From Squalus acanthias (taxonomy: Eukaryota): a DNA stretch of 64,000 nt. The DNA lies in the NCBI GenBank assembly GCA_030390025.1, contig CM059452.1, positions 8,928,001-8,992,000 of the forward strand. The letters run 5' to 3'. Below the pieces are notes generated by a model. It ran no database searches. It worked only from the letters and a program-made list of their open reading frames with translations, and was not told where the DNA came from. Made by a program: the position numbers and the translations under genes. This document shows positions 1 to 64,000 of this stretch, in pieces; within the stretch, counting starts at the first letter, position 1; each line of letters begins with the position of its first letter.

Positions 1-1243
1 AGCATAACTGAGGCAAGCCCTAACTGTCTCATTTATTACTGTACTCGACTCTCTGTCTCCGTTTATATTAAACTAGATCTTGTCTCAGTTTATATTACAG
101 AAGACCTTGTCTCTGTTTATATTACACTCGGCCTTGTCTCAGTTTATATTACACTAGGCCCTGTCTCAGTTTATATTAAACTAGACCCTGTTTCAGTTTA
201 TATTGCACTCGACCATGTATCATTTATTACTGCTCCAGAGAATGCCTCAGTTTGTATTACACTAGGCCCTGTCTCATTTATTCTGCACTAGACCATGTTT
301 TATTTAAATTACATCCGACCTTTTCTCTGTTTATAAGAAATAGGAGCAGGAGTAGGCCATTTGGCCCTTCGAGCCTGCTCCACCATTCAATAAGATCATG
401 GCTGATCTTCTATCTCATCTCCACTTTCCTGAACTATACCCTTATCCTTTGGTTACATAAGTCCCTATCTCACTTATTACTGAAAAAGAGCTTTTCTCTG
501 TTTATATAACACATGATGTGGAGATGCCGGCGTTGGACTGGGGTGGACAAAAATGAGAAGTCGCACAACACCAGGTTATAGTCCAACAGATTTATTTAAA
601 ATTATAAATTTTAAATAAATCTGTTGGACTATAACCTGGTGTTGTGCGACTTCTCATTTTTATATAACACATGACCTTGCTTATATTACACTAGACCCTG
701 TCTCAGTTATACTGCACCAGAGACTCTCTCTGTTTGTATTACACTAGGCCCTGTCTCAGTTATACTGCACTAGACACTCTCTCTGTTTATATTACACTAT
801 GCCCTGTCTCAGTTAGTACTGCACTAGACCCTGTCTCTGTTTATATTACACTAGGCTCGGTATCAGTTATTACTGCACTAGACACTCTCTCTGTTTATAT
901 TACACTAGGCCCTCTCTCAGTTATTACTGCACTAGACACTCTCTCTGTTTATATTTCACTAGACCCTGTCTCAGTTATTACTGCATCAGACCCTGTCGCT
1001 GTTTGTATTACACTAGACCCTGTCTCTCTTTATATTACACCAGACCCTGTCTCAGTTATTACTGCACTAGACCCTGCTTCTGTTTATATTACACTACACC
1101 CTGTCTCTGTTTATATTACACTAGACCGTGTCGCTGTTTATATTACACGAGACCCTGTCTCTGTTTATATTACACAAGACCCTGTCTCTGATTTTGTTAC
1201 ACTAGGCCCTGTCTCTGTTTATATTACACTAGGCCCTGTCTCA
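1..1243 (+). repeat. 27-bp satellite array (CTAGACCCTGTCTCTGTTTATATTACA) with small insertions
   Basis: 27-nt period (9-aa period VYITLDPVS in spurious ORFs); interrupted by a CR1 3' fragment (~333-440) and a palindromic insert (517-660). Confidence 0.92.
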
Positions 1244-1259
1244 AATGGCCCAAAGAATT

Positions 1260-1790
1260 AACAGAGTAATTAAAACAAATTTTTTAAAACTGAAAGGGGA
1301 TGTGCGGACTCAGCCAGTACAGCATAACATCATCTATTAAAAGAGGCAAGAATCTAAATGATGTGTTGGTCGGCAGCAGAGTACAGGCAACGCAAAACTG
1401 TGGTGACAAGCATAGTGGAATATGTAAATACCTAAAAATCCAAAAAATGATACCAAACAGGAGCACGGGGTATGCAGCCTACATAAACCAAAAGATTGCA
1501 TGCGAACAGCCCAATGTAATCTACGGCAATCCGATGCAAACATCTTATATTTAGGGGGAACAGGGAACAATCAAAGAGCCAGGCTTACTGGGCACCTCAG
1601 TGCCACTAGAACAGAACATGAAGACAAAGCTATCACCAGACATTTCATGGAACGTGGGGTTCAGTCCCTGGAAATTATGGGGCTTGAAACCAATATGAGC
1701 TGAACAATCCCACAAAGGAAGAAGAGAGAGACGCTGGAATGCAAAATTAGAAACCCAGTTACCAAATAGCCTGAATCAAATATAAAGCAG
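1260..1790 (+). mobile_element. Degenerate Penelope-like element, GIY-YIG end
   Basis: Frameshifted KRGKNLNDVLV...CEQPNVIY...LYLGGTG...RARLTGH...AITRHF...MGLE matches the PLE RT C-terminus/GIY-YIG pattern. Confidence 0.6.
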
Positions 1791-1854
1791 GAAAACTCTG
1801 ACCCAGACCCAAACCTAAAGTTTCCCCCCAAAAACTAACCAGCTACCATGGAAC

Positions 1855-2125
1855 CCTACACTAACCCTCACCATATTCCTATCTCACAAACCCTTACCCT
1901 AACCCTAACCCCAACCCCAACATGAACACTAACTCGAACCCTAACCCCTACCCTAACACTAACCCTATCTCACAAACCCTAGCCCTAGCCCACCCCTAAC
2001 ACCAACACTATTCCCAAACACGATCCCTAACCCGAACCCTCACCCCTACCCGAACCGTAATGACACTAACCCTAATGACTCCAACACCAAAGACGCTAAC
2101 GCTAACCTAAAAACCTCACCCTAAA
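1855..2125 (+). repeat. Degenerate telomere-like (CCCTAA)n tract
   Basis: Many CCCTAA/CACTAA/CCCTAC/CCCGAA hexamers, e.g. ACCCTAACCCTAACCCCAACCCC. Confidence 0.75.
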
Positions 2126-2424
2126 GTCCCTTCAACCATGATCCTAATCTCGATCTTAAGCACGACTACACTTTCAACTAGATATTACCACGTTGAAGAC
2201 TCCAACATATGCCTTGAAACCCAAATATAACCCGAGTTGGGGCTAGATAATGGCAGTAGAACTGGACAAAAAGCAATAAAAGGCGTGAGAATCTTTTCTC
2301 ATTCTCTTTTCTCATTATTAAATCTAATGAGAGGGCTAAAAAAGCGAGGGAATGCATAATAAATGGTAGGATACTGAGAAGTGTAGAGGAACAGAGGGAC
2401 CTTGGAGTGCAAGTCCACAGATAA

Positions 2425-5400
2425 GAACAATAAGAAAGAATATAAGAAATAGGAGCAGGAATAGGCCACTTGGCCCCTCGAGCCTGCTCCGTCATTCAAT
2501 AAGATCATGGCTGATCTTGGGCTCAAAGCCACTTCCCAGCCCGTTCCCCATAACCCTTCACTCCCTTATCTTGCAAAAATGTGTCTATCTCCACTTTAAA
2601 TGTATTTAATGACCCAGCCTCCACAGCTCTCTGGGGCAGAGAATTCCACAAATTTACGACCCTCTGAGAGAAGAAGTTCCTCCTCATCTCAGTTCTAAAA
2701 GGGCGACCCTTTATTCTGAAACTGTGCCCCCGAGTTCTAGATTTCCCCATGAGGGGAAACATCCTCTCTGCATCTACCTTGGCGAGCCCCCTCAGTATAT
2801 TATATGTTTCGATAAGATCACCTCACATTCAATGAATTCCAATGAATATAGGCCCAGCCTGCTCAACCTTTCCTCATAAGTCAAACCCCCCCCATCTCTG
2901 GAATTAACCTAGTGAATCGTCTCTGAACTGCCTCCAATGCAAATATATCCTTCCTTAAATAAGGAGACCAAAACTGTACGCAGTACTCAAGGTGTGGCCT
3001 CACCAATACCTTGTACAGTTGTAGCAGGACTTCCCTACTTTTATACTCCAACCCCCTTGAAATAAAGGCCAACATTCCATTTGCCTTGTTGATTACTTGC
3101 TGTACCTGCATGCTAACTTTTTGTGTTTCAAGCACAAGGACCACCAGATCCCTCTGAACTGTAGCATTTTGTAATCTCTCTCCATTTAAATAATAGTTTG
3201 CTTTATTATTTTTCCTGCCAAAGTGGATAACCTCGCACTTTCCCACATTATACTCCATCTGCCAAATGTTTGCCCACTCACCTAGCCTGTCTATATCGCT
3301 TTGCAGATTCTTTGAGTCCACTGCACAACTTGCTTTCCCACCCATCTTTGTATCATCCGAAAACCTGGCTACATTATACTCGATCCCTTCATCCAAGTCA
3401 TTAATGTAGATTGTAAATAGTTGGGGCCCCAGCACCGATCCTTGTGGCACCCCACTAGTTACCGTTTGCCAACCGGAAAATGACCCATTTATCCCGACTC
3501 TCTGCTTCCTGTTAGTTAGCCAATTCTCTATACATGCTAATATATTACCCCCAACTCCGTGAGCTCTTATCTTATGCAGCAACCTTTTATGTGGCACCTT
3601 ATCGAATGCCTTCTGGAAATCCAAATACACCACATCCACTGGCTGACCCTTGTCCACCCTACTTGTTACATCCTCAAAGAACTCCAGCAAGTTTGTTAAA
3701 CATGATTTCCCTTTCTTAAAACCATGCTGACTCTGTTTGAATGCAGTATGTTTTTCTAAATTCCCTGCTAATGCTTCCTTAATGAAGGACTCCAGCATTT
3801 TTCCAACGTCAGGTGTTAGGCCAACTGGTCTATAGTTTCCTGCTTTCTGTCTCCCTCCTTTCTTAAATACGGGTGTTACATTAGTGGTTTTCCAATCCGC
3901 TGGGACCTCTCCAGAGTCCAGGGAATTTTGGTATATTGCAACCAATGCATCCACTATCTCTGCAGCCACTTCTTTTTGGGATGCAGGCCATCTGGTCCAG
4001 GGGACTTATCATCTTTTAGTCCCATTATTTTACCGAGTACTATTTCCTTAGTGATAGTGATTTTCTTTAGTTCCCCACTCCCTGTGGCCCCTTGATTAAC
4101 CATTATTGGGATGTTGTTAGTGTCTACTACTGTGAAGACAGATGCAAAATATTTGTTCAGAGTTTCTGCGATTTCCCCGTTCCCCATTATTAATTCCTCA
4201 GTTTCATCCTCTAAGGGACCAACGTTTACTTTAGCTACCCTCTTCCTCTTTACATACCTGTAGAAGCTCTTACTATCTGTTTTAATGTTCCTTGCCAGCT
4301 TTCTCTCATAATTCATCTTCTCTCTCTTTATTATTTTTTTAGTCATCCTCTGCTGGTTTTTAAATATTTCCCAATCCTCTGTTCTCCCACCAATCTTGTC
4401 AACATTGTATACCTTCGTTTTCAATTTGATACCATCCTTTACTTCCTTAGTTAGCCACGGATGGTGCTCCCTTCTCTTAAAATCTTTCTTTCTCACTGGA
4501 ATATATTTTTGTTGAGAGTTATGAAATATCTCCTTAAATGTCCGCCACTGCATTTCAACTTTCTTACACTTTAATTGGTTTTTCCAGTCCACTTTAGCCA
4601 GTTCTGCCCTCATGCCATTATAATTGTCTTTGTTTAAGATCAGGACACTGGTTTGCGATACAACTTTCTCACCCTCCAACTGAATTTGAAATTTAACCCT
4701 GCTATGATCACTCTTTCCTAGAGGATCCTTTACTATGAGATCGTTTATTAATTCTGTCTCATTACACAGTACCAGATCTAAGATAGCCTGCTCCCTGGTT
4801 GGTTCCATTACATACTGTTCCAGGAAAACATCCCGGATGCACTCTATGAACTCTTCCTCTAGGCTACCACGGCCAATTTGTTTTGTTCAATTAATATGGA
4901 GATTAAAATCACCCATGATTATTACCATACCTTTTTTGCAGGCCTCCATTATTTGTTGATTTATACTCTGTCCAACAGTATTGCTACTGTTGGGGGGCCA
5001 GTAGACTACGTCCACCAGAGACTTTTTCCCCTTATTATTTTTATCTCCACCCAAACCGACTCTACATCTTGATCTTCTGAGCCATAATCACTTCTCTCCA
5101 CTGCACTGATCCCATCTTTTACCAACAAAGCCACCCCACCTCCCTTTCCTTTCTTTCTATCCTTCCGAATTATCTTATACCCTGGAATATTCAGTTCCCA
5201 GCCCTGGTCACCTTGCAACCACGTCTCAGTAATGGCGATCAGATCATACCCATTTGTATCTTATTTGTGCCGTCAACTCATTTATCTTGTAACAATGCTG
5301 CGTGCATTCAGATATAGAGCTTTTAACTTTATCTTTTTATCATTTTTTCTTGTTTTGGCCTTTTTTTCTGTTACACTCTTATTTTTAAACATTCTGTCCC

Positions 5401-6049
5401 TTCCTGTCACACTCTGGTTATTATTTCCCCTATCTCTAGCCTGCTCTATTCCAATCTCATTTCTCATTGACTTTTTATTTTACCACTCACCTGGATCCTC
5501 CCCCCACCACCCCAGCCGCCCACTATTTAGTTTAAAGCCCTCTCGACAGCCCTAGTTATTCGATGTGCCAGGACTCTAGCCCCAGCATGGTTCAAGTGAA
5601 GCCCGTTCAAACGGAACAGCTCCCTCTTATCCCAGTACTGGTGCCAATGCCCCACAAATCGAAACCCATTTCTCCTACACCAGTCTTTGAGCCACTCGTT
5701 CATTTCTCTGATCTTATTTACCCTATGCAAATTCGCTCGTGGCTCAGGTAGTAATCCTGAGATTATTACCTTTGTGGTTCTGCTTTTTAATTTAGCCCCT
5801 AGCTGCTCATACACTCTCAGCAGAACCTCTTTATTTTTCCTACCTATGTCATTGGTAACTATGTGGACCATGACGACTGGATCTTCCCCTTCCCACTCCA
5901 AGTTTCTCTCCAGTGGGGATGTCCTTTACCCTGGCACCGGGCAGGCAACACAGCCTTCGGGACTCACGCTCTCGGCTGCAGAGAACAGTATCTATCCCCC
6001 TCACTATACTGTCCCCAATCACTACAACATTTATTTTTCCTCCCCCACT
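2425..6049 (-). mobile_element. CR1 LINE, near full length (ORF1 esterase part, APE endonuclease, RT), frameshifted
   Basis: ORFs 5527-5901 (SGNH esterase-like), 5282-5467/5006-5218/3954-4808 (endonuclease), 2881-3969 ([23 protein letters not shown]); CR1 3' tail. Confidence 0.93.
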
Positions 6050-6730
6050 ACCTGAAGGTAGTAGGACAGGTAGATAAGGTGGTTAAGAAGGCACACAGGA
6101 TACTTTTCTTTAGTAGCCGAGGCATGGAATATATGACCAGGGTGGTTTTGCTAGAACTGTATAAAACTCTAGTTAGGTTGCAGCTAGAATACTGCGTGCA
6201 GTTCTGGTCACCACATTACAGGAAAGATGTGGTTGCACTAGAGGGGGTGCAGAGGAGATTTACGAGGATGTTGCCAGGACTGGAGAATTTTAGCTCTGAG
6301 GATAGATTGGATAGGCTGGGGTTGTTTTCTTTGGTACAGATGAGGCTGAGGGGAGACCGAATTGAGGTGTATAAATTATGAGGAGCCTTGATAGAGTCAA
6401 TAGGAAGGAACTATTTCCCTTAGCAGAGACGTCAATAACCAGAGGGCATAGATTTGGTCGAAGAATTAGAGGGGAGTTGAGGAGAATTTTTTTCACCCAG
6501 AGGGTGGTGGGGGTTTTGAACTCACTGCCTGAAAGGGTGGTACAGGCAGAAACCCACAGGACTTTTAAAAAGTACTTGGATATGCACTTGAAGTGCCGTA
6601 ACCTACTGGGCTACGGACCAAGTGCTGGAAAGGGGGATTAGGCTGGATAGCTCTTTTTCGGCAGGCACAGACACGATGGACGCAATGGCTTCTTCTGTAC
6701 TGTAAATTTCTATGATTATATGATTCTATG
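6050..6730 (+). mobile_element. CR1 LINE 3' fragment whose upstream part lies at ~2340-2421 (host of the nested insertion)
   Basis: RLQLEYCVQFWSPHY...RGDRIEVYK; ATTCTATG-type tail; reading continues from GDLGVQVH at 2400-2421. Confidence 0.85.
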
Positions 6731-7321
6731 ACAACAAGACATAATTTTCATCACCTCTATTAAATCAACCTTTAACTTTCTCTGCTCTAAGTAGAAAAAT
6801 CTCAGTTTCTCTCGTCTCCACATAACTGAAAAACCTCATCCCTGGTAGAATTCTAAAAAACCTGCTCTGCACCATCTCCAAGACCTTGACATACTTCCTA
6901 ATGTCTGGATTGAAATAAATTTAATCTTTATTGCTCCTTTAGATTAGTTATAAGGACACATGCTCTCTTAAAATTGGACTGAGCATTAATCTGAGTATTA
7001 TGAATTATTAATTGATGACAATGATTTGACTTGTTCTGACAGTGCAGACGTCTGTGCTCAGCAACATCTGCCTCTGCGAGATTCATCTTTCAACAAGATC
7101 ATTATCGCCACCTGCTGATGATGAACATCTACTGCAGGCGCCAGAGTTTCCTTTTAAACATGATTCAGAATTCCACAGACAACAACTTGCACTGACCCAG
7201 TGACGCTCACCCAGTTTCTCAGAACAAACCACAAGAGGGCTGAGATGAATTCAGGGAGGAAGGACCAAAATTACTGCTTTAAATTCTGAGGAGCTTTTCA
7301 TGGGAAGGTGTGAAGTTATAT

Positions 7322-9228
7322 AAGAACATAAGAATTAGGAGCAGGAGTAGGCCGTACGGCCCCTCGAGCCTGCTCCGCCGTTCAATAAGATCATGGCTGA
7401 TCATCGACCTCAACTCCACTTTCCCACCCGATCCCCATATTTCGTGAGTCTCCTAGAGTCCAACAATCTATCTATCTCAGCCTTGAATATACTCAACGAC
7501 TCAGCATTTGAAGCCCTTTGGGGCAGAGAATTCCAAAGATTCGCAACCCTCTGAGTGAAGCAATTCCTCCTCATCTCAGTCTTAAATGGCTGACCCCTCA
7601 TCCTGAGACTATGCCCCCTAGTTCTAGACACTCCAGCCAGGGGAAACAGCCTCTTAGCATCCACCCTGTCAATCCCCCTCAGAATCTTATATGTTTCAAT
7701 GAGATCACCTCTCATTCTTCTAAACTCCAGAGACTATAGGCCCAATCTACTCAAACTCTCCTCATAGGACAATCCCCCATCCCAGGAATCAATCTAGTGA
7801 ACCTTCGTTGCACCGCCTGTAAGGCAAGTATATCCTGCCTCAGATAAGGAGACCAAAACTGTGCAATGTACTCCAGGTGTGGTCTCACCAAAGCCCTGTA
7901 AAATTGTATTAAGACTTCCTTACTCTTGACTCCAATAGCTTTGCAATAACGGCCAACATTTCATTTGCCTTCCTATTTGCTTGCTGTGCCAGTATGCTAA
8001 CTTTTTGTGTTTCCTGAACGAGGACACCTAAATCTCCCTGATCACCAACATTTAGTGGTTGCTCACCATTTAAAATATTCTGCTTTTCTATTCTTCCTAC
8101 CAAAGTGAATAACCTCCCAGTTCCCCACATTGTACTCCATCTGCCAGCTCATTTCCCACTCACTTATCCTGTCTATATCCCTTTGCAGGCAATTTGTGCC
8201 CTCCTCACAGCTTACTTTCCGAGCTGGCTTTGTATCGTCAGAAAACTTGATACATTACACTCGGTCCCTTCAGCTAAGTCATTAATATAGATTGTAATTA
8301 GCTGAGGCCCAAGCACTGATCATTGCGGTACCCATTTGTTGCAGCCTGCCAATCCGAAAATTACATGTTTATCCCTACTCTCTGTTTTCTGTCCGTTAAC
8401 CAATCCTCTATCCATGCTAATACGTTACCCCCAACCCCATGAGCCCTTACGTTAAGAAACAACCTTTTTATGTGGCACCTTATCGAATGCCTTTTGGAAA
8501 TCCAAATATACTACATGCACTGGTTCCCCTTTATCTACCCTGCTAGTTGCATCCTTAGAAACTCCAATAAATTTGTTAAACATGATTTCGCTTTCATAAA
8601 ACCGTGTGGACTCTGCCTAATCATATTACGATTTTATCAGTGCCCTGTTACCACTTCCTTAATAATGGATTCCAGCATTTTCCCGACGACTGATGTCAGG
8701 CTAACTGGCCTGTAGCTGCCTGTTTTCTTTCTCCCTCCTTTCTTGAATAGCAGGGTCACATTTGCTACCTTCTAATCCACTGGGAACGTTCTAGAATCTA
8801 CGAAATTTGGAAGATCACAAACAATGCATCCACTATCTCTTCAGCCACCTCTTTTAGGACTCTCGGATGTAGGTCGTCAGGTCCAGGGTATTTGTCGGTT
8901 TTTAGTCCTATTAGTTTCTCAAGTACTTTTTCTCTACTGATATTAATTACTTTAAGTTCCTCACTCTTATTAGCCCCTTGATTCCCCAGTATTTTTGGCA
9001 TGCTTTTTGTGTCTTCTATTGTGAAGACAGATACAAAATATGTGTTTAAAGTCTCTGCCATTTCCTTATCCCTCATTATAATTTCACCAGTCTCAACCTC
9101 TAAGGGACCAACGCTTACTGTTGCTTCTCTCCCCCTTTTAGCATACTTGCAGAAGCTCTTACAATCTGTTTTTATATTTGTTGCTAGTTTATTCTCCTAT
9201 TCTATTTTCTCCCTTTTTATCAATTTTT
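7322..9228 (-). mobile_element. CR1 LINE, 5'-truncated and degenerate
   Basis: RT fragments (PGPDDLHPRVLKE, MRGDLIETYKIL) and a CR1 3' UTR. Confidence 0.9.
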
Positions 9229-9449
9229 TGGAAGAAGCTGGCAATGAAGAAGGGAAATGCAACTGCAAAACCCACACACCTCCTCTAATGATGGAGGAGG
9301 TTCCGATGCATCTGAGATTCTTGTGGGCAGCTGCACATGTGCATCATTCTTACGCCGGGTTGAAACTTGCTGCAAGGAAGAGCGCACGGAAACCGCCCAC
9401 ATTTCAAAAGCATTTTAAACGCACAATTGCAACTCCGAGACCGACTTTC

Positions 9450-9640
9450 CATTGTTACATATGTTTATATTACACCAGAAAGGATCTACTGCAGTATTAA
9501 ATGAGACAGGGTCTAGTGTATTATAAAAGGTGACATGGCCTACTGCAGCAATTATTGAGACAGGGACTATTGTAATATAAGCAGAGATAGGGTCTAGTGT
9601 AGTGCATTGATAACTGAGAGAGGGCCGAGTGTATTCGAAC
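9450..9640 (-). repeat. Degenerate copies of the 27-bp satellite
   Basis: GAGACAGGGTCTAGTGTA units, reverse complement of the array at 1-1243. Confidence 0.7.
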
Positions 9641-9711
9641 AGAACAGATGAAAAGTCTGTGTGTCAGTAGGTCCCAACCTCTCAGAATATTTTCCACTGT
9701 TTGTGTTCTCT

Positions 9712-9866
9712 GATGTGTCAGATATTCCTCAGGCTCTGGGAATCATTCCCAGGGTTTCTGCTCTCCGCTGTGTCAGATATTCCTCAGGCTCTGAGAATCA
9801 TTCCCAGGGTTTGTGCTCTCTGGTGTGTCAGATATTCCCCAGCCTCTGGGAATCATTCCCAGGGTT
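9712..9866 (+). repeat. 54-bp tandem repeat, about 3 copies
   Basis: GTGTCAGATATTCCTCAGGCTCTGGGAATCATTCCCAGGGTT repeated at 54-nt spacing. Confidence 0.85.
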
Positions 9867-11224
9867 ATCAAGTGATTTGAAATGAACCTCCATATAACCA
9901 ATGGGGTTGTGTTTTAGCAGTATGTGTATATTATTGTTGGGCAGGTTTGTGTACAAACAGGTTCCATTCATAATAGGTGGGTTGTAGTTGGCTTTCTATC
10001 TCTGATCAGCGGGCTGGAAACAGCTCGTTGATTTTTCTGCACAGAACCAGCAGATGTTTCCTGTAAGTTACATTGTGAGTTCTCGCCCCTCCCTGAGGGG
10101 GAAATGATTGATTTCTCTCACAAACGGTGTGGGAGAGATATGGACTGAGTGTGGGTGGGAGCAAAGTGGAATTTAACTCTTCAACTACTGAATGATTAGA
10201 CAACGTCCATCGAAAATATATTTCTTATGGCATGACCATAAAAATATGACGTTTCGTGTATGACATGTGCAGAACTGAATACAATGCGATTAGAGCAATG
10301 AAAGCGTTTGAGACATTCATCAATAAATGACAATTCTCCTCTAATTGAAGGCGACGTTGTATTACAATCCTGCAGAAGGCAAGGGAAGCTGTGCTGGAAT
10401 CACATAAACAAAGACAGGCACAGATATAAAGAACCGATATAACAGTTCTTGGTTCCATTGGTAATTTTGTCCTTGACCCCATGACCTGCAGTCTGCCGAT
10501 TTATTGTCCCAGTGATGGAGCCTCTGACCGGGAATTCTAGTTACTCACTGAGCTTTTGGTCTAATTGTCATTGACAGCCTTTATATTTTAAAATGAAACA
10601 CGCTCCGGTCCAGCTGTGAGAGACGTGCATTTGGCATCAGAACAGCTGGCCACAGCTGGGTTAAGGTCAGCACTGAATCAAACCGCACGATGGTGACACT
10701 CAATTAAAGCATTTAATTTAATGAGTTTCCTTTCCTGGTGCAAATTAAAAATGTTACCTAAAACTAATAATATCCCAAATCTATTGCTGTAATTGTTCCT
10801 TTAATCGGTTCACACTGGTAGATACTGTTTAATCTACAGTGTTGAGGACATTTCCATGGTCGGTGGGACAGTAATGTAACTGCGATTAGAAAGGCAGGCA
10901 GCGTGATTGAATTCTCACCCAGACAGCTTGGGGCGGACCGTGCAGTCTCCTCACACCCACACAGATCGGTGTAGATCTTAACTTTTACAACTTAGAATTG
11001 TTCAGAGTAAAATGAAGTGACAGTTTTCACACAGGTGAACGGAGATCCAGTGCCCGATTGAGGCAGGGATGATTGTATTAAGTGCGGAGCTGCGCAGGCG
11101 CGATGGATGCGATCTGACAACATGTGACGTTATTCCCAAACTTCGCTTTCCCTCCTGTAGAACCGGGACAAATATCAACTCTTGTGTCCTTTTCCCTTCC
11201 ATCCCACATGCAGTTGCCGATCGG

Positions 11225-11505
11225 AAAAAGAAAGACTTGCATTTTTCCAGCGCCTGTCCCGACATCAGGATGCCCCAAAGCGCTTCACAGCCAATGATGT
11301 ATTTTGAAATGTAATCACTGTTATAACCTCGGGAAACGCGGCAACCAATTTGCGCACAGCACGATCCAACTAACAGCAATGTGATAAATGACCAAATAAT
11401 CAGTTTTAGTGATGTTGGTTGAAGGATAAACATTGGCCAAACACCGGGGAGAATTCCCCCGCTCTTGGAAATAATGTCATGGGATCTTTTACGTCCACCT
11501 GGGAG
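11225..11505 (-). mobile_element. DeuSINE/SacSINE1-like SINE fragment
   Basis: AAGAAAGACTTGCATTT...CCCAAAGCGCTT.ACAGCCAATGA, homologous to the longer copy at 45365-45815. Confidence 0.7.
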
Positions 11506-11810
11506 GAATTGGACATTGAGTAAATGTGGGCTGTTTGTGGGGAATGTAAATCCTCACAGTGATTCAATTTTATACTAAATATGTTTTGGTTCGACCGTAT
11601 ATAATCCCCAACAGTAAATCGGCGATCAAAGTCAAGGTAATTTTGGGGAATGGACACAGAACACGGATTATTAATGGTTAATTATATTTTACACAGCTGG
11701 TCTCAGACAGGAAACAGAGGAGGAGTCAGGCTGCTGCTGGGGGAGGCGTGTAACTCCCAGTCCCCAGCTCACCCTCTCTCTCTCACACACACACACAGGG
11801 CTCCAGCCAG

Positions 11811-11818
11811 TTTAAATA
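11811..11818 (+). promoter_or_regulatory. Candidate TATA-like element of the VH promoter
   Basis: TTTAAATA about 100 nt upstream of the leader ATG; no ATGCAAAT octamer nearby, in line with shark IgH promoters. Confidence 0.45.
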
Positions 11819-11909
11819 GCGGGACGGTTCAGCTCTAAGTTCACAATCAGGAGGCGTTGTTGCGGCGCCGAGACACGTTCCCGAGTCAGTTACACCGAGA
11901 GACCGAACG

Positions 11910-11955
11910 ATGGGACTTGCCCCGTGCCTCTGTTTGTTACTGGTTTGCTTCGCCT
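11910..11955 (+). CDS. IGHV: IgH leader exon (MGLAPCLCLLLVCFA)
   Basis: ATG at 11910, 15 hydrophobic codons plus 1 nt, then GTGAGT donor (phase 1); splices in frame to the VDJ exon giving ...FA-YVRS|DIVLTQ. Confidence 0.93.
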
Positions 11956-12075
11956 GTGAGTATTCCTCGCTGCTTTAGTGACACGATAGAAGCCAGCTTC
12001 AGATATTGTGTTTTACTTCTATTCATTGATGTGAATGTTATCCAATGTAATTTAATTTTTTTCATTCACTGACAG

Positions 12076-12435
12076 ATGTCCGGTCCGATATCGTGCTGAC
12101 CCAGTCGGCTTCTGCGTCGAAGAAGTCCGGAGAATCTCACAAATTGTCCTGTTCAGTGAGCGGGTTCAATCTGGACAGCTACCACATGCACTGGATTAAA
12201 CAAGTTTCCGGGAAGGGGCTGGAGTGGCTGCTTGCTTCCAGAAAGCCGTCGGAAACCAAACTTTACGCGCCTGGAGTCGAAGGTCGGATCATCCCTTCAA
12301 AAGACTCTTCCGCAACCTATATCGAGATCAATGATCTGAGAATCGAAGACACCGCCATGTATTACTGTGCAAGAACAGTTACTGGGTGGGCCATGGACTT
12401 CTGGGGACAAGGCACCATGGTGACGGTGACTGGAG
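12076..12435 (+). CDS. IGHV: Pre-joined IgH VDJ exon; V is IgW/omega-like
   Basis: CAG acceptor 12073-12075; DIVLTQ...C...W..Q..GKGLEW...EDTAMYYCAR-TVTGWAMDF-WGQGTMVTVTG in one frame; G|GTAAG donor; no heptamer/nonamer between V and J. Confidence 0.96.
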
Positions 12436-15400
12436 GTAAGAAACATTCACTCTTTCAGTAACTGTTGTATTTGTGTCTTTGTTTTATATTTCTGTTTATT
12501 TCAATAATTCATTCATTCACTGAAACTTGGGTTCGGTGGAGTCTGTATTGAGATTTTTTGCAATGTTCCATTTGATTCTGCTGCAAAGGAATAATAGATT
12601 TAAACAGTTTCTTCAGAAAAAAATTGTTTTTGAGGGATTGAGCCCCCTATTGATGTGATTTGGTGTTTATCTGCTAAGGAGACTGTGTGTCTGAGTTACT
12701 TTAAATACCCAACGGCTGTTGAACTGTTTTGCGTTTCTACAATGTTTAATCTCGGTGACATCCAATGGTTGCAGGTTTTCTGACCAAATTTAGACATTGT
12801 GTTTAAATGTGTTTGAAATAAGATTGTAGGCAAAAAACAGAAAGCTTTAGTGCTCAATAAAAACCTTAAGATATTTAATGTATTTTTGTTTCTGATATTT
12901 ACATTGTCATCTATTAATCTAATGTTCACCAACTAATTTTCAATACAATGTTACTGTAATTAATAACTAAATAATTAACAATTGTTAGCCTGAATCAGTT
13001 TAAGTTAAATTCAATTAAATCATTATAATGTAGTAATATCACCCAATATTACAACAATATGCTATATTAATATTAATTTATTAAGCATATTCACAATTCT
13101 GCTGTCATTATTTTATATTTTTGTTTATTTCAATAATTAATTCGTTCAGTGATAGATGGGTTCGCGGGGTTCTGTATTGAGATTTTTTTGCAATGTTACA
13201 TTTGATTCTGCTGAAAGGGTTTATAGAATGAAGCTGCTTCTCCGGAAAGCGCTCTGTTGCGGGATTGAGCCCCTCAGTGATGTGATTTGCTGTTTATCTG
13301 CTGAGGAGAGTGTGTGCCTGGGTTACTTTGAATAACTAAAGTTTGTGAAACTGTTTGGCGTTTCTGCAATGTTTAATCTCGGTGACATCGAACTGCTGCA
13401 GGTTTTCTGATCTGTTTAAAACTGTTTGAAAGTTGATTGTAGGCAGACAACAAGTAGGTTTTATAAATCAAAAAGCATTTTAAAATAATTTAAAGCATGT
13501 TTTTATTTAAGTGAGAATTACAGATTCAACTATTAATCTATGGTTTACGGTGCTCACATTTAATAGGTGAAATGTTACTGAAATTACGAATTATATAATT
13601 AACAATTTGTAGGTTGAAGGAGAGTTAAATTAATATAACTCAAACGATTAGAATGCGGTAATATCGCCCAATATCACTCAATATGCTGTAGTAATAATAT
13701 TAATGTATTAAACATTATTCACCTTCCACAATTCTGCTGTGCACTGGTCACAATTAACGTGAGCGGAACATTTTAGAGGCTGGAGACAATTTCTGATTAT
13801 GTCTGAAATTATTTTAATAACAGCAGACTGATTCCACCGCAGTGTTCAGTTTAATGAGGGGTTTGAAATTAATTGTTATCTCCCTGTTTTACACAGATGA
13901 ATGACAGATTGTATTTAATTATGCATTAAATGCGAGTATAAATTGCAGTTTATAAATGTAATAAATCTGCCGGTTTATTAAATTCTTACTGTGCAGCGGA
14001 AACCATGTTATTCCTTCAATATTATTTGTTGTATGATAGCGAGACAATAATCACTAAACTAATCTTAAACAGTTTGTAAGATCTCAGGCTGAGCGGTCGC
14101 TGGCAGTCAAAGAATTGTTCATATAATTCTATTTAAATTCAAGGAAGGTGCAGACTGCGTAAGGCTGGAGACAGACAAATAACCCATTGACATTCAAGCA
14201 GATGACTTTAATTACAAAAGGTTAATATTAGTTTTGAATTTAATAACAACATCGTGTCTCCCATTGCTGTGCTGTATACGGGATAGAATTATAGACAGTG
14301 AACAGATTACATCTGAGAGTTATATTTAATTCTCATTAATGTTAAATTGATCAACAAAATCTCTCCTCCATTTGCTCATTAAATTACAGTGCCGCAGATG
14401 GTCTGATTGATTAGCTCTCCGCCAGTTTTACACTGATCATTTTGGAACTGATTTTCAATGAATAGCAGAATATATTTAATAATTAATTTACGGGCATTGT
14501 GTGAATTACGGGAGTAAAGTATAAAAAAATTGTTTGTGTTATTAAATAGCGGAGTCTCTGTTACTGACTGCAAACTGGCCGGTTGTCTTTTAATTCACGA
14601 AAATAGTATTTGTAGTTAAGATTGAGGACAATGTTTAAACTCGAGAGCCCTGCTTTAGTAAACACACGGTGTTACACTCAATCGGTAGTTAGTGAGCTGT
14701 GACCACGGCCAGACTTTGAACTATTTAAAATAGTCCACTCCTAAATCCATCATGTGAAATCCACTCTGAGAAAAGATGGAGTTTATGTTGTATCAGAGAG
14801 TTCAGAAACATGCAGAGTTTACAAGTGTGTAGATAGAGAGCGGGAATGTATTAGAAGTTAGTGACCATTTTAACTTACTCAAAAGTGATTTGATTTAAAT
14901 AAAAATAATATATTTGTCTGAATGTCTTTAATCTATTAATATGATTTTTAATATTTTAATATTGATAAGTGTCATGTTAATTTAATTGAAACCCTATAAG
15001 TTCACAAGTTACCAGGCAGAAACAGGATTAAAATTAATATCAACTAATTTTAATATAGTGCAGCTAACATCAATATTAACTTAGAATATAATATGAGTGC
15101 GAATTTATTAAACATAAATGATCTCCCACAATTGCGTTGTATACTGGACAGGATTACAGTTACTGCAAAATCTCAAGGGTTGGGGAGAATTTTAAATTAC
15201 GTCTAAAATTAATTTAGAAACAATACATGTCTTACTCAGCTGTGCTCAGCTCGAGAAGGTGTCGCCGCAGATTTTAATGAATTAACTTCGTGTTTTGCCT
15301 CGATGATTTTACCGGTTATAATTAATTGTGAAATTATATTTACCCAGTGGTTCCTAGTTCGTTAAATTCTTACTCTGTCACGGAGTCCCTGTTATATGCA

Positions 15401-15884
15401 GCAAATTACCCTGGAATGTGAATTATTTCAGTAAACTCGTTTTCAGGGAAGCTAAATCTTATTTGTTTGTAAGATTGTAGACAGGGAGGGAGAAATGATT
15501 GGAAGTCGAAGAACTTTTTCCAAATTAATATCAGTTTAATTTCAGAAAACGTTCAGACTTGAGGTGGTCGGAAATTGACAAGGGATCAATTAGAAATCAG
15601 CTTCATTGAAATTGACAGATTGAACAGATCTATCTGCTGAGAGCACGATTGTTGCACCGTTTGTGTCTGTTCTGTTTCTGTGCGCCTGCTCACTGTGTGA
15701 GAATCAGGAGTCTGCCTGACTGCTTGTAAACCTGCTGGTTTGTTCTCTTGTGTTTCATGGAGTACAATTCGACTCAGTTATTTCAGAAGTTTGTATCTGT
15801 GAGAAATGCGATAGTTTGACTTTAAGTTTGAGGAGGCGTCTCAGTAACCCAGTTTGTGACATTCAGAAGGAGCATTTCAGAAAC

Positions 15885-16830
15885 ACTTCTGGCAGACTGT
15901 AGAAGGAGCTTTAATCAGTTTCTAACTCGTGCCGTACCTGCCCTGGGAGTGTTTGATGGGACAGTGTAGAAGGAGCTTTAATCAGTTTCTAACTCGTGCC
16001 GTACCTGCCCTGCGAGTGTTTGATGGGACAGTGTAGAGGGAGCTTTACTCTGTATCTAACCCGTGCTGTACCTGCCCTGGGAGTGTTGGATGGGACAGTG
16101 TAGAGGGAGCTTTACTCTGTATCTAACCCGTGCTGTACCTGCCCTGGGAGTGTTTGATGGGACAGTGTAGAGGGAGCTTTACTCTGTATCTAACCCGTGC
16201 TGTACCTGCCCTGGGAGTGTTTGATGGGACAGTGTAGAGGGAGCTTTACTCTGTATCTAACCCGTGCAGTACCTGCCCTGCGAGTGTTTGATGGGACAGT
16301 TAAGAGGGAGCACAACACCAGGTTATAGTCCAACAGTTTTATTTGAAATCACAAGCTTTCGGAGCTATCGATTTGCTCCTTCCTCAGGTGAAGTAAATTG
16401 GATACCTGTAACCTGTAACCTGTACTGTACCTGCCCTGGGGGTGTTTGATGGGACAGTGTACACGGATCTTTACTCTGTATCTAACCCATACTGTACCTG
16501 CCCTGGGATTGTTTGATGGGACAGTGTAGACGGAGCTTTTCTCTGTATCTAACCCGTGCTGTTATGCCCCGTGAATCTTTGATGTTCCAGTGTAGAGTGA
16601 GAAGTTACTCTGTATCTAGCCCGTGTTGTACCTGCCCTGGGAGTGTTTGATTTTGCAATGTAGTTGGAGCTTTACTCTCTATTTAACCAATGCGGTATTT
16701 TACCCGGAGCGTTTGACAGTGCTGTGCAGACTTGGCGTTGCTCGAAATCATTCCCTTCCTATACCTTTCGGTTCAGCGCATAGCAGGACAGTGCAGAGGG
16801 AGCCTTACTCTATATTATCTGTACTGTAAC
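15885..16830 (+). repeat. 67-bp tandem repeat in the JH-CH1 intron
   Basis: Unit GTACCTGCCCTGGGAGTGTTTGATGGGACAGTGTAGAGGGAGCTTTACTCTGTATCTAACCCGTGCT; starts at 15934, 16001, 16068, 16135; interrupted at ~16300-16410. Confidence 0.93.
16349..16391 (-). ncRNA. Minimal type I hammerhead ribozyme motif (Penelope-LTR derived)
   Basis: Minus strand TCAC-CTGAGGA-AGGAGC-loop-GCTCC-GAAA-GC-TT-GTGA: catalytic core, stem II, palindromic AAGCTT stem III, stem I. Confidence 0.7.
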
Positions 16831-17577
16831 AGATCTGTGAGTGCTTTGTTCCGTGTTGTTCAAGGAACCTTAATGTGCATCCAACTAATAAAGTGTGAGT
16901 TCTCCAGCCAGATATATAAAAATAAATGTTTCCATTGCTCCGATGAAACAACCGCGCATTAATTGAGTTTAACCTCATTGCAAATAAAACTGCCCATTTT
17001 TTAAATTAATTATTAAACTTTAAACATTTTGAGCATCAGATAATGATTGAATGAGATTGGCCTGATCCTGAGCTCACTTTCAAAACAAACAGTTTCAGGA
17101 AGTGACGGTAACGCTCCAGAAAGCAGCGCCTGTTCTGATCTGATGGGAGGCTGGAAGTTATTTTGAGAATTTAAATGGAGAATGTCGAGACTCCCGCTCC
17201 AAATAACCATCCTGGGAACCTTATGCTTGAAAGAATTATTTCATTCAATTGTTTTTTTAAAAAGGGACCAGGCAGCGACAAACTCGGGTGAGGTGCAGCT
17301 ATTGGACTGGGTCACAGCACAAGGCTCACAGTCACTGAGCCGCACCTCTGCGAAACATTTAAAGAGAAACAGTCAGCCTGCGATGAGTCGTCATTCACAA
17401 TAAACTTTAAGACTCTGTTACGGTATCCGATTGAATCATTTGTGTCAAATTCCTCAGTTCTTTCATTTTAAACATCCTCTTGCATAACAAACAATAAGAT
17501 ATATCTGATAGAGGTGTTTAACATTATGAAGCGTTTCCTTTCTGTTACTCGGGAAGAACTAATTCCGCTGAGCCGTG

Positions 17578-18245
17578 TAGAATCACAGAATCTCAGAGCA
17601 CAGAAGGGGCCATTCGGTCCGTCTTGCCTGTGCTGGCTCTAAAGGAGCTGTCCAATCACGTCCCAGCTTTTTCCTCGTAACCCTACAAATGAGTCCTCTT
17701 CAAGAACATGTCCAGTTGCCTCGTGCATTCCAGAACTGAACAACCCTCTGTTTGAAAAACAATTCTCCTGATGTCCCCTCTAGATATTTTGCCAATTATT
17801 TTAAATCAGTGACCTTTGGTTACCGACCTACTCGCCAGAGGAAACCGTGTCTCCCGGTTTGCTCTGACAAAACCTCTCTCAATTTTGAACACCTCTATTA
17901 GGTCTCCCCTTAACCTTCTCTGCTCCAAAGAACAATCCCAGCTTATCCAATCTCTCTGCATAACTGAAGTCTCTCATCCCTGGTATCCTCCTGGTCAACC
18001 TCCTCTGTATCCTCTCCAAGGCCTTGTCATCCTTCCTAAATTGTGGTGTCAGAATTGAATACACTACTTCATCTGATTCCTAACCAGTGACTGGTAATGG
18101 TTTAGCAGGAATTCCTTGTTTTTGTATTTAATGCCCTTTTTACAATGGCAAGTATCCCACACACTTCCGTAACCGCCTGATCAACTTGCCCTGCCACCTT
18201 CACAGATTTGTGAATAAGCTCCCCAGGTCCCTCTGCTCTTGCATT
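17578..18245 (-). mobile_element. Degenerate CR1 3' fragment
   Basis: ALERIQRRLTRRIPGMRDFSYAERLDKLGLF and a CR1-type 3' end. Confidence 0.8.
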
Positions 18246-19091
18246 CCCCACAAACCAGAAGCCAGAGTTGCCCATATCAGCAGTCAGCACATTAGTTATT
18301 GTTTGTCCTTCCTTGCATAGAACCCGCTGATATCCAATCGATTTATAATGTTTAAGGATTGCCAATATTAGATAATTAGAGAAGAAACCTGTCGCGATGT
18401 TTAGATTATTTTCGGTACAAACAGCAACAAGATCTGACTGTAACGACCCAGAAAGCAGCGCCTGTTCTCATTGGTGGGATGTTGGAAAGTAATTTGGAAA
18501 ATGAAATGGAGCATTTAAAGAGCATCGTTCCATATAACCGGCTTTGGGAATTGTATTTAATTCGGATTATTTAATTGAGTGATTGGGAGGAGGGAAGTCA
18601 GGAGACGACCATTCAGTAGCATGGGATAGAGCACAATGGAGAGATGACAACACTTTGATATCATGGAATGGCCTGATTCTGTGCTGATAATAAGAGGCTG
18701 ACAGCAAAAGGATGTAGGGAGGAGTTCAGTGGACAGAATGTGAAAGAATCTAATGTGAAAGTGGTTGAGGAATGAGGGGTGTGTTCCATAACAGGGGATC
18801 AAGAGCTGGAGTAAGTCCACGATACAATATTCCAGCATTCACTCGGTATAAAGGGGGCTCGTGGACAGAATGCCCCTTTCAGACTCCTGACTTTTCTTAT
18901 GTACAAGACTGGAGTCACATGAAGGCGTTTCACGTCGGGTCTCACAACTCACAGAAACTCAAATGCTGATCTGGGTTTTGATCGGCAAATGGTGGAATTA
19001 GTTCATCCTGTCGTCACAGTTCGAGTTGTTTGGTTATGTTATAAGCACGGATTACAGAGTCTAACTTGTTCAATGGGCCATTCTTTCCCAG

Positions 19092-19391
19092 CGACACAGT
19101 CTCCTCCCACCCTCTACGCCCTGCTCTCCTCCTGTGAACAACCCAACACCAGCGGCCCCGTCACGTACGGCTGTTTGGCGATGGACTACTTCCCGGAAAT
19201 CACCAGCCTTTCCTGGAGTAAAGATAAAGAGCCGATCACCACTGGATTGAAGACCTACCCGTCAGTGTTCAACAAGAAGGGAACCTACACCCTGAACAGC
19301 CATTTAACCATCACCGAGTCCGAGGTGGGGAGCAGCACAATCTACTGCCAGGTTCGACAAAGTGGGTCGGACTGGAGCGTCGAAATGCCAG
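19092..19391 (+). CDS. IGHM: IgM constant exon CH1
   Basis: [17 protein letters not shown]...GCLAMDY...[17 protein letters not shown]...[13 protein letters not shown], closely matching shark C-mu1 as recalled; AG/GT phase-1 boundaries; Cys for light-chain linkage retained. Confidence 0.95.
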
Positions 19392-19419
19392 GTTAGTGTT
19401 GTGGGATACAGGGGGAAAC

Positions 19420-20050
19420 TGTGAAAAGCAGAGAAGTTATGTTCAACTTCTATAAAACATTCTATACAGACTTAGAGTAACGTGCACAGGTCTGATCTCC
19501 ATAATTACAGTTGGTGTACTGTCCATTGTTTTGGTTTCCATGTAATAAGAATGATACAGAGGCACTGGAGAAGTGGAAAAAAGATTTACAAGGACGATAC
19601 CAGAACTGAAAAATTGTAACTGTCAAGAATGATTGAACGGGCTTGGGATCTTTTCTCTGGTAAAGAGAAGGCTGAGGAGTGACCGAGTAGACGTCTTTAA
19701 AATCATGAAGGGGTTTGAGAGGTTAGATGTAGAGACAATATTTCTGCTTGAGGAGGAACCCGATACTAGGGATCATAAATATAAGATAATCACTAATAAA
19801 TCCAATGGGGAATTCAGGAGAAACTTCTTTACCCAGAGAATGGGTAGAATGTGGAACTCGCCACCACATGGAGTAGTTGAGGCGAACAGCATAGATGCGT
19901 TTCAGGGGAATCTAGATAAGTACAGGAGGGAGAAAGGAATAGAAGGTTATGTTGATGGGGAGATGAAGTAGGAAGAGAGGAGTCTCATGTGGAGCATAAA
20001 CACCGACCTGTTGGGCCGATTGGCCTGTTTCTGTGTTGTAGATTCTATGT
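19420..20050 (+). mobile_element. CR1 3' fragment in the CH1-CH2 intron
   Basis: LGIFSLVKRRLRSD...RRNFFTQR..RMWNS; tail GTAGATTCTATGT. Confidence 0.85.
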
Positions 20051-20122
20051 AAAAAACCGCTTAACAGTTCTTAATTGTTTGGATTACAACAAATAATCCC
20101 TATAAAATGTATTTTCTTGCAG

Positions 20123-20434
20123 ATCGTGTGGTACATCATCCAACTGTGATCCTCACCCTGAGTTCCAGTGAAGAAATCATCAGCAGCAGGTCTTCAACCG
20201 CCGTGTGTTCAATCATCGATTTCCGTCCAAAGTCACTGACGGTGAATTGGCTGAAGAATGGACAGCTCATGGATTCGGGTTACGTCACCTCTCCCGTCTG
20301 TGAAGTGAACGGGAACTTCTCGGCGACCAGTCGGCTGACATTCCCCGCCGGGGAATGGTTCGCCGGCTCGGTCTATACCTGCCAGGTCTCTCATCAAGGG
20401 GCCACCCAAATCCGAAACATCACCAGATCTCCGG
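20123..20434 (+). CDS. IGHM: IgM constant exon CH2
   Basis: [14 protein letters not shown]...CSIIDF...W...[18 protein letters not shown]...YTCQVSHQ; AG/GTAAG phase-1 boundaries. Confidence 0.95.
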
Positions 20435-20494
20435 GTAAGAGACACAATCCCGAGCAGTTCCAGATCATTGTGAGCGCCAATCTCAGTCAGGAGT

Positions 20495-21105
20495 CATAGA
20501 GTCATAACGGCACAGAAGGAGGCCATTCGGCCCATCGTGTCCGTGCCGGCTCTCTGAAGAGCAATCCAGTCAGTCCCATTCCCCCGCTCTTTCCTCATAG
20601 CCCTGCAAGTTTATTTCCCTCAAGTGCCTATCCGGTCTCCCCTTGAAAACATTGAGTGTCTCCGGTTCCACCACTTTCGTCGGCAACGAATTCCAGGTCA
20701 TCACCACTCTCTGCGTAAAAAAGGTTTCCCTCACATCCCCCCTGTATCTCTTGCACAAAACCTTAAATATGTGTCCCCTAGTCCTTGTACCATCAACTAG
20801 TGGGAACAGCCTTTCCCCGTCTAGCCTGTCCAAACCCGTCAAAATCTTTGACACCTCTATCAAATCACCCCTCAACCTCCTTTGCTCTAATGAAAACAAA
20901 TCCAGCTTCTCCAACCTGCACTTTTAGCTTAGATCCCCCATACCCGGAACCATTCTGCTAAATCTCCTCTGCACCCTCTCAAATTCCTTGACATCCTTCC
21001 TAAAATGTGGTGACCACAACTGGATGCAATACTCCAATTGTGGCCTAACCAGTGCTTTATAAAGGTTCAGCATAACTTCTCTACTTTTGTACTCAATACC
21101 TCTAT
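20495..21105 (-). mobile_element. CR1 3' fragment in the CH2-CH3 intron
   Basis: LDLFSLEQRRLRGDLIEV...FFTQRVVMTWNSLP. Confidence 0.88.
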
Positions 21106-21399
21106 TGTTTTATTGGACTTTTATTGGAATTAGTAAAAAGCACAGATCTATTTCTAATTTCCAATCATACAGTTTATGTTTCCTTCCGATGTCAGTGCTG
21201 GCTCAGGGTTCCTCACGGTTCAGGATTCCAGCACTTCACCAAAGGGTTTCCTCAGCTGTGATGTCAGAGAGTGCATGAGGTGTCATTAGTCTCAGGTTTA
21301 TCCTGAGTTGGCTGATCATATTCGGAGCGACAGTCGGTGTCTGGAACCCTTTACTGGTAACTGTCTCGGGACCCACAGCTAGAAAGGACATCTGCCCTA

Positions 21400-21942
21400 T
21401 TTAGAGAACAGCGTTCAATTCTGGGCACCGCCAATCAGGATGGATATATTGGCTTTAGAGGGTGCAACGCAAATTCACCCGAATCATACCGGGGCTGAAA
21501 GGGTTAAATTATGAGGACAGGTTGCATAGAATAGGCTTGTATTCCTCTGAGTATAGAAGATTAAGAGGTGATCTAATTGAGGTGTTTAAGTTGATAAATG
21601 GAATTGATAGGGGAGATAGAGACAAACTATTTCCTCTGGTGCGCGAGTCCAGAACAAGGGGCATAACCTTCAAATTAGAACTCAGCCGTTCAGGGGTGAT
21701 GTCAGGAAGCACTTCTTCACACAAAGGACAGTGGAAATCTGGAACTCTCTCCCCCCAAATGCTGTTGAGGCTGGGGGTCAAGTGAAAATTTCAAAACTGA
21801 GATTGATAGATTTTTGGTAGGCAAGGGTATCAAGGGTTACAAAAAGAAGGCCGTTAGATGGTGTTCAGTTGACGATCAGCCATGATCTCATTGAATGGCG
21901 GAACAGGCTGGGTGAGCTGAATGGCCTCCTCCTGTTCCTCTG
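21400..21942 (+). mobile_element. CR1 3' fragment in the CH2-CH3 intron
   Basis: QRKFTRIIPGLKGLNYEDRL...RRLRGDLIEVFK; 3' UTR GAATGGCCTCCTCCTGTTCCT. Confidence 0.88.
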
Positions 21943-22645
21943 TTGCTATTACTGCCCTGCGGTCATATTTCCTTCTGACGCTCTCTCACCAGACATGAGA
22001 AATGCTCACTAATGACAGAAATGAACAAACTACTTCACATCGGCATTACACATTATTCACCACCACAAAAGACCCCTTGGAACTCCATTCTCCCGACCTT
22101 TCACTTCTCCTCTGACGGGGCCTGCAATGCTTCTTGCACATTTTCATCGCCCCCAAAATCGCAACAAGACAACAGAAAATTAACTTTGCTTCCTGTTGCA
22201 CCTAAAATCCTGAACTTCATGTGAAACTCGGTTTGAACCAGTGTAATTTTCGTGTAGAGCTCTTGACCCTGGGGGCGGAACCATTATAATGAGCGGGAAT
22301 GCGTTCGGGCACATGGATCTGTAGACGGGCGTAAAGGAGCAAGGTATTTCAGGAAGAGCGCTATTCAGTGCATAACACAATTGCGCCCGAATTTTTTTTT
22401 TTTTACGCCGGGTATTTGCTTCACAGCCCATTACAGGAGGCTCTGGGAGCAAATACACAGGAAATGTTAAAGAGTCTCCCGGAATCGTTGTCAATTCGTT
22501 GTCCTTCCAATAACGATGGTGTTCAAGCAACAGCGCGAGGTTGATGTCTCAAAGGTGATTTATTCTCCCTGAGAGAGTGAAGACTTAATACTGGTGTTCT
22601 GATTCTGAAGATGAAGCTTTGCTTGACTTTCATTTCTGTTCACAG

Positions 22646-22954
22646 ATGGTTCCTCATGCAGCGATTCAGAAATCACTCTTCCGCAACCGTCACTAGAACA
22701 GGTCTTACTGGAGGCGACGGTGACCTTAACCTGCGTCGTGTCTAATGCTCCTTATGGAGTCAACGTGTCCTGGATCCGAGAAAAGGAGACTTTGAAATCA
22801 GAGATTGCCGTCCAACCCGGAGAGGCTCCCAACAGCGTGATCAGCAACTTAAACATCTCGACACAAGCCTGGCTGAGCGGGGATGAGTTCTACTGCGTGG
22901 TGAGCCATCAGGATATGCCGACTCCTATAAGAGATTCCATCCACAAGGAAAAAG
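22646..22954 (+). CDS. IGHM: IgM constant exon CH3
   Basis: [43 protein letters not shown]...[13 protein letters not shown]; CACAG acceptor, G|GTGAG donor. Confidence 0.95.
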
Positions 22955-23468
22955 GTGAGCGGTGAGATTGTAGCAATTAGTGAGACATTGTGACTATTTC
23001 CTGTGCTTGTGCACGGGCCAATTCATACTATTCAGTGTTTTGATGGACTGCTCGATAATTCAATGGGTAATTCCACGAACTAAACCCTCTGGGACCAGAG
23101 ATGCATTGAGGGGGAAGCTAGATAAGTAAATGAGGGAAAAAGGAATAGAAGGATATGTTATTTGGGTTAGATGAAGTAAGGTGGGAGGAGTCTCGTGTGG
23201 ATCATAAACAGCGGCATTGACGAGTTGGGCCGAATGGTCTGTTTCTATCATGTAAATTCTATTTAATTTTCCAGTCCAACTCTTCAAGTTCCCAGAGAGA
23301 AGCATTGCATCTACCTCTGCTCCGGGCTGGAAAACCGGACAGGACACAGAGGGGAAAAGGGAATCCTTTAAAATTCAGCGCAAAGCACATTTCTCTCACA
23401 TCTAACCGCCGGTTTCATTGTCTCTGGAATTCTCCAGTTTATTGACCTTTATTGTAATTGTTCTGCAG

Positions 23469-23860
23469 CTAAAGATCCGCGGGAACCGTCCGTGTCTGTC
23501 CTCCTGCCCCCGGCAGAAGAAGTCTCCGCTCAGAGGTTCGTCAGCCTCACCTGCTTAGTGAGAGGTTTCTCCCCCCGAGAGATCTTCGTCAAGTGGACCG
23601 TCAATGACAAGCCGGTGAATTCCGGCAACTACAAGAACACCGAGGTGATGGCGGAGAACGGCAGCAGTTCATTCTTCATGTACAGTCTGTTATCCATTGC
23701 AGCGGAGGAGTGGGCCAGCGGCGCTTCTTACTCCTGTGTGGTGGGACATGAAGCGCTCCCCTTGAAGATCATCAACAGAACGGTTAATAAATCCAGCGGT
23801 AAACCCAGTTTTGTGGACATTTCCCGTGTTCTGATGGACACCGTCAATTCTTGTCAATGA
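23469..23860 (+). CDS. IGHM: IgM CH4 plus secretory tailpiece
   Basis: [15 protein letters not shown]...[17 protein letters not shown]...[11 protein letters not shown]...[24 protein letters not shown]; penultimate Cys; internal G|GTAAA donor at 23798/23799 for the membrane form. Confidence 0.96.
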
Positions 23861-23888
23861 GAATCTCTCGATTGCATTTCAGTTCTTG

Positions 23889-23904
23889 AATAAAAACCAA
23901 TAAA
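23889..23904 (+). terminator. Secretory-form polyadenylation signals
   Basis: Two AATAAA hexamers (23889, 23899) about 30-40 nt after the tailpiece stop. Confidence 0.8.
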
Positions 23905-24294
23905 GGCCTTTTCTTCCAATCGTCAGTTAAACACACAGCCGCTCAATTAATTTTGTTTCCCATTTTTGCCAAGGGGAGGGCCGTTTATCTGAAGCAGTAT
24001 ATTTTCCGGTCTCGGGGCCAAGGCTTGTACAGCCAGCGCTCCCAGCTCAGATACACCACGGGTTAGAGACAGGCTGAAACTCTTTCATGACAGGATTCCT
24101 CAAAGTCAATTCAGCAACTTTCCTCCCGCTGGGGGGAATCTGAAAAGTTCCCATTTCAGACAAACAAACGCAGCACATTTAGATCTCGGTGTCATGTTGT
24201 CGTATTGTCCATCCCTTCAGGAATGGGGACAGTTACATTTTGCAGCATCGCACCCTCTGGGATCTGAAATGAGGACCACACACGAACACGAATT

Positions 24295-26432
24295 GTATCC
24301 CCACTCCCCCACCAGAGAGAGGGGAAAGGGCAATTGTTAACCCACTGTACCTCCCACACCCCACCAGGGAGAGGGCAAAGGGCAATTGTTAACCCATTGT
24401 ACCCTCTACTCTCCCACCAGAGAGAGGTGAAAGGGCAATTGTTAACCCAGTGTACCCCCTACTCTCCCACCAGAGAGAGGTGAAAGGGCAATTGTTAACC
24501 CACTGTACCTCCCACACCCCACCAGAGAGAGGGGAAAGGGCAATTGTTAACCCACTGTACCTCCCACACCCCACCAGAGAGAGGGAAAAGGGCAATTGTT
24601 AATCCACTGTATCTCCACTCCCCCACCAGAGAGAGGGGAAAGGGCAATTGTTAACCCATTGTACCCCCTACTCTCCCAACAGAGAGAGGTGAAAGGGCAA
24701 TTGTTAACCAACTGTACCACCCACTCCCCCACCAGAGAGAGGGGAAAGGGCAATTGTTAACCCATTGTACCCCCTACTCACCCACCAGAGAGAGGGAAAA
24801 GGGTAATTGTTAACCCACTGTACCTCTCCAGTCCCTCACCAGAGAGAGGGGAAAGGGCAATTGTTAACCCTCTGTACCCCCACTGCCCCACCAGAGAGAG
24901 GGGAAAGGGCTATTGTTAACCCACTGTACCCCCACTGCCCCACCAGAGAGAGGGGAAAGGGCAATTGTTAACCCACTGTACCTCCCACTCCCCCACCAGA
25001 GAGAGGGGAAAGGGCAATTGTTAACCCACTGTACTCCCACTCCTCCACCAGAGAGAGGGGAAATGGCAATTGTTAACCCACTGTACCTCCCACTGCCCTA
25101 CCAGAGAGATGGGAAAGGGCAATTGTTAACCCGCTGTACCCCCACTCCCACACCAGATAGGGGGGAAAGTGCAATTGTTAACCCACTGTACCTCCCAATC
25201 CCCCACCAGAGAGAGGGGAAAGGGCAATTCTTAACCCACTGTACCTCCCACTCCCCCACCAGAGAGAGGTGAAAGGGCAATTGTTAACCCACTGTACCTC
25301 CCACTCCCCCACCAGAGAGAGGGGAAAGGGCAATTGTTAACCCGCTGTACCCCCACTCCCCCACCAGAGAGAGGGTAAAGGGTAATTGTTAACCCGCTGT
25401 ACCTCTCACTCCCCCACCAGAGAGAGGGGAAAGGGCAATTGTTAACCCACTGTACCCCCCACTCCCCCACCAGAGAGAGGGGAAAGGGCAATTGTTAACC
25501 CGCTGTACCTCTCACTCCCCCACCAGAGAGAGGGGAAAGGGCAATTGTTAACCCACTGTAACCCCCACTCCCCCACCAGAGAGAGGGGAAAGGGCAATTG
25601 TTAACCCACTGTACCTCCCACTCCCCCACCAGAGAAAGGGGAAAGGACAATTGTTAACCCACTGTACTCCCACTCCCCCACCAGAGAGAGCGGAAAGTGC
25701 ATTTGTTAACCCACTGTGCCCCCACTCCTCCACCAGAGAGAGGGGAAAGGGCAATTGTTAACCCACTGTACCCCCTCTCCTCCACCAGAGAGAGGGGAAA
25801 GGGCAACTGTTAACCCACTGTACCTCCCACTCCCCCACCAGAGAGAGGGGAAAGGGCAATTGTTAACCCACTGTACCCCCACTCCCCCACCAGAGAGAGG
25901 GGAAAGGGCAATTGTTAACACACTGTACCTCCCACTCCCGCACCAGAGAGAGGGGGAAGTGCAATTGTTAACCCACTGTACCCCCACTCCCCCACCAGAG
26001 AGAGGGGAAAGGGCAACTGTTAACCCACTGTACCCCCACTACCCAACTAGAGAGAGGGGAAAGGGCAATTGTTAACCCACTGTATCTCCCACTCCCCCAC
26101 CAGAGAGAGGGGAAAGGGCAATTGTTAACCCACTGTACCCCCACTCCCCCACCAGAGAGAGGGGAAAGGGCAATTGTTATCCCACTGGAACCCCCACTCC
26201 CGCACCAGAGAGAGGGGAAAGGGCAATTGTTAACCCACTGTATCTCTCACTCTCCCAGCAGAGAGAGGGGAAAGGGCAATTGTTAACCCACTGTACCTCC
26301 CACTCCCCTACCAGAGAGAGGTGTAAGGTCAATTGTTAACCCACTGTACCTCCCTCTCCCCCAGCAGACAGAGCGGAAATGGCAATTGTTAACCCACTGT
26401 TCCTACCACTGCCCCACCATAGAGAGGGGAAA
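24295..26432 (+). repeat. 52-53-bp minisatellite, about 40 copies, between the secretory polyA and TM1
   Basis: Unit CCACCAGAGAGAGGGGAAAGGGCAATTGTTAACCCACTGTACCTCCCACTCCC; CAATT at 24331, 24383, 24436, 24489, 24541... Confidence 0.96.
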
Positions 26433-26434
26433 GA

Positions 26435-27114
26435 TCATTTTCAGATTGGAAAGCTGTAACTAGTGGGGTGCCACAGGAATCAATGCTGGCGCCTCAATTA
26501 TTTACAAACTATATTAATGACTTGGATGAAGGGACCGAGTGTACTGTTGCCAAATTTGCTGACGATACAAAGATAGGTGGGAAAGCAAGTTGTGAGGAGT
26601 ACTCAAAGAGTCTGCAAAGGTATAAAGACAGATTAAGTGAGAGTGCAAAAATTTGGCAGATGGAGTATAATGTGGGAAAATGTGAGGTTATCCACTTTGG
26701 TAGGAAGAATAAAAAAGCAAAATATTATTTAAATGGAGAGAGACTACAGAATGCTGCGGTACAGAGGGACCTGGGGGTTCTCGTACATGAAACACAATAA
26801 GTTAGCATGCAGGTACAGCAAGTAATTAGAAAGGCAAATTGAATATTGGCCTTTATTGCAAGGGGGATGGAGTATAAAAGTAGTGAATTCTTGCTACATG
26901 TGTACAGGGCGTTCGTGAGACCACACCTGGAGTACTGCGTACAGTTTTGGTCTCCTTATTTAAGGAAGGATATATTTGCATTGGAGGCAGTTCAGAGAAG
27001 GTACCCTAGGTTAATTCCTGAGTTGAAGGGGTTGTCTTATGAGGAAACGTTGAGCAGGTTGGGCCTATACTCATTGGAGTTTCGACGAATGAGAGGTTAT
27101 CGCATTGAAACATA
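26435..27114 (+). mobile_element. CR1 RT fragment
   Basis: PQ.S.L.PQLF..YINDLD...KFADDTKIGG...RPHLEYCVQFWSP. Confidence 0.9.
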
Positions 27115-27489
27115 ACATAACCCACTGTACGTCCCACACCCAACCAGAGAGGGGAGGTGAACCAATCTCTATTTTATGAACTCAGTTGCCATCAGTAAAA
27201 AGTCAGCTTCTAACTCACTGTCCGACTTGCCGCATGGGAAGCATATTGTAAAATAAATATTTATTCATCATATTATCTTTAACTAGTGTTTGGGGCAAAT
27301 CTGTCCCTGTTATTCGTAAACTAACAGTTTGAATTTTAATAGTCCAAATCTAAACTGGTGATTGAATCCTCTGCGGGTTTCCCACGGTTGTGTACCTGAT
27401 GGTTCTGAGTCCCATCGGTTGAAATGTTACATTCCATCGGCTGACGTCACATTGCGTCTCACAGAGAATACATTTACACAGAGCGGGGA

Positions 27490-28065
27490 AGAATGCGTGT
27501 AAAAGTGAGTGTGTCTGTGTTTATGTGAAAGTGTGTTTGCGATTTTGTGTGAGTGTGTGTGTTTATGTGTAAGTGCACACTTATACATAAACACACATAT
27601 AACTAACACACAAACACACACATTAACACACTGACACAGAATATTACACATAACAAAATATAAAAAACACTGTCATTTTCAGACCAAGTTATTGCTACTC
27701 TCTGAAACTTTGAACATTAGCGAAAATACACACACACCCTTATACAAAACACTCAAAAACACACGCATAATTAAACAGCTCAACACAAACACACACACAA
27801 TTACACACACAAACACACACATTTACATGCAAACACAGTTACAAATAAACACACAAAAACTTATACATAAACATACACACACACACTTACACATAAATAC
27901 ACATACATAGAATTACACATAAATACACACACTTACACAAAAAACAGGCACGCACACACTTACACGTAAATACACATGCACAGAATTACACATCAAAACA
28001 CACACACAGACTAAACCAAAACAAGAGATCGTCAGACACACAAACACAAACACTAAAGCGCACAA
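27490..28065. repeat. CA/TG-rich low-complexity tract
   Basis: Imperfect (CA)n runs. Confidence 0.85.
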
Positions 28066-28668
28066 ATAAAAGTCAGGCTATAGAGGAATGTAGAATTAAA
28101 ATGCACTTTTTTCCGGGCAAAGTCTCCAACGATTGTTCTGAATAAATAATTCCAAATACCATAACATCTCACATTTCTCTATTCTGGTCCTACTCATACA
28201 CTGAATCAATGCAGTTGTTGGAAACTGATACAAGTTAATTATGTTCAGAGTATTGCCATAACAAATAAATAAACAAGATTATAACTCACATCTGATCTCT
28301 TGCCCAGCCCCCTTGACAGTCTACAAATAAGTATCTATCTAAACCTATCGTTAAAATAATCGACATTAATCAGTAAACCTCCCTCGATAGTTCATTATTA
28401 TTCCCGAATGATAGATTGTATGAAATTGATGCAAATCAATTAGCGTGTGACATTGAAGGAAAAAATGATCATAAAGGAAGAGCGGCTGTGGAGTTAGGAA
28501 CAGAGATAGATTGCTGAGAGAGATTAACTTAACACAAGACATACATTGAAAATTCAATTAGAGAATAGGTAATAATTTAAAGGAAAAGAAAAGAGATTAT
28601 TTAAAAATAATTTGATATCTTGGATTAATAAAGGATCTGAATATATTTCCTCCTCTACATCCCCGTAG

Positions 28669-28796
28669 ATTCCTCAGACCACATCTTGATTGAAGACTTT
28701 GAGGAAGAGAGCGGCACCATCTGGACAACCGGTTCCACATTCATCATCCTGTTCTTCCTGAGCATGTCCTACAGCGCTGCCGTCACTCTAGTGAAG
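28669..28796 (+). CDS. IGHM: IgM transmembrane exon TM1
   Basis: TAG acceptor; DSSDHILIEDFEEESGTIWTTGSTFIILFFLSMSYSAAVTLVK with the CART-like TFIILFFLS..YS motif; GTGAG donor; in frame with the CH4 internal donor. Confidence 0.93.
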
Positions 28797-28936
28797 GTGA
28801 GAAGATTCAATCCACTCACACTTCAATCAGGCTGAAGCGATTCGACAAATCTCTAAAAGTTTCATTGATAAAAACCCTCAGATAAATGCCCCAAACCACT
28901 AAATCTCTGTTCCATTTTTTAATCCCTCTTTTACAG

Positions 28937-28945
28937 GTCAAGTGA
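28937..28945 (+). CDS. IGHM: IgM TM2 exon (VK*)
   Basis: Polypyrimidine tract and TTACAG acceptor, then GTC AAG TGA giving the KVK cytoplasmic tail; AATAAA near 29009 and at 29395. Confidence 0.9.
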   Translation, partial: VK

Positions 28946-29739
28946 ACGGCTGAATTTCGGACGCCGTGGATTTTCCTCACCTGTTTATTAACATCTCTGT
29001 GTCATGAAAATAAAATATATCCTCTTAGTGATTCTCAGAGTCAAATGTCTTCAGCTAATAGATCCGAATCTGTAGCTGAGAAAATCATAACCGGGATTTC
29101 CGTCTCTCTGTTTGAAATGTGTGAGATCATCGTGGCTATAATGTAAATGTATCTTAGAGCTTCACTGTTGTTTGAATATTTCTTGTGTAAATATGTACCA
29201 TTTCTCATTCCTAATGCACAATGTTTCCCTTGCCTTTATGTTGAGCCCCTGTTTTCTCTCTCTGGTGTCTGTTACAGTTGTACAGGCAGCTCAGACCGTC
29301 TGTGTTCAGGTCTCAATGTGACGCTCATTTGTTAGATTCACTTTGTGTTAACTTTTTAAAAACCTCTCTGTAAATTGTACTCTGTGAAATTGTTAATAAA
29401 TCTGGAATGACAAATGGACTGACTTGGACTTTGCTAAATTCCTTTCTCCTATGCTCTTCCATACAGCTCCATTTTCCCGATCACACTTTCTTTACTTCCT
29501 TGACAGGTATTTTTCACCCGTTCTGTCTGGGTTGTGTGTGAACCCAAGTCCATTCGGTTAAGTAGCCACTGCGCCACCCAGTGTTCCATCAGAATAAAGA
29601 CACCTTTATCTGTGCATTTTTATGTCAAGCGGAATGACTTCACAGCGACCAGGCGCACCTTGCAGTCTCCTCCAATATTATGGTCTGTAACAGTCACATA
29701 CCAGGTTCTATTAAAGAGCAGGGCTCTGCTCCATCACAG

Positions 29740-29895
29740 CCTGACAGAGTACAATACATGGCAGAGTAAATCCCCCTCTACACTGTTCCATCCAACACTT
29801 CCAGGGCAGGTACACACTTGTTAGATACAGTGTCAAGCTCCCTCTACACTGTTCCGTCAAACACTCCCAGGGCAGGTACATAGTTGTTAAATATC
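29740..29895 (-). repeat. Reverse copies of the 67-bp repeat
   Basis: CTCCCTCTACACTGTTCCGTCAAACACTCCCAGGGCAGGTAC is the reverse complement of the unit at 15.9-16.8 kb. Confidence 0.85.
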
Positions 29896-30114
29896 TGACA
29901 CAGTCACACTGGGGAGGACAAACCCTGGAAATGATTCTCAGAGTCTGGGGCCTATCCGACACACAGGCTCTCTCTCCAGCATTTCTTTTATACACACACA
30001 TAACCTATCTTCACTTTTTCTGTTCTACACACAAACTGACTCTATCCACCTCTCTCTCCGGCTTTTCTGTTATAAACACAGACGCTCCAACTTTTCTGTT
30101 AAACACAGTCTCTC

Positions 30115-33100
30115 TCACATGTGCAGGAAGTGTCTCCAGCTGCAGCTACTCGAAATCCGCGTTTCGGAGCTGGAGCTGCGGCTGGAGTCACTGTGGAGCA
30201 TCTGCGAAGCTGAGATCTTCGTGGATAGCACGTTTAACGAGGTGGTCACATCGCAGGTAAAGAGTGCACAGGCAGACAGGAAAAGGGTGACCGCCAGATA
30301 GAGCAAAAGAACTAGGAAGGTAGTGCAGGAGTCCCCTGGGCCCATCTCCCTCTCCAACAGATTTTCCGTTTTGGATACTGACGTGGGAGATGGTTTCTCA
30401 GGGGAATGCAGCAAGAGCCAAGTCCGTGGCACTACGAGTGGCTCAGCTGCACAGGAGGGGAGGAAAAAGAGTGGGAGAGCAATAGTGATAGGGGATGCTA
30501 TCGTAAGGGGAACAGATAGACGTTTCTGTGGCCGCAGACGTGACTCCAGGATGGCATGTTGCCTCCCTGGTGCCAGAGTCAAGGATGTCACTGAACGGCT
30601 GCAGGGCATTCTGAAGGGGGAGGGCGAACAGTCAGAGGTCGAGGTTCACATTGGTACCAACGATATGGGTAGAAAGAGGGATGAGGTCCTGCAACAAGAA
30701 TTTATGGAACTAGGTAGCAGATTATAAAGCAGGACCTCAAAGGTTGTATTCTCTGGATTACTCCCGGTGCCACGTGCTAGTGAGTATAGGAATAGGAGAA
30801 TAGAGCAGATGAATACGTGGCTAAAGAGTTGGTACAGGAGGGAGGGCTTGAGTTTCCTGGATCATTGGGTCTGCTTCTGGGGAAGATGGGACCTGTACAA
30901 GTCGGACGGGTTGCCCCTGAACCGGAACGGGACCAACATCCTTGCGGGGAGGTTTGCTTGTACTGTTGGGGGGTGTTAAAACTAACTTGGCAGGGGGATG
31001 GGATACGGAGTGGAGCTATAGTAGGGGGTGATGCACAGCGAAATATAGAGGAAAAAACAAGTCAGCCTGGAAGGCAGAGCAAATATGTAAAGGCACAAGG
31101 GTGTATGGCAAGGCTGGATGGCATTTATTTTAATGCAAGGAGTCTTGCGAGTAAGGCAGATGAATTGAAGGTGTTGATGAACACATGGGAGTATGATATT
31201 GTTGCTATTACAGAGACATGGCTGAGGGATAGGCAGGACTGGCAGCTCAATATTCCGGGGTATAGAATCTTCAGGCGAGACAGAGGGGGCTGTAAAAGAG
31301 GAGGGGTTGTCGCAATATTAATCAAGGTGTCAATTACTGCTGTAAGGAGGGATGATATCTTAGCAGGTTCCTCTAATGAGGCCATATGGGTAGAACTTGA
31401 AAAAAAAGGGGGCAAGCACTTTGCTGGGAGTGTACTATCGGCCCTCAAACAGTCAGGGGGAGATAGAGGAACAGATATGTAGGCAAATCTCAGAGAAGTG
31501 TAGAAATAATAGGGTAATAATAGTAGGGGATTTCAACTTCCCCAATATTAACTGGGATAGTCAGAGTGTGAAAGGCTGAGAGGGTGCGGAATTCTTAAAG
31601 TTCATCCAGGAGAGCTTTTTGAGCCAGTATGTAGAACGTCCTACAAGAGAGGGGGCGGTACTGGACCTAATTCTAGGGGATGTAGCCGGGAAAGTGGTAG
31701 AAGTGTCAGTGGGAGAGCATTTTGGTGAAAGTGACCATAATTCGGTGAGATTTAAGGTAGTCATGGAAAAGGACAAAGATGGACCAGAAATAAAGGTTCT
31801 AAATTGGGGGAAGGCCGATTTTAATACGATAAGGCAGGATCTGGACAAAGTGGACTGGGATCAACTACTTGTCGGAAAATCCACATCAGAGCAGTGGGAG
31901 TCTTTCAGAAAGGAAATAGAGAGAGTACAACGCCAGGGGGAGATCATGTCTGACCAATTTGATTGCATTTTTCGAGGGGGTGACTAATGTCTGGATGAGG
32001 GTAGTGCAGTTGATGTGGTCTACATGGACTTCAGTAAGGCTTTTGACAATGTCCCGCATGGGAGACTGGTCAAGAAGATAAGCGCCCATAGGATTCAGGG
32101 CAATTTGGCACATTGGATCCAAAATTGGCTTACTGGTAGGAGGCAGAGGGTGACGGTCGAAGATTGTTTTTGTGACTGGAAGCCTGTGTTCAGTGGTGTA
32201 CCGCAGGGATCGGTGCTGGGTCCTTTGCTGTTTGTAGTGTACATTAATGATTTAGATATGAATGTAGGAGGTTTGATCAGTAAGTTCGCAGATGAAACGA
32301 AAATTGGTGGAGTGGTAAATAGCGAGGAGGGAAGCCTCAGGCTGCAGGACGATATAGACGGGTTGGTCAGATGGGCAGAACAGTGGCAAATGGAATTTCA
32401 CACTGAAAACTGTGAGGTGATGCATTTTGGGAGGACTGACAAGGCAAGGGAATACACAATGAATGGTAGGACCCTAGGAAGGACAGAGGTTCAGCGGAAC
32501 CTTGGTGTGCATGTACATAGATACCTGAATGCAGCAGGACAGGTAGATAATGTGGTTAAAAAGTCCAATGGGATACTTGCCTTTATTAGCCGAGGCATAG
32601 AATATAAGAGCATGGAGGTTATGATGGAGCTGTACAAAACGCTAGTTAGGCCACAGCTGAAATACTGTGTGCAGTTCTGGTCGCCACACTATAGGAAGGA
32701 TCTGAGGGTGCAGAGGAGATTCACCAGGATGTTACCTGGGCTGGAGCGCTTCAGCTATGAAGAGAGACTGGACAGGCTGGGGTTGTTCTCCTTAGAGCAG
32801 AGAAGGCTGAGGCGGGACCTGATTGAGGTGTACAAAATTATGAGGGGCATAGATAGGGTAGATAGAAAGGAACTTTTCCCCTCAGTAGAGGGGTCAATAA
32901 CCAGGGGGCATAGTTTCAAGGTAAGGGGCAGGAGGTTTAGAGGGGATTTGAGGAAAACTTTTTCACCCAGAGGGTGGTTGGAATCTGGAACTCACTGCCT
33001 GAAAGGGTGGTAGAGGCAGGAACCCTCACAACATTCAAGAAGCATTTAGATGAGCACTTGAAACGCCATAGCATACAAGGCTACGGACCAAGTGCTTGAA

Positions 33101-33190
33101 AATGGGATTAGAATAGACAGGGCTTGATGGTCGGCGCAGACACGATGGGCCGAAAGGCCTCTGTCTGTGCTGTATAACTCTATGACTCTC
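30115..33190 (+). mobile_element. CR1 LINE with ORF1 (Zn-finger/coiled coil plus esterase) and ORF2 with an internal deletion near 31935
   Basis: CRKC..LELRL; VIGDAIVRG/CLPGARV/HIGTND esterase; YFNARSL/ITETWL endonuclease; RT 32015-33013; (ACTCTATG)n tail. Confidence 0.93.
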
Positions 33191-33619
33191 CCCACCTATT
33201 CTGTTATATACGCACACAGACACCCAAGACAGAGAGCAAAGAAGGAGAGGCTGTATTTGAGGGAGACGAGATAAGGGATCACGCGATGTACACAGGTATA
33301 TTTGAAGCCTTCTGCACCCGGTGGGCACCGCTGGATACAGGTTGCGTGATAGACGATCAAAATCAAATTCTGATTGAATATCATTCTAGTTTTGTTCAAG
33401 CCAAGTGGGCGAGTGGAGCCCTCCTCTCGGGGAGGGCGCTATAGAATGTATTTTTGTTTTGAATTCGCCGCTTTAATGGAGTCCCGAGTCCAAATGGTTC
33501 ACACAGGCCAATAAAAGAGTAGGCCCAGCACTGGGGTAACCACTTCCAACCCGTCTCCAATCTGAGCCACACCCATTTACTCTGACCCTCTGTCTCCTGT
33601 TACCCTGACGGCCTTTCTC

Positions 33620-33889
33620 CTTGCTCACCTCCATTCCCTCTGAGATCATCTACCTGAATTCACTGAACATCACCCCAGGGATCCTTTCTCGCAGTTCTGC
33701 TCCATTCCCTCTTACAGCATCTCCCTGAAATCACTGAACATCGCTCCAGGGATCCTTTCACCCCGCTCTCCTCCATTCCCTCTCCCTGAACTCACTGAAC
33801 ATCACCCCAGGGATCCTTTCTCCCTGCTCTCCTCCATTCCCTCTTACACCATCTCCCTGAACTCACTGAACATCACCCCAGGGATTCTT
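33620..33889 (+). repeat. About 68-bp tandem repeat, resuming at 36030-36165 after a CR1 insertion
   Basis: CCATCTCCCTGAACTCACTGAACATCACCCCAGGGATCCTTTC units on both sides of the LINE. Confidence 0.85.
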
Positions 33890-36030
33890 TCATAGAAACA
33901 TAGAAAAATAGGAGCAGGCCATTCGGCCCTTCGAGCCTGCTCCGCCATTCAATATGATCATGGCTCTCTCCCCATACCCCTTGATACATTTTGTGTCTAG
34001 AAATCTATCTATCTCCTTCTTAAATACATTCAGTGACTTGGCCTCCACTTTCTTCTGTGGTAGAGATTTCCACAGGTTCACCACCCTCTGAGTGAAGAAA
34101 TTTCTCCTCATCTCAGTCCTAAATGTCCTACCCCGTATCCTGAGACTGTGACCCTTCATTCTAGAGCCCTCAGCCAGGGGAAACATCCTCCCCGCATCCA
34201 GTCTGTCTAGCCCTGTCAGAATTTGATACGATTCAATGAGATCCCCTCTCATTCTTCTAAACTCTAGTGAATACAGGCCTAGTCGACCCAATCTCTCCTC
34301 ATACGACAGTCCTGTAATCCCAGGAATCAGTCTGGTGAACCTTCGCTGCACTCCCTCTATGGCAAGTATATCCTTTCTTAGGTAAGGAGAACAAAACTGC
34401 ACACAGTACTCCAGCTGTTGTCTCACCAAGGCCCTGTATAACTGTAGTAAGACATCCTTGCTCCTGTACGCAAATCCTCTTGCAATGAAGGCCAACATAC
34501 CATTTGCCTTCCTAACTGCTTGCTGCACCTGCATGTTTGCTTTCAGTGACTGGTGTACAAGGACACCCAGGTCCCTTTGTATATTTGTACTTTGTAGCTC
34601 AGCATTTCCCAATCTAGCACCATTTAAATATTACTCTACCTTTCTGTTTTTCCTACCTAAGTGGATAAAGTCACATTTATCCACGTTATACTGCATCTGC
34701 CATGTATTTACCCACTCACTCAACTTGTCTAAATCGCCTTGAAGCCTCTTTGCATCCTCCTCACAATCCCACCTAGTTTCGTGTCGTCAGCAAACTTGGA
34801 AATATTACATTTGGTTCCCTCATCCAAATCATTGATATATATTGTGAATAGCTGGGGCCCAAGCACTGATCCTTGCGGTACCCAACTAGTCACCGCATGC
34901 CACCCCGAAAAAGACCCATTTATTCCTACTCTCTGTTTCTTGCCTTTTAACCAATTTTTAATACATGCCAGTATATTACAAAAAATCCCATGTGCTTTAA
35001 TTTTGCACACTAACCTCTTATGTGCGACTTTATCAAAGACTTTCTGAAAATCCAAATACATCACATCCACTGGTTCTCCCTTATCTATTCTACCGGTTAC
35101 ATCCTCAAAAAACTCCAGTAGGTTTGTCAAACACGGTTTCCCTTTCATAAATCCATGTTGACTTTGTCTAATCCCTTTGATATTTTCTAAGTGTCCTGTT
35201 ATCACATCCTTTATAATAGAGTCTAGCATTTTCCCTACTACTGATGTTAGGCTAACCGGTCTGTAGTTCCCTGTTTTCTCTCTCCCTCCTTTTTGAAATA
35301 GTAGGGTTACATTTGCCACCCTCCAATCTGCAGGAACTGTTCCATAATCTATAGAATTTTGGAAGATGACAACCAATGCATCCACTATTTCCATGGCTAC
35401 CTCTTTTAGTACTCTGATATGCAGATTATCAGGCCCTGGGGATTTATCAGCTTTCATTCCCATTAATTTCACCAGCACCATTTTTTTACTAATACTAATT
35501 TCCTTTAATTCCTCCTTCTCACTAGACGCTTGGTTCCCTGTCATTTCTGGGAAGTTATTGGTGTCCTCTTCCGTGAAGACAGAACCAAAGTATTTGTTTA
35601 ATTGCTCATGCCATTTCCTTGTTCCCCATTATAAATTCTCCCGTTTATGATTGTAAGGGACCTACATTTGTCTTCACTAATCTTTTTCTTTTTACATACT
35701 TATAGAAGCTTTTACAATCCGCTTTTATGTTCCTTGCAAGTTTACTCTCATACTCTATTTTTCCCCTCTCAATCAATCTCTTGGTCCTTTTTTGCTGAAC
35801 TATCAACTTCTCCCAATCCTCAGGCTTGCTACTTTTTCTGGCAACTTTATATGACTCCTCTTTGGATCTAATACTATCCGTAATTTCTTTTGTTAGCCAT
35901 GGTTGGGCCGCTTTTCCTTTTGTGTTTTTGCGCCAGAAAGGAATGTATAACTGTTGCAATTCATGAATTCGTTCCTTAAATGTTAGCCATTGCCTATCCA
36001 CCGTCATGCCTTTTAATGAAGCTCCCCAAT
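33890..36030 (-). mobile_element. CR1 LINE, 5'-truncated
   Basis: ORFs 35645-36046, 34729-35544 ([19 protein letters not shown]) and 33890-34612. Confidence 0.93.
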
Positions 36031-36734
36031 CCCTGCTCTGCTCCATTCGTTCTTACACCATCTCCCTGAATTCACTGAACTTCACCCCAGGGATCCTTTC
36101 TCCCTGCTCTGTTCCATTCCCTCTTACACCATCTCCTTGAACTCACCGATCATTACCCCAGGGATCCGCCAGTGACCTTCAGATCTCCGCTCCCTGTTTC
36201 CCTGCAGTGTTGCTCCATGCCCTTCACCGGATCCTTGGACTCTTTCGGTGCCTCCCGGTCCCGGGAATACCTCCAGAGTTTTCTGGCCCGACTCGAGTTT
36301 TTTCCGGCAGTCTCCTGCTGATGCGGCGCTGCTTTCTCACTAAACTCCTGGATTTCAGGCGCGAGGTTCCCTGTGGTTGAATATCAGATCGGGTTGAGGG
36401 ACGATAGAATAAGGCGGCCCTTCTGAAGGGCTGGGAAGGAAGATTGCAAATGCATGGAGTTGCTGTTTAAACTATGTCTCTGTTTCAATCTCTCCCTATC
36501 CCCTCTAAGCGACTTTTAATTTCCCCGAGCACCTCAATACATTAAGTATTCGATTTTGAAGGAATACACGGGATGAAATAACACTCACAGACAGAATATG
36601 GGAACCAGATCGTGTCCTATTACCGGAACTGCCAGCCGGATGTTCCTGGCGCTGTCAGCAACCTCTTTCTCGGAGCTGATTTGAACATTGGTCCATGACT
36701 TTAAGGGAAAACAGTTGAGGAAAAAGGAAGACAT

Positions 36735-37985
36735 GGAATGGAATAGAATCCTTACAGGAAGTGGGGTGGGAGGAAGTGCAGTCCATGTAGCTGTGGGAGT
36801 CAGTAGGCTTATAGTATATTGTTCCATTCTCCCAGTATCTCTATCTCCGCCGCATCTGCTCTGACGATGCCACCTTCCATACAAGTGCTTCCTTTTTCCT
36901 CAACCGAGGATTCCCGTCTACTGTGGTTGACATTTCCTGCACTTCTGCTCTCACCCATTCCCCTCCCTCCCAGAACCACAATAGAGTTCCCCTTGTCCTC
37001 ACCTTTCACCCCACCAGCCTTTACATTCAATGGGTCATCCTCTGTCATTTCCACCACCTCCCGTGGGATCCCACCACCAAACGCATCTTCCCCTCCCCTC
37101 CCCTTTCAGCATTCCGAAGGGACCGCACCCTCCGCGACATCCTGGCCCACTCCTCAATCACCCCAACACCCCTTCCGCTCCCCACGGCACATTCCCGTGC
37201 ACGTGCAGGAGATGCAACACCTGCCCGTTTACCTCCTCCCTTCTCACTTTTCAGGGCCCCAAACACTCCTTCCAGGTGAAACAGCGATTTACTTGCACTT
37301 CTTGCAATTTAATATATTGTATTCGCTGCTCACGATGCGTCTCCTCTACAACGGGGAGACCAAACGCAGATTGGGTGACCGCTTTGCGGAACACCTGCGT
37401 TCAGTCCGTAAAGGTGACCCCGAGCTTCCAGTCGCCTGTCACTTTAAATCTCCGCTCCACTCCCACTCTGATCTCTCTGTCCTCGGCCTCTCACACTGTT
37501 CCAACGAAGCTCAACGTAAGCTCGAGGAACAGCACCTCATCTTTCGATTAGGCACTTTACAGCCTTCTGGACTCAACATCGAGTTCAACAATTTCAGATT
37601 ATAGCCTCGGCCCCTTTTTAAAAAATATTTTCCCTCACATGGCAGCTGTTGATGATTTCACCTCATCTAGAATCATCTTTTCTTTCTTAACTTGTCCAAT
37701 TACCATCTCCTTTTGCCTTGCACGATCATCCCTTTTGTCTTTTAATCTCTCCTGCCTTCCATCCTATCATAGACCTTCCCTTTTGTTCTTTCCTCCCCTC
37801 CTCCCTTTCCCTGCCCCTACACTTGCTTAAAAATCTGTTACATCTCTAACTTTTTTCCAGTTCTGATGACGGGTCATCGACCTGAAACGTTAACTCTGTT
37901 TCTCTCTCCACAGATGCTGCCTGACATGCTGAGTATTTCCAGCATTTTCTGCTTTTATTTCTGATTTCCGCAGTATTTTGCTTTT
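36735..37985 (+). mobile_element. Penelope-like retroelement, 5'-truncated with a 5' inversion, GIY-YIG domain and 3' repeat
   Basis: CRRCNTC...FTCTSCNLIYCIRCSRC...YNGETKRRLGDRFAEHL...PVACHF...RKLEEQHLIFRLGTLQPSGLNIEF*. Confidence 0.9.
37859..37895 (+). ncRNA. Minimal type I hammerhead ribozyme motif in the Penelope 3' repeat
   Basis: AGTT-CTGATGA-C-GGGTC-ATC-GACCT-GAAA-CG-TT-AACT: intact core, stem II, palindromic AACGTT, stem I. Confidence 0.78.
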
Positions 37986-38486
37986 GTGTTTGTGTGAGAA
38001 ATTGTATGTTTACTCATTAACCTGTCTGCAGTTTCTGTTTTTGGGAAACTGGGTTGGAGCGGATTTGAATGGATATCCCTAAAAGAAACAAAGACTTTAC
38101 ATCGTTAAACTAAAGACTGGAAAAAAGGAAATTCATACGATTATGGGTAAAACGTGGAGACGGGGGACGAGAAGAGACAGGGAGGCACGGAAAGGGCATT
38201 GGAAGAAAGAAGTTCGTTAAGGCGGCACAGATGCAGTTGCAATGTATATTTTTTATCATGAATGCGAGGTGAAATCACCAACTAATATAATTGCGCCAGG
38301 GGACCTCTCCTCTTGTTGCTGAGCATTGTGACTTGTCGCTGATTTAAGAATCTCCCTGTGACTCTCACTGTGGAGGCGGAATTATCGCTGCTGGTTATCG
38401 GTGTGAGAGCGCCCTCTGGTGAGCACTAACTGGAACTCTCAGTGTGGGTTTTTGTACGGGATCCGCTATATCTCTGCAACAGTGTG

Positions 38487-38980
38487 GGGCTCATGGCACA
38501 GAAATACACGGCGGTGTCGGAAATCAGGGCGTTGCTGATCGTTAGCTCGGTAATCTTGGTAGTTTTATTAAACGTAGAAGAGAATTGGTCAGTGAAGTTT
38601 CAGTTTACTCTCCCTGCAATAATATAAACCAAGTACTGTGGAGGCTGCCCGGGGTGCTGACTGTACCAGAACACATAAGAGTTAGTGTAGCTTGTTTTCA
38701 AAGTGCAGGTTTGTGTGACATTACTTTCCTCTTCAACCATCATTTCAGGGACCGGCTGTTCCACTGTTTCTTGGTGGCTCCATTCTAACATAAAATAATA
38801 GTCATAGTCACCATCATCATCATCATCTCAATCAACATAATCATCATCATCACCATCATCATTTCACCAATAATAACACCTGGGTTACAGCAGTCAGGGG
38901 GAGAATGGATTTTTACTGGGAAGTAAATACTTACTGAGAAGTGATATAATGATCAGGAGTTGTGTGAGACGGTTCCGCAT
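38487..38980 (-). pseudogene. TRAV/DV: TCR alpha/delta V pseudogene (CAM subfamily, copy 1)
   Basis: Leader 38980-38935 (MRNRLTQLLIIISLL), V exon 38784-38487 ending YFCAMSP; in-frame TGA at 38602-38600; RSS CACACTG-24-ACAAAAACC (38486-38447). Confidence 0.9.
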
Positions 38981-39721
38981 AATGCTCCCTGAGTCTGTAA
39001 CTCTGCTGTCCGGGAAATCCTCTGTCGGAGCAGAAATACAGATCCCCGCCCACTGCACTGCTGAACCAACCAATGCCAAACAGGGAACTGCGGCAGCAAT
39101 CTCTCCAATAACACAGGGCAGGCGAGGCGGGTCAGAGCGAGAGCAGCAAACGGAAGCTGTGGGCGGGGCTGGCGCGGGCAGTGTTGTCACACGAAGGATC
39201 CACCTGTGAGGAACTGAATTCAATAATAATGGCCCCTTCGGAAATTATGTAACTCTGCCTCTGTAGAAGGGCTGCGTTACTTTCACATTCGTCACAAATT
39301 CGGGCAAGCAGGCTCGCGATAGGAATTGCAGAATTATTATATTATTCAATAGTTAACAAAATATTCGGCAGCGATGTGCGTTAAAACCAGGGGCTGAAAC
39401 TAGCGGAGAGAAGTAGAACAAAATGGCAACTGAACCAAATGTTCTGGAGAAGCACATCTCGTTTCCACTCAACTAACTTCTGAAATTATGAAACTGTAAA
39501 TGAATGTAAAACATTAATAAGCATAAATGTGAGCTCAAAAGCAATTTCACGTTAATTTATAATAGAAAAAGTCAGTCAGTATTGGTTGATGTACGGTGAC
39601 CGACTGTGGGAGTCCGCGCTCTGTCAGCGCCACCTGGTGGCCGAGTTTAAAGTATCTTCTTTGAGCTGATCTCACAGATCACGGTTACTGTACGAGGTGT
39701 CCAGAGACCCTTCTCACTGTG

Positions 39722-40658
39722 GGCCTCAGTGCACAGTAGTACACGGCGCTGTCAGAAAGCTGCAGCTCAGTCAAGTTGCAAACACTGGTAGTTTTAGACT
39801 TTTCCAGAATGACAGAGAAAAGACCGTTATCTTCGTCCTTTCCAAAGGAATGTGCCTGAATTACGAAAGTGGGAACCTTGTTCTGGCTCTGACGGTAAAT
39901 CTGCAGGGAATAAATCGAATCTGACGTTGAATAGTTACAATTAATGCTCATCGAGGTTCCTTCCAGATATTGGGCTTCTGTTGGCCACTGATCGACGGAG
40001 TCTCCAGAACTCAGTCCTGCAGAAAACATTCCTGGTTACCAATGGAAACAGAGTGAAGAGTAGATCACACGTTTCTCTGTCTTCAAGAATATATCTGTCC
40101 ATCTCTCTGTGTGTACACAGGGAGACAAAGAGACAGGAAGAGATAGTATCGCTTTAATGGTTAGATAAAGATAGATGGACAGGTTGATAAACAAACAGAC
40201 AGACAGAAAGGCAGAAAGATAGGCAGAGGGAAAGACATAGATACAGAGGAACCAACAGAAAAACAGTCAGATAGACAGATAGACAGACAGTCAGAGAGAC
40301 AGACAGAGAAAGACAGACAGAGAGTGAGACAGACAGGCAGACAGACAGAAAATTAGACAGACAGGTGGATAGACATAGAGATCGATGAATAGAAGAGAGG
40401 GAGGGAGACCGAGAGAGAGAGAGACAAAGAGAGACAGAGAGACAGAACGAGAGAGAGAAACAAAGAGAGAGGAGAGAGAGAAAGGGAGAGGGGGACTGAG
40501 AGACAGAGAGAGAGAGAACTAGGCAGACCTAGGGGTCGCTGACTAGCAGACAGTGGTGTCAATAGTGGAATGGACAAACAGACGCAGCTGTGTAAATAAA
40601 TAATCTAACCAAATAACAACGTTGTTAGGCCCCAAACAAACAAAAACCCAAACTCCAT
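39722..40658 (-). CDS. TRAV/DV: TCR alpha/delta V segment lacking conserved Trp (copy 1)
   Basis: Leader 40658-40610 (MEFGFLFVWGLTTLLF), V exon 40016-39722 GDSVDQ...INCNY...LQIYRQ...DSAVYYCALRP; RSS CACAGTG-23-ACAGTAACC (39721-39683). Confidence 0.88.
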
Positions 40659-41882
40659 AATGTCCGCAGTCTCCCCACACTGGGAGCCCTCACTTCACCC
40701 GGTGCCTCCTCTTAGTTGCAGCTCTCGGAATGAAGGGGAGAATTTGAAATGTTCCGTCAGCACACGGAGTCCCGTCATTTTCTGAATCAAACCAAGAGCC
40801 TGGTTTCAATGAGCTGCCACTGATCATTGTCGCTGTCTGTGTTCATCATCACTGCCTGCGGCCCCGGCACACAGGGTCCCGGACATCTGATCATCCGGTC
40901 CCGGGAATGAGTAAAGATTCTGTCTGACCGTTACTGGCCTCACACACAATATCCTGGACACATCCCAGAACTGCTCGGAAAGGCGGAAAAAACCTTCGGA
41001 CTGAAGATTATTCTTCAAAAAAAAATCTCATTTTAACCGCGTTTTCAAACCGACGCTCAATCGATTTTACGGTTTGCTTGTTGATAGAACATGTTCCATT
41101 TGATAGAAATGAAAATCAGACACGATGTTGTGGCAATGTCACAACCTCGGACTTTAAACTCGAGCCTTTTTGTCTGTGTGTTTTTCTGTCTGTATTTTTG
41201 AGTGTGAATGTATGTGTCTGTATGTGTGGTTATGTGCTTGTGTCTGTGTGTGTTTATCTGTCTGTCTCTGTTTATTTGTGCATGTTTGTCTGTGTGTCGG
41301 TATGTGTGATTCTCTGTGTTTGTGTTTGCAGTGCTCGAAGTGAGGCTCGTACAGGACACAGGAGGGCGCATTCTGATCATTTGTTAAAGATCTTTCATCT
41401 TAAGCAACACAGCTGAATATACATAACTATCCTCCACAACATATCAACTAGTTGTGTGCATCTCGGTTTATGTCGTGTGTGTATGTGTGTGTGTGTGAAG
41501 GGGTGTCTGTGTCTATATATATATGGTGTCTGTGCGTGTGTGAGTGTGTATATGAAGGGTGTGTGTGTGTTTATGTGTGTGTGTGTCTATACGTGTATGG
41601 CTGTCTGTGCATGCGTGTATGTGTATATGGATATCTATTTGTCCTTGTTGCGAATGCGCTATACCATGCTTGTACTACCCACAGGAGGGCGCTCTCTGAT
41701 CACTTTATAAAGATGATGATCCCAACAGGAAGGAAGTGGCTGTTTAGAGCTATGCAAAAGGGGCGGGGAGCAGAAATCCAAACCGATCTGATGAGATCCC
41801 TGCGCTGTTTCAGTTCATCCCATTCCAGGCCCGGTATAGGCAATGATCACAGTCTCTTGTTTCTGGAGTTCAGACTGAAACC

Positions 41883-42354
41883 ATGAAGGTGAAACTCTGC
41901 CTGATTCTGGTTATTGTCCTGATCACAGGTCGGTGATATTGGAACCATCCTATAACATTCTCAAATCCCCATCTACATCTCTGGGTTATTGTTCTCTTTC
42001 TGTTACTCCGTCTAACCCGGTGTGTGTCCACTGTTTATTTTCAGAGATGAGTAATGGAGACTCGGTGTCCCAGTCAGAACAAGGAGTCCGATCAGAAGAG
42101 GGTGCAGATTCAACAATAACCTGCAGTTATTCTGTATCGGCTTCAGCTACAAACTATGGCCTGTTCTGGTATCGGCAGTTTTCCCACCAAGCCCCTCAGT
42201 ATCTGCTCAGAACCGACAGTTATGGGAATAACGAGACGGCTCCGGGCTTTGAACACTTCAGTGGGAATGTCAACCGGACACAAGGCACTTTTCACTTATC
42301 CATGAAAGGCTTGAAGATCGCAGACAGCGCCGTGTATTACTGTGCCCTGAGACC
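41883..42354 (+). CDS. TRAV/DV: TCR alpha/delta V segment, intact
   Basis: Leader 41883-41928 (MKVKLCLILVIVLIT), V exon 42045-42354 GDSVSQ...TCSY...FWYRQ...DSAVYYCALRP; RSS CACAGTG-23-ACAAAAACA (42355-42393). Confidence 0.94.
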
Positions 42355-43519
42355 CACAGTGAATAAGGGACCCTCTATCCTCATACAAAAACATGACACA
42401 GGTCGGCAACAAGGGTGGGCTCCGGGAAAATACCAGGGATTGAATCCCAGAGAGTTTGTCGAGGAAATAAATGTGAAAATACAGCCTGATCCGAGCGGTT
42501 TTCTCTCATTAAATTCATTGCTGTCAGTGTTGGGATAAATGACGTCTCGCTATCATTTTAATGCAGCGTCAAATTGAGACATTTCCAGCTCCCTGTTAGC
42601 TCAGACATGCAGATCTCTGGGATGAATAACAGGATCAATCTGTACAAGTAAATGTCCTGGATATGGTGCATATCTGCCAAGTGACATCTTTCAAAAGCGA
42701 TCTAATCTCAGAGTCGGCCTCGGGGGCGTCACACTTCCAAATTTCTGGGATTCCAGTGGTAAAACATAGTGACTGACTCAAATCAGCACTTTCCTGGAAC
42801 AAGTTGAGCTTCAGTGGTATCACATCCCGGTGGGACTACTTAACATGCCCGAGTGGCTTTAGGACTGTAACTATTAATGATGTTAACTCTGAATATTACT
42901 TTCAATGAAACTGTGGAAGTAGAACCAGGGGAAGCAAGTTCAAACTATGAATAGTCAGCTGAGGACTGAAATCAGGAAATTCTTCAGACACATTATGATG
43001 TACCTCTTGGTGTTCGCACCGTCCCATTCTGCTCAAACCTGCCAGTCACTCTCCAATTTATTCATGTTAAATGTAGCATTCGTCTAATTTACCGCATCGT
43101 TGTGTTCAAATCCTTCATGGCCCGCTTGTCGTCTATATCCCCCCTTTATATCGGCTGTGGTTAGTTCTAATGGTCAGTGAGCAGCTTCTTTAATCGGAAG
43201 CTCCGACACTGCTGCCAGAACAACATTAACTGTTTCCCTTCACTGCTCTCACTTTACAGATTTAATCCCCTCCCTGTGAGAAAAAACTTTTCACCCCGTT
43301 CTTTGCTCCCCGCTCTGACGCCATGAATTGGAGCTGATTGGTTGAATTGGGAACAAAGGGACTGTGAGCTGATTGGTTGACTTGGAGAACAAAGGACTCT
43401 CTCACGAATGAACCAATCGGCAGAGAGGCCGGATATTACTCAAATTATTCTCAACACTTGATTAAAAAAATTCAGGTTCAACCCGTTCTGTTCAAATCCG
43501 CCATCAACTCTCTGCAAAC

Positions 43520-44159
43520 ATGTTGGGTGTTACATTTCATTTATTCGTCACAGCTGCAGCTCTCTTAACTGGTAAGTTCACAAGTTACACAACATTGTGT
43601 TTCACATCTGCATCATACATTATATTTAATCGGTCAGTTCCCGGAACACAAGAATATCAATAGATTGATCCAAAGTGAAGAAAACCATCCGGATCCACCT
43701 TGACTCAACACTGAGCACTGTTTGGGGAAACTGGACAATCTCCCCCAGTGAATGAAAGCGGAAGAGTTGTGGTTATATTACAGGCGAACGGCAGACAGAT
43801 AGACACAGTGAAGTGACATTGTTTAATTTAATATTACTCTGGGCTCTTGCAGGACATTGTCGAGGAGACTCCGTTTCACAGACACCGGCTACAACCACAG
43901 TCAGTGAAGGAGACGATGTTCAGTTGCACTGTAATTATACAGCTACAAGCATCAGCGATCCCAACCTATTCTGGTACCGTCAGTATCCCAGCGGATCCAT
44001 AGAGTATCTGCTGAAGAGAAGCAAATATGGCGAGCAACAAGAGACACGTCCAGGAGTCCGTTTTTCAGCGAAGCTCAATGATTCGAGCCGAACCGTCCCG
44101 CTGAAAGTGTCTGAAACACAACTGACAGACTCCGCGGTGTATTACTGCGCACTGAGCCC
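43520..44159 (+). CDS. TRAV/DV: TCR alpha/delta V segment, intact
   Basis: Leader 43520-43571 (MLGVTFHLFVTAAALLT, GTAAGT donor), V exon 43853-44159 GDSVSQ...LHCNY...FWYRQ...DSAVYYCALSP; RSS CACAGAG-23-ACAAAAACT (44160-44198). Confidence 0.93.
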
Positions 44160-44329
44160 CACAGAGACACGGAGCTGGGCTGGACCTGTACAAAAACTGT
44201 CAGAGCGTCGCTCAACATATCAGCGCGTCAGCGGAACATTGTGATCAGGGGCGAGTCTCAGCTGGTCCCTGTATTTGTGATTAGACATTGTGCCGTTAAT
44301 TCTACTATATAGGTATCTTTATTCCTGCA

Positions 44330-44565
44330 ATTTGTCTCCTTTGAAGTATTTATCCAATTCCCCTTTGAAAGTCATAATTGAATTTGCTTCCACCGCCCTT
44401 TCAGGCAGTGAATTCCAGATCACAACAACTCACTGAGTAAAAAAACAAAACTCCTCATCTCCTCTCTGGATCTTTTGCCAAGTATCTTCAATGTGTTTGT
44501 CCTCTGGGTACCGACCCTCCTGCCAGTGGAAACAGTTTCTCCTTATTTACTTCATCAAAACTCTT
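44330..44565 (-). mobile_element. Short CR1 3' fragment
   Basis: GCAGTGAATTCCAGATCACAACAACTCACTGAGTAAAAAA and GGAAACAGTTTCTCCTT motifs shared with other CR1 3' ends in this window. Confidence 0.65.
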
Positions 44566-44719
44566 CATATAATTCTGTTTGGATACAGTCACTCTGGGAA
44601 TTCCTATTCCGAAATGCTATCCCGCTTTTGTTGTGTGAACGACAATCTCACCGCATTTTGGGATTTATTACTCACAGTTATTGGAACTTTATCTGAACGT
44701 TTCCCTCTCTGTCCTTCAG

Positions 44720-45026
44720 ACAGCGTCAGTGGATGGATCGCTCATTGGCCAATGGATGAAGTGACCGCTCAGGAGGGCGAGATCGCGACAATAACCTGCT
44801 CCTATACAGAGGTGACCAGGGTTTGCCTGTCCTGGTACCGGGAGGGTCGGTCCGTGGGCCCGGAGAATATCCTCATCCGCTGCACCGACCGGTTCAGTGA
44901 CGATGCGAACTTTGCAAGACGGCGCTTCACCTCATCTTTGGCCAAAACTTACAGAGCCGTCAGTTTAAGGGTTTCACAGCTGACAGCTGCGGATTCCAGG
45001 AAATACTTCTGGGTCATAACACCGCA
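44720..45026 (+). pseudogene. Divergent TCR V pseudogene or ORF (second canonical Cys replaced by Trp)
   Basis: CAG acceptor; ...EGEIATITCSY...LSWYRE...RFTSSL...ADSRKYFW; degenerate RSS around 45025-45063; no clear spliceable leader. Confidence 0.75.
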
Positions 45027-45364
45027 CACGGTGCTGTATTTAGAGCAAGAGCCGACAATAAACTACAGGTGCTCCGGCGCGGTAGACTGTGACAGTGAAC
45101 TCTCTGGTTTATTGTATCTCATGGTCCAATGTCACTGTGTAGTCTGAAGGAGAAGGACAACAATTCTTCCATTCAAAATGTTTCCTCACGTGTCACAAAC
45201 AGACAGACAGACAGACCGCTGTGTGAACGGATGATGTTGTTATTGTTGACCACAGATTGAAAATATCTGGAAAGTCCCTGGATTCTCAAATCCCTTTGAC
45301 CCTCCACAGGAATCTGAGCCAACAACACTTTCTCCAGAACATTCCACATTCTCGCTTCCCTTAG

Positions 45365-45815
45365 AAAGAAAGACTTGCATTTCTATAGCGCCTTTCACAA
45401 CCAGCGGATTCCCAAAGCGCTTTACAGCCAATGAAGTACTTTTTGAAGTGTCGTCACTGTTGTAATGTAGGAAACGCGGCAGCCAATTTTCGGACATCAA
45501 GCTCCCACAAAGAAGCAACATGATAATGACCACATAATCTGTTTTACTAATGTTGCTTGAGGGATACATATTGACCAAGATAACTCCTCTGCTCTTTTTC
45601 GAAATATTGGGATTCATTACGTCCTCCTGAGTGGTCAGACAGGGCCTCGGTTTAACATCTCATCCGAAAGACGACACCTCCGACAGTGCAGCACTCCCTC
45701 AGTACTGACATCGGGAGGGTGCGCCTAGATTTTGTGCTCAGGTCTCTGGAGTGTGACTTGAACCCACAATGTTCTGACTCAGAGGCGAGAGTGCTACCAA
45801 CTGAGCCAAGGCTGA
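45365..45815 (-). mobile_element. DeuSINE/SacSINE1-like tRNA-derived SINE
   Basis: Minus-strand head GGCTCAGTTGGTAGCAC...GGGTTCAAGTC (Pol III A/B boxes), central GCACTGTCGGAGGTG, tail shared with 11225-11505. Confidence 0.8.
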
Positions 45816-47463
45816 CCCCCTCGTACTTGTAGATTAGACCTTGTTCTGTTCATTATAATGCATATGTACCTTTATAAATAATAAATGTATAATATTTATA
45901 TACAAATGTAGCTGGATGAGCGAAATGCCTTTATTGAGGTAACCAGGCTGATGACTGACAGACAGATGGACAGCGGCCTCTCTGGGCCTCGCTCACTTGT
46001 TCTCCCTCAGCAGGGGGGTGGGGCAGCTTGTATCAGGGTTTCCCCAGTGCAGACACAGAACAATGATCACGGGCATCCGGCACCAGTTGAACTGAAGGAA
46101 ATGAAAGTCAGTTGTTATGAATGCGGATTGCGGGTTGTTGTTGTTTGTTGTGCGGATCAGAAAGGGTCAAATCTCCCAGCGGAAACTGTGAATTTCCAAG
46201 CTCCACTTCATCTAATTAATGTTTTTGTCCCTAAGTGTTGATGTACAAGGCTCGACATTCGCCATCAGCATCACCGCAACAGACCTCCCCATAAATGGAC
46301 ACTGGGAACTGCCCGATACACACACTTATTGTCTGTTTTCACCCAATATCCGAACAATGTAAAAGGTCTCGTCGTATCCGCCAGAGGGCGCCGTGGTCGC
46401 AAGGTTCTCGCTGCTCCCTCGGGACTCGAACCATTGTTCTTCCTGATTTGTGTAAACGCATCATAATTTCAAAGCCTATTGCGTTTGTGGTCGTGCGATT
46501 CAGCAAAGTTTCCCCCCTCTCTTTTAATTGTCAGCTATTCATCGTCACAATCTCTACCACGCTTATGAAGTATTTCCTTATACTGCAAATCTTAAAGCGA
46601 CTGCGAGTGACATCTTTGGTAGCTGCCGTTTGAAAAAAACCCTTACATATTAAAATCTGGAATGAATGACACACTCAGAGAGACGGGACTGTAACCCGGG
46701 TGAAGAGTTTCTCCCGTGTCAATAACCACCATTTCCCTTCCCATGTGATTAATTTCAGCACAGTGGAATGGCGCCTCCTGTGAGTTTCAGGCAGACATTA
46801 ATCTAACAGGTTCAGCAGATATTTGGGGAAGGGGCTCATATTCCCCTCCGAGCAATTACCAACACAGTCGGGTGATGGCGGTCAGATATTATCTCGAAGT
46901 GACAATATATCGGTTTGAAAGTAGATGAAGCTGTTGTTTATTTCAATCACTGCCACTAATCAGACTGAGGTGGTTGACGGGGAGTCGGGTTTGATTAAGC
47001 TGCTGGGGACCCATAGTGGGAAGATTTCCTCTGGTCTCTCTCTGGAAATCTCATCCACAAGTTGTTTTAACGAAATCGCAAGCTTTTTATTTTAGAATGT
47101 GTTCACTATTTCGTTAGAAATAGCGACCAGAGTAAATCTCCGCACAGAGCGGATAGTTCAGTGTAAACAAAATTGTTACAGGAGAAGGAAGTTAATGCTC
47201 TCGGTGAGCCGTCACACACCGATATGAAATAAACAAACACTCAGTGTGACGAAATCGGGCCCATTAAATACACCCCCAAACCTCAGCAAAGCTGAAACTT
47301 TCTTCACACCATAGGCAGCGCTCACTGAGTGACTGGCTCCACCTTCTGATACTTTATACTGTGATTCAAAGGGTTTCAACTGAGCCATGAGCCTCACTTG
47401 AATCTCATTTCAATATATGACGCGTGTATTGGAGAAGATGTCATTGGAGGGGGACAATGAGAG

Positions 47464-47485
47464 CAGGAAGTGACGTTGGACCAAT
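47464..47485 (+). promoter_or_regulatory. ETS/CRE-half-site plus CCAAT element of a V promoter
   Basis: CAGGAAGTGACGT then CCAAT, about 100 bp upstream of the ATG at 47564; GGAAGTGAC also occurs upstream of the V genes at 52806 (twice) and 54541. Confidence 0.55.
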
Positions 47486-47563
47486 AGGAGCATCTGACGA
47501 GGTCGATTCCGGTCCGGAATTGGGCTTTTAAAGAGACCGACAGGTTTGGGCTCGGCAGCGGCC

Positions 47564-48018
47564 ATGCGGATATTCAGCGCCTGGGTTGTGTTTGGGGTGT
47601 TTATTGTCGGTAAGGATCAATCCAATTATGTCGTGTTCAAACTAATGTGTTAATATTATTTCAGGTTTTAATACTCGGTCTTATCTTGTTCCTGAACACA
47701 TGTTACAGATCAGAGTGATGGAGATTCTGTTACTCAGTCCCAGTCATCAGTCAGCAGCAGAGAAGGTGAAGCGATGACTATAAGGTGCACCTATAGTACC
47801 ACAGACAACTACTATTATTTATATTGGTACCAGGAACAACCAGAGAAGGAGCCCCAGTTTGTATTAAGGAGATGGTCTTCGGACACACAGGTTCGGAGAG
47901 GAGAGGGTTTCGGAATCCGTTTCTCTGCTGAGCTGCAGACCTCGACTAAATTCACCAGTTTAACCAGCTCCGGGCTGCAGCTGACTGACGCTGTCGTGTA
48001 TTACTGAGCCCTGAGACT
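47564..48018 (+). pseudogene. TRAV/DV: TCR alpha/delta V pseudogene
   Basis: Leader 47564-47609 (MRIFSAWVVFGVFIV), V exon 47709-48018; second Cys codon is TGA (48005-48007, YY*ALR); heptamer CACAGTG at 48019, nonamer mutated to an A-run. Confidence 0.92.
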
Positions 48019-50039
48019 CACAGTGATGGAAATCAGTCTCAACCCGTAAAAAAACTGCCATTGGACTGTAGGGCGGAGCTCCTGTCTGTTGGGGTTGTGT
48101 AGAATCGGGGCAGTTGTAGCCACAATGAGCAGCGCGCTGTCAGGCGCTCAAACACACACCGAGAGGAAACCAAATTAACCTCGGATCAAACTGTCACCCA
48201 ACTGTTTCCAGGAGCGGCCGAGAAAACAAACTGCAGAATCCAATCGGCTCAAAAGATCGATCAGAGAATGATCCGACCGGTTAAACTGTCCTTTTTGCTT
48301 CTGATCTGCTGTTTCCCCTTAAAATCATGGATCGATGTTCAGATCAGCTCCGAGAAAGAGGTCGCTGACACTGAAACGTCACTGAAATATCGCCGAAACA
48401 AGTCACCCAAAGATGGCCGACGGCACGTCACTCAAACATGGCCGACGGCACATCACTTCAACATGTCCGACATCGAGTCACAGGGACTGCAGACTGACGT
48501 CACGCAAACACAGAGTGGGAGAGACTTACGCTGACTGAAGCTCAATGCTACATTACATATTCTTCAAGTTTACAGAATAGAAATGGGAGAAATTATTAAT
48601 TGTACTTCAGTCATCTTTAATGCTTTGACCCCGATGATCCCTTCTGGCTGTACACGTTAATAGGGAACCGTCTACAGCAAGTGCAGATTGACGTCACAGA
48701 GACTGCAGACTGACGTCAGAGTGACTGCAGACTGACGTCACAGAGACTGCAGACTGCACGATGTCATCAGGGGACATGGGAATGGGAAAATCTGGGGATT
48801 GTGAAGGGAATGGAAGTGATGGGGAGAAATGAGCGAAAGGACAACCAGACACGGAACAGAAACACAAACAGCAGGTTCAAATTCTGAAATTGAACAATAG
48901 AAGTGATTGATTGAAAGGAATATCTGAGCAATGTACTTGTGCAGGTGAGTGAGGAACCCCTCAGTGGATCAGCTCAGTGCCTGTCTGTCCTCCATGGTTA
49001 AAGATTTAGGCAATGGAGCTGTGTAGGTGAATGAAGCCACCTCCATTGATCAGCTCTTGGTCTGTCTGTACACTTTGAGAGGGAGATAGATAAAGGTGAG
49101 ACTGAGTACAGTGAGACACCAACAGAGGGAGATTGATCCAGACGTATAAATATAAAGACACAGAACGGGAACAGTTTAATAAGGGTTGTGCTGACTATTG
49201 CGCCATGAGGATAACCCCTGAAGCCGTGCAGCGGGATAAAGGGATCGGCACTGTTCTGTGAAATACAAATGGACAATGAGAGGGCTGATTAAACACAGCC
49301 TGACTGAGGTAGAGTGACTCACACGGACACAGGGCCGGTGAGACTGACGCTGACTGAAGCTCAGACACACACACACAAACTGCAGACTGCATGGTGTCAC
49401 CTGGGGACATGGGAATGAGTGGGAATCTGTGAAATGTAAAGGGAATGAGGGAGATGGGGTGAAATGAGCAGAACAGATGTTGAAAATCATCAGAAACAGA
49501 GGCAAAAATGAACAGACAGGTAACAGAAAAACAAACAGCAGGTTAAAATCAAACAAAGAAATTGAAGGAAAAGGACAATGGAAGTGACTGAATGAAAGGA
49601 AGATCTGAGCAATGTACCTGAGCAGGTGAATGAGGCCCCTCGCGGTGCAACAACTCAGTGCCTGTCTGTACACAATGGTTGAAAGGTTTTCCCCAGGTAG
49701 CAACTCTTAGACATGGGTCCCAGCGGGAGAAGTCCCACACAGGCCCTGGAAGGAACCATTCGCGACAGAGACACATGGAAGTCTGTCCACCCGGCAAGCC
49801 GCCCCGCCTCCTCCGGCATAGCTACAGACAGACTCACCTTGGATTCTCCCATATGTGGGGGCGGGGTCAGAGACATAGAAAGCTGTTACATGGTAGGTGA
49901 GGGGTTCGGGACTGGGCGGAGGGGGGTTGAGTGACAAACCTCTGCTATGTCAGAGGAGGTCACAGCCACCGAGCTGAAGTCAGGTTGATGAATGTCACTA
50001 TCTTTAAACGCTCTGTCTCACTGCATATGTATTTAAAAT

Positions 50040-51020
50040 GTATTGTAGAACGCTGCAATATAAATAGGGGCATGGCCTAGTTTCATAATACCTGAGATAG
50101 AGTCGTGTGTAATGTAAACAGAGACATGGTCTAGTGCAGTGATAACTGAGAGAGGGACAAGTGAAGTATAAACAGAGACTTGTCTAGTGCAGCAATTGCT
50201 GAGATGGGGCCTAGTGTTATACAAACAAAAAGATCGTCTAATGCAGTAATAAACGAGACAGGTCTAGTGTAATACAAAAGAGACATGGCCTAGCAGAGTA
50301 ATAACTGAGACAGGACCTAGTGCAATATAAATAGAGACAGGTTCTAGTACAATAATAACTGAGGCAGGGTCTAATGTAATATAAACAGAGACAGCGTCTC
50401 GTGCAGTAATAACTGAGACAGGGTCTAGTGTAATATAAACAGAGACAGGGTCTAGTGTAATATAAACAGAGAGAGGGTCTAGTGTAATATAAATAGAGAC
50501 ACGGTCTAGTGTAGTAATAACTGAGACAGGGTTTAGTATTATATAAAAGAGATAGGGTATAGTGCAGTAATGAAAATGACAGGGCCTAGTGCAATATAAA
50601 CAGAGACAGGGTCTAGTGTAATATAAACAGAGACAGGGTCGAGTGTAATATAAACAGAGACAGGGTCTCGTGCAGTAATAACTGAGACAGGGTCTAGTGT
50701 AATATAAACAGAGACAGGGTCTAGTGTAATATAAACAGAGACAGGGTCGAGTGTAATATAAACAGAGACAGGGTCTAGTGTAATATAAACAGAGACAGGG
50801 TCTAGTGTAATATAAACAGAGACAGGGTCTAGTGTAAGATAAACAGAGACCGGGTCGCGTTCAGTAATAACTGAGACAGGGTCTAGTGTAATACAAACAG
50901 AGACAGGGTCTAGTGTAATATAAACAGAGACAGGGTCTAGTGATATATAAACAGAGACAGGGTCGCGTGCAGTAATAACTGAGACAGGGCCTAGTGTAAT
51001 GCAAACAGAGACAGGGTCCA
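50040..51020 (-). repeat. 27-bp satellite array, reverse orientation
   Basis: TGTAATATAAACAGAGACAGGGTCTAG units; same family as 1-1243. Confidence 0.95.
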
Positions 51021-51726
51021 ATTTAATCTATAATTATTTTTCTTTTCACGGTTTGTATCTCACTATTTCATCTCTTCTGATACCTGCTCAGTTAGTCTTT
51101 TGTATTTAGCCGGTCCTCTGACTATCTGGCACGGAGCCAAGTACACACCATGCCCTTCCTTAGAGATTATTATTCGGTTAATGTTTGTTCATTAGCTTCT
51201 TATCCTGTCCAGAATTTGACCTTCTGGAACCTGCTTTTACTGCAGATTCTTACTTTATATATGGGCAAGTCTCGATAATATTGAGAAATTTTTAATAAAG
51301 TTATTAGAATTATTGGGGTCTTCCCCGTCCGACCTATCACTTTCTACACTGTAGACTGATATTTTAAACCAATCATTATTTGTCCGTTTGCCGTGCGTTA
51401 TATCCGAAGCAGCGGTGCACCAGGTACAGGCCACCCGCAGGTGTGTTTATTCTTAATGGGACTGGCGTTTCTCAAAGATACACAAATACACGTCAACCAT
51501 TTCTGCCGTCACACAGTTAATACAATAATCAGACGGAATCAGTATTCGATGTGAACGGTTTTATCTGAGTTTGATGTGGATTCTGCTCGGAGTCTGCGCG
51601 CACAGGAATGTAGTCACGTGTCAGTGTCTGACCCGCTGTGATAAACAGCCCACAACAGGCAGCAGCTGTGACCCAGAAACCTGCGGCAGTTATTGGACGA
51701 GGCTTTAGCTCGTTCCCATCACTGTG

Positions 51727-52806
51727 AGCCTCAGTGCACAGTAATATACCGCGGTGTCAGTCAGCCGCAGTCCCGAGATGGTCAATCGGTACAACTTGAC
51801 TGACCGCTGGACTGCATCGGAATACCGGCCTTGAGCGAAATCCGCCTGATATTCAGAACCGCCGCTCGTGTACCTCTGGACTGCAAACTCGGGCTGTCTG
51901 CCTGGGTATTGGCGGTACCAGAACAAGTAATAACCATCGGTGGAATAGCTGTAGGTTAAAGTGGCATCTTCTCCCTCTGTCTGTGTGAGTGAGGACTCCC
52001 GCTGAGTAACAGAATCTGCATCGCTCAGATCTGGAACACTCGGGTAAAGAAAGCGGAAATTATGGATTAAAGATTCAAACTGAACCAACTGACGGTGAAA
52101 ATTCGCATTGAGTTTTACATAAAATTGAATAGAATTTACTGCACAGAAATAGATCATTCGGCCAACTAGTCTATGTCCGTGTGTATACTCCACACGAGCC
52201 TCCTCCCACCACTCTGGTTCTAACACTATCAGCATTTCCTTCTATTCCTGTCTCTCGCGTGTGCTTATCTAGCTTTCCCATAAATGCTTCTCTGCCATTC
52301 GCTACAACTATTCCTTGTGGTAGTGAGTTCCACATTCTCACCACTCTCTGGATAAAGACGTTTCTCCTGAATTCCCTACTGGATGTATTTGTGATTATCT
52401 TATATTTATGGTCCCTAGTTTAGGAATCCCCCCAAGTGGAAACCTCTTCTCTACGTCTATCGTATCAAAAACCTTCATAATTTTGAAGACCTCTAGCAGG
52501 TCACCTCCCAGTCTTCTCTTTTTCAGAGTAAAGAGCCCCAACTTGTTCCATAGTTACAACCTCAGTTCTGGTATCATCCTTGTAATTTTTTGCACCTGCT
52601 CCAGTGTCCCTATATCCTTTTTTTATTATGGAGACCAGAACTGTGCACAGCTCTCCAAGTGTGATCTAACCAAGGTTCGACACAAGTTTAAGTAACTTCT
52701 CTGGTTTTCAATTTTATTCCTCGACGAATTAAGCCGTTTTAAAAGTTATAAAATTCTGACCGAAAATGAATGTCACCCACACCACAGAGAGAACAGGGAG
52801 CCACAT
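51727..52806 (-). pseudogene. TRAV/DV: TCR alpha/delta V, probably non-functional (first canonical Cys lost)
   Basis: Leader 52806-52761 (MWLPVLSVVWVTFIF), V exon 52030-51727 open but ATLTYSY instead of ATLTCSY; ends DTAVYYCALR; CACAGTG-23-CCAATAACT; CR1 fragment in the leader intron. Confidence 0.8.
52128..52720 (-). mobile_element. CR1 3' fragment inside a TCR V leader intron
   Basis: GGAGACCAGAACTGTGCACAG, GAGTTCCACATTCTCACCACTCTCTGG and a CR1 tail. Confidence 0.82.
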
Positions 52807-53069
52807 TGTTGCTGCTCCGCAATTCGAGGGACTTTTTGTGTCTCAGAAACCTGCAGAACATCAAATAGTAGGAGCTGAGAGCGTCGGCTGGGGCTGGGCG
52901 AATGTCACTTCCTGCAGAACATCAATCAGAAAGAGCTGAGGTCGCCGGCTAGGGCTAGCCTGATGTCACTTCCTTAACCACAGGTGTGTTTGTTGCAGAG
53001 TACTGAATCATCCACTAACGTCACATTCTGCTGATCAGAGAGAGAAATACTAATAAAAAATACACCGTA

Positions 53070-53335
53070 ATCTCTAATTGACCAGAGAGACAGCTTGATC
53101 TCTAATTGACCTGAGAGACAACTTGATCTCTAATTGACCAGAGACACAGTTTGATCACCAATTGACCGGAGAGACAGCTTGATCTCTAATTTGCCTGAGA
53201 GACAGCTTGATCTCTAATTGACCAGAGACACAGCTTGATCTCTAATTGACCTGAGAGACAGCTTGATCTCTAATTGACCGGAGAGACAGCTTGATCTCTA
53301 ATTGACCTGAGAGACAGCTTGATCTTTTATTGACC
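53070..53335 (+). repeat. 28-bp tandem repeat, about 9 copies
   Basis: TCTCTAATTGACC(A/T/G)GAGAGACAGCTTGA starting at 53071, 53099, 53127... Confidence 0.93.
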
Positions 53336-54097
53336 CGTTGAGAGTCGCCTCAAAGTGACAAAAATATTTGAATATAAATGAAGATATTGAGTTTACTTGA
53401 CTCACTGTCACTAATCAGACTGAGGTGGTTGACGGGGGTCGGGTTTGATTAACCTTCTGCTGGCGACACACAAGGGGAAGATTTCCTCTGGTCTCTCTGC
53501 GTTAGCGACATCCCAAACACAGCGGGAAATCTCGTCAGATCGCTAGTTTAGTGCAATCAGTATTCATTATTGTAGAATGCGTTCACTATGTCACTAGAAA
53601 TCTGCCGCACACTGTGGAAACCTCGGTGTAAACACGAATGTTACAGGAGAATCAGATTATTGCTCTCTGTGAGCCGTCAAACACCGACAGAAATTAAACC
53701 AATACTCAGAAAAGGGAAGGTTCAGAGCCCTTTGAATATAATCCCAAACCTAAGCAACGCTGCACACTTCTGTGCTGGTTTAAGGGGTGTGAAAATGAAA
53801 AAAACACAGCGGCAGTGAAGAGGGAAACTTGAAATTGAACAGACATTACACGGTACATTGGCCTATTAAACCTGCGCAGGTTTCCTCCTGTTCATTCCTC
53901 ATTATAGAGTGAATGAAATCTAAAACCATACTCCTCTATTCAGAGCTGTTGTGAGTTGCCCTGTGGGAATATTCTGTCCTGACAGTAACTGTCCTAATCA
54001 GACCATCACAGGCGGGTATTCCGGCCACACACTGTTCTATTTACACGCGGTGTGCTGCAGTTTTTGTACAGGGCGAGCACAGAGCTGTGCAGCTGTG

Positions 54098-54541
54098 GGT
54101 CTCAGAGCGCAGTAATACACGGCGGCGTCTGACAGCTCCGCCCCAGAAACTGTCAGCCGAACCGCGCTCTCCTCTGCGCTCAGCTCCGCTGTAAAACGGT
54201 CCTTGGCGAAGTCGGCTGGGAAGGTGCCGTATATGGTGATAAGCAACACGTTCACCGGAGGCCGACCGGCAAGCTGCCGGTACCAGAAAAGTCGAGGGTT
54301 TGTATCTGTTGTTGTAAAACTACAATTCAGCGTCACCGCTTCTCCTTCCCGCACCGTCCTGGTCGAATAGTCTTGGTGCACGGAATCGCCGCCAACTCTG
54401 TTGGCTGGAAGAGAAATTGATAATTTACAAATAACCGCACCACTAACCGGACCTATTGGTGTGTGTTCTATTCGGATTCCACATGTACTTACACAGCACA
54501 GAGAGGGCCAACACCACACTGAAATAAACAGGGAAATACAT
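54098..54541 (-). CDS. TRAV/DV: TCR alpha/delta V segment, intact
   Basis: Leader 54541-54493 (MYFPVYFSVVLALSVL), V exon 54404-54098 GDSVHQ...LNCSF...FWYRQ...DAAVYYCALRP; RSS CACAGCT-23-ACAAAAACT (54097-54059). Confidence 0.93.
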
Positions 54542-55793
54542 CGCTGTCCGCGGGTCACAATATGAGCATCGACCCCTTCTCTGCTGTCGCATAAACTGCT
54601 ACCAGTACAGGACCAGGCTGAGCTATTTAAACCTGTGACAAGCATAGAAAGGGAAGTGACTCTGTAACTATGTCACATCCGTTTGTGGTAATTTCACACC
54701 ATCAGGGAGCAGGAAGTGTGCGCAGCAACATCCGAAATATTTCAATGGAGATTCCTCTGGTCGGTATTTCAAGGGAAATAGTAAACTCTTCCTTTTTGAA
54801 TAAATTAATTTCACAAAAAAACGTATTTAAGTTTCATTTAGAGGGAGACCAGAGGAAATCTTCGTGAAACAATGTACCATTCCCTGCACTCTGAGCAGAG
54901 AAACTATCCCCCTTCCTTAGTCATTTAGGTCATTGCATGTAGCAGTGGCATTTTACATAGACAGCGTTGAACTGCCCTTAGCGTTACCCGGGGACAATAA
55001 ATGACGTTTGTTCAGCAAATAACGACCGAGAGACTATGGAAATTCGCTCCACGGCGCCACCACTTGGACGGAGCCAGAAACTACATGCTGACTGCTCTCC
55101 TTGGCCACTGTAACCCCCAGTGTCTCTTTAACTCTCCTTCTGAGCTCATTTCACAGAAACATAGAATCTTACAGCACGGAAGGTGACCTTTGCCCCGTTG
55201 TGCCTGTGCTGTTAGTACCACTGCCCTGCTCTTTCCCCATAGCCCTGAAAATGTTTCCTTTTCAAGTATATTTCAAATTCCATTTTCAAATTTCTTTTTA
55301 TAGGGAAGGCAGCATCCTACCCAAGATTTGTACCAATATATAGAGAGATAATGTAAACCTTTGATCCTCGGAAATTGCTCGGAGCACCTGTGTGTGTGTG
55401 TGTCTCCCCCAATCTCTCTATAAAGATGAGAGATAATTATATAGAAAAACGAATAAAAGGAAGACAGAAGGAGGATGTAAAGTTTGTTTTGTAATATTGG
55501 AAAATAATGAGCTGTTGAAGCGGTTCCCGGTAACCTCGCCACAAGCAGGCTGTTTAAAATCGATTCAATATACCCATTTGAGTTTGTTGTAAAGTGTTTG
55601 TGCTACAGAGGAGCAGCAGGTTATTGGTCAAGAGACGGACACAAGTTCCTCGCAGGTCTCTGTCTCTCTCTCACTGTGGAGGCTGAATTATCGCTTCTGT
55701 TTGTCGGTGTGAGAGCGCCCTCTGGTGAGCACTAACTGGAACTCTCAGTGTGGGGTTTTTGTACGGGATCCGCTATGTCTCGGCAGCAGTGTG

Positions 55794-56297
55794 GGGCTCA
55801 TGGCACAGAAATACACGGCGCTGTCGGAGATCAGGACGTTGCTGATCGTTAGCTCGGCAACCGTGGTAGTTTTATTAAATGTAGAAGAGAATCGGTCTAT
55901 GTCAGTGAAGTCGCGGTTCCTGTTTACTATCCCTGCAATAATATAAACCACGTACTGTGGAGGCTGCCCGGGGTGTTGACTGTACCAGAACACTGTAGGT
56001 ACAGTAGTGCCTGTTTTCACGGTGCAGTTTAGAGTGACATTACTTTCCTCTTCAACTGTCATTTCAGGAACCGGCTGTTCCACTGAGTCTTGGCGGCTCC
56101 ATTCTAAAATGACATAATAGTAATATTCACCATCATCATCACCTCAATTAACATAACCATCATCATCACCATCATTTCACCAATAATAACACCTGGGTTA
56201 CAGCAGTCAGGGGAAGAATGCATTATTCCTGGGTGGGAAGGAAATACTTACTGAGAAGTGATATAATGATGAGGAGCGGTGCGAGACGGTGCCGCAT
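55794..56297 (-). CDS. TRAV/DV: TCR alpha/delta V segment (CAM subfamily, copy 2), intact ORF
   Basis: Leader 56297-56252, V exon 56103-55794 DSVEQP...LNCTV...FWYSQ...DSAVYFCAMSP; RSS CACACTG-24-ACAAAAACC (55793-55754). Confidence 0.92.
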
Positions 56298-57127
56298 GAT
56301 GCTCCCTGAGTCTGTAACTCTGCAGTCCGGGAAATCCTCTGTCGGAGAAGAAATGCAGTTCCCCGCCCCACTGCACTGTTAATCCAACCAATGCCAAACA
56401 AGGAACCGAGGCAGCAATCCCTCCAATAACACAGGGCAGGCAAGGCGGGTCAGAGCGAGAGCAGCAAATGGAAGCTGTGGGCGGGGCTGCCGCGGGCAGT
56501 GTCACCGCAAGATTTGTCTCTAAAATTTCCAGTTGATTACGGCCAGAAACATGTGACCACGGCGCCCTCTGGCGGTGACCCGGGACTGTACACTGTCAGC
56601 ATCCTGGGCAGAGTAAAGTGTGAGTACGGGACAGTTGCCAGCGGCTTGATATTGGGAGTCGCGTTTCAGACAATTCAACTGTGCAAACAGGGCGAAGGGA
56701 AATGTGAGTGAATTTAAAGGATTTTACATTATTTCCGAACCATTTTCTTTATGGCTTTCTCTTACCTTTTAGCTTTGTGTTTCTCACTCGTTGTTTCTCA
56801 CTTATTTTTATTTCTCTTTCCCTCCTTTCCAAATTTGCTGTGCTCAACACTCTCATTATTTCACCGCTTTTTCTCTTTCTCTCTCTCTCATTCTCTCTTT
56901 TGTGTTTTCTCTTTCTTTTCCTCTGTCTATGTTTCCAACTCTCTTCATTTCTCACTTTATTCAAATCATTCTCTTCAATATATCATCATTGTTCTGTGCT
57001 CAGTCCCTCTGTCCTCCGATTATTATAACCGGGCCCCTCCCAATCCCGTTACTCCAAACACAGCAGGGCGGCGCTCCCTCTCGGTGCAGGTTTCTGTGCG
57101 GACTCTCCGCCTGTTTGTTACACTGTG

Positions 57128-57461
57128 GGCTCACGGCGCAGAGATAGGTGGCACTGTCTGTCACTCGCGCGTCTCTCACAGTCAGGACACTGAGTTTATT
57201 GCCTCCCCCGATTGAAGCAGTGATCCTCCCGTGTTGATCGGTCCCGCTTGTGGCCATCACCAGGTGCTGGAGGGTCTGATCCGGGTGCTGTGTGTACCAG
57301 TGCAGGACGGTAAAGGCAGCGGTAGCGGAGCAGTTGATGGACACGATTCCCTCTTCACTAACAACCACCAGCCGAGGGAGCTGCTCCACCTCATCTTCAC
57401 CGCTCACATCCGTGCAGATCAGAATGTAAATCAGCAGGGAGACTCTGCAAATCCGGAGCAT
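57128..57461 (-). CDS. TRAV: TCR V-alpha-like segment with leader and V in one exon
   Basis: Single ORF MLRICRVSLLIYILICTDVSG-EDEVEQ...INCSA...LHWYTQ...DSATYLCAVSP; RSS CACAGTG-23-ACAGAAACC (57127-57089). Confidence 0.9.
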
Positions 57462-57634
57462 TATCCGAACAGATTAAAAGGAGGCTGGAAGAATTGTACA
57501 CAGAGGTCGGGCAAGAACCAGGACTCTGATATTATATCCAGGAGAATTAGGAAGGAGACAAACTCCCATTCATGTCCAACTCCGAGGCTCCTTCCGGTCG
57601 AACTAGCGAAACTTGCTGCGTCTCGGGCTTTACC

Positions 57635-57867
57635 CACACCGGGCCGCCCACACACAGTGTTTCTCACTGACACCAGCTCACGCTGTCTCTGAGCTCACAC
57701 CGGGCCGCTCACACACAGTGCCTCTCACTGACACCAGCTCACACTGTCTCTGAGCTCACACCGGGCCGCTCACACTCAGTGTTTCTCACTGACACCAGCT
57801 CACACTGTCTCTGAGCTTACACCGGGCCGCTCACACTCAGTGTTTCTCACTGACACGAGCTCACACT
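57635..57867 (+). repeat. 61-bp tandem repeat, resuming at 58620-58700
   Basis: ACACCGGGCCGCTCACACTCAGTGTTTCTCACTGACACCAGCTCACACTGTCTCTGAGCTC at 57636, 57697, 57758, 57819. Confidence 0.92.
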
Positions 57868-58619
57868 GGCCCGAAAATTAAACCTATAACGCGAGAGTAC
57901 GCACTGTGTACTCTCGCGTATTAGGTCCCGAATTGCCGGTTTCCTGCATGCACTGCGCATGCGCGGGAAACCGGCACTTCGTGTATGGCGTTGGGGGCGG
58001 TTCCTAAGTGAACCGCGTGCGCGCTACAGGTTGTGCGCACGCAGTGCACTTAGTTTTTTTTCAGGTTTGAACCCGCAGGTAAGTGGTGAAGATTTTACAC
58101 ATAAAGAAAGCAGGCGTAGGACCCCCTTTTAACAAGGTAAGTAGTTAATTAAGTGTTATTTTAAATTTGTTTCAACAGGTTTATCTTTTTTAGAGACTTT
58201 AAAGAAATGTAAGTTTATTTTTATAACTTTTAAAAAGATTTTAAGTATTTTCAAAAATTTAATTTTTTGTTTAAAGTGGTTAATTTATTTAACTATACTT
58301 ATTTTATTAATGTGAAGGCTTTTTAAAAATTTAATTGAGGTTTAGCTGTTCTTTTGGGGGCTTGTAGTATTTATAGCTTTGCTGTCAAAACTATGAATGA
58401 AAGATGGTGTGCTGCCATTGGCTCTAACTGAATCACGTGATCCCAGAGCTCGCACGAACTAATTGCGCCTCCGTGACAAGCAAGCACTGCACGGTTGCAA
58501 CAGGGAGAGGCCCTGAAACTAAAGTTCGTGTGGGCCCCAAACAAAAAGGTAGGCGCGGAGTGCGATATCGCGGGGAATCCTTACCCCCGCGGGAACCATC
58601 GATGTTTAATTTCTGGGCC
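57868..58619. mobile_element. MITE / non-autonomous DNA transposon
   Basis: TIRs GGCCCGAAAATTAAAC...GTTTAATTTCTGGGCC, imperfect 3-bp TSD ACT/ATT, interrupts one 61-bp repeat unit cleanly. Confidence 0.8.
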
Positions 58620-59557
58620 ATTGTCTCTGAGCTCACACCGGGCCGCTCACACTCAGTGTTTCTTACTGACACCAGCTCACACTGTCTCTGAGCTCACATT
58701 GCGCAGCAGTACAACGGCCCCTCGTTATGTTAACGGTGAGCCATATTTTAGACATAGTATTCGGTATCTTATTAAACACAATCTGACAAACTATTAAGCA
58801 GCAGTGTTGGTTTACACTGCCCTCTTGTGACTTTTCTCCTGATGCACATTTCAACTTTCGGTGCAATGAATGTAACGTGGATTGGTCTGTCTGGACACCG
58901 CGAGATTTAATTTGGGTCGTTTTTACGTGTCGTGTAAAATACAGAATCGAGACACTCTTCAGGAGTTCATTCTCAATGAATGTTAATACATTAAAACACA
59001 AAAAAGGTGATTAAGCCCATCAAATCTTCACTTCCGTTCTCGCTCCCTGCACGCTTTAATAATGCTCTAAGTACCCAATATGCTTCTGTATAAAAGAATA
59101 ATTGATGGAGTCTGCGTCACTAACAGTGTCTGGCAGCGAATTCCACCTTCTCACCTCTCTTAAATAGGAATCTTTTTGAAGAATGATCGTCAGTACGAAG
59201 ATTTTTTTCCTCTTTCCGATTAGTTCTGGGATGTGTCCAGCACATTGTGGGTGAGGCCGGTAACGGTCAGACAGAATCCTCACCCATTCCCGGGATCGGA
59301 TGATGAGATATCCGGGACAAAGCAGAACAGCACACGGAGCTGTGTGCCGCGGTCGCGGGCAGTGATGATGAACACAGACAGCGACAATGATCATTGGCAG
59401 CTCATTGAAACCAGGCTCTGGGTTTGATTCAGGAAATGATGGGGACTCCGTGTGCTGACAGAAACATTTCAAATTCTCCCCTGCAGTCCGAAAGCTGCAA
59501 CTGAGAGGAGGCAACGGGTGAAGTGCGGGCTCCCAGTGCGGGGAGACTACGGCCATT

Positions 59558-60346
59558 ATGGAGTTTGGGCTTTTCGTTATTTGGGGCCTAACAACGTTGT
59601 TATTCGGTTAGTTTCTTTTTTTATACATCTGTGTCTGTCTGTCCATTCCACTATTGACACAAGTGTCCTCTGTTCATCGATCTCGATGTCTGCCCACCTA
59701 TCTGTCTAATTGTCTATCCACCTGTCTCTCTACTTGTCTGTCTCTTTATGTGTGTATCTCTCACTGTCTGTCTCTCTCTCTCTCTCGCTCTCTGTCCTTT
59801 GTCTGCCTGTCGGCCTGCTTTTCTCTTTGCCCCCCTGCTGTCTGTCTGTCTCTCTGCCTCTCTGTCTGTCTTACCCTCTGTCCACCTGCCTGTCTATCTA
59901 TATCCAGCCATTTATCTGATGCTTTCTCTTTCTTTCTCTTTGTCACCCTGTGTACACACAGAGAGATAGACAGATGTATTGTTAAAGAAAGAATAACGGG
60001 TGATTTGTTCTTCTCTCTGTATCCATGGGTAACCGGGAATGTTTTCTGCAGGACTGAGTTCTGGAGACTCTGTCGATCAATCGCCAACAGAAGCACAATA
60101 TCCGCAAGGAACCTCGATGAGTATTAATTGCAACTGTTCAACCTCCGGAGCGAGCTACTACCTGGAGCTTTATAGTCAGAACCAGGACAAGGCTCCCACT
60201 CTCGTAATTCGAAGACATTCCTATGGAAAGGACGAAGTTAACGGCCGTTTCTCTGTCATTCTGAACACGTCGAAAACTGTCGCTGTATTCACAGTGACTG
60301 CGCTGCAGCTCGCTGACAGCGCCGTGTACTACTGTGCACTGAGGCC
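59558..60346 (+). CDS. TRAV/DV: TCR alpha/delta V segment lacking conserved Trp (copy 2)
   Basis: Leader 59558-59606 (MEFGLFVIWGLTTLLF), V exon 60052-60346 ...INCNC...YLELYSQ...DSAVYYCALRP; RSS CACAGTG-23-ACAGTAACC (60347-60385). Confidence 0.88.
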
Positions 60347-60425
60347 CACAGTGAGAAGGGCCTCCGGACTTCTCGTACAGTAACCGTGTTCTGTGAGATC
60401 AGCTCAATGAAGCTGCTTTAAACCC

Positions 60426-60441
60426 GGCCACCAGGTGGCGC
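60426..60441 (+). promoter_or_regulatory. CTCF-like motif downstream of a V RSS
   Basis: GGCCACCAGGTGGCGC about 40 bp after the nonamer; mirror copy at 39627-39642. Confidence 0.65.
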
Positions 60442-61006
60442 TGACAGAGCGCGGACTCCCAACGCCGGTCACTTTCCATCAACCAATACTGACCGACAAT
60501 CCCTCAAAATAAATTAACGTGAAAATTCTTTTTATTTCATATTTCTGCTCATTAATGTTATCCAATCCCTTACAGTTGAATAATTTCACAAGTTAGTTAC
60601 GTGTAAATGAGATGTGCACCTGGCTTTAACCCACTTCACTGATGAAGATTTCCGTGACAATTCCTGTCGCGAGCCTGCTTGTCCCGAATTTGTAATAAAT
60701 GTGAAAGTAACGCAGCCCTTATGAGAGGCAGAGTTATAAAATTTCCGAAGGGGACATTGTTATTGAATTCAGTTCCTCACAGGTGGATCCCACATGTGAC
60801 AACACTGCCCGCGGCAGCCCCGCCCACAGCTTCCGTTTGCTGCTCTCGCTCTGACCCACCTTGCCTGCCCTGTGTTATTGGAGGGATTGCTGCCTCTGTT
60901 CCCTGTTTGGCATTGGTTGGATCAGCAGTGCAGTGGGGCGGGGATCTGTATTCCTGCGCCGACAGAGGATTCCCCGGACTGCAGAGTTACAGACTCAGGG
61001 AGCGTC

Positions 61007-61469
61007 ATGTGGAACCCTCTCGCAACGCTCCTCGTCATTATATCACTTCTCAGTAAGTATTTCCTCCCCAGTGAAATCCCATTCTCCACCTGACTGCTGT
61101 AACCCAGATGTTAATGTGGTAAAATGCTGGTGATGATGATGACTATTACTATTATTTTATGTTAGAATGGAGCCACCAAGACACAGTAGAACAGCCGATC
61201 CCTGAAATGACGGTTGAAGAGGAAAGTAATGTCACACTAACCTGCACCTTGAAAACAGGCTATGCTAACCCTTCTGTGTTCTGGTACAATCACCACCCCG
61301 GTCAACCTCCACGGTACGTGGTTTATCACTATGTAGGGATAGTAAACCGGGGCCCCGGCTTTAGTGACAGATTCTCTTCTACATTCAATCAAACAACCAA
61401 GATTACCGAGCTAACGATCAGCAACGCCTTGATCTCAGACACCGCCGTGTATTTCTGTGCCATGGACCC
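61007..61469 (+). CDS. TRAV/DV: TCR alpha/delta V segment (CAM subfamily, copy 3), intact
   Basis: Leader 61007-61052 (MWNPLATLLVIISLL), V exon 61166-61469 DTVEQP...LTCTL...FWYNH...DTAVYFCAMD; RSS CACACTG-23-ACAAAAACC (61470-61508). Confidence 0.93.
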
Positions 61470-61584
61470 CACACTGCAGCAGAATATAGCGGATCCCGTA
61501 CAAAAACCCACACTGAGAGTTACAGTTAGTGCTCACCAGAGGGCGCTCTCACACCGATAAACAGAAGCGACAATTCAGCCTCCA

Positions 61585-62838
61585 AAGGTCGACAAAACAC
61601 AACACGCAACAAGATTGCAGCCTCATTACAGCCTTGGTCCAAATATGGACAAAATAGCTGAATTCCAGAGGTGAGGTGACATCAAGGCAGCATTTGACCG
61701 GATGTGGCCTCAAGGAGCCCTCGTAATTTCGGAGTCAATGGGAACCGGGGGGGTGGGGGGCAAATTCTCCACTGGCTGGAGTCATACCGAGCACAATGGA
61801 AGATGGTTGTGGCTGTTGGAGGTCAATCATCTCAGCCCCAGGACATCGCTGCAGGAGTTCCTCAGGGCAGTGTCCTAGGCCCAACCATCTTCAGCTGCTT
61901 CATCAATGACCTTCCCTCCATCATAAGGTCAGAAGTGGGGATGTTCACTGATGATTGCAGTGTTCAGTACCATTTGCAACTCCTCAGATAATGAAACAGT
62001 CCATGCCTGCATGCGGCTAGACCTGGACGACATTTAGGCTTGGGCTGATAAGTGGCAAGTAATATTCGCACCACACAAGTACCAGGCAATGATTATCTCC
62101 AACAAGCGAGAGTCTAACCCCCACCGCTTGACATTTAACGGCATTGCCATCGCCGCATCCCCCACCATGAACATCCTGGGGGGTTTACCAATGACCAGAA
62201 ACTTAACTGGACCAGCAACATAAATACAACAAGAGCGGGTCAGCGGCTCTGTATTCAGCGGGCAGGTATTCTCCTGTCTCCCCAAAGCCTTTCCACCATC
62301 TACAAGGCACAAGTCAGGAGTGTGATGGGATACTCTCCACTTGCCTGGACGAGTGCAGCTCCAACAACACTCAAGAATCTCGACACCATCCAGGACAAAG
62401 CAACCCGCTTAATTGACACCCCATCCACCACCTTAAACATTCGCTCCCTTCACCACCGTCGCACCGTGGCTGCAGTGTGTACCATCTACAAGATGCACTG
62501 CACCAACTCGTAAATGCTTCTTCGACAGCTCTTCTCAAATCCGCGACCTCTACCACATAGAAGGACACGGGCAGCAGGCTTATGGGAATAGAATCACCTG
62601 CAAGTTCCCCTGCAAGTTAGACACCATCCTGACGTGGAAATATATTGCCGTTTCTTCATCGTCGCTGGGTAAGATCCTGGAACTCCCTCCCTGACGGCAC
62701 TGTGGGAGTACCTTCACCACACGGACTACAGCGGTTCAAGAAGGCGGCTCACCACCCTCTTCTCAAGGGCAACTAGGGATGGGCAATAAATGCTGGGCTT
62801 GTCAGCGTCGCCCACATCCCGGAACGAATAATAAAAAA
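61585..62838 (+). mobile_element. HER1/CR1-clade LINE 3' portion
   Basis: [21 protein letters not shown]...FTDD; tail GGGCAACTAGGGATGGGCAATAAATGCTGG...CCCACATCCC..GAATAATAAAAAA. Confidence 0.85.
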
Positions 62839-63569
62839 GATCCAATTCAAGAATTATATTAGGTTGTGCTTTCATCTCGCATTTATAACAAAACTTAACT
62901 CCCCTTTTGTCTTTCGACGCCCTTTCCGTGCCTGCCTGCAATATTGTGCAGCCCTTTGCACATCTCCCCTGTCAGAGTCCCGGACCCTTTGATCGCGGCC
63001 TGTACACAGGGTTTATTTGATCAGAGTATGTTGCGAGGTCACAGACAGTTTATACACAATGAACACATTTCACAAGGTAGTAATTTTACTCTTTAAAACA
63101 GGCCCCAAGCACAGAGTTCCCCCAATGTCCATTGTCCTTCAGAATGTCTCTTTAATGCTGGAATTTTTTCTGTCACCATTAACAACTCCTCAGCTTCCGG
63201 GTTACAATAACCAGACAAGAGTTTCATTCCCACCCCCGGTCTCTAAAAGCGGAACCATTCCCCTATAAGGACACTGACTGTAGCCCAGCTCGGGGTGTTT
63301 CCATTCACGGGCAGCCAGCTCACCACCTACCGGTCTCACAGCACCACTGGGGACAAAAGGAAGTGAGGTGAGAGCATCCTGAGACACGACAGCAGATTAT
63401 TGAGGCCGGGGATTAGAACGGATGTCTTCAAATATCCAACCCCCCTTTTAAAGAGCGGACAGCGACAATGCGGCTACTCAGCATCTGGGCTGTTTGGGGG
63501 CATTTCTGACAGGTAATTATGGGCCAAACACATTACATCTTTTCTTTAATCTCCAAAAACTGAATTGGA

Positions 63570-63885
63570 GGCGCACAGAGATCTCGGAGGGTTGTGGGGC
63601 TGGAGGCAGTTACAGAAATAGGGAGGGGCGAGGCCATGGAGTGGGATTTGTATACACGGATGAGAATATTGAAATCGATGCGTTGCCTTACCGGGAGCCA
63701 AAGAAGGTCAGCGAGCACAGGCGTGATGGGCGAACGGGACTCGGAGCGAGTTACGATACGGGCAGTAGAGCTTTGAATGAGCTCAAGTTTACGGGTGGTG
63801 TAAGGTGGCAGGCCGGCCAGTCGAGCATTGGAATAGTCGAGTCTCGAGGTAACAAGGACGAGGGTTTCAGCGGAAGGTGAACTGT
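63570..63885 (-). mobile_element. L2-like LINE RT C-terminal fragment
   Basis: LADLLWLPVRQRIDFNILIRVYKS, the LHWLP..RI.FK motif of L2-type LINEs. Confidence 0.7.
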
Positions 63886-64000
63886 GGTCGGGGCGAGTTA
63901 AAATGCTGTTATCCAGTTAAAGCATTCGGTCCATTTTACCAGGAATAGATTTGCACGAGATAGTCCCTCACCTTCTGTTGTACCTTCCAGTCGAACAGTT

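Follow-up and report, generated by a model that had tools for sequence, protein, structure and literature searches.

An intact IgM minicluster of Squalus acanthias with V, D1, D2, and J segments probably fused in the germ line

An in-frame VDJ exon lying in shark genomic DNA as a single piece raises the question of whether it is an inherited gene, how its segments were joined, and whether joined shark heavy chains are selected or merely tolerated. The window analysed here is a stretch of 64,000 nt from Squalus acanthias (GCA_030390025.1, CM059452.1:8,928,001-8,992,000, forward strand), and window positions are used throughout. According to the accessible parts of the published accounts, joined, part-joined, and split IgM clusters are known from cartilaginous fish (PMC5192425, PMC4279169), and RAG joining in germ cells and neonatal expression of joined genes have been described (PMC5192425, PMC4279169, PMC2193156). 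The original prediction, which called such clusters established in this group, agrees with the first two of these sources. Germline joining in sharks is therefore long known, and the window gene belongs to this known class.

Positions 11910-28945 of the window contain an intact IgM heavy-chain gene, composed of leader, in-frame VDJ, Cmu1-4, secretory tail, and TM1/2, with all exons and splice sites intact:

11910-11955, + strand: leader exon with ATG (GT donor, open frame)
11956-12075, + strand: leader intron, kept (GT...AG)
12076-12374, + strand: VH of IgW type, 3' end shortened by 4 nt, without RSS (V-set match; alignment with split cluster L009 stops at 12374)
12375-12379, + strand: D1 remnant of 5 nt, equal by eye to the D1 core in L006, L025, and other split clusters
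12380-12389, + strand: D2 remnant, 9 nt reaching the D2 3' end, which is untrimmed, and one further base, either N or templated as in L051
12390-12435, + strand: JH of L009/L049 type, shortened by 2 nt, with Tyr>Phe and Ala>Gly common to the three assembled copies
12436-19091, + strand: J-Cmu1 intron, kept (splice sites; absent from the spliced contig 4 of run X1)
19092-19391, + strand: Cmu1 exon (C1-set match; open frame, AG/GT)
20123-20434, + strand: Cmu2 exon, intact (C1-set match; nurse shark IgM1gj is without Cmu2)
20500-21500, no strand: approximate recombination zone (500-nt bins; identity to copies C449 and C559 drops 3' of it)
22646-22954, + strand: Cmu3 exon (C1-set match, splice sites)
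23469-23860, + strand: Cmu4 with secretory tailpiece (penultimate Cys present; the membrane form has its GT donor inside the exon, after 23798)
28669-28796, + strand: TM1 exon, open frame
28937-28945, + strand: TM2 exon, Val-Lys-stop

The VDJ exon (12076-12435) reads in frame through V, CARTVTGWAMDF, and WGQGTMVTVTG. The secreted frame comprises 572 residues with no internal stop, and the membrane-form frame from the donor after 23798 was worked out arithmetically. The window Cmu4 shares 88% identity with Triakis IgM and 84% with nurse shark IgM, indicating that the window gene is an elasmobranch IgM minicluster. It has the makeup of a germline-joined one: V, D, and J are fused in genomic DNA without RSSs or intervals, the introns are kept, and Cmu1-4, the secretory tail, and the TM exons follow downstream in the single minicluster. 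No octamer is present in the 500 nt 5' of the ATG; a TATA-like word lies at 11811. A tandem repeat of about 52 nt occupies 24290-26430, between Cmu4 and TM1, and is far longer in the C449 and C559 copies. In addition, a stretch of about 600 nt that opens the J-Cmu intron occurs twice (12474-13400) and is duplicated in paralogues too.

The joined VDJ is found where the original prediction placed it: the Cys codon occupies 12366-12368, J ends at 12435, a GT donor follows at 12436, and the junction is in frame (CARTVTGWAMDFWGQG). The claim that no RSS and no free D or J lies nearby is upheld by two scans. An RSS scan (heptamer starting with CAC with at most 2 mismatches, nonamer with at most 3, at most 4 in total) gives zero matches in 4087-12688, and the weak intronic matches from 12.7 kb on adjoin no D or J. 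A landmark scan of the window locus (L001) finds no D or J RSS. The RSS scan does detect strong 23-RSSs at TCR V segments at 38-62 kb. When the window is aligned with the split paralogue L009 (95% identity over 10601-12374 and 93% from 12390 on), 1,127 nt of L009 correspond to 15 nt in the window, meaning that the RSS intervals are cleanly lost. Together with the presence of the leader and J-Cmu1 introns, this clean loss bears out the claim that joining took place at the DNA level. The intron structure also excludes a retrocopy of a rearranged transcript, to which we assign a negligible probability: every intron is in place, the gene and 1.3 kb 5' of it run collinear with split clusters, and no supporting point was found.

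Split relatives found by searching the same genome bear V-23RSS, 12-D1-22, 12-D2-12, and 23-J signals. Because split paralogues with 93-97% identity are present in the same genome, the donors of the junction can be read nearly base by base. Compared by eye with these clusters, the 15-nt junction breaks down into 5 nt from the D1 core, a single base, and the final 9 nt of D2. V is trimmed by 4 nt, J by 2 nt, and the D2 3' end not at all. The exact match of 9-10 nt ending at the D2 coding end is arithmetically far past chance; the D1 assignment depends on a 5-nt match, which alone is weak and is weaker than that of D2. The D1 and D2 remnants, proposed from likeness to the cores of shark DH1 and DH2, thus have matching donors in split clusters of this genome, and the comparison with unrearranged segments that was to assign each piece yields the D1 core, the D2 3' end, and a J of L009/L049 type. 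Base 12380 either is a single N nucleotide or has its template in the D2 allele of L051, leaving 0-1 untemplated bases, in line with the expectation of few or no N nucleotides. The N bases were read by eye at this junction and a few others, so "little TdT" applies to those joints. The window CDR3, ARTVTGWAMDF, has 11 residues. Among 12 stored nurse shark mu CDR3s the length is 10-16 residues, with a median of 13, and 3 of the 12 have 11. Therefore, of the "fixed short CDR3" put forward earlier, "fixed" holds, in that all three assembled copies are identical, and "short" is overstated, 11 residues being only modestly short.

The junction region (181 nt) is identical in the three assembled copies, on C29, C449, and C559. 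The VDJ exons of the copies differ from that of the window by 2-3 nt; in the flanks, divergence is 0.6% over 23.7 kb for C449 and about 2% for C559. The same junction inside copies that have diverged around it indicates that it does not stem from one somatic event. The other haplotype of the window gene may be represented by C449 or C559, in which case inheritance is still implied.

In addition, contig 4 of public run X1 (130 nt) matches 12344-12432 without a difference and then passes from J into Cmu1, indicating that it is spliced. At position 12433 the contig has C, as do split J segments, where all three assembled copies have G, which points to another allele or copy as its source. A near-identical V contig in the same run has the C449/C559 base at 12304, and the X1 transcript is not assignable to a single copy. 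The window gene is probably transcribed, the transcript evidence consisting of one contig from one public run, its type unrecorded, that may derive from the assembled animal. Run evidence was drawn from assembled contigs rather than raw reads, and contigs reveal presence only. They span the junction in one of seven public runs (X1, spliced) and in no DNA run; X2 (95% read), X9 (55% read), X7, X11, X6, and X16 give no contig across the junction, from which absence is not to be inferred.

If the sampled tissue contained a lymphocyte clone, its somatic rearrangement could have been assembled as germline. Shark B cells and thymocytes carry full and partial IgH rearrangements in every combination, according to the accessible text of PMC2435157, and among the runs examined no DNA run from another animal spans the junction. 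However, the same text describes somatic joints as each unique, with N/P additions, whereas the window junction is common to three copies whose flanks have diverged and whose 3' halves are of two kinds, and the X1 contig carries it with a different base at the end of J. With the junction shared by three diverged copies, we reject the somatic clone as extremely unlikely. The V, D1, D2, and J join of the window gene is most likely inherited in the germline. The part of the original prediction that placed the joining in the germline accordingly stands on the introns, the RSS loss, and the three copies, while RAG and little TdT would be its probable agents.

To place the window join among others of the genome, 56 loci were examined and nine dropped (L071 and L072 as duplicates; L013, L054, and L066-L070 as having no IgM-type V-D-J set). 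The remaining 47 IgM places include haplotype duplicates, and the searches give lower bounds. At least one joint is present in 34 of the 47: 13 places are split (L006 being counted here without its J read), 19 part-joined, and 15 fully joined. Six of six partial joining states are seen, in addition to complete joins. L060 and L057 have a D1-D2 joint in common, with J joined in L057 only; likewise, L047 and L026 share the V-D1 and D2-J joints, with D1-D2 joined in L026 only. By sequence comparison, this suggests that joining may proceed stepwise, one junction at a time over generations, although recombination between clusters could mimic both series (L060 to L057 and L047 to L026). Among the 15 complete joins, five have stops in V or the junction (L011 and L019-L022), and L026 is out of frame.

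Several of these loci have features of their own. L057 (G000:C449:750897) reads V-D1D2J, with a D2-J joint as in the window except for one extra D2 base; in the D1-D2 joint that it shares with L060, one extra base is consistent with a P nucleotide. In L049 and L050 (G000:C29:8791797 and C449:353937), a G-rich stretch resembling the D1 3' end sits at the end of V, followed by the V's own RSS, and the downstream D1 is intact; either an open-and-shut joint or conversion by a VD-joined paralogue would account for this V end. Another fully joined gene whose V is of IgW type, L005 / L103-L105 (G000:C988:405556-426200), is more divergent; its CDR3 is ATTARWGWPMDY, its sole Cmu4 has a dead tail, and its TM1 is open. 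A joined contig resembling L005 is present in run X2 of organism B, and the L005-type join may thus be older. L071 (G000:C284:800000-803500) has an IgW-type V with RSS, then a segment with a 12-RSS that runs into an IgW-like J, and is probably a part-joined IgW cluster. In L112 (G000:C130:537500-544500) and other C130 clusters, the Cmu3-Cmu4 unit is duplicated, with the tail of the inner Cmu4 dead and that of the outer one intact, suggesting a six-domain IgM.

The window V is 44-53% identical to the main mu-type V family and 65% identical to horn shark IgW W26. In a tree that does not include the IgM1gj V, it falls in a clade with W26 (support 98/84). The V is of IgW type; no IgW J or constant exons accompany it, D, J, and C being of the IgM-cluster type. 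Protein searches with the window V reveal no joined orthologue in other species, the best matches being 80% (catshark, unjoined) and about 61% (IgW). The catshark V, scyTo_0014239, lies in the same clade, and its locus tag adjoins that of a J-Cmu1-4-TM gene, scyTo_0014240, the contigs of the two being equal in length. Unlike the window V, it runs into RSS-like sequence and thus appears unjoined. An IgW-type V beside a J-Cmu-TM gene in catshark indicates that the IgW-V-on-Cmu cluster appears to predate the join. As a guess, the monotypic second VH family described for horn shark in the accessible part of PMC2191167 may correspond to the IgM cluster with IgW-type V.

As far as about 20.5 kb, identity between the window and C449/C559 is mostly 97-99.8%, and beyond this point 88-95% (500-nt bins). 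Each 3' half, that of the window and that of C449/C559, resembles unrelated clusters more closely than it resembles the other half. Two Cmu3-TM halves behind one shared junction indicate that one lineage exchanged Cmu3-TM after the join. The tails of the two halves carry different lesions. In the window, Asn is replaced by Asp (23816-23818), with loss of the glycan sequon, and Leu by Arg (23825-23827), the penultimate Cys being kept; in C449/C559, a premature stop precedes the Cys. C449 is open up to the tail, and C559 is frameshifted, broken in Cmu2 and Cmu4. The two window changes correspond to human N563 and L566 when residues are numbered backwards from the penultimate Cys. According to the accessible parts of PMC11729874, PMC8657937, and bioRxiv 2020.09.10.291138, residue L566 of human IgM lies packed within the core of the tailpiece, and assembly is assisted by the glycan at N563. 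Poor pentamer formation is therefore predicted for the window chain. By analogy with mammalian ERp44 control, this chain, which keeps its tail Cys, might be retained in the cell rather than secreted.

Constant regions across the genome were collected by Cmu4 search, with the divergent C130/C988 lineage left out of the tail count. Sequon, Leu, and Cys are kept in 37 of 41 main-lineage Cmu4 exons, and the four with lesions (window, C449, C559, and L110) are all in fully joined clusters, as assigned by position. Tail lesions affect 4/8 fully joined and 0/27 rearrangeable clusters, six with unknown V being left out (one-sided Fisher p = 0.0013). Counted as events, they affect 3/6, which gives p = 0.008 if the comparison group is assumed to hold 20 independent clusters; both p values are too small, because paralogues are not independent. 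Four fully joined clusters (L014, L015, L018, and L026) keep a normal tail. The L110 lesion sits in a frameshifted Cmu4, and thus two of the four lesions are in frameshifted genes (C559 and L110), so the tail lesions may be decay.

Such decay would fit a germline join that is functionally idle, a by-product of leaky RAG in germ cells that spread by duplication and is now decaying tail first. We regard this as a possibility to be taken seriously, albeit a minority one. Six of the 15 complete joins are defective, the C559 copy is frameshifted, and in the accessible text of PMC2193156 transcripts of horn shark joined heavy chains were not detected. On the other hand, the window copy is open throughout and C449 up to the tail, a spliced VDJ-Cmu1 contig exists in X1, and three of the six Cmu4 differences from the nearest paralogues fall within 12 nt of the tail. 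A working germline-joined gene remains the preferred reading.

Nurse shark IgM1gj dominates in neonates, occurs in serum as monomer and dimer, and is paired with a joined light chain. Like the window gene, IgM1gj (AAK07642.1) has a fully joined in-frame VDJ on Cmu and an 11-residue CDR3. The two CDR3s, ARGSTGWALDY in IgM1gj and ARTVTGWAMDF in the window, are identical at 7 of 11 positions, with TGWA in register. In contrast, the IgM1gj V is of mu type (67% identical to L025, and 50% to the window over VDJ), where the window V is of IgW type. IgM1gj has three C domains, without Cmu2, and a canonical tail, where the window has four Cmu exons and a damaged tail; the genomic Cmu2 exon is intact in both the window and C449. 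With the mu-type V, three C domains, and normal tail of IgM1gj, the window gene is not IgM1gj.

The likeness of the loops could nevertheless reflect orthology, if an ancestral D2-J join had been kept while V was later replaced and the flanks were homogenised by gene conversion. Besides the equal length and register of the two CDR3s, TGW or GWA occurs in none of 15 other stored shark mu CDR3s, a small sample, and exchange between clusters is evident in this genome. However, besides the differences in V family, Cmu2, and tail, split paralogues in the same genome are 93-97% identical to the window on either side of the junction, the D remnants match present alleles exactly, and the same D2-J joint is found again in part-joined L057. 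Orthology is therefore rejected as highly unlikely. The TGWA core follows most simply from the segments themselves, an untrimmed D2 end being joined to a J trimmed by two bases: D2 read as Tyr-Thr-Gly-Trp ends at a codon boundary, and J minus two bases continues in frame. The recurrence of the window D2-J joint in L057 fits TGWA arising by joining. TGWA is found in one of eight distinct complete joints of this genome; of 60 CDR3-like stretches taken from all of the stored proteins, the sole further one with TGW or GWA belongs to a teleost gene model. The best reading of the likeness is convergence by the joining mechanism; selection for a TGWA loop is possible.

The best explanation, in which we have fairly high confidence, is that the window holds an intact IgM minicluster whose VDDJ was fused in the germ line, likely by RAG with little or no TdT, giving one fixed heavy chain without rearrangement. 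RAG cutting in the germ cells of an ancestor, with little TdT or none, would have fused V, D1, D2, and J. The join would have arisen once, in a split cluster already bearing an IgW-type V. The joined cluster would then have duplicated, and one lineage would have swapped its Cmu3-TM half with that of another cluster. Each half would have acquired a separate tailpiece lesion, Asn>Asp with Leu>Arg in the window and the premature stop in C449/C559. The predicted role of the chain is chiefly that of a membrane receptor or of an antibody that does not form pentamers, probably in early life; the chain would resemble IgM1gj while having a separate origin.

A bolder reading, which we consider unlikely, is that two shark lineages independently fixed an 11-residue TGWA loop on unrelated V families by selection for an inherited innate-like antibody or pre-B-type receptor, and that the tail was then lost twice here to give a membrane or monomeric receptor. 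If the CDR3 likeness and the repeated tail loss do reflect selection, the locus would exemplify, in directly testable form, the twofold evolution of an invariant receptor from a rearranging system. In the literature searched, several primary shark papers excepted, neither this junction nor loss of the tail in joined clusters is mentioned. Within that limit on novelty, the IgW-type V, the IgM1gj-like CDR3, and the separately damaged tails on two constant halves were not found in it.

The window also contains, at 38480-61560, twelve V segments of TCR alpha/delta type with 23-spacer RSSs on both strands (V-set match in 11 of 11 scanned). The best single-domain matches in the PDB to the one that was searched are TCR alpha chains. 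The segment at 38.5 kb contains a stop, and 38.4-41.0 kb is an inverted copy of 59.2-61.6 kb with 80-89% identity. Elsewhere, at G000:C911:373000-519400, about 30 Ig-like V segments lie in tandem with a spacing of about 4 kb, and the one read has a 23-RSS. We take these to be possibly TCR-delta-associated Ig-like V segments.

The IgM gene and TCR V array of the window are consistent with the IgH-TCR alpha/delta complex described in the accessible part of PMC12227049. Among known systems, the germline-joined IgM clusters of horn shark and skate (VD-J, VD-DJ, and VDJ), as described in the accessible parts of PMC5192425, PMC4279169, and PMC2193156, have the same V-D1-D2-J-Cmu minicluster with RSS intervals lost. 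In the same accounts, those genomes, like this one, hold split, part-joined, and joined clusters side by side. Unlike in those clusters, the donors of the window junction are readable almost per base and its V is of IgW type; the heavy-chain joints in PMC2193156 are characterised, in the part accessible, as too varied to dissect. Joined heavy chains of horn shark gave no detected transcripts in that text, whereas the window gene has a spliced contig. The same text reports little sign of TdT in germline-joined light chains. The NS4 (kappa) light chains of nurse shark, as presented there, resemble the window gene in that joined and split genes are close, N nucleotides are few or absent, and the RSSs are excised. 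NS4 is a light chain with one junction, whereas the window gene has three.
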